The notes under the pieces: generated by a model
Databases searched by the model: none
Told to the model about the DNA's origin: nothing
Seen by the model: only the letters and a program-made list of their open reading frames with translations
Assembly: GCA_017460745.1 (NCBI GenBank)
Contig: JAFUAL010000052.1
Location: forward strand, 2,749 to 66,748
Direction of reading: 5' to 3'
DNA from: Bacilli bacterium
GTDB taxonomy: Bacteria; Bacillota_I; Bacilli_A; RF39; UBA660
DNA length: 64,000 nucleotides
Program-made: the position numbers and the translations under genes
Shown: piece by piece, positions 1-64,000 of the stretch
Layout of the letters: every line of letters starts with the position of its first letter
Position numbering within the stretch: the first letter of the stretch is position 1

Positions 1-209
1 ATGGTAATATGTATACTGACACTATTGTTTTAAATTCAACTAATAGTAAAATTTTAAAAGATAATAATGGAAATCCAATAGTTATAAGTTTAGATGCAAG
101 AACTAAAATTGAAGAAAAAGAAATAGAAGCTATAACCGAAAATATTATAAAAGAATATAATATAGAGTTTAAAAGAAAAATTAAAAGTGATGAAACAATT
201 TCAGTTTAA
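1..209 (+). CDS. 3' end of an unidentified CDS entering from upstream of the window
   Basis: The frame is open from base 3 to the TAA at 207-209. The visible ~68 residues contain no motif I recognise. Confidence 0.3.
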   Translation, partial: GNMYTDTIVLNSTNSKILKDNNGNPIVISLDARTKIEEKEIEAITENIIKEYNIEFKRKIKSDETISV

Positions 210-307
210 TTATTTATAAAAATATGTTAAATTTTTAGCATATTTTTTATTTTAAGATATTGCTAAATTAGAGTAAATTTAGTAAAATACAAGCAAAGGT
301 GAATTGC

Positions 308-1624
308 ATGGACTTAGTATATAATTATTTAAAGAATGTTATAGATTTACAAAAAGAAGATAAAGTAGTTGTAGGGGTATCTGCTGGACCTGATTCTATG
401 TTTTTACTTTATGTTTTATATGAATTAAGAAAAGTTATTGGATTTACTATTATAGTTGCTCATATAAATCATAATGTAAGAGTTGAAAGTGCTGAGGAAG
501 AAGAGTTTTTAAAGGCATATTGCCAAGAACGTGATATAGATTTTTGTAGTATGAAAATAGAAGAATATGGTAAAGAGAATTTTCATGCTTATGCTAGAAA
601 TATAAGATATGATTTTTATCATGATTTAATTAAGAAATATAAAGCTAATTATTTAATGACGGCTCATCATGGAGATGACTTGGTGGAAACTATTTTAATG
701 AGGTTAACAAGGGGTTCTAACTTAAAAGGATATAAAGGAATATCAAGTGTTACGGAATTAGATGATTATAAGTTAGTTAGACCACTTCTTTATATGACTA
801 AAGATGAGATAAAAGAATTAGATGATAGTTTAGGTATTCCTTACCGAATAGATAAGAGTAATGTATCAGATAAATATACTAGAAATAGATATCGAAAGTA
901 TGTTCTTCCTTTTTTAAAAAGTGAAAATCAGGATGTTCATTTAAAGTTTTTAAAGTTTAGTAATTTATTAAGTGATGTTGATAATTATTTAGAAAAAGAA
1001 GTAGATAAAGTTTATAATGATATTTATGTTAATAATTGTATTAATATTAATAAATTTTTAGATATTGATGTATTAATCGAGAAAATGTTACTTGAAAGGG
1101 TATTAAAAGAAGTTTGTAATGATATTAGTAATATTACTGATAAGCATATAGAGATGATTTTAGAGTTAATTAGAGGTAATAAAACAGGAAGTAGTATAAA
1201 TTTACCAAGTAATATAAAATGTACTGTAGAATACAGTTATTTGAGGTTTAGTGAAGTAATTGAAGAAGAAGATTATAAATTTGAGTTAAAAGATGGGTTA
1301 GTACTTCCAAATGGTATGAAGTTTATTAAATTAGAAAGTAAAGAATCTGGAAATGATACTTTGCATTTAGATAGTTCTATGGTAAAATTACCATTGTATG
1401 TTAGAAATAAAAGAGATGGTGATTTTATAGAATTAAAAGGAACAAATGGTAAAAGAAAAGTAAGTGATGTTTTTATAGATTGTAAAGTTGAAAGAAGTAG
1501 AAGAAATAGTTATCCTGTTGTTGTTGATAGTGATGATAAAATTATTTGGATACCAAAGTTAAAAAAATCAAAATATGATGGTAAATTTAATGAATTATGT
1601 GATATAATAGTAAAATGTTTGTAA
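308..1624 (+). CDS. tilS: tRNA(Ile)-lysidine synthase
   Basis: PP-loop motif SAGPDS (VVVGVSAGPDSMFLL), AHHGDDLVETILMRL, and a TilS C-terminal domain (KRKVSDVFIDCKV...IIWIP). ATG 308 is preceded by AAAGGTGA. The ORF track offers GTG 299 as an alternative start. Confidence 0.9.
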   Translation: MDLVYNYLKNVIDLQKEDKVVVGVSAGPDSMFLLYVLYELRKVIGFTIIVAHINHNVRVESAEEEEFLKAYCQERDIDFCSMKIEEYGKENFHAYARNIRYDFYHDLIKKYKANYLMTAHHGDDLVETILMRLTRGSNLKGYKGISSVTELDDYKLVRPLLYMTKDEIKELDDSLGIPYRIDKSNVSDKYTRNRYRKYVLPFLKSENQDVHLKFLKFSNLLSDVDNYLEKEVDKVYNDIYVNNCININKFLDIDVLIEKMLLERVLKEVCNDISNITDKHIEMILELIRGNKTGSSINLPSNIKCTVEYSYLRFSEVIEEEDYKFELKDGLVLPNGMKFIKLESKESGNDTLHLDSSMVKLPLYVRNKRDGDFIELKGTNGKRKVSDVFIDCKVERSRRNSYPVVVDSDDKIIWIPKLKKSKYDGKFNELCDIIVKCL

Positions 1625-1635
1625 GGAGGATTTTT

Positions 1636-3627
1636 ATGAATAAAAAAGAGATTAAAAAAGGTTTAATACCATATTTAGCACTTATAGTAATAATGCTTGG
1701 TGTAATTTATTTATTTAACGTTTTGAATTTAGAAGTACATGATTTAACTTATGATAAATTTGTTAATGCTTTGAATAATAATGAAGTAGAAGAATTAACT
1801 ATTCTTCCAAGTCTTGATGGAGGAGTTTATACCATAACAGGTAAATTAAAAGATTATAAAGAAAAAGAAAGTTTTAAAGCAACAGTTCCTCTTAGTGAAG
1901 AAGTAATGAAACAAATAACTGATGCCAATGAGAAATATGATTTTTCTATTAAGACTGAAAGTGATCCAAATGGTAGTTTTTGGTTAATTGCTTTAGTTAA
2001 TTTCTTACCACTTATTATAATTGCAGGCTTTATGTTTTATATTTTGACTCGTCAAATAGGTGGAAATAATAAATCATTTGATTTTGGTAAAAGTCGTGCA
2101 AAACTTGATGATAGTCAAAAGAAAGTAACATTTAATGATGTTGCTGGTTTAAAAGAAGAAAAAGAAGAATTAAAAGAACTTATAGATTTCTTAAAAAATC
2201 CTAAAAAGTTTACAAAACTTGGAGCAAGAATTCCTAAAGGAGTATTATTAGTTGGTCCTCCTGGAACCGGTAAAACATTACTTGCAAGAGCAGTAGCCGG
2301 TGAAGCCAATGTACCATTTTATTATATAAGTGGGTCTGACTTTGTTGAGTTGTTTGTTGGAGTTGGAGCAAGTCGTGTTCGTGACATGTTCCGTCAAGCT
2401 AAACACAATGCACCATGTTTAATATTTATAGATGAAATAGATGCTGTTGGTCGTCAAAGAGGAACAGGTCTTGGTGGTGGACATGATGAAAGAGAACAAA
2501 CATTAAACCAATTATTAACCGAAATGGATGGATTTGGAGCAAATGAAGGTATTATTATAATTGCAGCAACTAACCGTGCTGATGTTCTTGACCCAGCGCT
2601 TCTTCGTCCAGGAAGATTCGATAGACAAGTAACAGTTAACTTACCAGATGTTAAAGCACGTGAAGAAATACTTGAAGTTCATGCAAGAAATAAGATTTTA
2701 GATAAGAATGTAACTTTAAATAATTTAGCTCGTCGTACACCAGGTTTTAGTGGTGCTGACCTTGAGAATTTACTTAATGAAGCAGCTTTACTTGCTGTAA
2801 GAAGAAATAAAGACCATATAACAATGAGTGAAGTAGATGAAGCAACTGACCGTGTTATGATGGGACCTGCTAAAAAGAGTAAGAAATATACTGATGAAGA
2901 AAAAAGACTTGTGGCTTTCCATGAAGCAGGACATGCTGTTATTGGACTTAAGTTAAGCTCTGCTAATGTTGTTCAAAAGGTAACTATTATTCCAAGAAGT
3001 TATGCTGGTGGATATAACATGATGGTGCCAAAACAAGAAAAATATACAGCAACTAAAACTGAATTATTAGAACAAATTACAGGACTTTTAGGTGGACGCG
3101 TATCTGAAGAATTAAACTTTGGTGAAATTACAACTGGAGCTCATAATGACTTTGAAAAAGCAACTAAGATAGCTCGTGCTATGGTTACAGAATATGGTAT
3201 GAGTGATTTAGGACCTGTTCAATTAGAACAACAATCTGAAAGTGTCTTTATTGGACGTGATTATAATAAGAGTAGGAATTTCTCTGATACGGTTGCTCAT
3301 GAAATAGATGAAGAAATGCGTAAGATTGTTGGAGAATGTTATAAGGATGCAACAAGAATTTTGAAAGAAAATGCTGACTTAGTAAAACTTATTGCTGAAG
3401 CATTACTTGAACGTGAAACTCTTACTAAAGAACAAATTGATTATTTAGTTGAACATAAAGAGTTACCAGTAGAGGAAGAAGAAATGAATTTCTCTGATAT
3501 GTCACTTGAAGACTTAAAAGAACTTGCTAAAAGTAAAGATATAAAGGGATATTCTAAATTATCTAAAGAAGATTTAATTCGTTTACTTGAAGCAAATGAT
3601 GTAGAAGTAGAAAAAGAAGAGGAATAA
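1636..3627 (+). CDS. ftsH: ATP-dependent zinc metalloprotease FtsH, with an extra C-terminal Rho_N/SAP-like tail
   Basis: Two N-terminal TM segments, Walker A GPPGTGKT, Walker [10 protein letters not shown], and zinc site HEAGHA. RBS AAGGAGGA at 1623-1630 precedes ATG 1636. Confidence 0.97.
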
Positions 3628-3646
3628 TCCTTTTCTTTTTTTGACA
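3611..3646 (+). terminator. Rho-independent terminator of ftsH
   Basis: A 13-bp stem (AAAAAGAAGAGGA / TCCTTTTCTTTTT, one mismatch) with loop ATAA, running into a T tract. Confidence 0.6.
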
Positions 3647-5059
3647 TTCTTAAACATTAAGGGTTGCTGATGTAAAAATCAGTAACTCTTTTTTGTATAA
3701 AAAAAGACATCGCAACAAAAACCTGTTACAATGTTATTGGAAAAAATAAAGTAAAGGGTGTTGTCGATGTCTATAAATAATTGTATATTAAAATCACTAA
3801 ATATAAAAGAGAAAAATGTAAATTTTAAAGAAAATTTTATAGAAGAAAGAAAAATAAAAGGGAGAAGAAGCTTAGTTTATATGGGTTATTTAAAAAATAA
3901 CATTATAAAATGTCCTAAATGTAACAGTAATAATATAAAGAAAAATGGAACTAGGAAATCACTAATAAAAATACCAAAAGTATCTGAACTAAATAGCTAT
4001 TTAGAATTGGAAAAGCAAAGGTATTATTGTAAAGATTGTAAACATACTATAACTGCTAAAACTAATATAGTAAATTATAGATGTAGAATAAGTAATAATA
4101 CTAAAATGTCTCTCAATAATTATACAAGTAAAATAATAACTCATAAAGATATAGCATGGATTCATAATGTTAGTAATATAACTGTTCAAAGAGTAAATAA
4201 TAAAGTATATGATGGTAAAAAATTATATAAACATTATTTACCCGAGTGTATGTGTTTTGATGAATTTACATATAAAAAAAGAATAATGGCCTTTAATATA
4301 TGTGATGCTAAAAATGGTAAAACATTTGATTTAGTGGAAGATAGAAAATTAGAAAATTTAATTAAATATTTTAGATATTATACAAAAGAATGTAGAGAAA
4401 AAGTTAAATTCATTGTAATTGATATGTATACTCCATATATTAGTTTAATTAAAGAATGTTTTTCTAATGCTAAAATAATTATTGATCCATTTCATATAGT
4501 TCAATTAATAAGTAGAAGTCTAAACAAAACAAGAATTAAAATTATGAGAGAAAATAAAGATAATTATAGAAAATTTAAAAGATATTGGAAACTTATTTTA
4601 ACATCAAGATTTGATTTAGATTGTTCTCATTGGAAAAAGTATTTATGTTTTAAGAACTTAATGACAGAAGTTGATATAGTAGATTATTTATTAGATTTAA
4701 GCCCAGAATTAACAGCATCTTATAATTTATATCAAAATATTTTATATGCTATTCAAAGTAAAAATTATAATTTACTTGAAACTACTTTAAATCATAATTA
4801 TGGAAATATTTCTAGATATATGAAAACATCTGTTAATACTTTAAGAGTTTTTTTACCTTATATAAAAAATACTTTAGAAAATCCTTATAACAATGGTGTT
4901 ATGGAAAGAAATAATAATACTTGTAAACTTATTAAAAGAATTGCTTTTGGTTTTAGAAACTTTAGAAATTTTAAAGCTAGAATTTTAATTGCTACTAATT
5001 ATTTTCGTAAACTAAAAGAATTGCCAACTTCACAGTCAGCAACCCTTAATGTTTAAGAA
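3647..5059 (+). mobile_element. ISL3-family insertion sequence (about 1.4 kb)
   Basis: Perfect 24-bp terminal inverted repeats: TTCTTAAACATTAAGGGTTGCTGA at 3647-3670 and its reverse complement at 5036-5059. They enclose a single transposase gene. The flanking direct repeats are C(T/C)TTTTTTGACA at 3635-3646 and 5060-5071. Confidence 0.85.
3767..5056 (+). CDS. ISL3-family transposase
   Basis: N-terminal zinc-finger pairs (CPKCNS ... CKDCKH) and a DDE region with IIDPFHIVQLISRSLNKTRIK, typical of ISL3 transposases. The stop codon lies inside the right IR. ATG 3767 follows AAAGGG; the ORF track starts at GTG 3758. Confidence 0.9.
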   Translation: MSINNCILKSLNIKEKNVNFKENFIEERKIKGRRSLVYMGYLKNNIIKCPKCNSNNIKKNGTRKSLIKIPKVSELNSYLELEKQRYYCKDCKHTITAKTNIVNYRCRISNNTKMSLNNYTSKIITHKDIAWIHNVSNITVQRVNNKVYDGKKLYKHYLPECMCFDEFTYKKRIMAFNICDAKNGKTFDLVEDRKLENLIKYFRYYTKECREKVKFIVIDMYTPYISLIKECFSNAKIIIDPFHIVQLISRSLNKTRIKIMRENKDNYRKFKRYWKLILTSRFDLDCSHWKKYLCFKNLMTEVDIVDYLLDLSPELTASYNLYQNILYAIQSKNYNLLETTLNHNYGNISRYMKTSVNTLRVFLPYIKNTLENPYNNGVMERNNNTCKLIKRIAFGFRNFRNFKARILIATNYFRKLKELPTSQSATLNV

Positions 5060-5065
5060 CCTTTT

Positions 5066-5094
5066 TTGACATTCTTAAGTATTTATGTTAAAAT
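5066..5094 (+). promoter_or_regulatory. Sigma-A-type promoter for the downstream small gene
   Basis: TTGACA (5066-5071), a 17-nt spacer, then TAAAAT (5089-5094) with a TG extension at 5086-5087. The -35 box is part of the sequence duplicated at the IS insertion. Confidence 0.45.
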
Positions 5095-5119
5095 ACCTAG
5101 GAAATGAGGGGAGATAGGT

Positions 5120-5398
5120 ATGAATATAGATTTAAGAATATGCCAAATTAAAGAAAAAATTAGAAATAATAATATATCATTTGATTATTTTGTTAAATGT
5201 TTTGATGTCTTAAATAGTTTAATAAGTATAGAACATTATAAGGGTGCACTTTCTTTTGCTAATACTTTAAAAATGGCATCAGTTATGATAGAAAATCGAA
5301 GTGAAAGTCAAGAATATTTTAAATATTATAATGATTTATTAAAAACAATTTCAGAATTGGAAAATAAATTACAAGTTAAAAATGTTAAAATCAGATAG
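5120..5398 (+). CDS. hypothetical protein (92 aa)
   Basis: ORF with RBS GAGGGGAG upstream. No recognisable motif. Confidence 0.5.
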   Translation: MNIDLRICQIKEKIRNNNISFDYFVKCFDVLNSLISIEHYKGALSFANTLKMASVMIENRSESQEYFKYYNDLLKTISELENKLQVKNVKIR

Positions 5399-5463
5399 GA
5401 AAAGTTTAGACTTTTCTTTTTATTTTACTTTTGATATAATTTTTCTAGAAAGAATGGTGAAGT

Positions 5464-6942
5464 ATGAATTTTATTACCTATTTATTTAATGAAATAATAA
5501 CTTTTTTTGGTCATTTATATCCTGGTATTAGAGATATTAATAATATAATTGGTATTGTATTCTCCGCTTTAGTATATTATAAAGTCGTTTATTTTTTAGT
5601 TGGAATGTTTACAACTAGAAAGTTTAAGAAATCAACTAAAAATTATAAATATGGAATAGTAATAGCAGCCAGAAATGAAGAAATGGTAATTGGTAATTTA
5701 ATTGATAGTATTAAAAAACAAGATTATCCAAGTGATTTAATAACTATTTTTGTAGTTGCGGATAATTGTACAGATAAAACAGCTAGTATTGTACGAGAAA
5801 AGGGTTGTATTTGCTATGAAAGGTTTGATGATCTCCATAGAACTAAAGGTTATGCTTTAGAATATTTATTTGATAATATAGACAAAGATTATGGAATTAA
5901 AAGTTTTGATGGTTATTTTGTTTTTGATGCTGATAATTTATTAAAAACGGATTATATAAGTAGAATGAATGATGCATTTGCAGAGGGTGAAAAGATAATT
6001 ACGTCATATCGTCATTCTAAAAATTTTGATGAGAATTGGATTTCATCAACATATGCTATTCATTGGTTAAGATCTATTAGAACAGGACATAGAGCAAGAA
6101 GTGTATTTCATTTAGCAACTAATATTCAAGGAACTGGTTTTTTAATAGCAAGTGAAATAGTTGAAAATGGTTGGCATTATACATCTTTAACGGAAGATAG
6201 AGCATTGACGGTTGATTCAGTTGCAAGTGGTTATTCCATTACTTATCAAGATGAAGCTATTTTTTATGATGAGCAACCAACTAATTTAAAAATTGCATTG
6301 CGTCAAAGACTTCGTTGGTCCAAAGGCCATTTACTTGCTTTTATTGAAACTTCACCTAAACTGGTTCGAAATATTATTTTTGGTAGAAAGTATGCTAAAA
6401 ATAAGAAAAGTTATGAGTCTTTAAAATTAAATATTATAGATAGTATTAGATATAGATTTGCATCATTTGATATTTTAATGTTATCAATTCCATTTTCGGT
6501 TATTAATTTGGTAAGATGGATACTTGTATCAGTTCTTTTATATTCAAGTTATACATATTTAAATGGAATTATAGATTTTAATTTCTTTCATGGCAGTACG
6601 TATTTATCAAGATTTTTAAGAATGTTTTTTGATATTAAATTAAGTATACCAGCGGGTATTAAAGCTCTTTATATGGGATTAATACTTGCAATTTGGTCTC
6701 GTATATTTTATAGAATTGCTTCTTATTTTGAACATATATTTGAAGCTATATATGTATTTATAATTGAAAGAAAAAGAATTAAGAAGATGAGTTTTTGGAA
6801 GAAAGTATTATACTCATTTACTTGGCCAATTTTTGATATTATTGGTAGATATACAACATATGTTGCTGTATTTAAGAGGGTTGAATGGAAACCTATTCCT
6901 CATAATAGTAAAATTACAATTGATGATATAACAAAATCATAA
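5464..6942 (+). CDS. membrane-embedded processive family-2 glycosyltransferase (PNAG/cellulose/chitin-synthase-like)
   Basis: The D,D,D,QxxRW signature is visible: VVADNCTD, FVFDADNL, LTEDRAL (TED) and QRLRWSKGH. An N-terminal TM and several C-terminal TM helices are present. Confidence 0.85.
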   Translation: MNFITYLFNEIITFFGHLYPGIRDINNIIGIVFSALVYYKVVYFLVGMFTTRKFKKSTKNYKYGIVIAARNEEMVIGNLIDSIKKQDYPSDLITIFVVADNCTDKTASIVREKGCICYERFDDLHRTKGYALEYLFDNIDKDYGIKSFDGYFVFDADNLLKTDYISRMNDAFAEGEKIITSYRHSKNFDENWISSTYAIHWLRSIRTGHRARSVFHLATNIQGTGFLIASEIVENGWHYTSLTEDRALTVDSVASGYSITYQDEAIFYDEQPTNLKIALRQRLRWSKGHLLAFIETSPKLVRNIIFGRKYAKNKKSYESLKLNIIDSIRYRFASFDILMLSIPFSVINLVRWILVSVLLYSSYTYLNGIIDFNFFHGSTYLSRFLRMFFDIKLSIPAGIKALYMGLILAIWSRIFYRIASYFEHIFEAIYVFIIERKRIKKMSFWKKVLYSFTWPIFDIIGRYTTYVAVFKRVEWKPIPHNSKITIDDITKS

Positions 6943-7026
6943 TTTATGTCAAATAAAGTGTTAAATAGTAGAATTAAGAATTTGGATATGATAAGATTAT
7001 GTTGTACAGAAGTAACAAGGAGGATT

Positions 7027-7479
7027 ATGAAATTCTTAAAAATTAATGCTAAAGTACTATTGATTTTATGTTTATTTAGTGGAATTTTATTTTTAAGTAC
7101 AGGTTGTGGTGATAAAGATAAAGTTGAAGATAAGAAAGATACTGAAGAAGTAGATAAGAAAGATGAAACAAAGACAGATGATAAAACAACTACAACAACT
7201 GAAAATAAGGAATCTACAGAAAGTAAAACTACAACAGCAACTACAACTGAAAATACAAAAACAACAAGTGATACAACAGATTATTCAGTATGGGTAGCAA
7301 ATACAACTATTAACACTGATAAGAATCAAAAAAGTTATAAAGTTATTTGGGGAGATACATTATGGTTAATATCAACAGCTTGGGAAGTTCCTTATCAAGA
7401 AATTGCTAGATATAACAACATTCCAAATCCTGATTTAATTTATGTTGACCAAATAATTTACAACCCATTATTTAAATAA
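7027..7479 (+). CDS. LysM-domain lipoprotein with a Thr/Lys/Glu-rich linker
   Basis: Signal peptide with lipobox LSTGC after ATG 7027 (RBS AAGGAGGA). C-terminal LysM domain (YKVIWGDTLWLISTAWEVPYQEIARYNNIPNPDLIYVDQII). The ORF-track start at 6946 is probably too far upstream. Confidence 0.8.
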   Translation: MKFLKINAKVLLILCLFSGILFLSTGCGDKDKVEDKKDTEEVDKKDETKTDDKTTTTTENKESTESKTTTATTTENTKTTSDTTDYSVWVANTTINTDKNQKSYKVIWGDTLWLISTAWEVPYQEIARYNNIPNPDLIYVDQIIYNPLFK

Positions 7480-7492
7480 AATCAATAATCGC

Positions 7493-7522
7493 AAAAAGAA
7501 CTTTTAAAGTTCTTTTTATTTT
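7493..7522 (+). terminator. Rho-independent terminator
   Basis: AAAAAGAAC / GTTCTTTTT 9-bp stem with a 7-nt loop and a T-rich tail. Confidence 0.7.
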
Positions 7523-7753
7523 GTTTGAAAACACTTTTTATAACTTAAATTAAATTTGGTGTTAATTTGTGTAAAATTATTTAAAAGTTAATTTCTAGAA
7601 TTGAATAAGTTTTCTTTTTAATTATTTAAATTATCTAGTAGAATTTTTTGTTTTATAAAAAATTTGTTTGTAATTTTTAGTAGATAGGATTCAATTTATA
7701 AATTTGACTATATATAATTAGTTAATATATATTGGTCATGAAAGGAGGAGCTT

Positions 7754-8632
7754 ATGCAAATTCCCCAAATAAGAAATGATAACTTATTTCATGACTTAAT
7801 TAATCAAGATAATATGTCTATAATTGAATGGATAGTTATGATAATACTTGGATTATCATATGAAGAAGTTCATGGTAATTGTATTGTTAAAAATAGTCGA
7901 TTAACAAGAACTAGTAAAAATGATCGGAATAAATATGTTGATTTAATTATTGGATATTTAGAATATGAAATAATACTTGAATTAAATAATTTTTTTCTTG
8001 GTTCTTTAATACGAAATATAGTATATGGTATGACAAGAGTTGTTAATTTTTATCAAGTTAATATTAATAATAAAGAGAAGAAAGATTATTATAAGAAAAA
8101 AATTAAAGTAATTGTAATTAATTTAAATTGGTATCCTAAAGATAAAAAAATAAATTTACCAAAGAAAAGAATGGATAAGGTATTTGGCTTTGATGATATT
8201 AAAAAAGGAATATTTTTTAAAGTAATTAATGTAATACTTGACAAATATGCAAAAATTGCATACAATAAAATTGATACAAACGAGAAGTTCTATAAGTTAT
8301 TAACAATTAATAATTTAAAAGACTTAAAAGAATTTACACGCGATGAATTATTACTTACAGAATATGTTGATAAACTTATTAAATTATCAAAAGACAATAA
8401 ATATGAGGAGGATGTTATGACAGAGACAATGGAAGAAAATTTAAGAAATTTTGAATTATATAGTGCTTGTGAAGATATAGGATATGAAAAAGGTATAGTT
8501 CAAAAACAAAACGAATTAATAATGGAAATGTATCAAAATGGCTTATCTGCATCAGAAATAAAAAAATATACTAATATATCACTTAAAGTAATTAACAAAG
8601 TTATTTCAACTATACCTAAAAAAATACACTAG
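7754..8632 (+). CDS. PD-(D/E)XK nuclease family (Rpn-like) putative transposase/recombination nuclease
   Basis: The N-terminal pattern NDNLF...IEWIVMIILGL...KYVDLII...EIILELNN matches the D...E-x-(K/N) core. The layout parallels the gene at 58833-59783, including a C-terminal HTH-like tail (GLSASEIKKYTNISLKVINKVI). Confidence 0.6.
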   Translation: MQIPQIRNDNLFHDLINQDNMSIIEWIVMIILGLSYEEVHGNCIVKNSRLTRTSKNDRNKYVDLIIGYLEYEIILELNNFFLGSLIRNIVYGMTRVVNFYQVNINNKEKKDYYKKKIKVIVINLNWYPKDKKINLPKKRMDKVFGFDDIKKGIFFKVINVILDKYAKIAYNKIDTNEKFYKLLTINNLKDLKEFTRDELLLTEYVDKLIKLSKDNKYEEDVMTETMEENLRNFELYSACEDIGYEKGIVQKQNELIMEMYQNGLSASEIKKYTNISLKVINKVISTIPKKIH

Positions 8633-8680
8633 CAATAATTCAAATTATTTGATAATATATAAGTGAATTTTGGTGATATT

Positions 8681-9664
8681 ATGGTTAAAATTGGAGATAT
8701 AGAAATAAAGGGACAGACAGTCCTTGCACCTATGGCTGGTATTTGTAATAGTGCCTTTCGACGTATAATTAAAGAAATGGGATGTTCATTAATATATGCT
8801 GAAATGGTAAGTGATAAGGCTTTAGTTTATAATAATAAAAAGACTCAAGATATGCTCTATATGGAAGAGTTTGAAAGACCTATTGCTCAACAAATATTTG
8901 GAAGTGATAAAGAGTCCTTTATTACAGCAGCTAAATTTATAGAAAAATATATGCATCCAGATATTATTGATATTAATATGGGGTGTCCTGTTCCAAAGGT
9001 TGCAGTTAAAAGTCAAGCAGGAGCAGCATTACTTAAGGATTTAGATAAAATATATGATATTGTATCAAGTGTTGCTCGAACGGTGTCAGTTCCAGTTACA
9101 GTTAAAATTCGAAGTGGTTGGGATGAGAAATCTATAAATGCTGTTGAAGTTGCCAAAGTATGTGAGAAAGCCGGAGCAAAGGCTATTACAGTTCATCCAC
9201 GAACTAGAAGTCAAGGATACTCTGGAAAAGCCGATTGGAACATAATAAAAGAAGTAAAAGAAAACGTATCTATTCCTGTTATTGGAAATGGAGATATTAC
9301 AGATATTTATAAAGCTAAAGAAATGCTTGATACAACTAAATGTGATTTAATTATGATAGGACGAGGAGTACTTGGTAATCCTTGGTTAATTAAAGAAATA
9401 AATACTTACCTTGAAACAGGAGTTGTTTTACCACCTCCAACTAATATTGAAAAAATTGATATGTGTTTAAAACACTTAGATTATTTATCTAAAATTAAAT
9501 CTGAAAAATTAACTTGTCTTGAAATTAGAAGTCATATATCTTGGTATTTAAAGGGTATTCCTAATGCTAAGAGTGTAAAAGAAAAAATATATACCAAAGA
9601 TAAAATATGTGATATAATATCCGTATTAAATGAATTTAAGGAGGAATTAAATGAGACCGTTTAG
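8681..9664 (+). CDS. dusB: tRNA-dihydrouridine synthase
   Basis: VLAPMAGICNSAFR, DINMGCPVPKV (catalytic Cys), VKIRSGWD and AITVHPRTRSQ are Dus family hallmarks. ATG 8681 is preferred over GTG 8663. Confidence 0.9.
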   Translation: MVKIGDIEIKGQTVLAPMAGICNSAFRRIIKEMGCSLIYAEMVSDKALVYNNKKTQDMLYMEEFERPIAQQIFGSDKESFITAAKFIEKYMHPDIIDINMGCPVPKVAVKSQAGAALLKDLDKIYDIVSSVARTVSVPVTVKIRSGWDEKSINAVEVAKVCEKAGAKAITVHPRTRSQGYSGKADWNIIKEVKENVSIPVIGNGDITDIYKAKEMLDTTKCDLIMIGRGVLGNPWLIKEINTYLETGVVLPPPTNIEKIDMCLKHLDYLSKIKSEKLTCLEIRSHISWYLKGIPNAKSVKEKIYTKDKICDIISVLNEFKEELNETV

Positions 9665-10340
9665 TTATAAAAGAATTATCGCATATTTTATAGATATTAT
9701 TTTAGTTACATCTGTAGCAACAGCTCTTACTTATTTTTTGCCTGAGAATAAAGAATATAATAAAAGCATGAATGAATATACAGCTTTAGTTAGTGATTTT
9801 GCAAATGAAAGCATTGAGCAAGAAGAATTTTTTAATAGAACAACAGATCTTATATATTCTATTAATCGAAATAGTGTAACTGTTACAATTGTTACAACAG
9901 TATTAACAATTTTCTATTTTGTAGTGTTTGCTTATTTTATGAATGGCCAAACACTTGGAAAAAAATTAATGAATATTAAAATAGTATCAAATAATAAGAA
10001 AAAGTTAACTATGAATAATTACTTAATTAGAGGATTAATAATTAATTCAATACTAATGAATATAATTAGTGTTATAATTGTGTTAGGACTTGATAAAACA
10101 TCATATTTAAAAGTGAATGATATGTTAACATATCTATATGGAATCTTCATGGTATTAACGTTTGGAATGATATTATTTAGAGAAGATAGAAGAGGACTTC
10201 ATGATATACTTGCTAGAACTAAAGTTATTAATGCCACAGGTGCAGTAGAAAATGGTCTTGATGGTGAACTTGTTTTGAATGAAGATTCTAAAATAAAAGA
10301 TGCATCTATAATCGGAGAGGAAAAGTTAAAGAAAATGTAG
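9651..10340 (+). CDS. RDD-family membrane protein
   Basis: N-terminal (K)RIIAYFIDIIL, three TM helices, and a C-terminal R..RGLHDILARTKV motif typical of RDD domains. It overlaps the dusB end by 14 nt. Confidence 0.75.
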   Translation: MRPFSYKRIIAYFIDIILVTSVATALTYFLPENKEYNKSMNEYTALVSDFANESIEQEEFFNRTTDLIYSINRNSVTVTIVTTVLTIFYFVVFAYFMNGQTLGKKLMNIKIVSNNKKKLTMNNYLIRGLIINSILMNIISVIIVLGLDKTSYLKVNDMLTYLYGIFMVLTFGMILFREDRRGLHDILARTKVINATGAVENGLDGELVLNEDSKIKDASIIGEEKLKKM

Positions 10341-10366
10341 TTAATCTATATTTTCTTTTCTATATT

Positions 10367-10388
10367 TTATCCACATTTTTGTGGATAA
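10367..10388. promoter_or_regulatory. Palindromic pair of perfect DnaA-box 9-mers (TTATCCACA-N4-TGTGGATAA)
   Basis: Read directly from the sequence. It lies between the RDD gene and prfB and is not followed by a T tract on either strand. Confidence 0.4.
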
Positions 10389-10440
10389 AATAATTTAAAT
10401 AAATTATAAAATATGATATTATTTAGATAAAGGAGATATT

Positions 10441-11545
10441 ATGGAATTAAATGAAATAAAAAATTTGTTATTAGAATATAAAAATAGAGTAGATGAAATA
10501 TGGAGGTTACTTTGACATATCATCTAAAATAGAACGAATTACATCTCTTGAACAAGAAACACAATCTCTTAATTTTTGGAATGATCAAAAAAATGCTACC
10601 ATTGTTATGGATGAACTTAATAATTTAAAAGAAATTGTTCATAATAATAAAGAGTTAAAAGATGAAATAAGTGAATATCTCGATTTAATAGAAATACTTG
10701 AAGTAGAAATGGATTTAGATATTAAAGAGGATATAATAAATAAACTAAGTGATATAAAAACTAAACTATCTAGTTTAGAATTATATACTCTTTTAGGAAA
10801 TGAATATGATAAAAATAATTGTATTTTAGAACTTCATGCAGGAGCAGGTGGAACAGAGGCCTGTGATTGGACTAATATGCTTTATAGAATGTACTTGAGA
10901 TATTTAGAGCGTCATCATTTTAAAGTAGAACTTATCTCTTATTTAGAAGGAGAAGATACAGGAATTAAAAGTGTTTCTATGAAAGTAATAGGTGAATTTG
11001 CTTATGGATATTTAAAAGGTGAAAAAGGAGTTCATAGATTAGTAAGACTTTCTCCATTTGATGCTAATAATAAACGTCATACTAGTTTTGCATCAGTTGA
11101 TGTAATACCTGAATTTAAGGAAATAGAAGATATTAAAATAGAAGAAAAAGATTTAAAAATTGATGTTTATAGAGCAAGTGGTGCAGGAGGTCAACATATT
11201 AATAGAACAGAAAGTGCCGTTCGAATAACGCATCTTCCAACTAAAATAGTTGTATCTTGTCAAAACGAAAGAAGTCAGATTCAAAATAGAGAAGAAGCAA
11301 TGAGAGTTTTAAAAAGTAAATTAAAAATACTTGAAATAGAACGTCAAAATCAAAAATTAAATGAAGTTAAAGGAACTAATTTAAATATTGAATTTGGAAG
11401 TCAGATTAGAAGTTATGTAATGCATCCTTATAGTTTAGTAAAAGACCATCGAACAAATTATGAAACAAGTAATGTTTTAAAAGTATTAGATGGTGAGATA
11501 GATGAATTTATAGAAAGTTTTCTAAAATTAAATACAAAGAAGTAG
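10441..11545 (+). CDS. prfB: peptide chain release factor 2, expressed through a programmed +1 frameshift (join 10441..10512, 10514..11545)
   Basis: Frame 0 from ATG 10441 ends at TGA 10513-10515. The +1 frame carries the RF2 motifs SPF (RLSPFDANNKRHTSFASV) and GGQ (SGAGGQHINRTESAVR). Confidence 0.95.
10502..10516 (+). other. prfB autoregulatory +1 frameshift site
   Basis: Internal SD GGAGG (10502-10506) lies 3 nt upstream of CTT TGA C (10510-10516). Confidence 0.9.
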
Positions 11546-11562
11546 TAATACTTCTTTTTTTG
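11536..11562 (+). terminator. Rho-independent terminator of prfB
   Basis: A 9-bp stem AAAGAAGTA / TACTTCTTT with loop GTAA, followed by a T run. Confidence 0.75.
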
Positions 11563-11573
11563 AGGTGAATTAT

Positions 11574-12143
11574 ATGAAATATAAAGATTATCTATATTTA
11601 TTAATATTATTATTTCTAGCATCAATTAATTTTAATTTATTTGTGAAACCAAATAATTTAGTATGTGGAGGAAGTATAGGACTTGCAATTATTATTAATA
11701 AATTAACCAGTATTGAGCATTCTGTTATTATTTTAATTATAAATATTATTATGTTTCTACTTAGTATAATTTTTCTGAATAAAAAAATAACGTTAGGTTC
11801 TTTAATAGCAACCATTGTTTATCCTGTATTTGTAAAAATAACAAGTAATTTTGTTATTTCAAGTAATATAGTATTAAGTATTATAATTGTTGGTATATTT
11901 TCTGGAATAACTAATGGACTTATTTATAAACTTGGTTTTACAACGGGTGGTATTAATTTAATTGGTCCAATATTTAGTAAATATTTTAATATTAAAATTG
12001 GAACGATTAATTTGTTTATAAATCTCATTATAATGCTATTAAATTTAATTATTTTTGGAATAAATAATTTAATATATTCTGTTATTATCATTATTTTAAA
12101 TAGCATTGTAATTAACTTAATATTGTATAAAAAAACAATTTAA
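11574..12143 (+). CDS. YitT-like multi-pass membrane protein (no C-terminal DUF2179 part)
   Basis: Five to six hydrophobic helices with glycine motifs (CGGSIGLAII, TTGGINLIG). RBS GAGGTGA precedes ATG 11574. Confidence 0.5.
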   Translation: MKYKDYLYLLILLFLASINFNLFVKPNNLVCGGSIGLAIIINKLTSIEHSVIILIINIIMFLLSIIFLNKKITLGSLIATIVYPVFVKITSNFVISSNIVLSIIIVGIFSGITNGLIYKLGFTTGGINLIGPIFSKYFNIKIGTINLFINLIIMLLNLIIFGINNLIYSVIIIILNSIVINLILYKKTI

Positions 12144-12192
12144 ATTTAAAAATATATATGATATAATATTGTAGATTTTTAGAGGTGTTTTT

Positions 12193-15000
12193 ATGGATAA
12201 AATAATAATAAAAGGTGCAAGAGAAAATAATTTAAAAAATATAGATTTAGAGCTTCCTAAGAATAAATTAATTGTCATGACAGGATTATCTGGAAGTGGA
12301 AAGAGTAGTTTAGCATTTGATACTATATATGCTGAAGGTGAAAGAAGATATGTTGAGAGTTTATCTGCTTATGCTAGACAATTTTTAGGTGGTTCAGAAA
12401 AACCTGATGTGGATAGTATTGAGGGATTATCACCTAGTATTTCTATAGACCAAAAAACAACAAGTAAAAATCCTCGTTCAACAGTTGGTACTGTTACTGA
12501 AATATATGATTATTTAAGACTAATGTTTGCTCGAATTGGAGTGCCATATTGTCCAAATCATCATATTCCAATTACTTCTCAATCAGTTGATGAAATTGTT
12601 GATAAAATAGAGGAAATGGGGGAAGGTACTAAATTAATTATTTTAGCACCTGTTGTTGACTCTGAAAAAGGAACTCATAAAGATACTCTTGATAAATTAA
12701 GACGTGAGGGATATGTTAGAGTTCGTGTAAATGATGAGTTTATTGATTTATCAGAAGAAATTAATTTAGATAAAAATACTAAAGATAAAATAGATGTAGT
12801 AATCGATAGAATAGTTTTAAAAGAAGGCATTAGAACACGATTATTTGAATCAATTGAAAGTGCAACTAATATGTCTTCCGGTAAAGTATTAGTGAATGTA
12901 GTAGGTGGAGAAGAAATATTATTTTCGACAACCTATGCTTGTCCATATTGTAATTATTCTATTGCCAAACCAGAACCAAGAATGTTTAGCTTCAATGCCC
13001 CATATGGAGCTTGTCCTACTTGTAAAGGATTAGGTGTTAAATTAAAAATAGATGAAGATTTAGTAATAAATGATGAGTTACCAATAAGCAATAAAGCAAT
13101 CAAAACTTTAAATGATGATCAAGAATCGATAGAATATAAAAGACTAAAAGCTGTATGCGACCATTATAAAATAGATATGGATAAACCATTTAACAAGTTA
13201 ACTAAAAAAGAACGTAATATTATTTTGTATGGAAGTCCTGATATTTTAACTTTTAATATTACTAGCAGAAGTGGAAATGTTACAAAGAACAAAGATTATT
13301 TTGAAGGTGTTATTAATAACTTAGAAAGACGATACATGGAAACATCAAGTGAATGGATTAGAGACTGGTTAGAACAATATATGATAGAACTTCCATGTGA
13401 TGAATGTCATGGTGCAAGATTATCTGATTCAGTTTTAAATATTTTAATAAATAAGAAAAATATTTATGAAGTAACTTGTATGTCAGTTAAAGAACTTATT
13501 ATCTGGTTTGGTAATTTGAAATTAACAGAAGAAGAACAGAAAATATCAGAACTTGTTGTTAAAGAAATTGAAAATAGACTTAATTTCTTAAAGAATGTTG
13601 GACTTGAGTATTTAACTTTATCTCGAATGGCCGGAACTTTATCTGGAGGTGAGGCTCAAAGAATTAGACTTGCAACTCAAATTGGTTCAAGACTAACAGG
13701 TGTTTTATATGTTTTAGATGAACCAAGTATTGGACTTCATCAAAAGGATAATGAAAAATTAATTCAGTCTCTTCTTGATATGCGTGATTTAGGAAATACT
13801 TTAATAGTTGTTGAGCATGATACAGATACTATGCTTGCCAGTGACTTCTTAGTTGATATTGGACCAGGTGCAGGTGACTCTGGAGGATACGTGGTTGCAG
13901 CTGGAACTCCAACTGAAGTCATGCAAAACGAAAATAGTATTACAGGACGTTTTTTAAGTGGTAAAGAATGTATTGAGGTGCCTAAAACAAGAAGGAAAGG
14001 CAATGGCAAAAAGATAGAAATTAAAGGAGCAAGTGAAAATAATCTTAAAAATATAGATGTTAAGATTCCACTTGGAACATTTACCTGTGTAACTGGTGTA
14101 TCAGGAAGCGGAAAAAGTAGTTTAGTTATGCAAATTTTAAGCCTTGCATGTATGCAAAAAATATATAAATCAAAGGTAAAACCTGGTAAATATAAAAAGA
14201 TACTTGGTCTTGATAATTTAGATAAAGTTGTCATAATAACTCAAAATCCAATTGGAAGAACTCCAAGAAGTAATCCAGCAACTTATGTTGGAGTATTTGA
14301 TGATATAAGAGATGTATTTGCCAATACCAAAGACGCTAAAATGCTTGGATATGGTAAAAATAGATTTTCATTTAATGTTAAAGGTGGAAGATGTGAAGCT
14401 TGTTGGGGGGATGGAGTTAAAAAGATTGAAATGCATTTCTTACCTGATGTATATGTTCCTTGTGAGGTATGTCATGGTTCTCGTTATAACTCTGAAACTT
14501 TATCAATTAAATATAAGGATAAAACAATTGCAGATGTTTTAGATATGCGAGTAACCGAAGCCTTAACATTTTTTGAAAACCATCCTAAAATTAAAAATAA
14601 ACTTCAGGTAATGGAAGATGTAGGACTTGGATATGTTAAACTTGGTCAAAGTGCTACAACCTTGTCAGGTGGAGAAGCAGGTCGTGTAAAACTTTCTAAA
14701 GAATTACAGAAAAAAGCAACAGGTAAAACTTTGTTTATTCTAGATGAACCAACAACCGGTCTTCATAGTGCAGATATTAGAAAACTACTTACCATATTAC
14801 AAAGAATAGTTGATAATGGAGATACAGTTTTAGTTATTGAACATAATTTAGATGTCATTAAATGTGCTGATTATATAATAGATTTAGGCCCAGATGGAGG
14901 AGACAACGGGGGAACAATTGTTGCATCTGGAACTCCAGAAGAAGTTGCTAAAATAGAAGGAAGTTATACAGGAGAATTCTTAAATAAAATATTTAACTAG
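12193..15000 (+). CDS. uvrA: excinuclease ABC subunit A
   Basis: Two ABC modules (TGLSGSGKSSLAFDT and TGVSGSGKSSLV; LSGGEAQRIRLA and LSGGEAGRVKLS) with CxxC zinc modules. Length is 935 aa. Confidence 0.98.
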   Translation: MDKIIIKGARENNLKNIDLELPKNKLIVMTGLSGSGKSSLAFDTIYAEGERRYVESLSAYARQFLGGSEKPDVDSIEGLSPSISIDQKTTSKNPRSTVGTVTEIYDYLRLMFARIGVPYCPNHHIPITSQSVDEIVDKIEEMGEGTKLIILAPVVDSEKGTHKDTLDKLRREGYVRVRVNDEFIDLSEEINLDKNTKDKIDVVIDRIVLKEGIRTRLFESIESATNMSSGKVLVNVVGGEEILFSTTYACPYCNYSIAKPEPRMFSFNAPYGACPTCKGLGVKLKIDEDLVINDELPISNKAIKTLNDDQESIEYKRLKAVCDHYKIDMDKPFNKLTKKERNIILYGSPDILTFNITSRSGNVTKNKDYFEGVINNLERRYMETSSEWIRDWLEQYMIELPCDECHGARLSDSVLNILINKKNIYEVTCMSVKELIIWFGNLKLTEEEQKISELVVKEIENRLNFLKNVGLEYLTLSRMAGTLSGGEAQRIRLATQIGSRLTGVLYVLDEPSIGLHQKDNEKLIQSLLDMRDLGNTLIVVEHDTDTMLASDFLVDIGPGAGDSGGYVVAAGTPTEVMQNENSITGRFLSGKECIEVPKTRRKGNGKKIEIKGASENNLKNIDVKIPLGTFTCVTGVSGSGKSSLVMQILSLACMQKIYKSKVKPGKYKKILGLDNLDKVVIITQNPIGRTPRSNPATYVGVFDDIRDVFANTKDAKMLGYGKNRFSFNVKGGRCEACWGDGVKKIEMHFLPDVYVPCEVCHGSRYNSETLSIKYKDKTIADVLDMRVTEALTFFENHPKIKNKLQVMEDVGLGYVKLGQSATTLSGGEAGRVKLSKELQKKATGKTLFILDEPTTGLHSADIRKLLTILQRIVDNGDTVLVIEHNLDVIKCADYIIDLGPDGGDNGGTIVASGTPEEVAKIEGSYTGEFLNKIFN

Positions 15001-15024
15001 TAATTGAAAAGTTACTAGTTTTTT
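14995..15024 (+). terminator. Rho-independent terminator of uvrA (copy 1 of a duplicated terminator)
   Basis: AACTAGTAA / TTACTAGTT 9-bp stem with an 8-nt loop and a T6 tail. It is near-identical to 16425-16454. Confidence 0.8.
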
Positions 15025-15053
15025 GATATGATAAATCCATAGTAGAGGTAAAT

Positions 15054-15911
15054 ATGAAAAAGATAAATAATAGAGTGTTATTTGTAATCGTTAGCTTATT
15101 TTTAGTTTTATTTGTAGGATTAAAAGTTTATGAGGTAAAAGCCGATAGTGGATTTGATTCCAGTTGGGATTCCGGTGATTCATGGGACTCTGGTTCATCG
15201 TGGGATTCAGGCTCTAGTTGGAGTAGTGATTATGGTGGTTCTAGTAACGGAAGCATATCAGGCATTTTTATATTTATAGATATTATTTTTATAATAATAA
15301 TATTTGTTACAACAATTTTTGAAATAATTTATTCTTCTTTAAAAAATAAAGAAAGTAATAGTTATAGTAATTTATCAAATGCTGATATACTGCAATTATT
15401 ACCAAATTTAGATATAAATAATTTTTATAATGAAACGTTTAATATATATAAAGAAGTTCAAATAGCTTGGATGGATAATGATATAGAAAGAGTAAGAAGT
15501 ATATTAAGTGATGAGATGTTTAATACTTATAAAATGCAACTTGAAACATTAAAAGTTAAGAATCAAAAAAATATGATGGAAGATATAAAATTAGTAGATG
15601 TTTATATAACAGGTATTAGAAAACAAGATAATAAAGAAATAATAGATGTTATAATGAAAGTAACTTGTCGCGATTATTTAATTGATATGAGTAATAATAA
15701 AGTACTTCGAGGAAATAAAAATAAAGTATGGAACTATGAATATAAATTGTCATATATGAGAAGTACAGATAATCAAATTAATTATTGTCCTAATTGTGGA
15801 GCTAAATTAAATGATGGAAGTAGTGTTAAATGTGAGTTCTGTGATTCTATTATTAACAGAGATAGTGATAAATTTGTCCTTGTTGATAAAAAGATGTTAA
15901 ATCAAAGATAG
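15054..15911 (+). CDS. membrane protein with Ser/Trp/Asp repeats, a Tim44-like domain and a C-terminal zinc ribbon
   Basis: Signal/TM segment, then SWDSG-type repeats, a second TM, a domain resembling bacterial Tim44-like proteins, and CPNCGAKLNDGSSVKCEFCDS at the C-terminus. Confidence 0.6.
   Translation: MKKINNRVLFVIVSLFLVLFVGLKVYEVKADSGFDSSWDSGDSWDSGSSWDSGSSWSSDYGGSSNGSISGIFIFIDIIFIIIIFVTTIFEIIYSSLKNKESNSYSNLSNADILQLLPNLDINNFYNETFNIYKEVQIAWMDNDIERVRSILSDEMFNTYKMQLETLKVKNQKNMMEDIKLVDVYITGIRKQDNKEIIDVIMKVTCRDYLIDMSNNKVLRGNKNKVWNYEYKLSYMRSTDNQINYCPNCGAKLNDGSSVKCEFCDSIINRDSDKFVLVDKKMLNQR
15144..15224 (+). repeat. In-frame imperfect tandem repeat encoding (D/S)SWDSG units
   Basis: DSGFDSSWDSGDSWDSGSSWDSGSSWSS is read in the translation. 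It is a coding low-complexity repeat, not an array. Confidence 0.7.
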
Positions 15912-15919
15912 GAGTTAGA

Positions 15920-16417
15920 ATGAGTGATAATGAATTAATTAGTAAATTCTCAAATATTTATATAATGCTTTTATATTCTATTATGACAAATGATATAGAT
16001 AGAGTAAAACATTTTTTAAGTAATGAATTATATTTAAAATATAAAAGTATTGTGGAAAATCATATTAAAAATCATGAAACACAGATGTATGATGAATTAA
16101 ATGTTTATAAAATAAATATTGAGAGTATTGAAGTAATAGATAATAAAGAAGTAGTAACAGTTAGATTAATATCTAGATATATGGACTATATTATGGATAA
16201 TGAAACTAAGAAAATTAAAAGTGGAGTTAATACTCATCGAATAGAAAAAACAAATATTTTAACCTTTGAAAAAAATGTAGGTGAAGTAAATAAAAAAGTA
16301 ATTCATACTTGTCCAAACTGTGGAGCAAATTTAGATATTAACTATAATGGAATATGTTCATATTGTAATCAAAGTGTTGATTTAAAAGAAGATTATATTT
16401 TAGTTGATATTAATTAA
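15920..16417 (+). CDS. cytoplasmic Tim44-like domain protein with a C-terminal zinc ribbon (paralogue of the upstream gene)
   Basis: It has the same domain order as 15054-15911 but lacks the N-terminal membrane part. The C-terminus is CPNCGANLDINYNGICSYCNQ followed by YILVD. Confidence 0.55.
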   Translation: MSDNELISKFSNIYIMLLYSIMTNDIDRVKHFLSNELYLKYKSIVENHIKNHETQMYDELNVYKINIESIEVIDNKEVVTVRLISRYMDYIMDNETKKIKSGVNTHRIEKTNILTFEKNVGEVNKKVIHTCPNCGANLDINYNGICSYCNQSVDLKEDYILVDIN

Positions 16418-16424
16418 TATTTTT

Positions 16425-16454
16425 AACTAGTAATTGAAATGTTACTAGTTTTTT
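16425..16454 (+). terminator. Rho-independent terminator (copy 2 of the duplicated terminator)
   Basis: AACTAGTAATTGAAATGTTACTAGTTTTTT has one mismatch in the loop relative to 14995-15024. Confidence 0.8.
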
Positions 16455-16477
16455 AATATAATATGGTTGGTGATTTA

Positions 16478-17278
16478 ATGGAACGAGTAGCACTTGATTT
16501 AGGATTTATACAGATATATTGGTATTCGATTATGATTTTACTTGGTGTAATAGGTGGGGGAAGTCTTGCTTACTTTGAGGTTAAACGTTTAAAAATAGAT
16601 AAAGAATATTTTTTTAACATGATTTTTTATGCTATAATCTTTGCATTTATAGGTGCACGAATTTATTATGTATTATTTAATTTAGATTATTATTTAAGTA
16701 ATGTATCTGAAATAATTGCTGTCTGGAATGGAGGACTTGCTATTCATGGAGGTATTATAGGTGGTGCTTTAACTGTTATTATATATTCCTTGAAACATAA
16801 GAAAAAAGTGGATGAAATATTGAAATACTTGGACATATCATCTCTTGGTATATTAGTAGGTCAAATAGTAGGACGTTGGGGTAATTTCTTTAACTCTGAA
16901 GCTCATGGTGGTATAACATCAATTAAATTCTTACAAAGTATACATGTTCCAAATTTTATAATTCAGGGTATGATTATTAACGATGTAGTATATCATCCAA
17001 CTTTTTTATATGAATCAGTTTTAAATTTAATTGGTTTAATTATTTTGCTTATTATTAAGAACAATAAAAAGATAAAAAATGGAATGCTATTATCACTTTA
17101 CTTAATATGGTATTCAGGAGTTCGAATATTTATCGAAAGTATGAGGACAGATAGTTTAATGCTATTTAATTTAAAAATGGCTCAAGTTATTTCAATTATT
17201 TTAATAATAGTTGGTATAATATTGTTTATATATTCTTATAAAAATAATAATTATTATAATAAAAAAGAAAGGAAGTAG
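16478..17278 (+). CDS. lgt: prolipoprotein diacylglyceryl transferase
   Basis: GRWGNFFNSEAHG motif, seven hydrophobic helices, and IHGGIIGG. ATG 16478 is preferred over ATG 16463. Confidence 0.9.
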   Translation: MERVALDLGFIQIYWYSIMILLGVIGGGSLAYFEVKRLKIDKEYFFNMIFYAIIFAFIGARIYYVLFNLDYYLSNVSEIIAVWNGGLAIHGGIIGGALTVIIYSLKHKKKVDEILKYLDISSLGILVGQIVGRWGNFFNSEAHGGITSIKFLQSIHVPNFIIQGMIINDVVYHPTFLYESVLNLIGLIILLIIKNNKKIKNGMLLSLYLIWYSGVRIFIESMRTDSLMLFNLKMAQVISIILIIVGIILFIYSYKNNNYYNKKERK

Positions 17279-17281
17279 TAC

Positions 17282-18208
17282 ATGTCTTTTACCACGAGAA
17301 TAAAAAATGAAATAAGTAATATCTATGAAAATACAAATGCAAATCATTCTGAATTATCTGCTATACTTAGAAATTCATATAATGTAAATGAAAATAATTT
17401 AGAAATAATAACTGAAAATGGTACCGTTTGTAAGCATATATATACACTTTTTAAAGAGTTATATAATATTAACGTTAAAACAGAATTTAAAAATACAAAG
17501 TTTAGTAAAAATAGATTATATAGTATTACTGTACCAGATAAATTAGACTTAATATTAAAAGATTTAGAAGTATTAGATGATGCAAATAATTATAAATTAA
17601 ATCCTAGTTTATTAGAAACAGAAGATGAAAAAAGAGCCTATTTAAAAGGAACATTTTTAGTATCTGGTAGTATTAATGATCCTAAGACTTCAATGTATCA
17701 TTTGGAATTTTCTATTGATTATTTAAGTGAAGCAGAGTATTTATCAAATTTATTAAATGAATTTTTCTTAAATAGCCGAATTACCAAAAGAGATAAAGGT
17801 TATATGGTTTATGTAAAAGAAGCAGAGAAAATAGGGGATTTTCTTCGTATAATAAATGCAAGTATTGCAGTTTTATATTATGAAGATATAAGAATTTATC
17901 GTGATCATAAAAACATGACAAATCGTCTTAATAACTGTGAACAAGCTAATTTTGAAAAGAGTTTAAATTCTGCCTCACATCAAATTGAAGATATTAATTT
18001 AATAAAAGAAAAAATGGGAATTGAGTTAATACCTGAAAAACTAGCAGAGGTAGCAGAATATCGTTTAAAATATCCTGAAAGTACTTTGCAAGAATTAAGT
18101 GAAATCATGACTTTAGAAACTAATAAAATTATTACTAAATCAGGACTTAACCATCGATTTAGAAAACTAAAAGAAATAGCATCTAAATTAAAAGAAGATA
18201 TTGAGTAG
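17282..18208 (+). CDS. whiA: DNA-binding protein WhiA
   Basis: AYLKGTFLVSGSINDP, a degenerate LAGLIDADG-type core, and a C-terminal HTH (TKSGLNHRFRKLKEIA). Confidence 0.9.
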   Translation: MSFTTRIKNEISNIYENTNANHSELSAILRNSYNVNENNLEIITENGTVCKHIYTLFKELYNINVKTEFKNTKFSKNRLYSITVPDKLDLILKDLEVLDDANNYKLNPSLLETEDEKRAYLKGTFLVSGSINDPKTSMYHLEFSIDYLSEAEYLSNLLNEFFLNSRITKRDKGYMVYVKEAEKIGDFLRIINASIAVLYYEDIRIYRDHKNMTNRLNNCEQANFEKSLNSASHQIEDINLIKEKMGIELIPEKLAEVAEYRLKYPESTLQELSEIMTLETNKIITKSGLNHRFRKLKEIASKLKEDIE

Positions 18209-18215
18209 ATATCTT

Positions 18216-18431
18216 CTATTTATTATACTTTTTATTAAGTTCAAGACCTAATAATTCAAGTTTTATCATTATCTTTTTTATATCACTATTGGTCATACCA
18301 ATATTTTTTAATGTTTTTTTATTATAAACCCATAAATCATTAACTTTACAGATATTATTTTCTTCTAAAATAGAACTAATATTTTTATCTAAATTTAAAT
18401 ATGTAATATCTTTATCTAAAAATCTATTCAT
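18216..18431 (-). CDS. stand-alone RNA polymerase alpha C-terminal-domain-like (helix-hairpin-helix) protein
   Basis: ITYLNLDKNISSILEENNICKVNDLWVYNKKTLKNIGMTNSDIKKIMIKLELLGLEL aligns residue by residue with the RpoA CTD pattern I.eLdLsvRs.N.Lk...I.tv.dL......l..i.N.G.kSl.Ei...L...GL.L. Confidence 0.6.
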   Translation of the reverse strand: MNRFLDKDITYLNLDKNISSILEENNICKVNDLWVYNKKTLKNIGMTNSDIKKIMIKLELLGLELNKKYNK

Positions 18432-18915
18432 TAATTTTCAACTTCTCCACTTCGTTTATAACATATTGTTTAGTTTCTTCAAATGATTTTCCAAGAACAA
18501 CAGAAAATTCAGTATATAAATATTTTTCTGCCTGTTCAAAATAATTTTTATCTTTATCACTTATTTTTCTTTTGGCATCTATTCTATTTTTATTTCTTAG
18601 ATATGTAGTTTTAATAATTTTAATTAAGTTTTCATGAGTTGGGTTATTTAATAAATCTTTATAAATACTTTCAATATTTTTATCATCAACATCAAGGTAT
18701 TCTATATTCATCATATTATTAATGATATTATTTACTTCATCTTTAGTTATTGTTTCTCTTATATATTTACTATCAACTGGTACTTTTAGTTTTAAAGAAT
18801 TATCACTTACAGATTCTAAAACATAATAATCCTTATTTTTCATATATTTATTTTTAATATCAACTATTTTACAAACCTCTTTTTTATGAATTACATAATC
18901 GCCTATGTTATACAT
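18424..18915 (-). CDS. CarD/CdnL-family RNA-polymerase-binding regulator
   Basis: N-terminal Tudor-like RID: MYNIGDYVIHKKEVCKIVDI...YYVLESVSD..LKLKVPVDS..IRETITKDEV. It overlaps the downstream alpha-CTD-like gene by 8 nt. Confidence 0.75.
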   Translation of the reverse strand: MYNIGDYVIHKKEVCKIVDIKNKYMKNKDYYVLESVSDNSLKLKVPVDSKYIRETITKDEVNNIINNMMNIEYLDVDDKNIESIYKDLLNNPTHENLIKIIKTTYLRNKNRIDAKRKISDKDKNYFEQAEKYLYTEFSVVLGKSFEETKQYVINEVEKLKINE

Positions 18916-19035
18916 ATAATACCTCCTGTTTCTTTCCTTTTGTCCCTTATATTATACCATTAAATTGGGATTTTTGTAAGTTTAAATTTCTTTTTAATAT
19001 AATGTATGATATTATAAATATGTATTGGTGAGCTT

Positions 19036-20562
19036 ATGAAATATAATTTAAATGTTTTAAAATTTGAAATAAATAATATATACATAAAAGATATAATTGA
19101 TGATAAAAGTTATTTTATTGGTTATAGTATATTTTCAAGTATTTTAAATGATCAAGATAATTATTTAAAATTTAAGAGTGGATTACTTGATAATAATATT
19201 TCAACAATTACTATATTAAATAATCAAGATAAAATATTAGAAGTTAATAAAATAGTCTTTTTAGAAGGTATTTTTCAGTACTTAGAAAGGAATAATTTAG
19301 ATAATCAAGAATTACATGATATTTATCAAAACTTAAATTATAGTAATTATGTTAATAAAAATTCTATATATAATTTAGATATAGATAATAAAAATTATTC
19401 TTTTGATATATTGGATTATTTTTCTTTTTTAGAATTATCTGATGATTTATATAACAAAGCAATAAATGAATTAGAATATAAAGGAGTAGATTTAGAATAC
19501 TTTACTTATAGTTTAATTAGTTATTTTAAAGAAAATAAATTATTTTCAAAATATGTTTTTAGTGATTCTATTAAAAATCGTTTTATAGATTTAATGCAAT
19601 ATAAAAAGATTGACTGTGAGGCACTTAATAAAATTTTAATCACTAAAGATAATTTATCTAATAAATTCGATTTAAGTAATGATATTAAAGATATACTTAA
19701 TACGAAATATGATAATGATAAATTAAAAAATATAATTATGTGTTATATTAAACTTTGTAAAACTTTTAATTATGATGAAATATATTATTTAGATGAATCT
19801 AATGTCGATACTTTAAAACATCATGATTATAATTATCTATCTCAGATTAATAAAACTAATAATAAGATAGTTTGTTTTGAATTTACTAGTATTTTTGGTT
19901 ATTATTTAAATAGTTTAGGCATAAATTATGAAGTTATAGGAATGAGTGATTATGGAATACATTCATATTTAGTATTTCGTTTAGATAATTATTTAATTAA
20001 AGTAGAAGCTATAAAGTCTGTTTTTGATAATGATTTAACTAATGTTAGAATTAAGTTTCCTTTAACTGGTATTGAATGTCTTAATAAAAATGACTTAACT
20101 CGTGAAAAGTTTAATGATATTTTAGATGATTGTTATAAATCTAGTTTAGTTAGTTTTGAAAATGATTATTTACCAACTAACAAAATAAATAATAGTAATG
20201 ATTTAGGAAATTTAAATGATTATATATTAAAAATAGATTTGATTTTTAAAAAGATTAAAGATTTAGATTTGTCAGTTATTGATAAGTTAAGTTATTTTAA
20301 AAAATTAATAAAATTAGTATTTACAAGTCGTGAATTAGAATTAAATGTTTTTTATACTACTTTAACAAGTTTTTCTGATGTTGTTTTTGTAATTGCTTTA
20401 AATCAAGTTAGTTATCAGAATTTAGATAATATCTATTTAATATATGAAAATAATAACTTATCTATTATAAAGAAAGAAGAATTAGAAAGTAAAATACAAA
20501 ACAATGAATTTAGTTATTTAACAAGTAAAGAAATACCTGGTATTAATAGAAAAAGAAAATAA
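19036..20562 (+). CDS. hypothetical 508-aa protein, possibly with a transglutaminase-like Cys-His core
   Basis: Long ORF with normal codon usage. The segment IVCFEFTSIFGYYLNSLGINYEVIG...GIHSYLVFRLDNYLIKVEA resembles the C...H...D/E arrangement of transglutaminase-fold proteins. This similarity is weak. Confidence 0.5.
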   Translation: MKYNLNVLKFEINNIYIKDIIDDKSYFIGYSIFSSILNDQDNYLKFKSGLLDNNISTITILNNQDKILEVNKIVFLEGIFQYLERNNLDNQELHDIYQNLNYSNYVNKNSIYNLDIDNKNYSFDILDYFSFLELSDDLYNKAINELEYKGVDLEYFTYSLISYFKENKLFSKYVFSDSIKNRFIDLMQYKKIDCEALNKILITKDNLSNKFDLSNDIKDILNTKYDNDKLKNIIMCYIKLCKTFNYDEIYYLDESNVDTLKHHDYNYLSQINKTNNKIVCFEFTSIFGYYLNSLGINYEVIGMSDYGIHSYLVFRLDNYLIKVEAIKSVFDNDLTNVRIKFPLTGIECLNKNDLTREKFNDILDDCYKSSLVSFENDYLPTNKINNSNDLGNLNDYILKIDLIFKKIKDLDLSVIDKLSYFKKLIKLVFTSRELELNVFYTTLTSFSDVVFVIALNQVSYQNLDNIYLIYENNNLSIIKKEELESKIQNNEFSYLTSKEIPGINRKRK

Positions 20563-20574
20563 TTAAGTTATAAA

Positions 20575-21156
20575 TTATTTTCTTTTTTCTATAATTCTAT
20601 CAACAATTCCATATTCTAAAGCTTCTTTGCTATCTAAAAAATAATCTCTTTCTGTGTCGCGGGTAATTTCTTTAATATTCTTACCAGTATTAATAGATAG
20701 AATTTTATTTAATTTTTCTTTTAATTTTAATATTCTTTCAGCTACGATTTTTATTTCAGTTGCTTGTCCTTCAACACCACCAAGGGGTTGATGAATCATT
20801 ACTTCAGCATTTGGTAAAATATATCTTTTTCCTTTTTTTCCACAAGAAAGAAGAAAAGCTCCCATTGAGGCTGCCATTCCAATACAAATAGTAGAGACAT
20901 CACTTTTTATAAAATTCATCGTATCCATAATAGCCATTCCAGAGGTAATTGAACCACCTGGTGAATTAATATATAAACTAATATCTTCATTGTTAATTGA
21001 ATCTAGATATAATAATTCACTTACGATTATATTTGCTTGATTATCATCAATTTCGCCACTTAAAATAATAATTCTATCTTTTAAAAGACGAGAGAATATA
21101 TCATAACTTCGTTCACCATTACTACTTTTATCCACAATAACAGGAACTAAATTCAT
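20575..21156 (-). CDS. clpP: ATP-dependent Clp protease proteolytic subunit
   Basis: [16 protein letters not shown], catalytic Ser in [11 protein letters not shown], and His in MIHQPLGG. Confidence 0.97.
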
Positions 21157-21194
21157 TTTATCACCTATAGGTAATATATGTTAAATAGAATATT

Positions 21195-22094
21195 TTATAC
21201 ATTGTATTTTTTTAAAGTTTCTATGCTATTTAAGAATTTCATTTTTTCTTCAACATTCAATTTTAAATCTATTATTTCTCTAATACCATCTCTATTAAGT
21301 ATAGCAGGACTACTAATATATAAATCATTTTCTTTATTATAACAAGATACTGTCATGATTAGATTTTCATCACCAAGAATGGCGTTTGTAATTTTAACAA
21401 GACAAATTCCAATTCCAAAGTTCGTGAATCCTTTTTTTTCAATTATATAATAAGCAGAGTTTTTTACTTCTTGTTCAATTTCTATTAATTCGTTTTTATT
21501 TAAATAGTTTTTAATTGGATTTAATCCAATAGTTGTATTGTTCCATGAAACAAATTCTGAGTCACCATGTTCTCCAATAACATATGCATGAACGTTTTTG
21601 GGATTTATATGTAATTTTTCTCCAACTAGAAATCTAAGTCTTGCAGAGTCAAGTGATGTGCCGCTTCCAATTACTTTGTTATGTGGAAAGTGAGATGCTT
21701 TATAAACAATATTAGTCATTATATCGAGTGGGTTAGTTGCAATTAAAAATATTCCATTGAAACCATTACTAATTACTTTATTTACAATATCTTCCATGAT
21801 TGTTTTGTTTCTATTTAAAAGTTCTAGTCGAGATTCTCCAGGTAATTGATTAACCCCTGCTGCAATACATATAATATCAGCGTCATGAGTATCTTCATAA
21901 CTTCCAGCGTATATTTTAATTTTAGAAGGTGCAAATGCTAGACAATGATTTAAATCCATTGCTTCACCTAATGCTTTATCTTTATTAATATCAATTAATA
22001 CTAATTCATTTACATATGTTCTTTGATTAAGTAATGCATAGGCATAAGATACTCCAACATTACCACATCCAATTATTGCTACTTTATTTTTCAT
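21195..22094 (-). CDS. ldh: L-lactate dehydrogenase
   Basis: Rossmann motif VAIIGCGNVG, GSGTSLDSARLR, and VIGEHGDSEF (catalytic His). Confidence 0.9.
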   Translation of the reverse strand: MKNKVAIIGCGNVGVSYAYALLNQRTYVNELVLIDINKDKALGEAMDLNHCLAFAPSKIKIYAGSYEDTHDADIICIAAGVNQLPGESRLELLNRNKTIMEDIVNKVISNGFNGIFLIATNPLDIMTNIVYKASHFPHNKVIGSGTSLDSARLRFLVGEKLHINPKNVHAYVIGEHGDSEFVSWNNTTIGLNPIKNYLNKNELIEIEQEVKNSAYYIIEKKGFTNFGIGICLVKITNAILGDENLIMTVSCYNKENDLYISSPAILNRDGIREIIDLKLNVEEKMKFLNSIETLKKYNV

Positions 22095-22228
22095 ATTTTT
22101 ATCCTTTCATTGTTATTTTATCAAAAAAATGTATTCTTAATCAATTTTTTTAAACTTTTATAGGAATATTTACGTAAAGTCTTGCTTTTGTTTTTAATAA
22201 TATTATATAATACATTTGGGAGGTCATT

Positions 22229-23650
22229 ATGAAGAAACATAATACATTAAAGGTACTACTTATCGCAATTCTATTTACATTTTTACTTACTTGGATATTA
22301 CCTATAACTTATTATAGTGGTGGATTACAAACTGATGTTAGATATCCTGCTGGATTATTTGATATGTTTAATTATCCAACACTTACACTTTATTATTTTG
22401 GAACAATTGCCATTTATGTTTTAGCAGTTGGTGCATTTTATGGTGTATTTAATAAAACTGGTGTATTCAAGAAAATTGTTGATAAAATTGCAAAATTATT
22501 TAAAGGAAAGGAAATATTATTCTTTATCACTTTAGTAACACTTTTAGCAGTTATGGTTGCATTTTGTGGATTTAACTATGAATTAATTTTTGTTTTACCA
22601 TTTGTTGCTGCTTTAATAATTACTATGGGATATGATAAGATGACAGTTGCTCTTACTTTTGTAGGATCAATTGCTGTTGGAACAATAGGTAGTTTATTTG
22701 CTAAAGAAATAACTGGTACGTATCTAGAACAATTATCAACTACTTATACTGATCTTATTTGGTTTAGAGTAGGTATATTAGTACTAGGAATAGCTCTTTT
22801 GGTATTTAATATTGTTTATCGTATTAGAAAGAAAGATATTAAAAAAGAAGAGGATAAAGAATTAATTCCAGAAAAAGTAGAAGTTAAGACTAAGAAAGGA
22901 AAAGTTAAAGCATCTTGGCCAGCAATTGTAATCTTTGATTTAATAATTATCTTAATGATAATGGGAATGCTAGATTTTAGTGGAGCATTTAATATCAATA
23001 TATTTGATACATTCCATCAAAACGTTATGTCATTTGCTATAAAGGATTATACAATTTTTGCTAAAATACTTGGTAGCACACTTCAAAATTCAAGTTTAGG
23101 AAGTTGGTCAAATAGTGAGTTTACAACTATTATTGTACTAGCAACATTTGTTTTAGCACTTATTTATCGTATTAAATTAAGTGATTTATTTGAAAATATG
23201 ACAAGTGGAGCTAAGAAATTTGGACTTAGTGCATTCTTAATGGTTCTTGCATATACAGTATTAATTACAACATCAAATCATCCAATTGTACTTACAATAC
23301 TTAATCCATTAATGTCTATTACAAATGGATTTAATAGTGTTACACTTTCAATTTCAATGTTTGTTGCAAGCATATTTAATATTGATGTTTATTATACAGC
23401 ATCAGCTATGGTGCCTTATGCAATGAGTATTATAACAGATACAAGTGTTTATCCATTAGTAGAACTTATTTGTCAATCAATGCATGGACTTGCTATATTA
23501 GTAGCTCCAACAAGTATTGTTTTACTTGGAACAATTGCATATCTAAAAATTAATTATACAGAATGGTTCAAAAATATTTGGAAATTCTTCTTAGAAGTAT
23601 TCTTCTTATTATTTATCTTCTTTATAATAATTAATTTAGTTATAGCTTAA
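22229..23650 (+). CDS. multi-pass membrane transporter, YfcC/ion-transporter-superfamily-like
   Basis: About 11-12 hydrophobic helices and a central charged loop (RKKDIKKEEDKELIPEKVEVKTKKGK). The N-terminal region resembles YfcC-type proteins. Substrate is unknown. Confidence 0.55.
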   Translation: MKKHNTLKVLLIAILFTFLLTWILPITYYSGGLQTDVRYPAGLFDMFNYPTLTLYYFGTIAIYVLAVGAFYGVFNKTGVFKKIVDKIAKLFKGKEILFFITLVTLLAVMVAFCGFNYELIFVLPFVAALIITMGYDKMTVALTFVGSIAVGTIGSLFAKEITGTYLEQLSTTYTDLIWFRVGILVLGIALLVFNIVYRIRKKDIKKEEDKELIPEKVEVKTKKGKVKASWPAIVIFDLIIILMIMGMLDFSGAFNINIFDTFHQNVMSFAIKDYTIFAKILGSTLQNSSLGSWSNSEFTTIIVLATFVLALIYRIKLSDLFENMTSGAKKFGLSAFLMVLAYTVLITTSNHPIVLTILNPLMSITNGFNSVTLSISMFVASIFNIDVYYTASAMVPYAMSIITDTSVYPLVELICQSMHGLAILVAPTSIVLLGTIAYLKINYTEWFKNIWKFFLEVFFLLFIFFIIINLVIA

Positions 23651-23788
23651 TAAAATAAAAATCATTACATTGTAATGTTTTTTTTTCTTTATTTTGTGTT
23701 AAATTATGTTAAATAAATAAAAAGTAATGCAAATAAATTTAAAAAATATGCTATACTAATCTTAGAATAAAGAAGGTATGGTGATATT

Positions 23789-25438
23789 GTGCTTGAGAAT
23801 ATTAAGGTTTCTGTTAATGGAAAAAGTGTAGATGTAAAAAAAGGTATAACTTTACTTGAACTTAGTAAGATGTATCAAGAAGATTTTTTACATAGAATAG
23901 TAATTGCTAAGATGGATTCTGATTATCATGAATTAAATGATACTATTAATAAGCCATGTAAGATTGAATTTTTTGATTTAACAACATCTTTTGCTAATAG
24001 AGTATATTTGAATGGTTTAATATTCCTTGCTAATTTTTGTTTTACGGAGCTATTTGGTAAAAAGGGATATTTACTTACTAGATATTCAGCAGATAAAGGA
24101 TTATATATTGAATCAACTTGTAAATTAACCCGTGAGATGGTTCGTGATTTAGAACTTCATATGATGGATGCCGTAAGAAAAAATTTAAAAATTCATAAAG
24201 TAACTATTCTGCGTGATGATGCAATTAATTATTTTACAGAAATTGGAGATACTAAAAAGGCAGGATTACTTGAATATATTACAAATACTTATGTTAATTT
24301 GTATAGAATAGGTAACACGTACAATTATATGTTTAGTTTAATGCCAAGTGATACATCATGTCTTAATGAATTTAGATTAACTTACTTAAATGAAGATGGT
24401 TTAATTTTAAGATTTCCAACAGTCTACTCTAATGGAGAAATACCAAGATATAAACATCATTCAAAACTATTTGATGTGTTTAAAGAGTCCAAAGACTGGT
24501 GTAAGTTAGTAAATCTTGAAACATCTGTTGATTTAAATAATATAATAACAAGTGGTAAAATATATGATTTAATTAAAATAAATGAAACTTTATATAGTGC
24601 TAAATTACTTGAAACAGCTAAAAAAATTGCAAGTGATAAAAGAATAAAATTTGTTTTAATATCTGGACCTTCATCAAGTGGAAAAACAACAACTACTAAA
24701 AAATTATCAATGTATTTTAGATGCTTTGGATTAAGTCCAAAAGTATTATCAATGGATGATTTCTTTGTTGAAAGAGAAGATACTCCTAAAAAATCAAATG
24801 GTGAATATGATTTTGAATGTCTTGAAGCTGTTGATTTAAAATTATTTAATAAAACAATGGAAAAGTTGTTAAAAGGAGAGGAAGTAACACTTCCAACATT
24901 TAACTTTTTAACTGGTAAAAAGGAATACAAAAAGAAAATGAAACTCCTTGAACATGATATTTTGCTAATTGAAGGAATTCATTGTTTAAATCCAAGTATT
25001 TTAGAAAATATTAATTCAAGTAATAAAGTTAAAATATATTTATCAGCTTTAACTGAAATAAATATTGATAAAGATAATCGTATTTCCACAACTGATAATC
25101 GTTTAATTAGAAGATTGATTAGAGATTATTATACAAGAGGGTATGAACCAAGTGAAACATTAAAACTTTGGGAAAATGTGAGACTTGGAGAAGAAAATAA
25201 TATCTTTACATTCCAAGATGAAGCAGATATTACAATTAATACAGGACTAGTATATGAATTTCCTGTACTGAAAGTATATGCTTTACCACTTTTGTATAAG
25301 GTTAAAAGAGATAATCCTTATTATGAGGATGCTAAAAGATTAATAAGACTTTTAGATATATTTTTACCTGTTGCAAGTGAAAATATTCCAAATGATTCTA
25401 TTTTAAGAGAATTTATTGGTGGAAGTTATTTTGAATAG
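23789..25438 (+). CDS. uridine/nucleoside kinase family protein with an N-terminal TGS-like/ThrRS-like extension
   Basis: P-loop ISGPSSSGKTTTTKKL followed by a PRK/uridine-kinase-type core (LLIEGIHCLNP, RRLIRDYYTRG). GTG start. Confidence 0.75.
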   Translation: MLENIKVSVNGKSVDVKKGITLLELSKMYQEDFLHRIVIAKMDSDYHELNDTINKPCKIEFFDLTTSFANRVYLNGLIFLANFCFTELFGKKGYLLTRYSADKGLYIESTCKLTREMVRDLELHMMDAVRKNLKIHKVTILRDDAINYFTEIGDTKKAGLLEYITNTYVNLYRIGNTYNYMFSLMPSDTSCLNEFRLTYLNEDGLILRFPTVYSNGEIPRYKHHSKLFDVFKESKDWCKLVNLETSVDLNNIITSGKIYDLIKINETLYSAKLLETAKKIASDKRIKFVLISGPSSSGKTTTTKKLSMYFRCFGLSPKVLSMDDFFVEREDTPKKSNGEYDFECLEAVDLKLFNKTMEKLLKGEEVTLPTFNFLTGKKEYKKKMKLLEHDILLIEGIHCLNPSILENINSSNKVKIYLSALTEINIDKDNRISTTDNRLIRRLIRDYYTRGYEPSETLKLWENVRLGEENNIFTFQDEADITINTGLVYEFPVLKVYALPLLYKVKRDNPYYEDAKRLIRLLDIFLPVASENIPNDSILREFIGGSYFE

Positions 25439-25452
25439 AAAAGGAGAGAAAA

Positions 25453-26463
25453 ATGAAAGTAGGAATTAATGGATTTGGTCGTATAGGACGACTAGTATTT
25501 CGTATAATGGAAAGTGAATTTAAAGATTTAGAGGTAGTAGCAATTAATGATTTAACGGAAGCAGGTGATTTAGCATATTTGCTTAAGTATGATACTAATC
25601 ATCGTAATTACAAGGTAAATGATATAACAAGTGATGAAAATAATTTAATAGTAGATGGAAGAAAAATAAAAATATATAAAGAAATGAATCCTGAGAATTT
25701 ACCTTGGGGTGAACTTGGAATTGATATTGTATTTGAATGTACAGGTCATTTTACAAGTTTAGATAAGGCACGTAGTCATATTAAAGCAGGAGCTCGTCAT
25801 GTAATAGTATCTGCACCTTGTAAGGGAGACGTTAAAACTATAGTTTATAATGTTAACCATCATGATTTAGATGGAACTGAAGAAGTAATAAGTGCTGCAA
25901 GTTGTACAACTAACTGTTTAGCACCAGTTTTGGATATTCTAGAAAAAAATATTGGAATTGAGTCTGGATATATGACAACAGTTCATGCTTATACTAACGA
26001 TCAAGTAACTCTTGATGTTGCTCATCCAAAGGGAATTATGTCTCGTCGTGGACGTGCTTGTGCTGCAAATATTGTTCCAACTTCAACGGGTGCTGCTAGT
26101 GCCATAGGAGCAGTTATTCCAAGTTTAAAAGGAAAAATGCAAGGAATTGCTTTACGTGTTCCTGTAAGTGATGGAAGTGTAGTAGATTTAGTTTTAAAAT
26201 TAAAGAAAAAAGTAACTAAAGAAGAATTAAATAATTTAATTTCTAGTAATCAAAACGAAACAATTATGATTACAAATGACCCAATTGTTTCAAGCGATGT
26301 AATTGGTTCAAATTATGGCTCAGTAGTTGATTCTTTATCAACAGATGTTTTGGATACGGAAGATGGACAACTTGTAAAAATAATATCTTGGTATGATAAT
26401 GAAATGGGATATTCTTATCAAATGGTAAGAACAGCATCATTCCTTGCTAGTAAATCTAAATAA
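25453..26463 (+). CDS. gap: type I glyceraldehyde-3-phosphate dehydrogenase
   Basis: INGFGRIGR, ASCTTNCLAP (catalytic Cys), and WYDNEMGYS. Confidence 0.97.
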   Translation: MKVGINGFGRIGRLVFRIMESEFKDLEVVAINDLTEAGDLAYLLKYDTNHRNYKVNDITSDENNLIVDGRKIKIYKEMNPENLPWGELGIDIVFECTGHFTSLDKARSHIKAGARHVIVSAPCKGDVKTIVYNVNHHDLDGTEEVISAASCTTNCLAPVLDILEKNIGIESGYMTTVHAYTNDQVTLDVAHPKGIMSRRGRACAANIVPTSTGAASAIGAVIPSLKGKMQGIALRVPVSDGSVVDLVLKLKKKVTKEELNNLISSNQNETIMITNDPIVSSDVIGSNYGSVVDSLSTDVLDTEDGQLVKIISWYDNEMGYSYQMVRTASFLASKSK

Positions 26464-26489
26464 TTGAAAAAATATGAAAGGTAGATAAT

Positions 26490-27095
26490 ATGGATTTAAT
26501 ATTATATTTTATAAGAGATACTATATCAGGAACGTTTTATTTTATTTATGCATCAATTTCACTTATTTGTATGTTTGCAATTATAGGTTATTTGTTAAAA
26601 GGAAAATATGGTAAACTTGAAATAAAACTTGCTACTAGTCAAAGTAATGCAAATTCATCTAATTCTGTAGATCCAAATGCAAAGGGAGTAATTAATGAGT
26701 CAAATACTAATGTATTAGAAAATATAAGCAATTTAACAGGAGTAAAATTAACTGGTGAAAATCAAATGCTTGGTGATGTTAGCAATACTATGATTCAAAA
26801 TACGAATAATGAATTTGTATCTAATGTGGAATCAGAGCCAGTTATAAAAAAACAAGATAATATAACTACTATAAGTAATAATGTAGTTGACTCGACGGTT
26901 AATGATAATATTAAGTATTTTGAGGAAGAATCATTTGAACCAACTAAAAAGATTAATCCAACGCCTATGCCATCTACTACTGAAGAAGTGATTAGTCCTG
27001 AACCTATGCCAGCAACAGAGGAACCACCTGCAGCAGTAAAAATTGATTCCGATACTTCCAAATTAAGTGAATCCATACCTGAATTAAAATTATAA
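26490..27095 (+). CDS. membrane-anchored low-complexity protein (hypothetical)
   Basis: One N-terminal TM (FYFIYASISLICMFAIIGYLL), then an Asn/Ser/Thr/Pro-rich region. No recognisable domain. Confidence 0.45.
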   Translation: MDLILYFIRDTISGTFYFIYASISLICMFAIIGYLLKGKYGKLEIKLATSQSNANSSNSVDPNAKGVINESNTNVLENISNLTGVKLTGENQMLGDVSNTMIQNTNNEFVSNVESEPVIKKQDNITTISNNVVDSTVNDNIKYFEEESFEPTKKINPTPMPSTTEEVISPEPMPATEEPPAAVKIDSDTSKLSESIPELKL

Positions 27096-27140
27096 AGTTT
27101 TAGAAAAGAATGTATTCTTTCTAAAACTTTTTATTTTTTT
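27095..27140 (+). terminator. Rho-independent terminator
   Basis: AAGTTTTAGAAAAGAA / TTCTTTCTAAAACTT long stem (one bulged base) with loop TGTA and a T run. Confidence 0.75.
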
Positions 27141-27198
27141 GTTTAAATTTGACGATTATATGCTATAATTAACTTATTAGAAAATAAGGCGGTGAAAT

Positions 27199-27897
27199 AT
27201 GGAATTCATTAGATTTAAGAATGTAACTAAAAAGTATAAAAATGGAGTCGTAGCATTATATGACTTAAATATAAGCATTGAAAAAGGAGATTTTTGTTTT
27301 GTAATAGGTGGTTCAGGAAGTGGAAAGAGTACTTTTACAAAACTTTTATATAGAGAAGAAAAACCAACTAAAGGAGAAATTATTTTAGGTGGTTTAAAAG
27401 TTAATAAGTTAAGAAATTCTAATGTATATAAATTAAGAAGAAAACTTGGTATAGTTTTCCAAGATTATAGATTACTTCCTAAGGCAAATGTTTATGAAAA
27501 TGTTGCTTTTGCACTTGAAGTAATGGGAGAGAGTAAAAAAGAAATACGACCTAAAGTATTAAAAGCTTTAGAACTTGTTGGACTTAAAAGTAAACTACGT
27601 GATTACCCAGATGATTTATCAGGAGGTCAACAACAAAGAGTAGCCATTGCTCGTGCTATAGTAAATGATCCAAAACTTTTAATATGTGATGAACCAACTG
27701 GAAACTTAGATCCAGTTATGAGTATGGAAATAGTAGAATTACTAGCTGACATTAATAAAAAAGTAGGAACAACAGTTATCATGGTAACTCATGATAAAGA
27801 AATAGTTAATAATATGAAAAAACATGTAATTGCCCTTAAAGATGGACATTTATATAAAGATTATAAAGAGGGGGAATACATAGATGAAATTCTTTAG
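27199..27897 (+). CDS. ftsE: cell-division ABC transporter ATP-binding protein FtsE
   Basis: Walker A GGSGSGKST, signature LSGGQQQRVAIARA, and Walker B LLICDEPTGNLD. It is followed by overlapping ftsX. Confidence 0.93.
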   Translation: MEFIRFKNVTKKYKNGVVALYDLNISIEKGDFCFVIGGSGSGKSTFTKLLYREEKPTKGEIILGGLKVNKLRNSNVYKLRRKLGIVFQDYRLLPKANVYENVAFALEVMGESKKEIRPKVLKALELVGLKSKLRDYPDDLSGGQQQRVAIARAIVNDPKLLICDEPTGNLDPVMSMEIVELLADINKKVGTTVIMVTHDKEIVNNMKKHVIALKDGHLYKDYKEGEYIDEIL

Positions 27898-28783
27898 ATT
27901 ATTAGGGAGAAGTGTCAGGGATGCCTTTAAAAGTGTTGGACGTAATTTTGCTTTATCACTTGCAAGTATATCATGTATTGTTGTAACTCTTACTATTATT
28001 GCTCTTTCAATTATTATATCTTACAATGTTAATAATTTTTCAGAAGAGTTAAAAAAAGATTTAACAATAGTTGCCTTTGTATCTAATGAAGCAGATGAAA
28101 CGGATTTAGATAAGGCTAAAAAAGAAATAGAAGCAATTGGTAATGTTGAAAGTGTAACATTTAAAGATAAATCTGAAATTATGAAAGAAATGATGGATGA
28201 AGATGATGCCTTTAAAACTGCTATGGGTGAATGGGATGCTGAATCCAATCCTTTGCAACATACTTATTTAATTAAAGTAAAAGATATTGAAAAAATAGGT
28301 GAAACTGCTACTACGATTAAAAATTTAACTAATATAGATGTTGTTAAATATGGTGAAGGAATGGTTGATCAATTAGTAACAGTATTCAAGGTAATTCAAA
28401 AAGTTGCTATTGTAGCCGTTGTTGCTCTTGTTTTGATGACTTTATTCTTAATAGTAAATACAATTAAGTTAACGATATTTTCAAGAAAAAGAGAAATATC
28501 TATTATGAGATTAGTTGGTGCAAGTAACTTTGCAATTAAACTTCCATTTGTAGTTGAAGGAATGGTACTTGGATTTATTGGTTCGATTATTCCTGTATTC
28601 GTTATGATATATGGATACTATTCTTTATATAATTACTTTGGTGGTAAGTTATTTACAGACCTAATAAAATTAGTAAAACCAGAACCATTTATTTATTTTG
28701 CAAGTATTATAGTTATGGTAATAGGAATACTTGTTGGTATGTTTGGTTCAGGCAGAGCAGTTAGAAAATATTTAAAAGTTTAA
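27884..28783 (+). CDS. ftsX: cell-division ABC transporter permease FtsX
   Basis: FtsX N-terminus (RSVRDAFKSVGRNFALSLASI), a large extracytoplasmic loop, three C-terminal TM helices, and IMRLVGAS. Confidence 0.9.
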   Translation: MKFFRLLGRSVRDAFKSVGRNFALSLASISCIVVTLTIIALSIIISYNVNNFSEELKKDLTIVAFVSNEADETDLDKAKKEIEAIGNVESVTFKDKSEIMKEMMDEDDAFKTAMGEWDAESNPLQHTYLIKVKDIEKIGETATTIKNLTNIDVVKYGEGMVDQLVTVFKVIQKVAIVAVVALVLMTLFLIVNTIKLTIFSRKREISIMRLVGASNFAIKLPFVVEGMVLGFIGSIIPVFVMIYGYYSLYNYFGGKLFTDLIKLVKPEPFIYFASIIVMVIGILVGMFGSGRAVRKYLKV

Positions 28784-28787
28784 TAAG

Positions 28788-28822
28788 AAAAGAAATGGAT
28801 TTAATTTTTATCCATTTCTTTT
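28788..28822. terminator. Bidirectional hairpin terminator between convergent genes
   Basis: Perfect 13-bp stem AAAAGAAATGGAT / ATCCATTTCTTTT with a 9-nt loop. It overlaps the last codons of the minus-strand gene. Confidence 0.7.
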
Positions 28823-29265
28823 AAGTTTACTTTATGATAAATAAGTAATGATATAAATAAAATATTAAAATAAATAAAATTTTGGTGTAAATAATATATG
28901 TTAATATCTTTTAAATATATATTTTCATTACTATTATGCATCTTAAAATAATTTACAAGTTCTAAGTAATATGTTTTATTATTATAAATAAAACTTTTAT
29001 CATATAAACATCTTATATATATTAAATTAGTTATTATTAGAACAATGATTTGTAATATTAAGTATTTCTTGTCTTTTAAAATATTTTCTTTTTTTATTAA
29101 ATCTTTTATAGTTAAGATAATATACATGATTTCTAGTATTATAAATGTAATTTTAAAAAAGTTTATATTATAACCAAATTTGTATTCAAATATAATTTGA
29201 AAATATACGAGTAAAAAGATAAGAATAATTTTTATAATATGCATAAATTTATTCATGAATATCAC
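28801..29265 (-). CDS. small 4-TM membrane protein (hypothetical)
   Basis: Hydrophobic helices throughout. It overlaps the upstream XRE-family gene by 17 nt, which suggests an operon. Confidence 0.5.
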   Translation of the reverse strand: MIFMNKFMHIIKIILIFLLVYFQIIFEYKFGYNINFFKITFIILEIMYIILTIKDLIKKENILKDKKYLILQIIVLIITNLIYIRCLYDKSFIYNNKTYYLELVNYFKMHNSNENIYLKDINIYYLHQNFIYFNILFISLLIYHKVNLKEMDKN

Positions 29266-30184
29266 CTACTTCCATAATTAACTTTTCTAAGTAAAGTAAA
29301 TTACTAATTTTATAAGATATATTATTTCTTTTTATGGAAATATAATTTTCATTATTAAAATAATTTGTATTATCTTGAAATAATTTATAATTTATAAAAT
29401 TTTTTATAGTGTAATTATATTGCATATTATTAAATGTTAAATTTTCGTTTGTTTTTACATATAATAGATAATATGAATTAATTAATTCATTTTTATCATA
29501 TTTTAATAGTGTTTTAATAATATTATCTTCCTTATTGTCAACATAAATATAATCTTTCTTTAATTCCATAATATAAAAATCAATAGTTTTATAAGTCGTT
29601 TTAGTGTTTGATTTCAAAGTTGAATCCTCTTTTAGTTCATTTATAATTTTTTCTAAATTAATTAAAATATTGTTGTAATCAAGTTCATCATAGATTCCTT
29701 TGTTTTTTTTAATTATTTCTAAATTATTTGTCATAACATCAAATTTATCATCAAAGTATTTTCGATCTCCTTCAAAAAATTCATATGTATATTCCTTATT
29801 TAAATTATGAATTTGTATAATGTTTAAACCAATTAATAATAAAGATGTTCCAATTATAATAAAAGTTAAAACTTTATTTATCAATTCTTTTCTGTTTCTT
29901 TTATTTTCTTCTTTTGTTATTGTTAAAGTTGATTTAATAATGTTTTCTGTTTCATCATTTTGAGTATTTTTTTCAAGTATTTTGCCTTTTATAATTTCTA
30001 ATATAGAAATATTTAATTCTTTTGATAAATCTTCAAGTAATGATACATCAGGAAATCCTAAACCTCTTTCCCATTTGGAAATGGCTTTATCTGTTATACC
30101 TAATTTAGAAGCTAGTTCTTTTTGAGTTAAATTTTTTTCTTTTCTTTTTAATTTGATAAATTCACCTATTTGGTTATAATCCAT
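29249..30184 (-). CDS. membrane-anchored XRE-family (HTH_3) transcriptional regulator
   Basis: N-terminal HTH IGEFIKLKRKEKNLTQKELASKLGITDKAISKWERG, a single TM (VLTFIIIGTSLLLIGLNII), and an extracytoplasmic domain of about 190 aa. Confidence 0.8.
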   Translation of the reverse strand: MDYNQIGEFIKLKRKEKNLTQKELASKLGITDKAISKWERGLGFPDVSLLEDLSKELNISILEIIKGKILEKNTQNDETENIIKSTLTITKEENKRNRKELINKVLTFIIIGTSLLLIGLNIIQIHNLNKEYTYEFFEGDRKYFDDKFDVMTNNLEIIKKNKGIYDELDYNNILINLEKIINELKEDSTLKSNTKTTYKTIDFYIMELKKDYIYVDNKEDNIIKTLLKYDKNELINSYYLLYVKTNENLTFNNMQYNYTIKNFINYKLFQDNTNYFNNENYISIKRNNISYKISNLLYLEKLIMEVGDIHE

Positions 30185-30323
30185 TTTTTCACCTACCTTA
30201 AAAATATTATAAATTGTATTTTTCTATAATTCAATAAACTAATCGTAGAGTTTTAATTTATCTTAAAATTTGATTGTAATTTTATGGTATTTATGATAAT
30301 CTTTAAATAGATAGGAGGAATTT

Positions 30324-30620
30324 ATGAAGTATTGTGAACATTGTGGAAGTGAGTTAAAAAGTGGAGTAGAATTTTGTCCAAATTGTGGAGCTAAGGTTGG
30401 AGGTAAAAAAGAGAAAGTAGCAGGAGAGGTTGTTAAGAATACTAATACAACTACAACAGGAGTTAAAGATAATACAACAGCAGCTTTTGTATGTTCTATA
30501 ATTGGAGCTTTATGTTGTACTTATGTTGCAATTCCAGGACTTATTCTTTCAATTATGGCTTTAAAGGATATGAAAGAAGGAAAAATTAGTAGTGAAAAGA
30601 AATGGATGGCAATAGTTTGA
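30324..30620 (+). CDS. zinc-ribbon / DUF4190-like membrane protein, apparently truncated by an in-frame TGA
   Basis: CEHCGSELKSGVEFCPNCGAKV zinc ribbon, then a DUF4190-like helix (FVCSIIGALCCTYVAIPGLILSIMALKDMKEGK). The frame continues sensibly after TGA 30618-30620 as far as 30728. Confidence 0.65.
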   Translation: MKYCEHCGSELKSGVEFCPNCGAKVGGKKEKVAGEVVKNTNTTTTGVKDNTTAAFVCSIIGALCCTYVAIPGLILSIMALKDMKEGKISSEKKWMAIV

Positions 30621-30720
30621 ATAGTACTTTCTTGTATTGGATTAATTCAACTTGTTTATAACTTTATGTATCCACAACATAATCAAGAAATAATAGATAA
30701 TTTAACAAAACAATTTACAA

Positions 30721-31104
30721 ATGAATAGATTTATAAATAAACATTTAAATTTAGTACTAGTAATATGTGGTTTGATTAATATAATTTTAGTATTGATTTT
30801 TGAGTTTCCATGTCCTTGGAAGAGTAATTTTAATATAGACTGTGCAGGATGTGGAGCAACAAGAATGTTTAAATCATTACTTAATTTAGAAATATATCAA
30901 GCATTTCGATTTAATCCCTTTTTGTTTTGTTTATTAATATTTGCTTTATTTTACTTAATATATATCTTTATTTGTAAGGTTAGAAAAAAAGCATATTATA
31001 AAATAAAAGATAGAGATTTATTAATATTACTAATTTTAGTAATATTGTTTACAATTTTAAGAAATATACCAGGTTTAGAATTTTTAAAACCAACAGTAGT
31101 ATAA
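30721..31104 (+). CDS. DUF2752-family membrane protein
   Basis: CPWKSNFNIDCAGCGATRMFKSLL...AFRFNPF matches the CP...G..CPgCG.TRA...NP pattern of DUF2752. Confidence 0.7.
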   Translation: MNRFINKHLNLVLVICGLINIILVLIFEFPCPWKSNFNIDCAGCGATRMFKSLLNLEIYQAFRFNPFLFCLLIFALFYLIYIFICKVRKKAYYKIKDRDLLILLILVILFTILRNIPGLEFLKPTVV

Positions 31105-31127
31105 TAAAATATATAATTTTAAATAAA

Positions 31128-31154
31128 TTAGCACTCGATATTGACAAGTGCTAA
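31128..31154 (+). promoter_or_regulatory. CIRCE operator (HrcA binding site)
   Basis: TTAGCACTC-GATATTGAC-AAGTGCTAA compared with the consensus TTAGCACTC-N9-GAGTGCTAA has one mismatch. It overlaps the -35 box of the clpB promoter. Confidence 0.85.
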
Positions 31155-31169
31155 TTTTTGAGTATAATA
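31141..31169 (+). promoter_or_regulatory. Sigma-A-type promoter of clpB
   Basis: TTGACA (31141-31146), a 17-nt spacer, then TATAAT (31164-31169). Confidence 0.65.
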
Positions 31170-31191
31170 AAGTTTGAAAGGGGAGATTAAT

Positions 31192-33282
31192 ATGTATCCA
31201 AATGAGGAAAAAGAAGAAAATGTTTTAGAAAAATACGGACGTGATATTACAAAGGACGCTAAAAATGGTAAGATAGATCCAGTTATAGGACGAGATGAGG
31301 AGATTCGTGGAATAACTAGAATTTTATCAAGAAAAACTAAAAATAATCCCGTTTTAATTGGAGAACCAGGTGTTGGAAAAACAGCAATTGTTGAAGGTCT
31401 TGCTAATCGAATTATATCAGGCGATGTACCTAATAGTTTAAAAGATAAGAAGATATGGGAACTTGATTTAGCATCTTTAGTTGCTGGAGCAAAGTATCGT
31501 GGAGAATTTGAAGAACGTTTAAAAAATGTTTTAAATGAAATCAAAAAAAGTGAAGGTAGTATCATTATGTTTATTGATGAAATTCACATGATTGTTGGAA
31601 ATGGTGCAGAAGGAGCTATGGATACTTCTAATATTTTAAAACCACTTCTTGCTCGTGGCGAAATTCATGTAATAGGTGCAACAACTTTAAATGAATATCG
31701 TAAATATATTGAAAAAGATGGTGCCTTAGAACGACGTTTTCAAAAAATTAAAGTATCAGAACCAACTGTTGAAGATACTATTACAATTCTTCGTGGTTTA
31801 AAGGAAAGATTTGAGATACATCATGGTGTATCAATTACTGATAAAGCCTTAATTGCAGCTGCAACATTATCAAATCGTTATATTACAGATAGATACTTAC
31901 CTGATAAAGCAATAGATTTAGTAGATGAAGCCTGTGCAACTATTAGAGTTCAGATGGATTCAGTTCCAATTGAACTTGATACAGTAACTCGTAAAATATT
32001 ATCTCTTGAAATAGAACGTCAAGCAATAAGAAAAGAACGTGATGAATTATCCAAGAATAGACTTGATAAAATAGAAAAAGAATTAGTTAATTTAAAAGCT
32101 AGAGAAAAAGCATTAAAAGAATCTTGGAATCATGAGAAAAAAATAAATGAAGAAATAAAAGCAAAGAAGAAAGAATTAGAAAATGCAAGATTTACTTTGA
32201 GTCAAGCCGAGAATAAATATGATTTAGAAACAGCTGCAAGATTTAGACATGGTGAAATACCTCGACTTGAAAAAGAATTAGAAGAATTAAATTCCAGAGA
32301 GAAAAACAGAATTTTAAGTGATACAGTTTCTGATGAAGATATTGCTTATGTAATTTCAAAACTTACCAATATTCCTTTAACTAAATTAGTTTCTAGTGAA
32401 AAGGAAAAACTATTGAATTTATATTCTAATATGAAAAAGAATGTTATGGGACAAGATGAGGCTTTAAAGTTAGTCAGTGAATGTATTATTAAAAGTCGAA
32501 GTGGTATAAAAGATCCTAATAGACCAATTGGTTCATTTATCTTTTTAGGCCCAACTGGAGTTGGAAAAACTGAAGTAGCTAAAACTCTCGCCTATGAATT
32601 ATTTGATGATAAAAGTCATATGGTAAGAATTGATATGAGTGAATACATGGAAAAATTCAGTGTTTCTCGTCTTATTGGTTCGCCTCCTGGATATGTCGGT
32701 TATGAAGAAGGTGGCGAATTAACAGAAGCGGTTAGACGTAATCCATATAGTATAGTTTTATTTGATGAAATAGAAAAAGCTCATCCTGAAGTGTTGAATT
32801 TACTTCTACAAATACTTGATGATGGACGTATAACAGATTCTAATGGTCGTACTGTTGACTTTAAAAATACGATTATTATCATGACAAGTAATTTAGGAAG
32901 TGAATATGCTCTAGAAGAAAAAGACGATTTAGTAATGCATGAACTAGAAAGTACTTTTAGACCAGAATTTATTAATCGTATTGATGAAGTAATTATATTT
33001 AAACCACTTAGTCGTGAAGTAATTTATCAAGTACTTGATAAGATTATCAAGGAAATTGAAATGAGATTAAGTGATAAAAATATAAAAATCAAATTAACTG
33101 ATGCAGCCCGTGATTACTTAGTAGAGATAGGTTATGATGTCAATTATGGTGCTAGACCATTAAAAAGAGTTGTATCTCGTACCCTTGAAACAATCTTAGC
33201 TAATAAACTAATTGAAGGAAGTGTTCACTATGGTGAAACAGTATTATTTGATTATCAAAATAATGAGTTAATTATAAAATAG
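31192..33282 (+). CDS. clpB: ClpB-type disaggregase lacking the N-terminal Clp_N domain (696 aa)
   Basis: It starts directly at [30 protein letters not shown]1 has [15 protein letters not shown] and MFIDEIH, followed by a long coiled-coil M-domain. D2 has GPTGVGKTE and [10 protein letters not shown], with GARPLKR. RBS AAAGGGGA precedes ATG 31192. Confidence 0.93.
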
Positions 33283-33310
33283 AGTTTAGTAAAAAAACTA
33301 AATTCTTTTT

Positions 33311-33332
33311 TTATCCACAATTATGTGAATAA
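33311..33332. promoter_or_regulatory. Second DnaA-box-like palindrome (TTATCCACA-N4-TGTGAATAA)
   Basis: Read directly from the sequence. It has the same geometry as 10367-10388, with a perfect left arm and an 8/9 right arm. It lies just after a weak hairpin (6-bp stem, 33285-33302) plus T tract that I take to be the clpB terminator. Confidence 0.35.
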
Positions 33333-33544
33333 ATTATTCTATGTTGACGAAATAATATTTAAAAAATGCTTTATAAGAACAATAATTTAAGGTAATTTTT
33401 TTAATTCACTGTCAAAGATGTAAATAATTAAAGATAGTAACTTATTATAAGTAAAGAAGTGTCATATATATTGATTAATTCGCTTCCAATATTTTATAAT
33501 TATTGTAATAGGAATAGTGTGTGATTATTTAAGAGAGGATTAAT

Positions 33545-35449
33545 ATGAAAGAAGAAAAATATGTATTGGATAAAGAAACAAGTAAAAGTATGAAAACAGG
33601 GTATGCATCGATTGATAAACCATGGATGAAATGGCATGATTCTGCTTACAAAGATTTAGAAATAAGTGATGATAATTTTTATGATTATTTCATGAGTGAA
33701 ATAGAAAAATATCCAAGTGATACAATTTTATTGGATTTACTTGGTCAAAAAGGTTTTACAAAAAACGATATAGAAAATGAAGTAAAAAAACACATAAAGA
33801 TGTTTACTAATTTAGGAATAAAATCAGGTGATGTTGTTTCGTTTATGATGTTAAATACTCCTGAAGTTATATTCATGTTTTTAGCACTTAATAAAATGGG
33901 AGCAATTGCTAATTTAATTAAATTTGATGAAAGTCCAGATAGAATTAATTATATGTTGAATTTAACCAATTCTAAATATTTCTTTGTAACTGATGTACCA
34001 CCAATAATTATGAATGTAATAAAAGTATTGAATATGGATAATGGTTTAGAACGAGTAATTACTATACCTGTTATGGAAAGTATAATAACATCCGAGTTAA
34101 AAGGAAATGAAATAAAAAATAGAATTGATGATTTAGTATATACAACTCATAAAGAATATGATCCTGAAATAGAAAAAAAAGAATTTCTAGAACTTGACCA
34201 ATTGCAAAAGGAATTAAGGTTAGAAGATAATAATAGTAAAATGATATCCTATGCTAAGTATAAAGATTTATATTTGAAGAAAACTCCTGTTAAATTACTT
34301 CATAAAGGAACAGATAAGACAACTCTTATAGTTTATACAGGTGGCTCTACTGGAGATGCTAAAGGTGTAGAATTAACAAATAAAAATTTAGTAGCTATGG
34401 TTCATGGACTTAAGTATAGTAATTATGGATTTACTTATGGTAAGACGTCTATGAATATTTTACCACCGGCAATTGCATATTATTTGAATGCAACATGTGG
34501 TTTAATGGTATGTGGAGTTAGAGTTACTCAAATACCTGCCTTTGAAATAGAAAAATATCCTGAACTTATTGATATGTATAAACCAAATATTATTTATTCT
34601 GGACCAATATTACTTAAATTAATGGCGATATCTCCATATAATTTTAATTATTTGACCAATCCAGTAAGTGGTGGAGATAAATTACTTGTAAATGAAGAAT
34701 TAATGATAAATGAATCTTTTAAACAAAAAGGGACAAAGCCAGTTCAACAAGGATATGGTTCAAGTGAGGTAACAGCTGTTGCAACATGTAATCCTGCCAT
34801 TGGTAGTAAAATTGGAAGTCTTGGTATTCCAATGATAGATGTTGATGTTTCGATTTTTGAATATCAAACAGATAAAGAAATTCCGTATGGAAAAAATATG
34901 GAGGGAGAAATTTGTATTTCAGGTCCAACTTTAATGAAAGGGTATTTGAATAATAGTGCAGCAACAGATTATGTTAAACGATATCATAATGATGGAAAAT
35001 ACTGGTTACATACTGATGATATTGGTGTAATGGATGAAGACGGGTTTATATTCCATAAAGGAAGATATAAGAGAATGTTAACACGCAATGGACAAAAATT
35101 ATGGCTTAGTGCATTAGAGGATGAAGTAATGAAAACTGGTTTGGTTAAAGATTGCTGTGCTGTAAAAATGTCTGATGAAGTAGAACGTGAAGTTCCTGTA
35201 TTACATTTAGTACTATCTAATTCTGAAGATGTTTCACAAATATATATGTTGGATAATTATTTAAAAGAAAATTGTCCACCTACATATTTACCTAAATATT
35301 ATGTAGTTAGAGAATATATACCTGTTACAGAAGTAAATAATAAGAAAGATTTCAAAGCATTAGAAAAAGAAGATATATTAGATGATTCAATTTATACAAA
35401 ATCGGGTAAAATAATAAAATCAATACAAAAAGTAAAAAAATTAGATTAG
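33545..35449 (+). CDS. adenylate-forming (AMP-binding) enzyme, acyl-CoA synthetase/ligase-like
   Basis: VYTGGSTGDAKGV (P-loop-like core motif), QGYGSSE, GEICISGPTLMKGY, WLHTDDIG and HKGRYKRML. Confidence 0.8.
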   Translation: MKEEKYVLDKETSKSMKTGYASIDKPWMKWHDSAYKDLEISDDNFYDYFMSEIEKYPSDTILLDLLGQKGFTKNDIENEVKKHIKMFTNLGIKSGDVVSFMMLNTPEVIFMFLALNKMGAIANLIKFDESPDRINYMLNLTNSKYFFVTDVPPIIMNVIKVLNMDNGLERVITIPVMESIITSELKGNEIKNRIDDLVYTTHKEYDPEIEKKEFLELDQLQKELRLEDNNSKMISYAKYKDLYLKKTPVKLLHKGTDKTTLIVYTGGSTGDAKGVELTNKNLVAMVHGLKYSNYGFTYGKTSMNILPPAIAYYLNATCGLMVCGVRVTQIPAFEIEKYPELIDMYKPNIIYSGPILLKLMAISPYNFNYLTNPVSGGDKLLVNEELMINESFKQKGTKPVQQGYGSSEVTAVATCNPAIGSKIGSLGIPMIDVDVSIFEYQTDKEIPYGKNMEGEICISGPTLMKGYLNNSAATDYVKRYHNDGKYWLHTDDIGVMDEDGFIFHKGRYKRMLTRNGQKLWLSALEDEVMKTGLVKDCCAVKMSDEVEREVPVLHLVLSNSEDVSQIYMLDNYLKENCPPTYLPKYYVVREYIPVTEVNNKKDFKALEKEDILDDSIYTKSGKIIKSIQKVKKLD

Positions 35450-35536
35450 ATATTATATAAATCTAATTTTTTTTTAAAATGATTTGAACTCTTATATTTT
35501 TTTTTGTATAATGTATATAGAGTAGAGGAGACAGTT

Positions 35537-37315
35537 ATGGAGAGTTTTTATTTTACCGCATTTGGTATAGTCTTTTGTATATTATTAATGATAATTTATT
35601 TTCCAAAGAAGAAAGTTAATTTTTTTGAAAATAAAGTTTATAGTTTTTTGATTGTAGTGACATTTTTAAGCTGCATTGCCGAATCTTATTCATTTATTTT
35701 GGTGCAAAATGGAGTAGATTCTTATGCATTTAATTATTTGTTATCATTAAAACTTTTGTTTTTATGTTTTTTATCTTGGTTGTATTTTTTTACTATGTAT
35801 ATTTTAATGGTTACTTTAAATGACAAGACAAGTGAAGAAAAAATGAAACAAACAATGAAAAATTCAATATTACTTCTTTTATTAATAATAGCAATTGATA
35901 TATTTTTCTTACCAATTAATGTCAATAAAGTAAATGGTATGTTACTTCCAACGGGTCCAGCAGTTAATTTAATCTATGCATGTGTTGTTATATGTGTAAT
36001 AGTTATGTTTACTATTTTCTTTAAGAATATTAAAAATATGCGTAATAAGAAGTTTATTCCATTATATTTATTGATTGCTGTATTTGGCATTATTGTTTTA
36101 GTTCAAAAATTATTTCCTAATTTATTAATTATTAATCCAGCATTTGTTTTTATAACATTTGTTATGTATTTTACGATAGAAAATCCAGATGTAAAAATAA
36201 TTGATGAACTTAGTAAAAATAGAACTTTAGTTAATAAAACAATGGAAGATAAATCAAATTTCTTATTTCTTGCAGCTAGTCAATTAAAAAGACCAATTGA
36301 AGAAATTACGAGATTAGCAGATGCATCAATAGAATTAAAAAAAGTTGCACAACTTCAAGAAAATTTTAAAGAAATTAGTAATATGAGTCATGATTTATCT
36401 ATTCTTGTTAATAATGTTATGGATATTTCTAACTTAAGTTATTCTAATATAAAAATGATACCTGAAAAGTATAATTTAAAGAAATTACTTACTAAAATAA
36501 AATTACTTGAAGAAAAGAAAATAAATGAAAATATAGAATTTAGATTTATTGTTGATGAAAATATTCCAGAGTATTTAAATGGGGATTCTAAATTGCTTGA
36601 ACAAACATTAATATCAATACTTGAAAATTCAATTAAATATACTAAAAGTGGTTTTATAGAACTTTCTCTTAATACTATTGTTAAATATGATATGGTAAGA
36701 CTAATATTCACAATTGAAGATTCAGGACTTGGGATGACAATTGATAAAGTAAATGAATTATTACTTGTTGACAATGATTTAACAAAAGAAGAATTAAAAA
36801 GACTTGAAACTAACAATGTAAATATGAATACAATTAAGAAATTAGTAGCTAAATTAGGTGGTTATTTTACAATTAAAAGTGAAGTGAATAAAGGAACAGA
36901 AGTAAAAGTTGTAGTGGATCAAATGATAGTTTCTGATGATAAAATAAATTTAAGTGATAATATTGTAAAAAATAAAGTATTAGTTGCTAGTAGAGATAAA
37001 AATGTAATTCATGAATTAAGTAATTTGTTAAATGAATATGAATATAATGTTGAAACGTCAATTTATTCAAATGATATTATCGATAGAATAAGACTTGGTG
37101 AAGAGTTTGTTTATATATTTATAGATGATAATATGGATAAACGTGCTATTGAAGTTCTTAATGAATTAAAAGAAAAAAATAAATCTAAAATAAAACTAGT
37201 AGTTCTTTTAGATTCAGATATGAATATTATTAAAGAGCAATTTATTAGAGATGGTTTTAGTGATTATATAATGAAAGATAATTTAAAAGATGATTTGAAA
37301 AGAGTTTTAGAGTAA
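35537..37315 (+). CDS. multi-TM histidine-kinase-like protein with a degenerate H-box and a C-terminal receiver-like domain
   Basis: About 6-7 N-terminal TM helices. The DHp-like segment NFLFLAASQLKRPIEEI has Q where the phospho-His is expected. HATPase_c boxes are present: ENSIKYT (N), EDSGLGM (G1) and GGYFTIKSEVNKGTEV (G2). The REC-like tail reads VLVASRD...IFIDDNMD...DYIMKD. Confidence 0.75.
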   Translation: MESFYFTAFGIVFCILLMIIYFPKKKVNFFENKVYSFLIVVTFLSCIAESYSFILVQNGVDSYAFNYLLSLKLLFLCFLSWLYFFTMYILMVTLNDKTSEEKMKQTMKNSILLLLLIIAIDIFFLPINVNKVNGMLLPTGPAVNLIYACVVICVIVMFTIFFKNIKNMRNKKFIPLYLLIAVFGIIVLVQKLFPNLLIINPAFVFITFVMYFTIENPDVKIIDELSKNRTLVNKTMEDKSNFLFLAASQLKRPIEEITRLADASIELKKVAQLQENFKEISNMSHDLSILVNNVMDISNLSYSNIKMIPEKYNLKKLLTKIKLLEEKKINENIEFRFIVDENIPEYLNGDSKLLEQTLISILENSIKYTKSGFIELSLNTIVKYDMVRLIFTIEDSGLGMTIDKVNELLLVDNDLTKEELKRLETNNVNMNTIKKLVAKLGGYFTIKSEVNKGTEVKVVVDQMIVSDDKINLSDNIVKNKVLVASRDKNVIHELSNLLNEYEYNVETSIYSNDIIDRIRLGEEFVYIFIDDNMDKRAIEVLNELKEKNKSKIKLVVLLDSDMNIIKEQFIRDGFSDYIMKDNLKDDLKRVLE

Positions 37316-37369
37316 ACTCTTTTTTCGTATATTTGAAATGTTTTAGGGTAATTTATAAATGGTGATATT

Positions 37370-38077
37370 GTGAATAATATTCTATTTATGAGTTTAAAAG
37401 GAAGTATTGCTGTTGTGTATTTATTTTTAGTAATTAAGATTCTTGGTAAAAAACAAATTAGTGAACTTAATATATTTGATTATATAATAGGTTTATCACT
37501 TGGTAATATTGCAGCTGAAATGACTGTTAATGATGATATTAGTATAATTGAAGGATTAATTTCTATGAGTGTATATGGTATATTTAGTTTATTTGTCTCT
37601 TTTATTACGGAAAAAAGTATTATTGCTAGACGTTTAATTACTGGAGAACCTGTTATAATTATGGAAAATGGTAAAATAAGTCGTGAACAGTTAAAAAAAT
37701 GTAAAATAGATATAAATGATTTATTACAAGATGCAAGAGAAAGTGGTTATTTTGATATAAGTGAAATTAATTATGCTATTATGGAACCATCCGGTAAAAT
37801 TAGTTTTTTACCTAAAAATAAATATCATCCTGTAACTCCTAGTGATATGAAATTAAAAGTGGATAGTGGAGGAATAAATGCTAATTTAATACTTGATGGT
37901 GAGATAATGGAAAATAATATTAAAACTATAGGACATGATACTAAATGGTTAATTGAAAGATTAAAGAGTGAAGGATATGATAATATTGATGAATTGCTAC
38001 TTGTTATATGTGATAATAAAGAAAAATTAACAATTTATAAAAAAGATGAAAAAATAAATTATAAGGTTTTAGAATAA
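37370..38077 (+). CDS. DUF421 (YetF-like) membrane protein
   Basis: Three N-terminal TM helices, then GEPVIIMENGKISREQLKKCKIDINDLLQDARESGYFDISEINYAIMEPSGKISFLPK. Confidence 0.75.
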   Translation: MNNILFMSLKGSIAVVYLFLVIKILGKKQISELNIFDYIIGLSLGNIAAEMTVNDDISIIEGLISMSVYGIFSLFVSFITEKSIIARRLITGEPVIIMENGKISREQLKKCKIDINDLLQDARESGYFDISEINYAIMEPSGKISFLPKNKYHPVTPSDMKLKVDSGGINANLILDGEIMENNIKTIGHDTKWLIERLKSEGYDNIDELLLVICDNKEKLTIYKKDEKINYKVLE

Positions 38078-38121
38078 TATTCTTAATGTAGAATTTGATA
38101 CATAGTATAAAATAAAAATAA

Positions 38122-38148
38122 ATCAACATTTTTGTTGATATTTTTTTT
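38122..38148 (+). terminator. Rho-independent terminator
   Basis: ATCAACA / TGTTGAT stem followed by a T8 run. Confidence 0.65.
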
Positions 38149-38235
38149 AGTTTATGCTATATTATGTACGAAGTAATTCGTTACTTTAAAACTTTCTTGG
38201 CTTTAATTAGCCCATTTAGTCCAAAAGGAGGTGTA

Positions 38236-38523
38236 ATGATGCGTAATTATGAACTTATGTTTGTAGTAAGACCAACGTTAGAAGAAGAGGCAACAAATGC
38301 TGTTGTTGAAAACGTAAAGAAAATTCTTCTTGAACAAAAAGCAAGAATCGTTTCTGAAAAGAATATGGGAAGACGTGAACTTGCTTATGAAGTAAAAGGG
38401 TTCAAGAATGGAAGTTACTTCTTAATCACTGTAGAAGCAGAGCCTGCTGCAGTTAAAGAATTTGATCGTATTGCAAACATTAACGAAGATATTATTAGAC
38501 ATATCGTAGTTAAAGTAGATTAA
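38236..38523 (+). CDS. rpsF: 30S ribosomal protein S6
   Basis: MRNYELMFVVRP...EKNMGRRELAYEV. RBS AAAGGAGGTG precedes ATG 38236. The ORF-track start at 38164 is too far upstream. Confidence 0.95.
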   Translation: MMRNYELMFVVRPTLEEEATNAVVENVKKILLEQKARIVSEKNMGRRELAYEVKGFKNGSYFLITVEAEPAAVKEFDRIANINEDIIRHIVVKVD

Positions 38524-38533
38524 AGGAGTAAAA

Positions 38534-39028
38534 ATGAATAAAGTATTTTTAATAGGTAGACTTACTAGAGATCCTGATTTAAGATATGGGTCAAGTAATA
38601 ATGCTATAATGCGTGCTTCCCTTGCAGTTGATAGAACATTTACAAATCAAAGTGGTGAAAGAGAAGCAGATTTTGTTAGTATTGTTGCTTTTGGTAATCG
38701 TGCTGAAACAATGAAAAAATATTTAACAAAAGGAAGTCAAATTGCTGTAAGTGGAAGAATTCAAACTGGTTCTTATGATGATAAAGATGGTAAAAGAGTT
38801 TATACAACAGATGTTGTAATAGATGAATTTCAATTTTTAGATTCTAGAAATTCAAGACAGGGAGATATGCCTTCACAACCAGCAGATTCATCAAATTCTA
38901 GTCCTGAAAGTGGACTTACTCCATATGATTTTTCTGAGACTATGGATTCATCTAATAATGATGATATAGATCCATTTAAAGACTTTGGAGATAAAGTTGA
39001 AATAGATGATAGCGATTTACCTTTTTAG
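38534..39028 (+). CDS. ssb: single-stranded DNA-binding protein
   Basis: OB-fold N-terminus MNKVFLIGRLTRDPDLRY and an acidic C-terminal tip DDSDLPF. Confidence 0.95.
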   Translation: MNKVFLIGRLTRDPDLRYGSSNNAIMRASLAVDRTFTNQSGEREADFVSIVAFGNRAETMKKYLTKGSQIAVSGRIQTGSYDDKDGKRVYTTDVVIDEFQFLDSRNSRQGDMPSQPADSSNSSPESGLTPYDFSETMDSSNNDDIDPFKDFGDKVEIDDSDLPF

Positions 39029-39040
39029 AAGGAGGATAAA

Positions 39041-39262
39041 ATGGCAGAATTTTATAGAAAAAAGAAAAAAGTATGCTATATGTGTTCAACAGGAAAAGAT
39101 ATTAATTATAAAGATGTTGAAATACTTAAAAAATATATTAACGATAAGGGTAAAATCTTACCTCGTCGTGTAACAGGAGCATGTGCTAAACATCAAAGAT
39201 ATATTGCTGAACAAATCAAAAAAGCTCGTGCTATAGCATTACTTCCATATACAAATAAGTAA
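39041..39262 (+). CDS. rpsR: 30S ribosomal protein S18
   Basis: INYKDVEILKKYINDKGKILPRRVTG.CAKHQR..A..IK.AR..ALLPY. Confidence 0.95.
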   Translation: MAEFYRKKKKVCYMCSTGKDINYKDVEILKKYINDKGKILPRRVTGACAKHQRYIAEQIKKARAIALLPYTNK

Positions 39263-39267
39263 AATAT

Positions 39268-39304
39268 AAATTCTTTTAGTTTATACTATAAGAATTTTTT
39301 TATT
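39268..39304 (+). terminator. Rho-independent terminator of the rpsF-ssb-rpsR operon
   Basis: AAATTCTT / AAGAATTT stem with a 14-nt loop and a T7 run. Confidence 0.6.
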
Positions 39305-39369
39305 ATAAAAAATGCATTGCTAATACTTTAAAACTTAGTTATTAATTGAAACATACATAATTTTGTCAA

Positions 39370-39398
39370 TTTACAACTTATAATTTAGATGGTATAAT
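39370..39398 (+). promoter_or_regulatory. Sigma-A-type promoter of the rplI-dnaB operon
   Basis: TTTACA, a 17-nt spacer, then TATAAT with a TGG extension (TGnTATAAT). Confidence 0.5.
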
Positions 39399-39430
39399 AC
39401 ATATATATATTTATAAACAAGGAGGTTCAT

Positions 39431-39865
39431 ATGCAAGTTATATTTATAAAAGATTTAAAAGGTCAAGGCAAAAAGGGTGAAATTAAAGATGTAAGTGATG
39501 GCTATGCTATGAATTTTTTAATAAAACGTGGATATGCAATTAAGAAAACTGAAGGAAGTTTAAATAAATTAAATAAGGAAAATGAAAAGAATAAAGAAAT
39601 AGATTTAGAAAAGAGAAAAGAAGCTGAAGAATTAAAGACTAAATTAGAAAAAATTACTATTAATTTTAAAGTAAAAACAAGTAATGGTAAAATGTTTGGA
39701 AGTATTAGTACTAAACAAATTAAAGAAGAACTTAATAAATTAGGATATATTATTGATAAAAAACAAATAGAAAATCAGTTGATTAATACACTTGGGACTC
39801 ATATAGTAAAAGTTACACTTTATAAAGATATTGTTTGTAATTTGAAAGTTCATACAGAGGGGTAA
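39431..39865 (+). CDS. rplI: 50S ribosomal protein L9
   Basis: [31 protein letters not shown] is the characteristic L9 N-terminus. Confidence 0.93.
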
Positions 39866-39867
39866 TC

Positions 39868-41226
39868 ATGATTAGAAATGTACCTAATAGCATAGAAGCT
39901 GAAAAGGCTGTATTAAATGCAATTTTTTTATCTAAAAATGCTCAGGATTTAGCATTTGAAAGTATAGATGAAAATGTATTTTATTATGATAATAATAAGA
40001 AAATATTTAATGCTTTAAAAAGTTTATATGATACAAATACTCCAATTGACATGACTACGATTACAACTGAACTTCGAAAAAAAGGATATCTTGATGAAAT
40101 AGGTGGAGTTATTTACTTAACGGAAGTTTTGACAACAGAGTCAACAGCTGCTAATATTAATTATTATTTAAAAATTGTTAATGATTATAGTTTACTTAGA
40201 CGTTTAATAGAAGTATCTAATGAAGTTAATCAGATGGGATATGATACAGATAAAGATGTATCTGAAACACTTGATGAATCGGAAAGAAAGATACTTAGTA
40301 TTGTTAAAGATAGAAGAGCAACAGAATTTAAATCTATTAAAGAAGTAGTTTACAATGTTCAAAAGAATTTACAAACACTTGCTGAAACTAAAGGAGATAT
40401 TACTGGTATTCCAACCGGTTGGATTGATTTTGATAAAATGACTTCAGGACTTCATGAAAATCAATTAATAATAATAGGTGCTCGTCCTGCTATGGGAAAA
40501 ACTGCATTTGCTCTTAATTTAGCAACAAATGTTGCCATTGGTTCTAGAAAAAGTGTTGCCGTTTTTAACTTAGAAATGGGTGCTGAACAACTTGCAAATA
40601 GAATGCTTTCTAGTCTTGGACAAATTGAAGGTTATAAGTTTATGAGTGGTAAACTTAATAATAATGATTATGTTAAATTCAATGAAGCATTAAGTCAACT
40701 TGAAGATACAAATTTATTTATAGATGATACTCCTGGTATAACAATAGGTGAGATTAGGTCTAAATGTCGAAGACTTAAAAGTTCATCATCAGGTCTTGAT
40801 TTGGTTATTATAGACTATTTGCAATTAGTATCAGGTGGCAAAAATTATGGAACTAATCGTCAACAAGAAGTATCTGATATTTCAAGATCTTTAAAGATGC
40901 TTGCTATGGAGTTAGAAATTCCTGTTATTGCTCTTTGTCAGTTATCTCGTTCAGTTGAAGCCCGTGAAGATAAGAGACCACTTATGAGTGATTTAAGGGA
41001 ATCAGGTTCAATCGAACAAGATGCTGATATTGTAGCCTTCTTATATCGTGATGATTATTATAATAAAGCAGCTAGAACTGATAATAATACCAGCATAAGT
41101 GAATTTATAATTGGAAAACATAGAAATGGTTCAACAGGAACAATTAATTTATTATTTAAAAGAGATATGAGTACATTTTTGAATTTTACCAATGAAGCAT
41201 CTGTAAGTGTGGAGGGAAGTGAATAA
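39868..41226 (+). CDS. dnaB: replicative DNA helicase
   Basis: PNSIEAEKAVLNAI, Walker A GARPAMGKTAFALN, IDYLQL, and LSRSVEAREDKRPLMSDLRESGSIEQDAD. Confidence 0.95.
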   Translation: MIRNVPNSIEAEKAVLNAIFLSKNAQDLAFESIDENVFYYDNNKKIFNALKSLYDTNTPIDMTTITTELRKKGYLDEIGGVIYLTEVLTTESTAANINYYLKIVNDYSLLRRLIEVSNEVNQMGYDTDKDVSETLDESERKILSIVKDRRATEFKSIKEVVYNVQKNLQTLAETKGDITGIPTGWIDFDKMTSGLHENQLIIIGARPAMGKTAFALNLATNVAIGSRKSVAVFNLEMGAEQLANRMLSSLGQIEGYKFMSGKLNNNDYVKFNEALSQLEDTNLFIDDTPGITIGEIRSKCRRLKSSSSGLDLVIIDYLQLVSGGKNYGTNRQQEVSDISRSLKMLAMELEIPVIALCQLSRSVEAREDKRPLMSDLRESGSIEQDADIVAFLYRDDYYNKAARTDNNTSISEFIIGKHRNGSTGTINLLFKRDMSTFLNFTNEASVSVEGSE

Positions 41227-41229
41227 AAA

Positions 41230-42906
41230 GTGGATAATAATTTTAATAATTTAGAAAATAATATTAATAACATACCTAATAATATGCCTAATAATACGAT
41301 TAATATTAATAATGATTTAACTGTAAATCAAACTAATGTAAATAATCAAGTCTTAAATAATAATATAGAGATTCCTAATTTAAATCCAAAACCTAAAAAT
41401 AGTATAAGTGTATCTACAATTTTTGGAATAGTTATAGCAATTTTTGTTAGTTTATTTATTACTTTCTTTAAAACAAATGATGTTTTTAGTAAAAATAAAA
41501 CTCCTATTGAAGCATATCAGGTATATTTAAAAGGAGAAAGCATTGGTCTTATTAAAAGTGATACTGAATTATATGATTATATTAACAAGATGCAAAAGGA
41601 ATTGATGGATAAATATAAAGTAGATAATGTTTATATTCCAAATGATATAAATGTATCTCGTGATATTACTTATGAAGAAAACATTACATCTGTTAGTAAT
41701 ATATATAATATGATAAATGAAAAAGAACCATTTACTATTAAAGGTTATAGAGTATTAGTTGATAAAACAAATGCAACTGGGTATTTAGGTGATACAGCCT
41801 CAAAAGAAGATAAAGAAAAAGAAGCTAAGAAAATTTATATTAATATATTGGATAAAGAAATATTTAATGCTAGTGCTAAGAAAGTTGTTTTATCATTTGT
41901 ATCTGAACAAGATTTTAATGATTATGAAAATGAAATAGAAAAAACAATATTGGATACAGGAGAAAAATTAGAAAATTTATATATCGATGCTAAAATAACT
42001 TTTACAGATGCATATATTCCAGTTAATGAGAAAATTTATACAACGGAAGATGAGTTAACCGAATATTTATTATTTGGAGAAAATCAGAATATGTCAACTT
42101 ATATAGTACAAGATGGTGATACCTTAGCAACGGTTGCTGAGGCCAATAAAATGAATGTTAATGAAGTATTAATAGCAAATTCTAATTTAGGCAGTAGCAA
42201 TGCATTATTATATTCTGGTCAAAAATTAACAGTTGGAGTTTTGGATCCAGTTTTTCAGACAGTAAAAGAAATACATAAAGTTGAAGATCAAACTGTGGCT
42301 TATAAAACTGAAATCATTTATGATAATACTCAATTAGTCGGTTATCAAGCAACACGTACTGAAGGAAGCAATGGAATTAATAGGGTTACTCAAAAGATAA
42401 AAGAAGTAAATGGAGAAATAGTAACCGCTTTAATTTCTAATACTGAAGAAATTAAACCAGTAGTTGATGAAGTTATTGTTAAAGGTGGGAAACAACCTGT
42501 TATTGTATCAGCTGGGAACTGGGGATGGCCAACCAATATTCCGTATATTATTTCAAGTAATTATGGATGGCGTTGGGGACGACTTCATAGTGGTGTTGAT
42601 ATTTCAGGAACAGGATATGGTTCACCTATATATGCGGCTAAAGATGGAGTGGTAACAGAGATTAAATATAGTGGAACTCTTGGAAATTATGTGGAAATAT
42701 CTCATGAAAATGGCTATTATACAAGATATTTACATATGGTAGCCTTATCAACTTATGTCAAGGTTGGTGATAGAGTTAAAATGGGTCAAACAATAGGAGA
42801 TATGGGATGTACTGGAACTTGCTATGGAACACATTTACATTTTGAAATATGGCAAGGTAAGCCATATGGTGGTGGCCAAAGTTATAACCCATTGTTGTTC
42901 TATTAA
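41230..42906 (+). CDS. membrane-anchored peptidoglycan hydrolase with LysM, G5 and M23 domains
   Basis: Asn-rich N-terminus and one TM. LysM domain (YIVQDGDTLATVAEANKMNVNEVLIANS). G5-like segment (KTEIIYDNTQLVGYQATRTEGSNGINRVTQKIKEVNGEIV). M23 motifs HSGVDISG and GTHLHFEI. The GTG start is uncertain. Confidence 0.85.
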   Translation: MDNNFNNLENNINNIPNNMPNNTININNDLTVNQTNVNNQVLNNNIEIPNLNPKPKNSISVSTIFGIVIAIFVSLFITFFKTNDVFSKNKTPIEAYQVYLKGESIGLIKSDTELYDYINKMQKELMDKYKVDNVYIPNDINVSRDITYEENITSVSNIYNMINEKEPFTIKGYRVLVDKTNATGYLGDTASKEDKEKEAKKIYINILDKEIFNASAKKVVLSFVSEQDFNDYENEIEKTILDTGEKLENLYIDAKITFTDAYIPVNEKIYTTEDELTEYLLFGENQNMSTYIVQDGDTLATVAEANKMNVNEVLIANSNLGSSNALLYSGQKLTVGVLDPVFQTVKEIHKVEDQTVAYKTEIIYDNTQLVGYQATRTEGSNGINRVTQKIKEVNGEIVTALISNTEEIKPVVDEVIVKGGKQPVIVSAGNWGWPTNIPYIISSNYGWRWGRLHSGVDISGTGYGSPIYAAKDGVVTEIKYSGTLGNYVEISHENGYYTRYLHMVALSTYVKVGDRVKMGQTIGDMGCTGTCYGTHLHFEIWQGKPYGGGQSYNPLLFY

Positions 42907-43655
42907 TGAAAGCAATTATTTTAGGAAGTGGTTCTAAAGGAAATTCTACATTATTAATCACAGATAATAAAAAAATTTTAATTGATGTAGGATTTTCTTA
43001 TCCTAAAACCAAAATGTTACTTGAAAATAATAAGTATTCTTTAGATGATATTGATTTTATATTAATTACTCATGAACATAAAGATCATATATCAGGACTT
43101 GCATCGATTGTCAAACACGCTAAAAAAAACGTTTATATTCCGAGTCCTATGTTTAAAGCAATTAACAAGATTGTTGATAGTGATTATATAGTAACAATTG
43201 ATGATGATAAATTTCAAATAGATGATGTTAGTATTAGATTTTTACATACCTCGCATGATGCTCTTTATCCAGTTGGCTTTTTAATTGAAGATACAAGATC
43301 TTTAGTTTATATGACAGATACTGGTTATATTAGTAAAAATAATTTAGAATATATGAAAGATAAAGACCTTTATATAATAGAAAGTAATCATGACCCAAAA
43401 ATGTTAATGAATGGTCCTTATCCATATGTTTTAAAACAAAGAGTTGTCTCTGATACAGGACATCTATCTAATGAAATGACAGGAAAATATTTAAAGAATT
43501 TAATAGGACGAAATACTAAAAAAATAATACTTGCTCATTTAAGTGAAACAAATAATTTAGAAGAGTTAGCTTTACAAACAGTAAATGATATAATTGAAAG
43601 TCGTGTAGAGGTCGAAGCAGCTAGACAAAATGAAAGTATGATGGTAGAAATATGA
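42906..43655 (+). CDS. MBL-fold metallo-hydrolase, YycJ/WalJ-like
   Basis: HEHKDH (HxHxDH) motif and a length of about 250 aa. It sits immediately upstream of rlmH, as yycJ does in Bacillus. A TAATG overlap links it to the preceding gene. Confidence 0.85.
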   Translation: MKAIILGSGSKGNSTLLITDNKKILIDVGFSYPKTKMLLENNKYSLDDIDFILITHEHKDHISGLASIVKHAKKNVYIPSPMFKAINKIVDSDYIVTIDDDKFQIDDVSIRFLHTSHDALYPVGFLIEDTRSLVYMTDTGYISKNNLEYMKDKDLYIIESNHDPKMLMNGPYPYVLKQRVVSDTGHLSNEMTGKYLKNLIGRNTKKIILAHLSETNNLEELALQTVNDIIESRVEVEAARQNESMMVEI

Positions 43656-44104
43656 TAAGAATAATATGTATTGGAAAAATAAAAGAAAAGTATTTAATAG
43701 ATGCTATAGAAGAGTATAAAAAAAGACTTAGTAAATATACTAAATTAGAAATATTAGAACTTCCAGATGTCTCTTATGATTTAAAGAAAACATTAGAAGT
43801 TGAGAAAGAAGAAATTTTAAAAAATATAAAATTAAGTGACTATAATATATTACTTGATATAGATGGAAGAGAGCTTACAAGTATTGAATTAGCAAATAGC
43901 ATAGATAAAATAAGAATAAATAATTCTAATATTAATTTTATTGTAGGTGGTTCATATGGAGTTCATGATGATATTAAAAGACTTGCAAATGATAGAATAT
44001 CATTTTCTAAATTAACATTTCCCCATCAATTATTTAGAGTAATTTTACTTGAACAAATATATAGAAGTTTTAAAATATTAAATAATGAAGAATATCATAA
44101 GTAA
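43652..44104 (+). CDS. rlmH: 23S rRNA (pseudouridine1915-N3)-methyltransferase
   Basis: SPOUT fold: IICIGKIKEKYL..AI.EY.KRL, FIVGGSYGV, and SFSKLTFPHQLFRVILLEQIYR. An ATGA overlap links it to the upstream gene. Confidence 0.9.
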   Translation: MIRIICIGKIKEKYLIDAIEEYKKRLSKYTKLEILELPDVSYDLKKTLEVEKEEILKNIKLSDYNILLDIDGRELTSIELANSIDKIRINNSNINFIVGGSYGVHDDIKRLANDRISFSKLTFPHQLFRVILLEQIYRSFKILNNEEYHK

Positions 44105-44228
44105 AGATATTCTTTTTCTTATAAAAAAGTATCATAAAAACAAATTTGATATAATTGGCTCGTATATATTTAATTGTGTTAGTCGCACTCATTTTACTAA
44201 AAATAAAGGTGAAATATAATACCAAAAT

Positions 44229-44909
44229 TTAGTTCGTATGGTTTATGTATTTAATAACACTGTCAGCAAGTATTTCCATAGCATCAATTAATATTTCATT
44301 ATTTAAATTATAAATTTTATTTAAGGCAGATAATTCAGTACAACCAAGTATTATTTTCTCAGAACCATTATTTTTTAAATCATTAATAACTTTATATAAT
44401 TCATTTAAATCAATTTCTTTATTACTTTTAATACCATCATAAATAATTGAGGAAACTATTTCTTGATCTTTATCGTCTGGTACTATAAGATCTATATTAT
44501 AAAGATCAAGTAATTCTTTATAAATATAACTTTTGATAGTTCCTTCTGTTGCTAACAAACCTATTTTTTTAATATTATTTTTATTTAAATATTTAACTGT
44601 TTCTTCCACTATATTAATAAAAGGAATATTGGTATTTTTAGTTATTTCTTTATAAAAATATGAAGCTGTGTTACAAGGCATTACAATTAAATTACACTCA
44701 AATAATTCAAGTTTTTTTACCATTTCAAGGATTTTAAATACAGGGTTATCTTTTTTGTTATTCAAAATGTAAGATGTTCTATCAGGTGTAGTTGGATCAT
44801 TTATTACAATTATTTCTACATTTTTATCATTTTTTAATCTTTCATTTAGCATTTCCATAAATTTTACAGTTGCAAGAGGACCAAGACCTCCAATAATACC
44901 TATTTTCAT
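44229..44909 (-). CDS. aspartate racemase (Asp/Glu racemase family)
   Basis: GIIGGLGPLAT, first catalytic Cys in VMPCNTASYF, and second in ILGCTELS. Length is 226 aa. Confidence 0.85.
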   Translation of the reverse strand: MKIGIIGGLGPLATVKFMEMLNERLKNDKNVEIIVINDPTTPDRTSYILNNKKDNPVFKILEMVKKLELFECNLIVMPCNTASYFYKEITKNTNIPFINIVEETVKYLNKNNIKKIGLLATEGTIKSYIYKELLDLYNIDLIVPDDKDQEIVSSIIYDGIKSNKEIDLNELYKVINDLKNNGSEKIILGCTELSALNKIYNLNNEILIDAMEILADSVIKYINHTN

Positions 44910-45247
44910 TATATTGATTCCTTTCCAGTAAGTTTTATTATTTTATAAATGAAAGAGTTATCTTGTAAATCAAAATAATTATTTAAAATTGGAATATTCG
45001 TGATTGTTTTCAAATAATTATAAACTTCTTGATTATTAAAAGTTAATATAAGATAATCTGTATTAATATTTTCTAATTTTTTTATAATGCTGTTTAATTT
45101 CTTTTTTTGTAATAAACTATTACTTATTATAATATTCATTTTTATATGTTCTTGATCAGTATTAGCTTTGGTACAAGAAATGATTTTATTTACAAATGCT
45201 GTGGATAAATTAAAATTAGTTCCCAGTATTCCTATTGTTTTGTTCAT
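44909..45247 (-). CDS. racemase-like half-domain protein lacking the catalytic cysteine
   Basis: The 112 aa align with the N-terminal lobe of the adjacent racemase (TIGILGTNFNLSTAF versus KIGIIGGLGPLATVK). The PCNTA motif is replaced by TFNNQ. Its TAA overlaps the racemase ATG (TAATG). Confidence 0.5.
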   Translation of the reverse strand: MNKTIGILGTNFNLSTAFVNKIISCTKANTDQEHIKMNIIISNSLLQKKKLNSIIKKLENINTDYLILTFNNQEVYNYLKTITNIPILNNYFDLQDNSFIYKIIKLTGKESI

Positions 45248-45255
45248 AATTCCTC

Positions 45256-46455
45256 CTACTTGTAATATAATTTATATTTTTTATTATAATCTATTTTTTT
45301 TAGTTCCATAAATCTTTTAAAAGTTAAATCCTTTTTATAATATAAAACATTTTTATATTTTCTTTTTTTATACATTTCTTTGATTTTCTTTTTTATATTT
45401 TCATTTTTTACATACTTTAAAACAATTTTTTTGGGAAGAAAAGTCCAAAGATATTCAGTATTTAAATATTCTATTTGTGTTTCTTTATGGTATATTACAT
45501 CATCTATTAAATATTTTGTTATATTCATACCACCAAGTGTTACAAAGGAATGACTCCTTCCTTGTCTAATATTGATTTCAAACAATTTATATTGTTTAGT
45601 TTTTGCATTATATTTTAAATCAAAATTAGCATATCCATGATAATTAATACTTTCTAAGAATTGTTTCATTTTATCAAATATTTTTTGATCATAAGTTGGA
45701 ATAATTGCGTCATAGTCTCCATAAGAAGATGGTGCTTTATCTTCTAAAACAATTTGTCCTAATGCCATAAATGTTACTTTATGGTTACTATTAACATAGG
45801 CGTTTAATACACGAAGTGCTGTATCATCACCTTCAATATATTCCTGAATAATAAGATTACTTTTATAACTTGAATTATAAATTCTATTTAGAATATCATC
45901 TAGTTCATCTTTTGAGTAAATTATAAATACTTTTTTCTTTCCCCAAAAAGAAGCTTTCCAATAAGAAACACTATCACTAGGTTTTAATATAATTGGAAAA
46001 TCAAAATTTAGTTTTAAAGTTTTATAATTATCTTTTGTACAAATTATAGTTTTAGGATAATCTAAATTATATTCGTTACAAGTTTTATAAAAGTTTTCTT
46101 TAATGATTAGTTTATTCATAAGACTAGAATTAATGTAAGGAACAATAAATTTTTTTTCCAATACTTCTTTATTTTCAACAATTAGTTTTACATATACATC
46201 ACTACAACCAATAAGAATTAATTTAGAATTTTTATATTTATCATAAATATTATTTAAAACTTTAAAAAATACGTCCTTATTTTCTATCTTTTCATCTTGA
46301 TAAAATTCTAATAATTTAGAATATCGTGTTTCTATATACCTTTTTTTACAAATTGCGATACTTTTGATATAATATTGTTCATAAAATCCAATTGCCATTC
46401 CATAAACATTTCGATCACTTCCAAATAAAATGGGTATAAATTCTTGTACTTCCAT
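45256..46455 (-). CDS. ATP-grasp carboxylate-amine ligase, D-aspartate-ligase (Asl)-like, paralogue 1
   Basis: ATP-grasp hallmarks FPIILKPSD, IIQEYIEGDD and LFEINIRQGRS. It is 399 aa and lies upstream of the racemase genes in the same orientation. Confidence 0.7.
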   Translation of the reverse strand: MEVQEFIPILFGSDRNVYGMAIGFYEQYYIKSIAICKKRYIETRYSKLLEFYQDEKIENKDVFFKVLNNIYDKYKNSKLILIGCSDVYVKLIVENKEVLEKKFIVPYINSSLMNKLIIKENFYKTCNEYNLDYPKTIICTKDNYKTLKLNFDFPIILKPSDSVSYWKASFWGKKKVFIIYSKDELDDILNRIYNSSYKSNLIIQEYIEGDDTALRVLNAYVNSNHKVTFMALGQIVLEDKAPSSYGDYDAIIPTYDQKIFDKMKQFLESINYHGYANFDLKYNAKTKQYKLFEINIRQGRSHSFVTLGGMNITKYLIDDVIYHKETQIEYLNTEYLWTFLPKKIVLKYVKNENIKKKIKEMYKKRKYKNVLYYKKDLTFKRFMELKKIDYNKKYKLYYK

Positions 46456-46570
46456 AATTACCTCTTATATCGATATTATAACATTTTAGTAAAAAAAAAT
46501 ATACCGATTTTATAATTTCTTGACTTAAATATGGGTATATTATATACTGAATATGAAAAATGGAGGAAGT

Positions 46571-47830
46571 ATGCAATTAGTAGAATTAAATGAATTAGAA
46601 TATAAAGAATTTACAAGTAAGAATAAAGCGCATTTTTTAGAATCTTATGAATGGGGAATTATATCTAAATATAGAGGCTATAAAGTATATTATTTAGGAT
46701 TAAAAGATAAAGAAGAAGTAAAAGCAAGTGCTTTAGTTTTAGAAAAAAAATTATTGTTTGGATATACATATTTTTATATACCTCGAAGTTTTACAATTAA
46801 TTATAAAGATAAAGAATTATTAATGGAAATGGTAAGTAAATTAAAAGAATTTGCTAAGTCTAAAAAGGTTATTTTTATAAGAATTGATCCAGCTATAAAA
46901 CTTCATACTATAGATGAAAATGCTAATGTTATAGATGGCGAAAATAACTATGATATTGTAGATAATTTGAAAAATGTTGGATTTAAACACTTAAAATTAA
47001 CAAAATATTTTGAAACTAATCAACCAAGATTTACTTTTAGAATACCTTTAAAAAATAGTTTAGAAGAAATAGAAAAAAGATATTCTTCTACTACGAAATC
47101 AAGAATAAAAAAAGCTATAAACTCTTGTGCATTTGTAGAAATAGGGAATAAAAATGATGTAAAAGAGTTTTCTAGACTTATGAAATTAACAGAGAAAAGA
47201 CAAGATTTTTATTCACATAATAGCGAATTTTTTGAAAAATTTTATGAAGTATTCAACAAGAATGATATGGTAACTTTATATTTAGGCAAAATTGATCTTT
47301 TAAAATTATCAGAAAAATTAGAAAAAGAAAAAGAAGTATTAGAAGAAGAATACAATGCTTTAAAAGATATTGATAGTAAAAAAAATAATAATAAAAGGAA
47401 AGAAATAGAGAAAAATTTAATTTCTATTAAAACTCAATTAGATAATTTAGAAAATAAGCCAAAGAAAACTATAGTTGTATCAAGTTATTTAATAGTAAAA
47501 TATAATGATATGGCATGGGCACTTTATGCAGCTAATGATATGAATTATAAAACATTATATGTAAATTATTTAGTTTATCAGACTCAAATAAAAGATTGCT
47601 TTGAAGAAGGAATAAAAGTTTTTGATGTTTTTGGAACTATAGGTGATCCAAATGGTAATAGTTCGCTTTTAGGCCTTCATGATTTTAAGAAAAAATGGGG
47701 TGGAGAATATACAGAGTTTATTGGAGAATTTGATTTAATTTTAAATAAATTTATGTATTTTATTTATACAAAATTAATACCAATATATCATAATATGGTG
47801 AATAAAAAATTAAAAAAGGAAGTGAAATAA
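46571..47830 (+). CDS. FemABX-family peptidoglycan aminoacyltransferase
   Basis: The N-terminus (LNELEYKEF...HFLESYEWG) and the central coiled-coil insertion (KIDLLKLSEKLEKEKEVLEEEYNALK) are typical of Fem proteins. The C-terminus reads LHDFKKKWGGEYTEFIGEFD. RBS GGAGGAAG precedes ATG 46571. Confidence 0.85.
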   Translation: MQLVELNELEYKEFTSKNKAHFLESYEWGIISKYRGYKVYYLGLKDKEEVKASALVLEKKLLFGYTYFYIPRSFTINYKDKELLMEMVSKLKEFAKSKKVIFIRIDPAIKLHTIDENANVIDGENNYDIVDNLKNVGFKHLKLTKYFETNQPRFTFRIPLKNSLEEIEKRYSSTTKSRIKKAINSCAFVEIGNKNDVKEFSRLMKLTEKRQDFYSHNSEFFEKFYEVFNKNDMVTLYLGKIDLLKLSEKLEKEKEVLEEEYNALKDIDSKKNNNKRKEIEKNLISIKTQLDNLENKPKKTIVVSSYLIVKYNDMAWALYAANDMNYKTLYVNYLVYQTQIKDCFEEGIKVFDVFGTIGDPNGNSSLLGLHDFKKKWGGEYTEFIGEFDLILNKFMYFIYTKLIPIYHNMVNKKLKKEVK

Positions 47831-49029
47831 TGGACTTTTTTGGAGTAGTACTTGGTGGAGATATGAATACTTATGGTGTTGCTAGGGCATTTTATGAAGA
47901 ATATCATAAGAAGACAGTTGTTATAGGCAAGCATCCTTTATATCCAACAAGTCATAGTAAAATTATAGAAGGATATTATTATGATACAATCTTAGAAGAT
48001 GATACTTTAGTTAAAGCCTTAACAGATTTAGAGAAGAAATATCCTAAAACTAAAAAAATTCTCTTTGGAAATACAGATTTTTATGTTGAGCATATTATGA
48101 AAAATAGAGAAAAAATTGAAAAAATTAGTAATAACTATATAATACCAATGGTAAACTTTGAAATGTTTAAAGAGTTATTTTGTAAAGAAACATTTTATAA
48201 ATTATGTGAAAAATATGGATTAAATTATCCTAAATATCAAATATATGATTTTAAAAAAGATAGTTTAGAAAAGTATAAAATCGATTTTGAATATCCTATT
48301 TTTATAAAACCAGCAGATACTGTTGTTTATTCAGAATTTAATTTTGATGGTAAACAAAAAGGATATAAAATAGAAAATGAGAAAAATTTTAAAGAAGTTA
48401 TAGAAAAAATAAAAAAAAGTGGTTTTAAAGATAAATTTATCGTTCAAGAATATATTGAAGGTAACGATGAATCAATGTATGTGTTTACTGCCTATGTTTC
48501 AAAAAATCATAAAGTAAAAGTTATTAGTGCAGGGCGTATATTAATGCATGATCGAACTCCAGAATTAATAGGGAATTATTCAGCAATCACAAATGCATAT
48601 GAAAAAGAACTTAGTTTTCAAATAAAAGATTTTCTTGAAAAAATAAAATTTACTGGTATTTGTCATTTTGATGTTCAATATGACATTAATAGAAAAAAGT
48701 TTTATGTTTTTGAAATGAATATTAGACAAGGAAGAAGTAATTTTTACACATATGCCAGTGGTGCTAATTTAATGTCTCAAATAGTAGATGATTATATCTA
48801 TAACAAAGATGATAAGTTTTATATTGCCAATAATAAATTTACTGTTAGTATTATACCTAAATTTTTATTAAAATATTGTTTAAAGAAAAATAATCAAAAT
48901 CCACAATTTGGTAAGTTTTATAGATTTGCTTTGGCGAGTTATGATAGAAATGTATTTAGGTATGTGTATCAAATGATATGGGATTATCGTATATTAAAGG
49001 GATTTTTTAAATATAATAAAAAAAGATAA
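47830..49029 (+). CDS. ATP-grasp carboxylate-amine ligase, D-aspartate-ligase (Asl)-like, paralogue 2
   Basis: YPIFIKPAD, IVQEYIEGND and VFEMNIRQGRS. It is 399 aa. Its start overlaps the Fem stop (TAATG). Confidence 0.7.
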   Translation: MDFFGVVLGGDMNTYGVARAFYEEYHKKTVVIGKHPLYPTSHSKIIEGYYYDTILEDDTLVKALTDLEKKYPKTKKILFGNTDFYVEHIMKNREKIEKISNNYIIPMVNFEMFKELFCKETFYKLCEKYGLNYPKYQIYDFKKDSLEKYKIDFEYPIFIKPADTVVYSEFNFDGKQKGYKIENEKNFKEVIEKIKKSGFKDKFIVQEYIEGNDESMYVFTAYVSKNHKVKVISAGRILMHDRTPELIGNYSAITNAYEKELSFQIKDFLEKIKFTGICHFDVQYDINRKKFYVFEMNIRQGRSNFYTYASGANLMSQIVDDYIYNKDDKFYIANNKFTVSIIPKFLLKYCLKKNNQNPQFGKFYRFALASYDRNVFRYVYQMIWDYRILKGFFKYNKKR

Positions 49030-49095
49030 AATTTATATTTTATTTTGCATTCTAAGAAAAATATGATATAATTTTTTTGATAAAGTAGGTGAGAT

Positions 49096-50304
49096 ATGAA
49101 AAAATATGTCAAGATAATATTTACTTTTGTAATGCTCTTTTTTTTGATTGGAATAGATTATGTAGATGCTAAGACTCTTAGAGATTTAAAAAATGAACTT
49201 GCAGCAATTAAAGAAAAAAAATCTCAAAATGATTCTCAAAAGGCATTGACTCAAGGTGAAATAAATTCTGTTAATTCTAATATAAAAAATATTAGAAATA
49301 AAATAACCGATAGTGAAAATACTATAAAGAAATTAACAAACGAGATTCAAGAATTAAATGATAGTATTCAGCAAAAAGAAATAGAAATAAAAGAAATAAT
49401 TCATTTTTTACAGGTATCAAATGGAGAAAATGCCTATTTAGAATATATATTTGGTTCTAAGGATATAACAGATTTTATATATAGAAGTGCTGTTAGTGGT
49501 CAATTGGTATCGTATAATGATTCTTTGATAAATGAATACAATGATAATATTGAAAAAAACAAGAACAAACAAATTGAATTAAAACAAGAAATGGAAACTT
49601 TAACAGTTAAACAAAAAGATTTAGAAACTGAATTATCCAAACTTGGGCAAGAAATGGCAGATTTGGATAGTATTTCGGTTGATATTGATGCTGAAATAAA
49701 GGCTCAAGAAAAAGTTATTGATTATTATGAAAAAACACTTGAGTGTAAGTTAGATGATAATATAAATAATTGTGGTAAGGTGCCTTATTCCGGTAAATTT
49801 GTAAGACCTATTCAAAATGGTAGAATTACCAGTCCATTTGGTTCCCGTTGTTATTGGAATCAAACTCAAGGAAGAAATGTTTGTACATATCATTATGGTA
49901 TTGATATAGCTGGTGGAGATACTCAGGTTTATGCGGCAGCTCCAGGAACAGTTGCAAATATTTTATGGTATCAAAGTTGTGGTGGTAATATGTTGTTTGT
50001 TAATCATAATGTTGGAGGAGTATACTACACAACTGGTTACTATCATTTGAAATCAATTAATGTAAAAATTGGTGATTATGTTGATCAAAATACAGTTATT
50101 GCCATTACAGGAGGAGATTCATCTACTTGGGGATATGATAAATGTTCAACTGGACGTCACTTACATTTTGCTGTTGCAACTGGATTATATATGAAAGATT
50201 ATATATCATGGTCTACGTATCAATCAAGAAATATAAATCCAATAACTGTTGTAAATTTTCCTGCATATGGAATATGGTTTTCAAATAGAGTTACTAAATA
50301 TTAG
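49096..50304 (+). CDS. secreted coiled-coil M23 peptidoglycan endopeptidase (EnvC/PcsB-like architecture)
   Basis: Signal peptide, then about 190 aa of heptad-rich coiled coil. M23 motifs HYGIDIAG and GRHLHFAV. Confidence 0.85.
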   Translation: MKKYVKIIFTFVMLFFLIGIDYVDAKTLRDLKNELAAIKEKKSQNDSQKALTQGEINSVNSNIKNIRNKITDSENTIKKLTNEIQELNDSIQQKEIEIKEIIHFLQVSNGENAYLEYIFGSKDITDFIYRSAVSGQLVSYNDSLINEYNDNIEKNKNKQIELKQEMETLTVKQKDLETELSKLGQEMADLDSISVDIDAEIKAQEKVIDYYEKTLECKLDDNINNCGKVPYSGKFVRPIQNGRITSPFGSRCYWNQTQGRNVCTYHYGIDIAGGDTQVYAAAPGTVANILWYQSCGGNMLFVNHNVGGVYYTTGYYHLKSINVKIGDYVDQNTVIAITGGDSSTWGYDKCSTGRHLHFAVATGLYMKDYISWSTYQSRNINPITVVNFPAYGIWFSNRVTKY

Positions 50305-50372
50305 TAATTCTTTTTTATATAATTTGACAAATTTTTATAATTTGATAATATATAATTATACTAGAGGTTAAT

Positions 50373-51671
50373 ATGGAAATAATAAATAATTTTTTATGGA
50401 GTATATGTTTAGTATTATTAATAGTATCAGGTATTTATTTTTCATTTAAATTAAAATTTTTACATTTAAATTTTGTTCATATTTTTAAAAGTTTAAAGGG
50501 AAAGAGTGATAAAAGCGGAATATCTCCTTTTGAATCACTTATGATATCACTTGGAGGTTGTATTGGAGTAGGGTCTTTGGCCGGGATTGCCCTTGCAATT
50601 TTTAAAGGAGGAGTAGGTACTATATTTTGGATATTACTATCTTCTTTAATAATTGCTCCTATTTCCATTGTTGAAAATAGTCTAGCATCAATTTATCGTG
50701 AAAAAACAGCATCTGGTTATGTTGGTGGACCAGCTTATTATATAAAACGTGGACTAGGTTTTAAAAAAATAGCTCTTTTGTATGCTATTATTGTATCAAT
50801 TGCTTATTTATTTGGATTTTTAACAATTCAATCAAATACAATTGCTAGATCTATTACTGCTTTTTTTGATGTACCAAGTATTCTTTTAGGTATAATAATT
50901 GGAATATTATCTTTTATAATAATAAAAAAAGGATTAAAGGGGATTGCTAATTTTTCTAAGGTTTTTGTTCCTTTAATGGCCTTCATTTATGTTGGGGTAA
51001 CTTTATTTATAATATTAAAAAATATAAATTTAATTCCAAGTATATTTAGTACAATATTGAAAGAAGCCTTTAATCCGTCCTCTTTTAAATACGGAATTCT
51101 TTCATCAATTATAATAGGCCTTGAAAGAGGAATATTTGCAAGTGAAGTTGGAACAGGTACAAGTGCTATAGCAAGTGGTTCAAGTAATTTAAAAAATCCA
51201 ATTAAACAAGGTTTAGTTGGGGTTGTTGGGGTTTATTTCACGACATTTGTTATTTGTTTAGGAACGGCTTTGATTATTTTAACTAGTAATTATTCTCCAG
51301 ATAATTATTTAGTAGTAAATGGAATAGAAATAACTCTTAATGCTATGATTTATCATTTAGGACTTTTTGGAAATCTTGTTTTATATTTTAGTTTAATTGC
51401 TTTTTCTTTTTCTACAATTATATCAGGATATTTTTATGTTGAATCGAATTTAAAATTTATTTTTCCTAAACTATCTGATAATAAACTTTTAATATTAAAA
51501 TTATTTACTTGTTTTTTACTTGGAATTGCACCTATTATTAGACCTGATTTTATTTGGAATATAAGTGATTTATTGGTTGCTCTTTTAATTATTATTAATG
51601 TAAACTGTTTATTAAATTTAAAAAATGATGTTATAATGGAACAAGAAGTAGGTGTATATGATGACAAATGA
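50373..51671 (+). CDS. alanine/glycine:cation symporter (AGCS family)
   Basis: GISPFESLMISLGGCIGVGSLAGIALAI..GG.G.IFW and GGPAYYIKRGLG, with about 10-11 TM helices. Confidence 0.85.
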   Translation: MEIINNFLWSICLVLLIVSGIYFSFKLKFLHLNFVHIFKSLKGKSDKSGISPFESLMISLGGCIGVGSLAGIALAIFKGGVGTIFWILLSSLIIAPISIVENSLASIYREKTASGYVGGPAYYIKRGLGFKKIALLYAIIVSIAYLFGFLTIQSNTIARSITAFFDVPSILLGIIIGILSFIIIKKGLKGIANFSKVFVPLMAFIYVGVTLFIILKNINLIPSIFSTILKEAFNPSSFKYGILSSIIIGLERGIFASEVGTGTSAIASGSSNLKNPIKQGLVGVVGVYFTTFVICLGTALIILTSNYSPDNYLVVNGIEITLNAMIYHLGLFGNLVLYFSLIAFSFSTIISGYFYVESNLKFIFPKLSDNKLLILKLFTCFLLGIAPIIRPDFIWNISDLLVALLIIINVNCLLNLKNDVIMEQEVGVYDDK

Positions 51672-52347
51672 AGAAATAAAGATGATTGGAAACGATTGGG
51701 ATGAAGTTTTACAAGATGAATTTCATAAAGAATATTTTTATAAATTGTTAAAGTTTGTTCAAAGAGAATACAAAAGAACTACTATTTTTCCACCTAAAAG
51801 TGAAGTGTTTAAAGCTTTTCGTTATACGCCGTATAAAGATTTAAAAGTAGTTATTCTTGGACAGGATCCATATCATGGATTGGGTGAGGCTGAAGGACTT
51901 AGTTTTTCAGTAAAAAGTGGAATTAGAAAACCTCCATCACTTAATAATATTTTTAAGGAATTACATGATGATTTAGGATGTAGTATTCCAGAAAGTGGTT
52001 CTTTAGTTCCTTGGGCTAAAGAAGGAGTACTACTATTAAATGCGGTTTTAACTGTTATAAAAGACCATGCTGCAAGTCATAAAGACATAGGTTGGGAAAC
52101 TTTTACAGATGCAGTTATTAAAAAAATAAATGAAAAAGATACTCCGGTTGTTTTTATATTATGGGGAAGTTTTGCACGTAGTAAGAAGAAATTAATTACA
52201 AATCCCAAACATTTTGTGGTAGAATCTGCTCATCCATCACCTTTATCTGCTTATAATGGGTTCTTTGGTTCACGGCCATTTTCTAAAACAAATAATTTTT
52301 TAATTAAAAATAATTTAAAACCAATTAATTGGGAAATTAAAGAGTAA
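51661..52347 (+). CDS. ung: uracil-DNA glycosylase
   Basis: ILGQDPYHG, GVLLLNAVLTV and AHPSPLSA. RBS TAGGTG lies 6 nt before ATG 51661. The ORF track starts at GTG 51652. Confidence 0.93.
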   Translation: MTNEEIKMIGNDWDEVLQDEFHKEYFYKLLKFVQREYKRTTIFPPKSEVFKAFRYTPYKDLKVVILGQDPYHGLGEAEGLSFSVKSGIRKPPSLNNIFKELHDDLGCSIPESGSLVPWAKEGVLLLNAVLTVIKDHAASHKDIGWETFTDAVIKKINEKDTPVVFILWGSFARSKKKLITNPKHFVVESAHPSPLSAYNGFFGSRPFSKTNNFLIKNNLKPINWEIKE

Positions 52348-52480
52348 TTTACATATTCTCTTTATTTTTTTATATAAAAAGAATTCAAATGAATGCATAG
52401 AATATTAAAATAAATTATTTGTCGATTGATTAAATTTATAAAAATTTATAATATTCATATAGTATATATGGAGGAATTAT

Positions 52481-54775
52481 ATGCAAGAAAAGTTTTCAGA
52501 AGAAGCAAGAAAAATATTAAAAAATGCCAAACATGAAATGCAAGAATTAAAACATCCTTTTGTAGGAAGTGAACATTTAATACTTAGTATTTTAAGTTTT
52601 AAAGATTTAAGTATAACATCTAAATTAAATGATTATTCAATTACTTATGATAAATTTAAAAAAGAACTTATAGATATAATTGGAATAGGAGTTAGTAAGA
52701 ATTCTTATTTTATATATACCCCTCTTTTAAAAAGAGTTATAGAAAATGCAATTATAGATACTAAAGAAGAGGGGATTGGAGAAGTTAGTCCAACTGCTTT
52801 GTTCTTTGCAATCCTTGAAGAAGGTGAAGGGGTTGGAATTAGAATACTTACTAATCTAGGAGTTAATATAGATGAATTATACAAAGAAATTGATATAAGA
52901 GAAGAAGGTAAATTTAGAAAAAGCAAAGGTAAGAAAAAATTATCTATATATGAAAATAGTATTGATTTAGTAGAACGTGCAAGAAATGGTAAGATTGATC
53001 CAGTTATAGGTCGAGATTATGAGACAAATAGATTAATTGAAATATTACTAAGAAAGAATAAAAATAATCCTTTATTACTTGGAGAAGCAGGAGTAGGAAA
53101 AACAGCAATAGTAGAGAATTTAGCTTTAAGAATTGCACATGGTGATGTTCCAGATGAATTACTTAACAAAAAATTACTTTCAATTTCTATGGCTAGTTTA
53201 GTAGCTGGAACGAAATATAGAGGTGAATTTGAAGAAAAAATTGAAAAAATAGTTAAAGAAATAGAGGAAAGTCCAGATATTATAGTTTTTATAGATGAGA
53301 TACATTCTATAGTTGGAGCAGGTGGAGCTGAAGGAGCTATTGATGCTGCTAATATTTTAAAACCAGCTTTAGCTCGTGGTAAATTTAGACTAATTGGAGC
53401 AACTACCATTAAAGAATATAAAGATACAATAGAAAAAGATAAAGCTTTAAGTAGAAGATTACAACCAATTAATGTATTAGAACCAGATATTGAAGAAACC
53501 AAAAATATTTTAAAAAAGATTAAACCAATATATGAAGAATATCATTCAGTAATAATAGATGACATGGTAATAGATGCAATTGTTAATTTAAGTAATAAAT
53601 ATCTTTTTAATAGAAAGAATCCTGATAAATCAATAGATATACTAGATGAAGTATGTACAAAGTGCTCTTTAGTAAAAGATAAAAATACTTTAAAAATGGA
53701 AGAATTAAATAATAAATTAAAAGTAATAACAAAGAATAAAAATAAAAGTATAGTAAGTGGAGATTTTAAAACAGCTTCCAAATTAAAAGAAGAAGAATTA
53801 ACTATTCAAGATACTTTAAATACATTAAAATTAAATAATAATGTTAAAAAAAATGTAACTATAAATGATGTTAGAGTTGTTGTTAAAGATAAATCGAATG
53901 TTCCTGTTTTTGAACTTGATAAAGATATTATGAAAAGTATTAAAAAGTTAGAACGTGATTTAAAAAATAAAATAATAGGACAGGATGATGCTATTAAAAA
54001 GTTAATAAATGAAACTACTAAGTTAAAACTTGGATTAAAGCAAGAAAATATGCCAATATCGTTTTTATTTACTGGAAAAAGTGGAGTAGGTAAAACAGAA
54101 CTTGTTAAAACTTATGCTAATTTATTAAATATGAATTTAATAAGAATTGATGCTTCAGAGTATAATGAACAACATGCAATAAGTAAAATAATAGGTTCTC
54201 CACCAGGCTATGTCGGATACTCAGATATAAGCATATTAGATGAAGTAAAACATAATCCTTATTCAGTTATATTAATTGATGAAATAGATAAGTCTTGTAG
54301 TAGTTTTATAAATTTATTTTTGCAAATATTAGATGAAGGATTTATAACCAGTTCTAATTTAGAAAAAGTATATTTTAATCATTCAATTATTATTATGACT
54401 TGTAATAAATCATATAATGTAAGTTCTATAGGATTCAATGATAATAAGGAAGCATTTGTTAAAAATAATTTACAAGAAAATTTCAGTTTAGAATTTTTAA
54501 ATAGAATTGGTTGTATAATAAATTTCAATGATTTAACAAAATTAGATGTTAAAAAAATAGTTGAAAAGGAAGTAAGTGAAATTATTAATAAATTTAAAAA
54601 TCAAGGAATTGATTTGAAAATACAAAAATCGGTCGTAAATGAAATTGTTAGTATGTCAAATTATAAGGAATGTGGAGCTCGTATGATAAAAAAATTAATT
54701 GAAGATAAAATAGATAATATTGTTATAGAAAATATTATAAACGGTAAAAAAGAAATAGAGATTTGTAATATATAA
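52481..54775 (+). CDS. clpC: ClpC-like Hsp100 ATPase (Clp_N, D1, UVR-like linker, D2)
   Basis: Two Clp_N repeats (FVGSEHLILSIL and VSPTALFFAILEE). D1 has [15 protein letters not shown] and VFIDEIH. The UVR-like linker is SGDFKTASKLKEEEL. D2 has GKSGVGKTE and ILIDEIDK. An IGF ClpP-docking tripeptide (SSIGFND) is present. Confidence 0.85.
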   Translation: MQEKFSEEARKILKNAKHEMQELKHPFVGSEHLILSILSFKDLSITSKLNDYSITYDKFKKELIDIIGIGVSKNSYFIYTPLLKRVIENAIIDTKEEGIGEVSPTALFFAILEEGEGVGIRILTNLGVNIDELYKEIDIREEGKFRKSKGKKKLSIYENSIDLVERARNGKIDPVIGRDYETNRLIEILLRKNKNNPLLLGEAGVGKTAIVENLALRIAHGDVPDELLNKKLLSISMASLVAGTKYRGEFEEKIEKIVKEIEESPDIIVFIDEIHSIVGAGGAEGAIDAANILKPALARGKFRLIGATTIKEYKDTIEKDKALSRRLQPINVLEPDIEETKNILKKIKPIYEEYHSVIIDDMVIDAIVNLSNKYLFNRKNPDKSIDILDEVCTKCSLVKDKNTLKMEELNNKLKVITKNKNKSIVSGDFKTASKLKEEELTIQDTLNTLKLNNNVKKNVTINDVRVVVKDKSNVPVFELDKDIMKSIKKLERDLKNKIIGQDDAIKKLINETTKLKLGLKQENMPISFLFTGKSGVGKTELVKTYANLLNMNLIRIDASEYNEQHAISKIIGSPPGYVGYSDISILDEVKHNPYSVILIDEIDKSCSSFINLFLQILDEGFITSSNLEKVYFNHSIIIMTCNKSYNVSSIGFNDNKEAFVKNNLQENFSLEFLNRIGCIINFNDLTKLDVKKIVEKEVSEIINKFKNQGIDLKIQKSVVNEIVSMSNYKECGARMIKKLIEDKIDNIVIENIINGKKEIEICNI

Positions 54776-54835
54776 CTCAAAATATTAATTAAATAATTTC
54801 TTTACATAAATCTTTTTTAATGATATTATATTGTT

Positions 54836-55591
54836 GTGATTAATATGATAGAGAATTTAATAAAAGGGTATAATGGTGAAGAAAATAATGTTTTGAATAC
54901 TTATATTGAAGGTTTGGACTTAAATGGTTTGGTAAACTTTTATTTAAAGTGTTCTAATCATTTGCTTTTTCAAAAATATAGTAATTCAATGAATGATATT
55001 TTAACTTCTATTTATAATAAGATAATGAAAAAATTACCTGAAACATCTTTATTAGAAGTTATGGATGTATATTTTAATATTTTTACAGAATCTCTTTACG
55101 TTGAAGATTCAATAGAAGCAAATCAAAACATTATTAATGTTAGAAATTATAATTTAAATGATGACTTTTTTATAGAGTATGAATCAAAAAGACGTAAGAT
55201 GAGTAAAGATGAATTTATTGAAAACTATAGTAAAAGTATGGAATATTATGAAGAAGATAAATTATATTTAAAAAGTGTCTTTGATTATTTAGATAAGTTG
55301 CAATTAAATGTATTAGAATACTTAAACAAAATGCTACATAATTTAACAGACACTGAAAGACATCTTTATTTAATTAAAATAAATGAAATAATAGAAGATA
55401 ATTCTTTAGAAATTATAAAGAGAAATGAAATAAGAAAGAATAAAAGAATAATTGATATTCAAAGTAAAATGAGAGATATTTCAACAATTGAAGTATTTAA
55501 TATGTTAGATACAACTTCTTTGAAAAATAAAATTTATATTTATAGTAGTTTTCAAGCAGTTTTAAAAGATAAAGAAAATAAAAAAATATAG
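54836..55591 (+). CDS. hypothetical protein (251 aa)
   Basis: ORF with composition typical of this genome. No recognisable motif. The start is uncertain (GTG 54836 or ATG 54845). Confidence 0.45.
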   Translation: MINMIENLIKGYNGEENNVLNTYIEGLDLNGLVNFYLKCSNHLLFQKYSNSMNDILTSIYNKIMKKLPETSLLEVMDVYFNIFTESLYVEDSIEANQNIINVRNYNLNDDFFIEYESKRRKMSKDEFIENYSKSMEYYEEDKLYLKSVFDYLDKLQLNVLEYLNKMLHNLTDTERHLYLIKINEIIEDNSLEIIKRNEIRKNKRIIDIQSKMRDISTIEVFNMLDTTSLKNKIYIYSSFQAVLKDKENKKI

Positions 55592-55615
55592 GAAATCCTA
55601 TATTTTTTTGTTTTA

Positions 55616-55996
55616 TTATTTCTTTCTTTCTTCTTTATTTAAATATAAAGTTGCAAAAATATTTAATACTAACATAAAAATTAATAAAATGAAATTGTTA
55701 CGATAATATATTTTATTATTTATAATATCTAATTTTGTACTTATAAATGCCATATATGACATAACAAATGTATAAATATATAAACCAATATTTAACATGT
55801 TATATGATAGTGTATTAATGAATATTTCTTTTTTGGATAGTATTGATAGTATAACAAGTATAGAGTATATTATACTTAGAATAAAGTGAATAGTTCCAAG
55901 TATGTTTATTGTTAAAACTTTATCTATCAGTAAAAACATGCATACTAGATATATAATGAAAAGAATTATTTTTATGTAGTATATTATTTTTGTCAT
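55616..55996 (-). CDS. small 4-TM membrane protein, translationally coupled to the upstream AAA+ gene
   Basis: Four hydrophobic helices. Its ATG overlaps the stop of the 55993-57294 gene by 4 nt. Confidence 0.55.
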   Translation of the reverse strand: MTKIIYYIKIILFIIYLVCMFLLIDKVLTINILGTIHFILSIIYSILVILSILSKKEIFINTLSYNMLNIGLYIYTFVMSYMAFISTKLDIINNKIYYRNNFILLIFMLVLNIFATLYLNKEERKK

Positions 55997-57294
55997 AGTT
56001 CTCCTTTAAGTATTTGTTTGGTTTCCATTAAGTAAACATCACGAAAGTCTTTGTTGAATTTAACAAGTTCTTTTTTTATTACATCAGGATATATTAGCTT
56101 TGTTGTTTTTATAGCTTTTCTAATATCACGAATGTTTACTTCGCTTCGATTATCAAATGATGCATATGAAAAAGCAGATTGAAGTATTGTAAGTGCAATA
56201 TCAGGATATCTAACAGATGTTTCATATACTCTTTTGAATTCACTTGTTGCATCAGTTATAAAAGCCATGATTTTTTCTTTAATAAAATCACTGTATTTTA
56301 AAGTAAGTCCCATTTTTTTCTCAAACTTAGGATAAGTACCCATCATTATTTCTATAACCATTTCACGAGTTGGTTCGGATACTTCGATTTTTTGAAATCT
56401 TCTAACAAAGGCTTTATCACGAAGAATATATCTATCATATTCATCACTTGTTGTTGCACCTATTAATTTTACAGTACCTCTATCAATAACTGGTTTAAAA
56501 ATATTAGCAAAATCTAATGTATTTTCTCCATTACCAATTAAAGTGTGAATTTCATCGATAAATACCATTACTTTATTTAAATTTCTCAAATTATCAACAA
56601 TTTTTTGAATCTTTAATTCATGTGTTACTGGATCAACGCCTGTAAGACTTGCTGTATTAAGTTTAAAAATAGTATATCCTTTTAAGGCGTCAGGAACGTC
56701 ATCATTTTTAATTCTATAACCAAGTCCTTCAACAATAGCAGTTTTACCAATACCAGGTTTACCAACTAGAATACCAGACTTTTCAGGGGTAAGTAATGTA
56801 ACAATTAATTCTCCAATTTCTTTATCACGACCAATTGCTGGATTAGTTAAATATTCTTTTGTACTGAAGTTTTCTCCATATTGTTCAAGTAAACTAAAAT
56901 CATTTACTAAAGAAGAGTTATTTAACTTAGTATTTACGTCATCACTTATACTGAATTCTACTTCTTTTTGTGGTTCAATATCCATTGTTTCTATTTCATC
57001 ATCGTCTACTACTTCTTCTTCAATCATTTCTACTTCGTCATCTAAATTTTCATCTAAATCTAGCTCTTCTGAATCATTAGAATTAGATTGTTCTAATTTT
57101 CTACTTGATTCTTCTATTTTACTAATTAATTCATCAATATTACTTGGTTTATCATCTTCAATTAATTCAATTTCATCATTATTTTTAAGATTAACGTTGT
57201 GATTTAAATAGTTATCACTTTCATCCACTATTAAATTATTATTATTTTTTTGATTCTCTGTATCATTTATGTCTAAAATTTCAAATGAATCCAT
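55993..57294 (-). CDS. single-ring Clp/Hsp100 D1-type AAA+ ATPase with a long acidic N-terminal region
   Basis: NPAIGRDKEIGELIVTLL, Walker [19 protein letters not shown], Walker B VMVFIDEIHTLIG, IGATTSDEY and FVRRFQKIEVSEPT. The first ~140 aa are extremely Asp/Glu/Asn-rich. There is no Clp_N, M-domain or D2. Confidence 0.8.
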   Translation of the reverse strand: MDSFEILDINDTENQKNNNNLIVDESDNYLNHNVNLKNNDEIELIEDDKPSNIDELISKIEESSRKLEQSNSNDSEELDLDENLDDEVEMIEEEVVDDDEIETMDIEPQKEVEFSISDDVNTKLNNSSLVNDFSLLEQYGENFSTKEYLTNPAIGRDKEIGELIVTLLTPEKSGILVGKPGIGKTAIVEGLGYRIKNDDVPDALKGYTIFKLNTASLTGVDPVTHELKIQKIVDNLRNLNKVMVFIDEIHTLIGNGENTLDFANIFKPVIDRGTVKLIGATTSDEYDRYILRDKAFVRRFQKIEVSEPTREMVIEIMMGTYPKFEKKMGLTLKYSDFIKEKIMAFITDATSEFKRVYETSVRYPDIALTILQSAFSYASFDNRSEVNIRDIRKAIKTTKLIYPDVIKKELVKFNKDFRDVYLMETKQILKGEL

Positions 57295-57398
57295 TAGAAA
57301 GCCACCACCTTTTATTTATATCATTATAACATGAATATTTAAAAAAATATAGATAAAATCAAAAATAAAATTAAGTTATTGCTTAATTTGATAAAAAT

Positions 57399-58685
57399 AT
57401 GTATAATAATACCATAAGAGAGGTGTTGGTCTTGAAGATAGTAGCACTTAGTAAAGAAGAGTTTGATGACTTTGCCTATAATCATAAATATAGTACGTAT
57501 TATCAAACATCTAGTTATGGTGATGTCTCAAAATATGATGGATTAAATACTTTTTATATAGGGTTTGTTGAAGATGGAAATTTAGTTGGGGCAACTTTAT
57601 TTCTTTATAAAACTATATATTTATATTATAAATATGCATATGCTCCACGTGGATTTTTAATTGATTATACAGATCGTAAATTGGTTAAAAATGTCACTAA
57701 AGGTCTTATAAATTTACTTAGAAAGCAACATTATGCGTTTATAAAAATAGATCCACCAATCATTTGTAGTGAACGAGATAGAAATGGAAATATAATATAT
57801 TTTAGTAATACTGTAAATGGTATTTTAAATTATTTACAAGAGACTGGATATAGGCATCAAGGATTTAATAAATATTTTGAAAATTATAAACCTAGATTTA
57901 TAGCATTTGCTAATTTACAAAATGATTTAAAAACAATATATGCAAAAATCGATAATGAAGCAAAAAAAATAATTGAAGAAGCAACAAATGCTGGTGTTGA
58001 AATAGTCCAAGATAAAGATGGTAATATAGATGAGTTATATAAATTTATAACTATAAAAAATAAAAGAAGAAAAAAAAGATATTATAGAGGAATGTATAAT
58101 AACTTTAGTATAAATAATAAAATGGATATATTCTTTATTAATGTAAATACAGATAAATATTTAAATAATATGAAATATATGTATGATAAAGAATCCATTA
58201 ATAATGAAGAATATGCAAATCTTATTCAAGATACAAGTATAGCAGCTCGTGAAAAACAAACAATAATTAATAATAAAATGGAATCTGATAAAAGACTTAA
58301 TTTTTATAAAAATGAGCTTATCTATGCTACTAAATTATCTAAAGAATATCCTGATTTTATAACAATAGGAGCTGCTTTTACAATTAAGCATAATAAAGGG
58401 GTTGAATTAATAATTGATAGTTATTTGGAAGAGTATTTAAAATTTAATCCAAGATATGTGCTTCTTTGGGAATTAATAAAAAAATATAAACAAGAAGGAT
58501 TTATGTATTTTAATTTAAATGCCGTTGTAGGTGAATTTACTAAAGAGAATTTAGGTAAATTTAATACTTTAAATAATATTAAATTAAAATTTAATGCAAC
58601 TGTTATGGAATATATAGGAGAGTTTGATTTAGTTATTAATGATAGAATTTATACTAAATTTAAAGAAAAAATAGAAAAGAAATAA
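57399..58685 (+). CDS. FemABX-family peptidoglycan aminoacyltransferase (second copy)
   Basis: LSKEEFDDFAYNHKYSTYYQTSSYG, YAPRGFLIDY and FIKIDPPI, with a central insertion and a C-terminal NIKLKFNATVMEYIGEFD. It is collinear with 46571-47830. The true start may be TTG 57432. Confidence 0.8.
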   Translation: MYNNTIREVLVLKIVALSKEEFDDFAYNHKYSTYYQTSSYGDVSKYDGLNTFYIGFVEDGNLVGATLFLYKTIYLYYKYAYAPRGFLIDYTDRKLVKNVTKGLINLLRKQHYAFIKIDPPIICSERDRNGNIIYFSNTVNGILNYLQETGYRHQGFNKYFENYKPRFIAFANLQNDLKTIYAKIDNEAKKIIEEATNAGVEIVQDKDGNIDELYKFITIKNKRRKKRYYRGMYNNFSINNKMDIFFINVNTDKYLNNMKYMYDKESINNEEYANLIQDTSIAAREKQTIINNKMESDKRLNFYKNELIYATKLSKEYPDFITIGAAFTIKHNKGVELIIDSYLEEYLKFNPRYVLLWELIKKYKQEGFMYFNLNAVVGEFTKENLGKFNTLNNIKLKFNATVMEYIGEFDLVINDRIYTKFKEKIEKK

Positions 58686-58705
58686 AGGTTTTATTAGTTT
58701 TTTTG

Positions 58706-58733
58706 AAAAGGTGAAATTTTTTCACCTTTTTTT
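58706..58733 (+). terminator. Rho-independent terminator
   Basis: AAAAGGTGAAA / TTTCACCTTTT 11-bp stem with a 3-nt loop and a T run. Confidence 0.8.
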
Positions 58734-58832
58734 GCATGACACCACGTATAAAACAAAGAAATAAAAAAAATAGATTAAGTTCAGAGAAAGGCATTTTTTT
58801 CGCATATATTATATTGAAGGAGATGATAATAT

Positions 58833-59783
58833 ATGGCAAGCCATGCAGTAAAATTTAAAGAAGAATTAAAGCCAGGGGAAAAAGTACCACTTTGCTTTGA
58901 TGAATGTGCTAAGATAATGTTTGCAAATCCAAAACATATGGAACCACTTATTTTATTACTATCTAAAGTATTAAGAGTAGAATATGATGAACTAGTAGAT
59001 AAAGTAGAACTAGCACCAACTACTTCACGAAATAATATAATAGGGGCTAAGAAAACGGATAGAGATATTGTAGTCTATATAAAAGAGGATATAAAAGGTA
59101 AAATAGTAATAGAAGTAAATATGAGTGAAAGTTATTATGAAGCAATAACTAATAAGAGCTTATATTATATGTTTGAAACAGCAGGAAGTGGATTAAAAGA
59201 AAGTGAAAACTATGATAAAATAGAACCAACATTTTTAATTTGTTTTAACACTTTTTATGTAGATAATATCCATAAAAAAATATTTGATGAATATTATTTT
59301 AGAAATGATGAAGGATATATATTAACAACAAAAGAAAAAATAATAGAAATAAATATTGCAGCGTGTTATCAATCATGGTATAATGGTACATATAAAGCAC
59401 TAACAAATATATATGAGAAAGACTTATTATTACTAGGAGCAGCAATGTATACAAAAGAGATAAAAGAGTTTAATAAGTGTATAGAAGAGATAATGATAAG
59501 TCGTGATATAAAAAATATAGTGGAGGAGGTATCAGAAAGAATGAATGAAAATGAAGAATTAAAAGTAAGATACTATGATTTTTTAGAAGAGACTAGAAGA
59601 TTAAATGATTCCATTATAAGTGATGAAAAGAGAAAATCAAGACATGAAGGATTACAAGAAGGTATAGAGCAAACCAAAAAAGAAATTGTTTTAAATATGT
59701 ATAATAAGAAATATGATTTAAGTATTATAGGTGATGCAACAAATTTATCCATAAATGAAATTAACGAAATAATAAATCATTAA
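58833..59783 (+). CDS. PD-(D/E)XK nuclease family (Rpn-like) putative transposase/recombination nuclease
   Basis: CFDECAKIMFANPKHMEPLILLLSKVL...TDRDIVVYI...KIVIEVNM fits the D...E-x-N/K nuclease core. The C-terminal HTH-like tail is DLSIIGDATNLSINEINEII. Confidence 0.65.
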   Translation: MASHAVKFKEELKPGEKVPLCFDECAKIMFANPKHMEPLILLLSKVLRVEYDELVDKVELAPTTSRNNIIGAKKTDRDIVVYIKEDIKGKIVIEVNMSESYYEAITNKSLYYMFETAGSGLKESENYDKIEPTFLICFNTFYVDNIHKKIFDEYYFRNDEGYILTTKEKIIEINIAACYQSWYNGTYKALTNIYEKDLLLLGAAMYTKEIKEFNKCIEEIMISRDIKNIVEEVSERMNENEELKVRYYDFLEETRRLNDSIISDEKRKSRHEGLQEGIEQTKKEIVLNMYNKKYDLSIIGDATNLSINEINEIINH

Positions 59784-59818
59784 TATAAAAAATGCTTTCA
59801 AATAAATGAAGGCATTTT

Positions 59819-60823
59819 TTAATATTTATTTTTATTAATTGGTTCTACATGCCAATCTTCTTTATAACTTGCATTTAGAAGTGGAAATGCTAACCCATAT
59901 TTATAAGCATTAGAGTGAGCCCATCCCATACTTGGACAATTTGCATCGTTTCTATAATATGGACATACACTTCCGTCACTTTGGTAAAATTCTAAGTCAC
60001 TTGCAATACCAAATCCGTGCAATGAGTGACCAGGAGCCGCTGCACGACCAGAATCCATTGTACTATAGTAGTAACTTTGAGTACTATAACGTCTACAACC
60101 TTGAGTACTCATAGTAATTGTATATCCGTTTTGTCTTGCATCATCTATAAATCTTTGAAGTCTTGTATAAAAATAATTATTATATCCATAACTGTTATTA
60201 AAACCTTCGGCTTCGGGATTAGATGGACAAAACATTCCAGAATAAGTATTGTTATTTCCATATATGTAGGTTGGATAATAGAAAACTCCATCAATTACGT
60301 AGACACTATTTTGAATATTAGTATCTGTTTCATGTAAGAAATTATCTTCGATTACTTCTTCTTTTTTCTCGTTAGCTTCTTGAGTTTCTTCTTCATTATC
60401 ATTTTCTATTATAATATTAACTTCTTTATATACTAATTTACTTAAAGTACTATTACTTTTATTAGTTAATATATTTTCTAAATAATTATTTTTTAGTTCT
60501 TTATCAATATCTTTGCCTTCCAGAAAGTAAAAACTTTTCCTATATTCTTGATAAATATTTGGAGTAGCATTTATATAACATATATTATGACTATTATTTA
60601 GCATGTTATGAAGAATTAAAGATAATACTACAATAGTTATGACATAATAGAGAGGTTTTATTTTTGTTTTTAAGTATGATTTATTTATTTTAATTTTCTT
60701 TTTTATTATTTTAACGAAATTTATATAAAGGTAAATAAGAGGAATTATTATGATATTAAAAATTAATATATATTTTAAGTAATATGTAAATGACAATAAA
60801 TATATATTATTACATGTAAACAT
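59819..60823 (-). CDS. membrane-anchored VanY-like M15 D-alanyl-D-alanine (or L,D-) carboxypeptidase
   Basis: Two N-terminal TM helices. The zinc/active-site motifs are PGHSLHGFGIASDL (SxHxxGxAxD) and EDWHVEP. RBS AAAGGGGGG precedes ATG at 60823. The ORF-track start at 60880 is probably too long. Confidence 0.8.
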   Translation of the reverse strand: MFTCNNIYLLSFTYYLKYILIFNIIIIPLIYLYINFVKIIKKKIKINKSYLKTKIKPLYYVITIVVLSLILHNMLNNSHNICYINATPNIYQEYRKSFYFLEGKDIDKELKNNYLENILTNKSNSTLSKLVYKEVNIIIENDNEEETQEANEKKEEVIEDNFLHETDTNIQNSVYVIDGVFYYPTYIYGNNNTYSGMFCPSNPEAEGFNNSYGYNNYFYTRLQRFIDDARQNGYTITMSTQGCRRYSTQSYYYSTMDSGRAAAPGHSLHGFGIASDLEFYQSDGSVCPYYRNDANCPSMGWAHSNAYKYGLAFPLLNASYKEDWHVEPINKNKY

Positions 60824-60919
60824 AATTATTCCCCCCTTTAAAAACGCGCTTATTATACTACAAATTTGTATATTTGTCAAAAAATGCCTTATATTAGAGT
60901 GTTGGTTTTAGAAAAAGTC

Positions 60920-60947
60920 TTGAATTAATATTAAAATATGTTACAAT
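60920..60947 (+). promoter_or_regulatory. Sigma-A-type promoter of the T-box leader
   Basis: TTGAAT (60920-60925), a 16-nt spacer, then TACAAT (60942-60947) with a TG extension (TGTTACAAT). Confidence 0.5.
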
Positions 60948-60968
60948 ATATGTGTATTTAACAAAGAA

Positions 60969-61156
60969 GTTTAAATTAAGTATTAATTAATTTTAAGAGA
61001 GTTACTGGTTGGTGTGAAGTAATAAAATTAATATGGAAGTTACATAAATGGAGTTAAAACGAGAGTCGCGTTAAGACAATGAGTGTAAATCATTACAAAA
61101 ATAAGGTGGTACCACGAGCAATTCGTCCTTATCAAGTAATGATTTTTATTTTTTAG
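60969..61156 (+). promoter_or_regulatory. T-box riboswitch leader (probable Tyr specifier UAC)
   Basis: Stem I has an AG bulge AGAGAG (60996-61001) and a distal hairpin TTACT-GGTTGGTGTGA-AGTAA. The flanking helix pairs ATTAATTTTA with TAAAATTAAT. The specifier loop ends in UAC-A (61041-61044) next to the basal helix. The T-box sequence is AAATAAGGTGGTACCACGAG (61099-61118). The terminator is AAATCATTAC / GTAATGATTT (61088-61097 / 61136-61145) plus a T run. Confidence 0.85.
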
Positions 61157-61165
61157 AGGTAATAT

Positions 61166-61789
61166 ATGATAAAAAGAATAATATTTGATTTAGATAATAC
61201 TTTAATAATGTGGAAAAACAGTTATACTAAAGCATTAGAAGAGACATTAAAAGAGTATAAGATTTTAGAAGATTTAGATTATTTTAATTCACTTATTGAT
61301 TTATATGATGATAAATTTGATCATTATGATAAAAAACTTTTATTAGATTTTTTAAATAGTAATATAAAATCCAAAATTGATATGTCTTTTTTAGAAACAT
61401 TTTTTAATAAATTTGGTTATATGAGTGAAAGAAATGAAGAAGTTATTGAAGTGCTTGATTATTTGAGTAAAAAATATGAACTTGTTGTACTTACTAATTG
61501 GTTTCAAGCACCTCAAAGAGAAAGACTTAAAAATGCTGATATTTTAAAATATTTTAAAGAAGTAATAGGTGGCGAATTATATATGAAACCAAGTGGTGAT
61601 GCCTTTATAAATGCCTGTGGAAAGTATAAGTTAAATGAATGCATTATGATAGGAGATGATTATAATAAAGATATACTAGGAGCAAGTAATGCAGGACTTG
61701 ATGTTATATATTTTAATTATAAAAATAAAGAAAATGTTGATAATTTTCGTGAAATAAATAAATTAAGTGAATTAGAAAGGATATTATAA
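61166..61789 (+). CDS. HAD-superfamily hydrolase
   Basis: Motif I IIFDLDNTL, motif II VVLTNW, and motif IV MIGDDYNKDILGA. Confidence 0.8.
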   Translation: MIKRIIFDLDNTLIMWKNSYTKALEETLKEYKILEDLDYFNSLIDLYDDKFDHYDKKLLLDFLNSNIKSKIDMSFLETFFNKFGYMSERNEEVIEVLDYLSKKYELVVLTNWFQAPQRERLKNADILKYFKEVIGGELYMKPSGDAFINACGKYKLNECIMIGDDYNKDILGASNAGLDVIYFNYKNKENVDNFREINKLSELERIL

Positions 61790-61790
61790 T

Positions 61791-62444
61791 ATGAATATAA
61801 ATGAATATATAGATAGTACGAATTTATCTAAAACAGGAATGATGGACGAAATAATAAAGTTGTGTGATGAGGCAGTTAAATATCATTTTCCATGTGTTAT
61901 CGTTCCACCTTATTATGTTTCAGCAGTAAGTGAATATTTAAAGGATACAACGGTTGAAGTGGGAACAGTTGTTGGTTTTCCAAATGGATATTCTACTCGT
62001 GAAGTGAAACAATTTGAAGCAATTAATGCTATAGAAAACGGTGCTAAAGAGATTGATATGGTAATAAATATTAATGCTTTAAAGAATAAAGATTATGATT
62101 ATGTTAAAGATGAGATAGAATTAATAAGAGATAGTATAGGTGGTAAGGTATTAAAAGTAATAATTGAAACATGTTTACTTGATGAGGCTGAAATTATTAA
62201 AATGACAGAGATTTGTAATGAAACATTTGTTAATTTTATAAAAACAAGTACAGGATTTGATAAGGAAGGTGCTAAAATTTCTGACATAGATTTAATTAAT
62301 AAACATAAAAATGAAGTTTTAGAAATAAAAGCAAGTGGAGGAATTAGAACTAAACAAGAGGCTTTAGAATTTGTTAAACATGGAGTGACTAGAATTGGAA
62401 CAAGTTGTGCTAGTTTAATAATGGAGGAACATGATGAACATTGA
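61791..62444 (+). CDS. deoC: deoxyribose-phosphate aldolase
   Basis: IDSTNL, VGTVVGFPNG, EIDMVINI, LKVIIETCLL, FIKTSTGF, and IKASGGIRT (Schiff-base Lys). Confidence 0.92.
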   Translation: MNINEYIDSTNLSKTGMMDEIIKLCDEAVKYHFPCVIVPPYYVSAVSEYLKDTTVEVGTVVGFPNGYSTREVKQFEAINAIENGAKEIDMVININALKNKDYDYVKDEIELIRDSIGGKVLKVIIETCLLDEAEIIKMTEICNETFVNFIKTSTGFDKEGAKISDIDLINKHKNEVLEIKASGGIRTKQEALEFVKHGVTRIGTSCASLIMEEHDEH

Positions 62445-62928
62445 AAGATGGAATAAAGTATACAAAACTAATATCGAATTAGATAGTATATACGAAAAAA
62501 AATACGGAAATGATTCTAGAATATTTGATCAAAATTGTATAGAATTAATGGTTGAAATCGGAGAGTTTTTAAATGAAACAAAGGAATTTAAGTATTGGTT
62601 AAACAAATTACCTGATAAGGCAAAAGAATTAGAAGAATATGCTGATGTAATAATTATGATTTTATACTTTTATAAAGAATATGATTTAGAAATAAAAAAA
62701 TTAAATTTTAATTTAGATGAAAAAGATACAATTAATTTGATAAAAATATTATATGATAAGGCTTATAACTTTCTTAAAACAAATGATAAAGAAATACTTC
62801 AAGAATTATTTTTCTATACATTGTATATTGGAAAAATTTTAAAATTTAAGGAAGAAGAGGTACTTGATGAAATTGAAAATAAACAAAAGAAAAATATAAA
62901 AAGGTTTGATACTGGGTATTTTAAATAA
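62431..62928 (+). CDS. all-alpha NTP-pyrophosphatase, dimeric dUTPase-like
   Basis: LMVEIGEFLNETKEFKYW...LEEYADVIIMILYF resembles the dimeric dUTPase/MazG-like helical motif pattern. The assignment rests on motifs only. Confidence 0.5.
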   Translation: MMNIERWNKVYKTNIELDSIYEKKYGNDSRIFDQNCIELMVEIGEFLNETKEFKYWLNKLPDKAKELEEYADVIIMILYFYKEYDLEIKKLNFNLDEKDTINLIKILYDKAYNFLKTNDKEILQELFFYTLYIGKILKFKEEEVLDEIENKQKKNIKRFDTGYFK

Positions 62929-62945
62929 AATAAGGAGGAATTGAA

Positions 62946-64000
62946 ATGACATTATTTGAAGAATTGAAATGGCGTGGTTTAATTAAAGATACAGCTGGGG
63001 AGGATTTAGAAAAAATTATTAATGGAAGGGATGCAACGTTTTATTGGGGAACAGATCCAACAGCAGATAGTTTGCATATTGGACATTATTCAAGTTTAGT
63101 AACAGCTAAGAGACTTGCTCGTGCAGGACATCATCCAATTTTACTTGTAGGTGGTGCAACAGGACTAATTGGAGATCCTCGTCCAACCGCTGAACGTGAA
63201 ATTATTTCATATGAGAAAGTACTTCATAACTTGAACGGAATAAAGGGACAGGTTGAAGAAATATTTAAAGGTCTTGATGTTGAAGTAGTTAATAATTATG
63301 ATTGGACAAAAGACATGAATGTATTAGAATTTTTAAGAGAAATAGGAAAATATATAAATGTTAATTATATGTTAAATAAGGATATTATATCAAGGCGTCT
63401 TGATACAGGAATTACATTTGCTGAATTTACTTATACACTTTTACAAGGATATGATTTCTTATATTTGTATGAACATAAAAATTGTGTTATGCAAGTTGAA
63501 GGAAGTGATCAATGGGGTAACATTACTACAGGAATTGAGTTAATTAATAAAAAACTTGGTAAAAACGCATATGCTTTTACAATGCCACTTATTCTTGATG
63601 CGAGTGGAGAAAAATTTGGTAAGAGTGCAGGAAATGCTTTATGGCTTGATAAAAATAAAACATCATCATATGAGTTATACCAATATCTAATTAATTCAAG
63701 TGATGACAAAGTAGAGGAATACCTTAAAGTATTTACTTTCCTAACTCCAGAAGAAATCATGAAAGTAATTGCTGAACATAAGGAGAGTCCTGAAAAGAGA
63801 ATTGCTCAAAAAACACTTGCAGCTGAATTTATTCGTGATTTAAGAGGTGAGGAAGAATTAGATAAATGTATTCATATAAGTGATGCTTTATTTAAAGGAA
63901 ATATAAAAGAATTAACACGTGATGAACTTGAAATGACAGTTTTAAGTTTAGATAGTTTTGTAGTAGATGAAGATAAAAATATAATAGATTTACTAGTCTT
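62946..64000 (+). CDS. tyrS: tyrosine--tRNA ligase (3' end beyond the window)
   Basis: MTLFEELKWRGLIKD, HIGH motif (DSLHIGHY), and KMSKS-type KFGKSAGNALWLD. RBS AAGGAGGA precedes ATG 62946. The frame is open to the window end. Confidence 0.93.
   Translation, partial: MTLFEELKWRGLIKDTAGEDLEKIINGRDATFYWGTDPTADSLHIGHYSSLVTAKRLARAGHHPILLVGGATGLIGDPRPTAEREIISYEKVLHNLNGIKGQVEEIFKGLDVEVVNNYDWTKDMNVLEFLREIGKYINVNYMLNKDIISRRLDTGITFAEFTYTLLQGYDFLYLYEHKNCVMQVEGSDQWGNITTGIELINKKLGKNAYAFTMPLILDASGEKFGKSAGNALWLDKNKTSSYELYQYLINSSDDKVEEYLKVFTFLTPEEIMKVIAEHKESPEKRIAQKTLAAEFIRDLRGEEELDKCIHISDALFKGNIKELTRDELEMTVLSLDSFVVDEDKNIIDLLV

Follow-up and report, generated by a model that had tools for sequence, protein, structure and literature searches.

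Both classes of enzymes that build peptidoglycan cross-bridges, the tRNA-dependent FemABX transferases and the Asl-like ATP-grasp ligases, are encoded side by side at one locus with a peptidoglycan context, as the initial annotation had proposed, and one of the two ligases found there (grB) belongs to a separate clade that is coupled to its Fem partner. We consider it rather likely that the locus builds a mixed bridge of the A4α type, with the Fem protein (Fem1) adding a residue, grB capping it with D-Asp, and the conventional ligase (grA) making Lys-D-Asp. The window, i.e., the whole stretch of 64,000 nucleotides analysed, comes from an uncultured member of the Bacillota, a low-GC bacterium (roughly 25% G+C) inhabiting the gut or rumen.

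The genes are arranged divergently, and every ORF of the initial annotation was found where that annotation had placed it. A RacD-like aspartate racemase (44229..44909, 226 aa), a degenerate half-racemase ORF (44909..45247, 112 aa), and grA (45256..46455, 399 aa) lie on the minus strand, grA and the racemase belonging to one block. Beyond an intergenic region of ~115 bp (46456..46570), the plus strand carries fem (46571..47830), grB (47830..49029, 399 aa), a gene for a secreted coiled-coil M23 peptidase of PcsB/EnvC-like architecture (49096..50304), and a gene for an AgcS-type alanine/glycine:cation symporter (50373..51671). The previously noted TAATG overlap is present, since the TAA of fem (47828–47830) shares a base with the grB ATG at 47830. 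Another FemAB-family transferase, Fem2, is encoded on the same strand ~7 kb downstream (57399..58685), outside the range that had been annotated. The entire arrangement has been found again in five other species-level genomes (L003, L005, L009–L011), a recurrence showing that it is not due to chance.

Fem1 and grB constitute a translationally coupled two-enzyme module that is inherited as a unit. The grB clade has a bootstrap of 100/100, and in all 32 of its loci that have upstream sequence a Fem gene directly precedes grB, with a gap ranging from −11 to +89 nt and the two genes mostly overlapping. An upstream Fem was seen in none of ~49 canonical Asl-like loci. The Fem and grB trees mirror each other, and the coupled Fems fall into one monophyletic clade that contains neither Fem2 nor the short Fems. 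The AlphaFold model of grB (mean pLDDT 91.2) has an ATP-grasp fold; its structural matches are ATP-grasp ligases, with PylC at the top (E = 1.6e-16). Among 1.84 billion representatives, only ~3 full-length grB clusters exist at 50% identity. The acceptor of grB probably differs from that of Aslfm/AslA.

The two ATP-grasp proteins are 37% identical over 354 aa (E = 7e-82) and share the motifs reported initially: FPIILKPSD/YPIFIKPAD, QEYIEGDD/QEYIEGND, and FEINIRQGRS/FEMNIRQGRS (grA/grB). Fifty-two positions, including the E-x-N-x-R-Q-G-R-S motif, are at least 90% conserved and identical in the grB and canonical clades, and 13 positions discriminate one clade from the other. The pair had been described as two Asl-like ligases, but they are not equivalent copies, grB representing a distinct Fem-coupled clade. 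In the profile searches and phylogeny recommended earlier, Pfam and NCBIfam profiles match both proteins below cut-off only, and the tree places grA within the broad Asl-like group and outside the grB clade. grA is 44–47% identical to full-length Planococcaceae proteins, one of which bears the name "D-aspartate ligase" in a JGI entry, and 36–39% identical to homologues from Enterococcus timonensis and Ligilactobacillus. Membership of the Asl family is assigned by homology to these Enterococcus, Ligilactobacillus, and Planococcaceae proteins and by database names, and grA is predicted to be a D-Asp:L-Lys3 ligase.

D-Asp would be supplied by the racemase, in which both catalytic cysteine motifs noticed initially are present (MPCNTA at C79, LGCTEL at C190). 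Profile searches now assign this Asp/Glu-type protein to the aspartate type (TIGR00035, 212 bits against a cut-off of 93; PF01177, 124 bits), and its best match by sequence among solved structures is the Asp racemase 1jfl (E = 7e-42). The similarity of the 112-aa ORF to TIGR00035 is confined to the N-terminal half of the profile and stays below cut-off (26.8 bits, E = 3.5e-6), and the ORF has no catalytic Cys motif, LTFNNQE standing in place of MPCNTAS. It is kept as a separate ORF of 107–127 aa in L003 and L005–L007; in L009–L011, the grA protein carries it as an in-frame C-terminal fusion. Fusions of a full-length racemase with an Asl-like ligase exist elsewhere (P0363, P0365).

The longest ORF of fem spans 46553–47830; the start at 46571 comes after GGAGGAAG, a Shine-Dalgarno sequence, and agrees with the public gene call, giving a protein of 419 aa. 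A promoter-like TTGACT-17-TATACT lies at 46520–46548 in the grA/fem intergenic region, such matches being no more frequent than expected by chance in AT-rich DNA (80 found, 70 ± 9.5 expected). Fem1 matches PF02388 with 269.5 bits, and its best match by sequence among solved structures is the lipid II:glycine glycyltransferase FmhB of Staphylococcus aureus (6snr, E = 6e-40, residues 15–411); FemA scores 87.5 bits. Fem2 (PF02388, 182 bits) is 24% identical to Fem1 and, by sequence among solved structures, closest to S. aureus FemA (63.7 bits; FmhB, 51), with an orthologue at the same relative position in L004.

In the neighbourhood comparison that had been suggested earlier, the surroundings of grB-clade genes point to peptidoglycan and D-Asp. 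Six distinct loci have a gene for a MurE-like Mur ligase immediately upstream of fem (L002, counted together with L027 as one locus because both are on the same contig, L021, L026, L029, L032, and L079), the protein of L002 being devoid of the DNPR motif, and a MurJ-like flippase gene adjoins the pair in L016, L019, and L022. An Asp racemase accompanies fem-grB in the window and in L003, L005–L007, L009–L011, L019, L021, and L022, directly downstream of grB in L021; in about two-thirds of the grB-clade loci there is none within 10 kb. grA has been lost from L006 and L007, in two separate events according to the grB tree, but each has kept, beside fem-grB, an intact racemase that retains the two Cys motifs. 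An AsnB-type amidotransferase gene immediately follows grB in L008, L012, and L017 and belongs to the same operon in L019; its homologues, 46–62% identical, directly precede canonical Asl-like genes in L034, L063, and L076. In Lactococcus lactis, AsnH amidates the bridge D-Asp after its ligation, and racD and aslA share an operon (PMC4155827).

The M23 peptidase and the symporter appear to be lineage-specific additions to this core. The former (CC_PcsB, 47 bits; Peptidase_M23, 65 bits) has an N-terminal signal-like segment and the HYGID and HLH metal-ligand motifs, so it is predicted from its catalytic residues to be active; its gene is confined to the closest relatives, L003–L005, and hence lies outside the conserved core. 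The symporter (PF01235, 337 bits; TIGR00835, 324 bits) is encoded downstream of fem-grB in the window, L003–L007, and L009–L011, a position that hints, weakly, at Ala or Gly as the substrate of Fem.

According to the mechanism that we propose, the racemase would convert L-Asp into D-Asp, and grA, by homology, would activate the β-carboxyl of D-Asp as an acyl phosphate and join it to the ε-amine of L-Lys3 in the nucleotide precursor. Fem1 would transfer Gly or an L-amino acid (likely Ala, Gly, or Ser) from aminoacyl-tRNA to the Lys3 side chain, and grB, as a diverged Asl paralogue, would then ligate D-Asp to the new α-amine. The product would be L-Lys-X-D-Asp, in which the distal D-Asp would serve as the acceptor in transpeptidation. 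As both ligases are encoded in one genome, stems may carry Lys-D-Asp along with Lys-X-D-Asp; alternatively, a longer bridge may be formed with the participation of Fem2.

It had been assumed that a given organism uses one route for its bridge. This does not hold, because bridges in which D-Asp is combined with Gly or L-residues belong to the established chemotypes. Dermacoccaceae have L-Lys-Gly-L-Ser-D-Asp (PMC6113628), Sporosarcina highlanderae has L-Lys-L-Ala-D-Asp (PMC10628120), and Ser-Asp has been detected by MS in Bifidobacterium bifidum (bioRxiv 10.1101/2023.04.17.537164); side chains containing residues of both series, as products of the two enzyme classes, have also been described (PMC2655667). 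A mixed side chain built by both routes, already considered in the initial annotation, is the best reading. For the A4α chemotypes, including Orn-Ser-Asp, a tRNA-dependent step and an ATP-dependent one are both required, in agreement with the genes present at the locus; these chemotypes have been described chemically, in cultured Actinomycetota and Planococcaceae.

Like Aslfm/AslA with RacD in Enterococcus faecium and L. lactis, grA is a ~400-aa carboxylate-amine ligase encoded beside an Asp racemase; it has full-length homologues (36–47% identical), and family members are accompanied by an AsnH-like amidotransferase. What sets the locus apart is the Fem-preceded grB and the additional half-racemase ORF. 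Similarly to FmhB/FemX, FemA, and FemB of S. aureus and FemX of Weissella viridescens, Fem1 is a full-length PF02388 protein with a coiled-coil arm, but no ATP-grasp partner takes part in the known Fem systems. The composition, initially thought to have no described parallel, is not unique, as Asl-like and Fem genes are also adjacent in an operon of the cultured Clostridium paraputrificum (L037; also L036 and L035) comprising racemase, murE, asl-like, and short femX genes. There, however, the ligase comes first, the Fem is short and lacks the coiled coil, like W. viridescens FemX, and the ligase is of the canonical clade, which indicates an independent association.

Other readings of the pair should be weighed against this mixed-bridge scheme. 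It is possible, if rather unlikely, that grB is merely a Fem-operon copy of an ordinary Asl and catalyses the same reaction as grA, D-Asp onto L-Lys3, while Fem1 extends the bridge from the D-Asp α-amine (Lys-D-Asp-X) or uses other stems. All catalytic motifs are among the 52 positions common to both clades, L006 and L007 manage on grB and a racemase alone, and the ligases of Sporosarcina, whose species have mixed bridges, are of the canonical clade, so a new acceptor needs no new clade. Yet a long-branched clade with fixed substitutions and strict Fem coupling is unexpected for an identical enzyme, the conventional notation of the documented mixed bridges places D-Asp or D-Glu distally to the L-residue, and the order of genes is fem, then grB. 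We regard as improbable a difference in the acid itself, grB using D-Glu via its γ-carboxyl or another D- or L-amino acid, which would give two ATP-dependent residues and one tRNA-dependent. Members of the broad Asl-like family occur in taxa with D-Glu bridges, such as Planococcus, Anaerococcus, and Peptoniphilaceae, homologues from which were among the sequence matches; the clade-specific substitutions and the scarcity of racemases near grB loci would also fit. Persistence of the Asp racemase where grA is lost, its position in L021, and the association of one AsnB subfamily with canonical Asl-like genes and grB alike speak for the same acid.

Decoration of a non-stem target by Fem-grB, e.g., an amino sugar of a surface glycan or teichoic acid, is very improbable, although it has a precedent in the type-B flagellin glycan locus of Clostridioides difficile, where FemAB-like CDR20291_0244 and ATP-grasp CDR20291_0245 are adjacent (PMC5207246), and distant grB relatives occur as fusions with sugar aminotransferases of the DegT type, P0433 containing a Fem-like domain as well. 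The C. difficile pair belongs to a flagellar locus and is surrounded by genes for glycosyltransferases and for a sugar aminotransferase, whereas no glycosyltransferase, flagellin, or sugar-aminotransferase gene recurs beside fem-grB, the recurrent neighbours being those named above; besides, grB is closer to canonical Asl-like proteins (33–41% identity) than to the sugar-linked fusions (27–30%), and the match of Fem1 to FmhB is full-length. The alternative raised initially, ligation to the α-carboxyl of D-Glu2 by one of the ATP-grasp enzymes as in B-type peptidoglycan, found no support and seems scarcely credible. Enzymes of B-type bridges are, to our knowledge, poorly defined, and the label Erysipelotrichaceae, a family that includes B-type organisms, is attached to some related metagenome-assembled genomes (L010). 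Such bridges, as far as we know, need a diamino acid, and we know of no described one containing D-Asp; no Lys or Orn racemase accompanies the ligases, which fall within or beside a family of A4α-wall taxa, and the associated Asp racemase and AsnH-like amidotransferase point to D-Asp.

In the literature searched, no enzymes had been assigned to mixed L-/D-amino-acid bridges. What is new here is the separate grB clade, its constant upstream Fem, and its peptidoglycan- and D-Asp-related gene neighbours, which make fem-grB candidate genes for these bridges, whose chemistry has been known for decades.

On the minus strand of the window, an Asp racemase (44229-44909), a degenerate 112-aa ORF (44909-45247, referred to here as the half-racemase) and the Asl-like ATP-grasp ligase grA (45256-46455) form one block, so that grA has an Asp racemase co-encoded with it, as in the Asl-type (D-aspartate ligase) arrangement. 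The racemase scores 212 bits with TIGR00035 (cut-off 93) and bears both catalytic cysteines, C79 in MPCNTA and C190 in LGCTEL; score and cysteines place it in the TIGR00035/PF01177 family, and its best solved-structure match by sequence is the Asp racemase 1jfl. The half-racemase corresponds to the N-terminal half of TIGR00035 only (26.8 bits); it falls below the cut-off, and its catalytic Cys motif is gone. On the plus strand, the longest ORF of the FemAB transferase Fem1 spans 46553-47830, its likely start being at 46571, which is preceded by GGAGGAAG and agrees with the public gene call. The TAA of fem overlaps the ATG of the second ATP-grasp gene, grB (47830-49029), as TAATG.

Further along the plus strand lies a coiled-coil M23 peptidase (49096-50304) with CC_PcsB (47 bits, cut-off 27) and Peptidase_M23 (65 bits, cut-off 28.7) domains, i.e., with the N-terminal coiled coil and C-terminal hydrolase/LytM domain of the PcsB/EnvC-type layout. 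EnvC has a degenerate LytM domain and PcsB a CHAP domain; this protein differs from both, and its M23 domain retains the HxxxD and HxH motifs. It is followed by an AgcS-type Ala/Gly symporter (50373-51671, plus strand), which is only a hint as to the amino acid used by Fem1. Thus, the initial annotation proved accurate in its placement of all ORFs, in both Cys motifs of the racemase, in the stop–start overlap of fem and the ATP-grasp gene, and in the EnvC/PcsB-like character of the peptidase. It did not mention a second FemAB-family gene, Fem2 (57399-58685, plus strand; 428 aa, PF02388 182 bits), which is 24% identical to Fem1, resembles S. aureus FemA more closely than FmhB, and has an orthologue at the matching relative position in L004, one of the loci from a genome scan for grB relatives. 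The G+C content of the window is about 25%, and promoter and terminator consensus matches in this AT-rich DNA are at chance level. Neither an Rfam search nor a tRNA scan of the window gave a hit, revealing no T-box, riboswitch, or dedicated tRNA.

Several other genes of the window may be recorded here. A VanY-type D-alanyl-D-alanine carboxypeptidase-like ORF (59819-60880, minus strand; PF02557, 27.9 bits) lies near Fem2. A second M23 peptidase (41230-42906, plus strand), which carries LysM and G5 domains and is Asn-rich in its N-terminal part, is located between dnaB and a metallo-beta-lactamase-fold gene, and this synteny is kept in loci L003, L005-L007, and L009-L010. Two Clp-type ATPase genes are found about 20 kb apart on the plus strand, one (31174-33282) with AAA_2, AAA_lid_9, and ClpB_D2-small domains, the other (52481-54775) ClpC-like by translation and kept in related loci. 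Mobile elements are represented by an ISL3-family transposase (3758-5056) and a PD-(D/E)XK transposase-like ORF (58833-59783), both on the plus strand.

The two ATP-grasp proteins are 37% identical (E = 7e-82), and both keep the KP, QEY, and E-x-N-x-R-Q-G-R-S motifs. Their matches to Pfam ATP-grasp and other curated libraries are all below cut-off, and a search of solved structures by sequence gave no meaningful match for either. The AlphaFold model of grB (pLDDT 91.2) matches PylC, PurK, and L-amino-acid ligases with E values of 1e-16 to 1e-13; the closest structure is that of PylC, which uses a D-amino acid to acylate the epsilon-amine of a lysine. The modelled fold clearly marks grB as a predicted ATP-grasp ligase, and fold and intact catalytic core are as expected for the Asl type (EC 6.3.1.12).

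The full-length identity of grA is 36-39% to homologues from Enterococcus timonensis and Ligilactobacillus and 44-47% to those from Rummeliibacillus, Viridibacillus, Ureibacillus, Planococcus, and relatives (Planococcaceae). Some family members, one of them among the grA homologues, bear the JGI name “D-aspartate ligase”. A search with the Enterococcus timonensis homologue returned “carboxylate--amine ligases” of Lactobacillaceae and Planococcaceae and no E. faecium protein. The walls of many taxa named in the ligase family are of the A4alpha type, bridged by D-Asp or D-Glu. The genome scan, which used one genome per species and was seeded with grB relatives, yielded 80 loci that are split cleanly by the identity of their ligases to the window proteins. 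Where the ligase shares 44% identity or more with grB, the locus invariably comes from a metagenome-assembled genome (labelled Bacilli, Clostridia, Anaerovoracaceae, or Mogibacterium); the remaining loci, with ligases closer to grA, include Kurthia, Enterococcus timonensis, Ligilactobacillus, Anaerococcus, Peptococcaceae, Peptoniphilaceae, Longicatena, and Clostridium paraputrificum. A 993-aa ORF in L020 that resembled a grB fusion is most likely grB read through into the downstream alpha-amylase-like gene, which is separate in L016.

In a neighbour-joining tree, grB and 33 relatives form a monophyletic group on a long branch (bootstrap 100/100), apart from the canonical ligases. grA falls within the broad canonical group (Enterococcus, Kurthia, Ligilactobacillus, Anaerococcus), i.e., with the ligases of organisms having Lys-D-Asp or Lys-D-Glu bridges, the bootstrap of its sister group being only 22/100. 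Both clades share 52 near-invariant positions, the catalytic motif included, and 13 positions fixed within each clade tell grB from the canonical ligases. Judged by its sequence, grB is a member of a paralogous subfamily and not an orthologue of the canonical ligases; the two Asl-like ligases described in the initial annotation are not equivalent copies, grA belonging with the canonical group and grB to a clade of its own. This clade is small: when 1.84 billion cluster representatives were searched exhaustively, no more than about three full-length clusters came up before the score fell sharply from 350 to 272 bits; at E <= 1e-30, the wider ligase family is represented by 239 clusters in the same set.

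The grB clade is coupled to Fem. In each of the 32 loci of this clade where the sequence ahead of the ligase is available, a FemAB gene immediately precedes it in the same orientation, with a gap of -11 to +89 nt and usually an overlap; none of the roughly 49 canonical Asl-like loci has a Fem gene in this position. All coupled Fem proteins fall into a single clade, apart from Fem2 and the short Fems, and their tree mirrors that of grB. Fem1 has a full-length FemAB domain (PF02388, 269.5 bits, cut-off 24; model positions 2-402 of 406) and is similar over residues 15-411, helical arm included, to S. aureus FmhB (6snr, E = 6e-40), the lipid II glycine transferase, which makes it a FemABX member related to a characterised peptidoglycan enzyme. 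A comparison of L005 (8807-10000) with L003 (8678-10000) indicates that Fem diverges much faster than grB: identity to the window is 79% for grB and 53% for Fem in L005, and 84% and 79%, respectively, in L003. The fast divergence in L005 could reflect a change of the amino acid added by Fem. A different association of Asl with Fem, independent of fem-grB, is seen in the cultured Clostridium paraputrificum (L037 7642-12280; also L036 and L035), where racemase, murE-like, Asl-like, and short FemAB (349 aa) genes stand in a row.

The comparison of genome neighbourhoods proposed in the initial annotation has shown that peptidoglycan genes and Asp racemase recur at fem-grB. Six distinct loci, from Anaerovoracaceae or Mogibacterium, encode a MurE-like Mur ligase directly upstream of fem. 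L016, L019, and L022 have a gene for a MurJ-like flippase beside fem-grB, and L008, L012, and L017 have one for an AsnB-type glutamine amidotransferase directly downstream of grB; in L019, the order is fem, grB, murJ-like, asnB, racemase. In L034, L063, and L076, AsnB homologues (46-62% identical) also immediately precede canonical Asl-like genes. In L. lactis, racD is part of the aslA operon, and AsnH amidates the bridge D-Asp after ligation (PMC4155827). Besides the window, 11 grB-clade loci contain an Asp racemase. In L006 and L007, grA has been lost entirely, in two separate events according to the grB tree, leaving about 170 bp between the half-racemase ORF and fem, and the intact racemase is kept beside fem-grB. 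Since the racemase outlived grA in these loci, grB itself probably uses D-Asp; this is the best evidence for D-Asp as its predicted substrate.

The half-racemase is a conserved domain: L003 and L005-L007 encode it as an ORF of its own, and in L009-L011 it follows the C-terminal end of grA in a fusion (L009 7166-8707, minus strand; matching ORFs in L010 and L011). Elsewhere, the proteins P0363 and P0365 (649 and 677 aa) are Asl-like ligases fused to a full-length Asp/Glu racemase. These forms suggest that the half-racemase may be a decayed ligase-racemase fusion with some role kept.

According to the proposed scheme, the side chain of Lys3 would first receive Gly or an L-amino acid from Fem1, after which grB would join D-Asp to this residue to give an L-Lys-X-D-Asp bridge; grA would make a plain L-Lys-D-Asp in genomes that carry it, and the FemA-like Fem2 may lengthen the bridge. 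We infer that Fem1 acts before grB because the genes run in this order, because known mixed chemotypes, as conventionally written, have the D-acid distal, and because a changed acceptor would explain the divergence of grB. The same three points weigh against the main rival, in which Lys is the acceptor for grB and the chain is lengthened from D-Asp by Fem. A much bolder scheme, which we consider improbable, makes Fem-grB an obligate two-enzyme machine that works on lipid II instead of the nucleotide precursor and, together with grA and Fem2, builds a chemically undescribed bridge (e.g., two D-Asp spaced by tRNA-delivered residues, or a branched side chain), with the half-racemase as a D-Asp-binding adaptor handing substrate to the ligases.

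B-type peptidoglycan, with ligation to the D-Glu alpha-carboxyl, had also been considered in the initial annotation; it gains no support from the neighbourhoods and is rejected on context, as the accompanying genes speak for D-Asp and the ligase family belongs with taxa having A4alpha walls. Decoration of a glycan by fem-grB has a precedent in a C. difficile flagellin locus with adjacent FemAB-like and ATP-grasp genes (PMC5207246). Moreover, four distant relatives, 27-30% identical to grB (P0433, P0451, P0474, and P0484), have an N-terminal DegT/DnrJ/EryC1 sugar aminotransferase fusion, and P0433 (1235 aa) has a C-terminal FemAB-like domain in addition, which points to a putative glycan-decorating branch of the ligase family. 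However, compared by gene context, fem-grB does not share the glycan-gene setting of the C. difficile type-B flagellin pair: its neighbours are peptidoglycan genes, and no glycosyltransferase, sugar-aminotransferase, or flagellin neighbour recurs across 33 loci, making a glycan target unlikely.

Mixed bridges, in which Gly or L-residues are combined with D-Asp or D-Glu, have been in taxonomic use for fifty years. Examples are the L-Lys-Gly-L-Ser-D-Asp bridge of Dermacoccaceae (PMC6113628), the L-Lys-L-Ala-D-Asp bridge of Sporosarcina highlanderae (PMC10628120), and the Ser-Asp bridge of Bifidobacterium bifidum (bioRxiv 10.1101/2023.04.17.537164), and side chains are known to hold residues of both series as products of two enzyme classes (PMC2655667). 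These bridges contradict the earlier premise that an organism uses a single route; of the initial interpretation, the mixed bridge is favoured, and the one-route premise and the B-type idea are abandoned. The literature searched contained no paper on a Fem-coupled Asl-like ligase and identified no enzymes that join a D-dicarboxylic acid to a residue delivered by tRNA, though many subscription journals lay outside it and absence is not proof. What is new is a distinct Fem-coupled ligase clade, so far restricted to uncultured lineages, and a single locus that contains both paralogues. Rather than establishing a new principle, this locus supplies candidates, open to testing, for the enzymes of mixed A4alpha bridges.

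The conserved, translationally coupled Fem-ligase module provides concrete candidate genes for mixed bridges, and grA and grB are a natural paralogue pair for studying the evolution of acceptor specificity among Asl-type ligases. The module also marks a cell-wall chemotype of uncultured gut and rumen Bacillota beyond present chemical analysis, a chemotype that bears on which muropeptides reach the host and on how susceptible these bacteria are to lysins and antibiotics.
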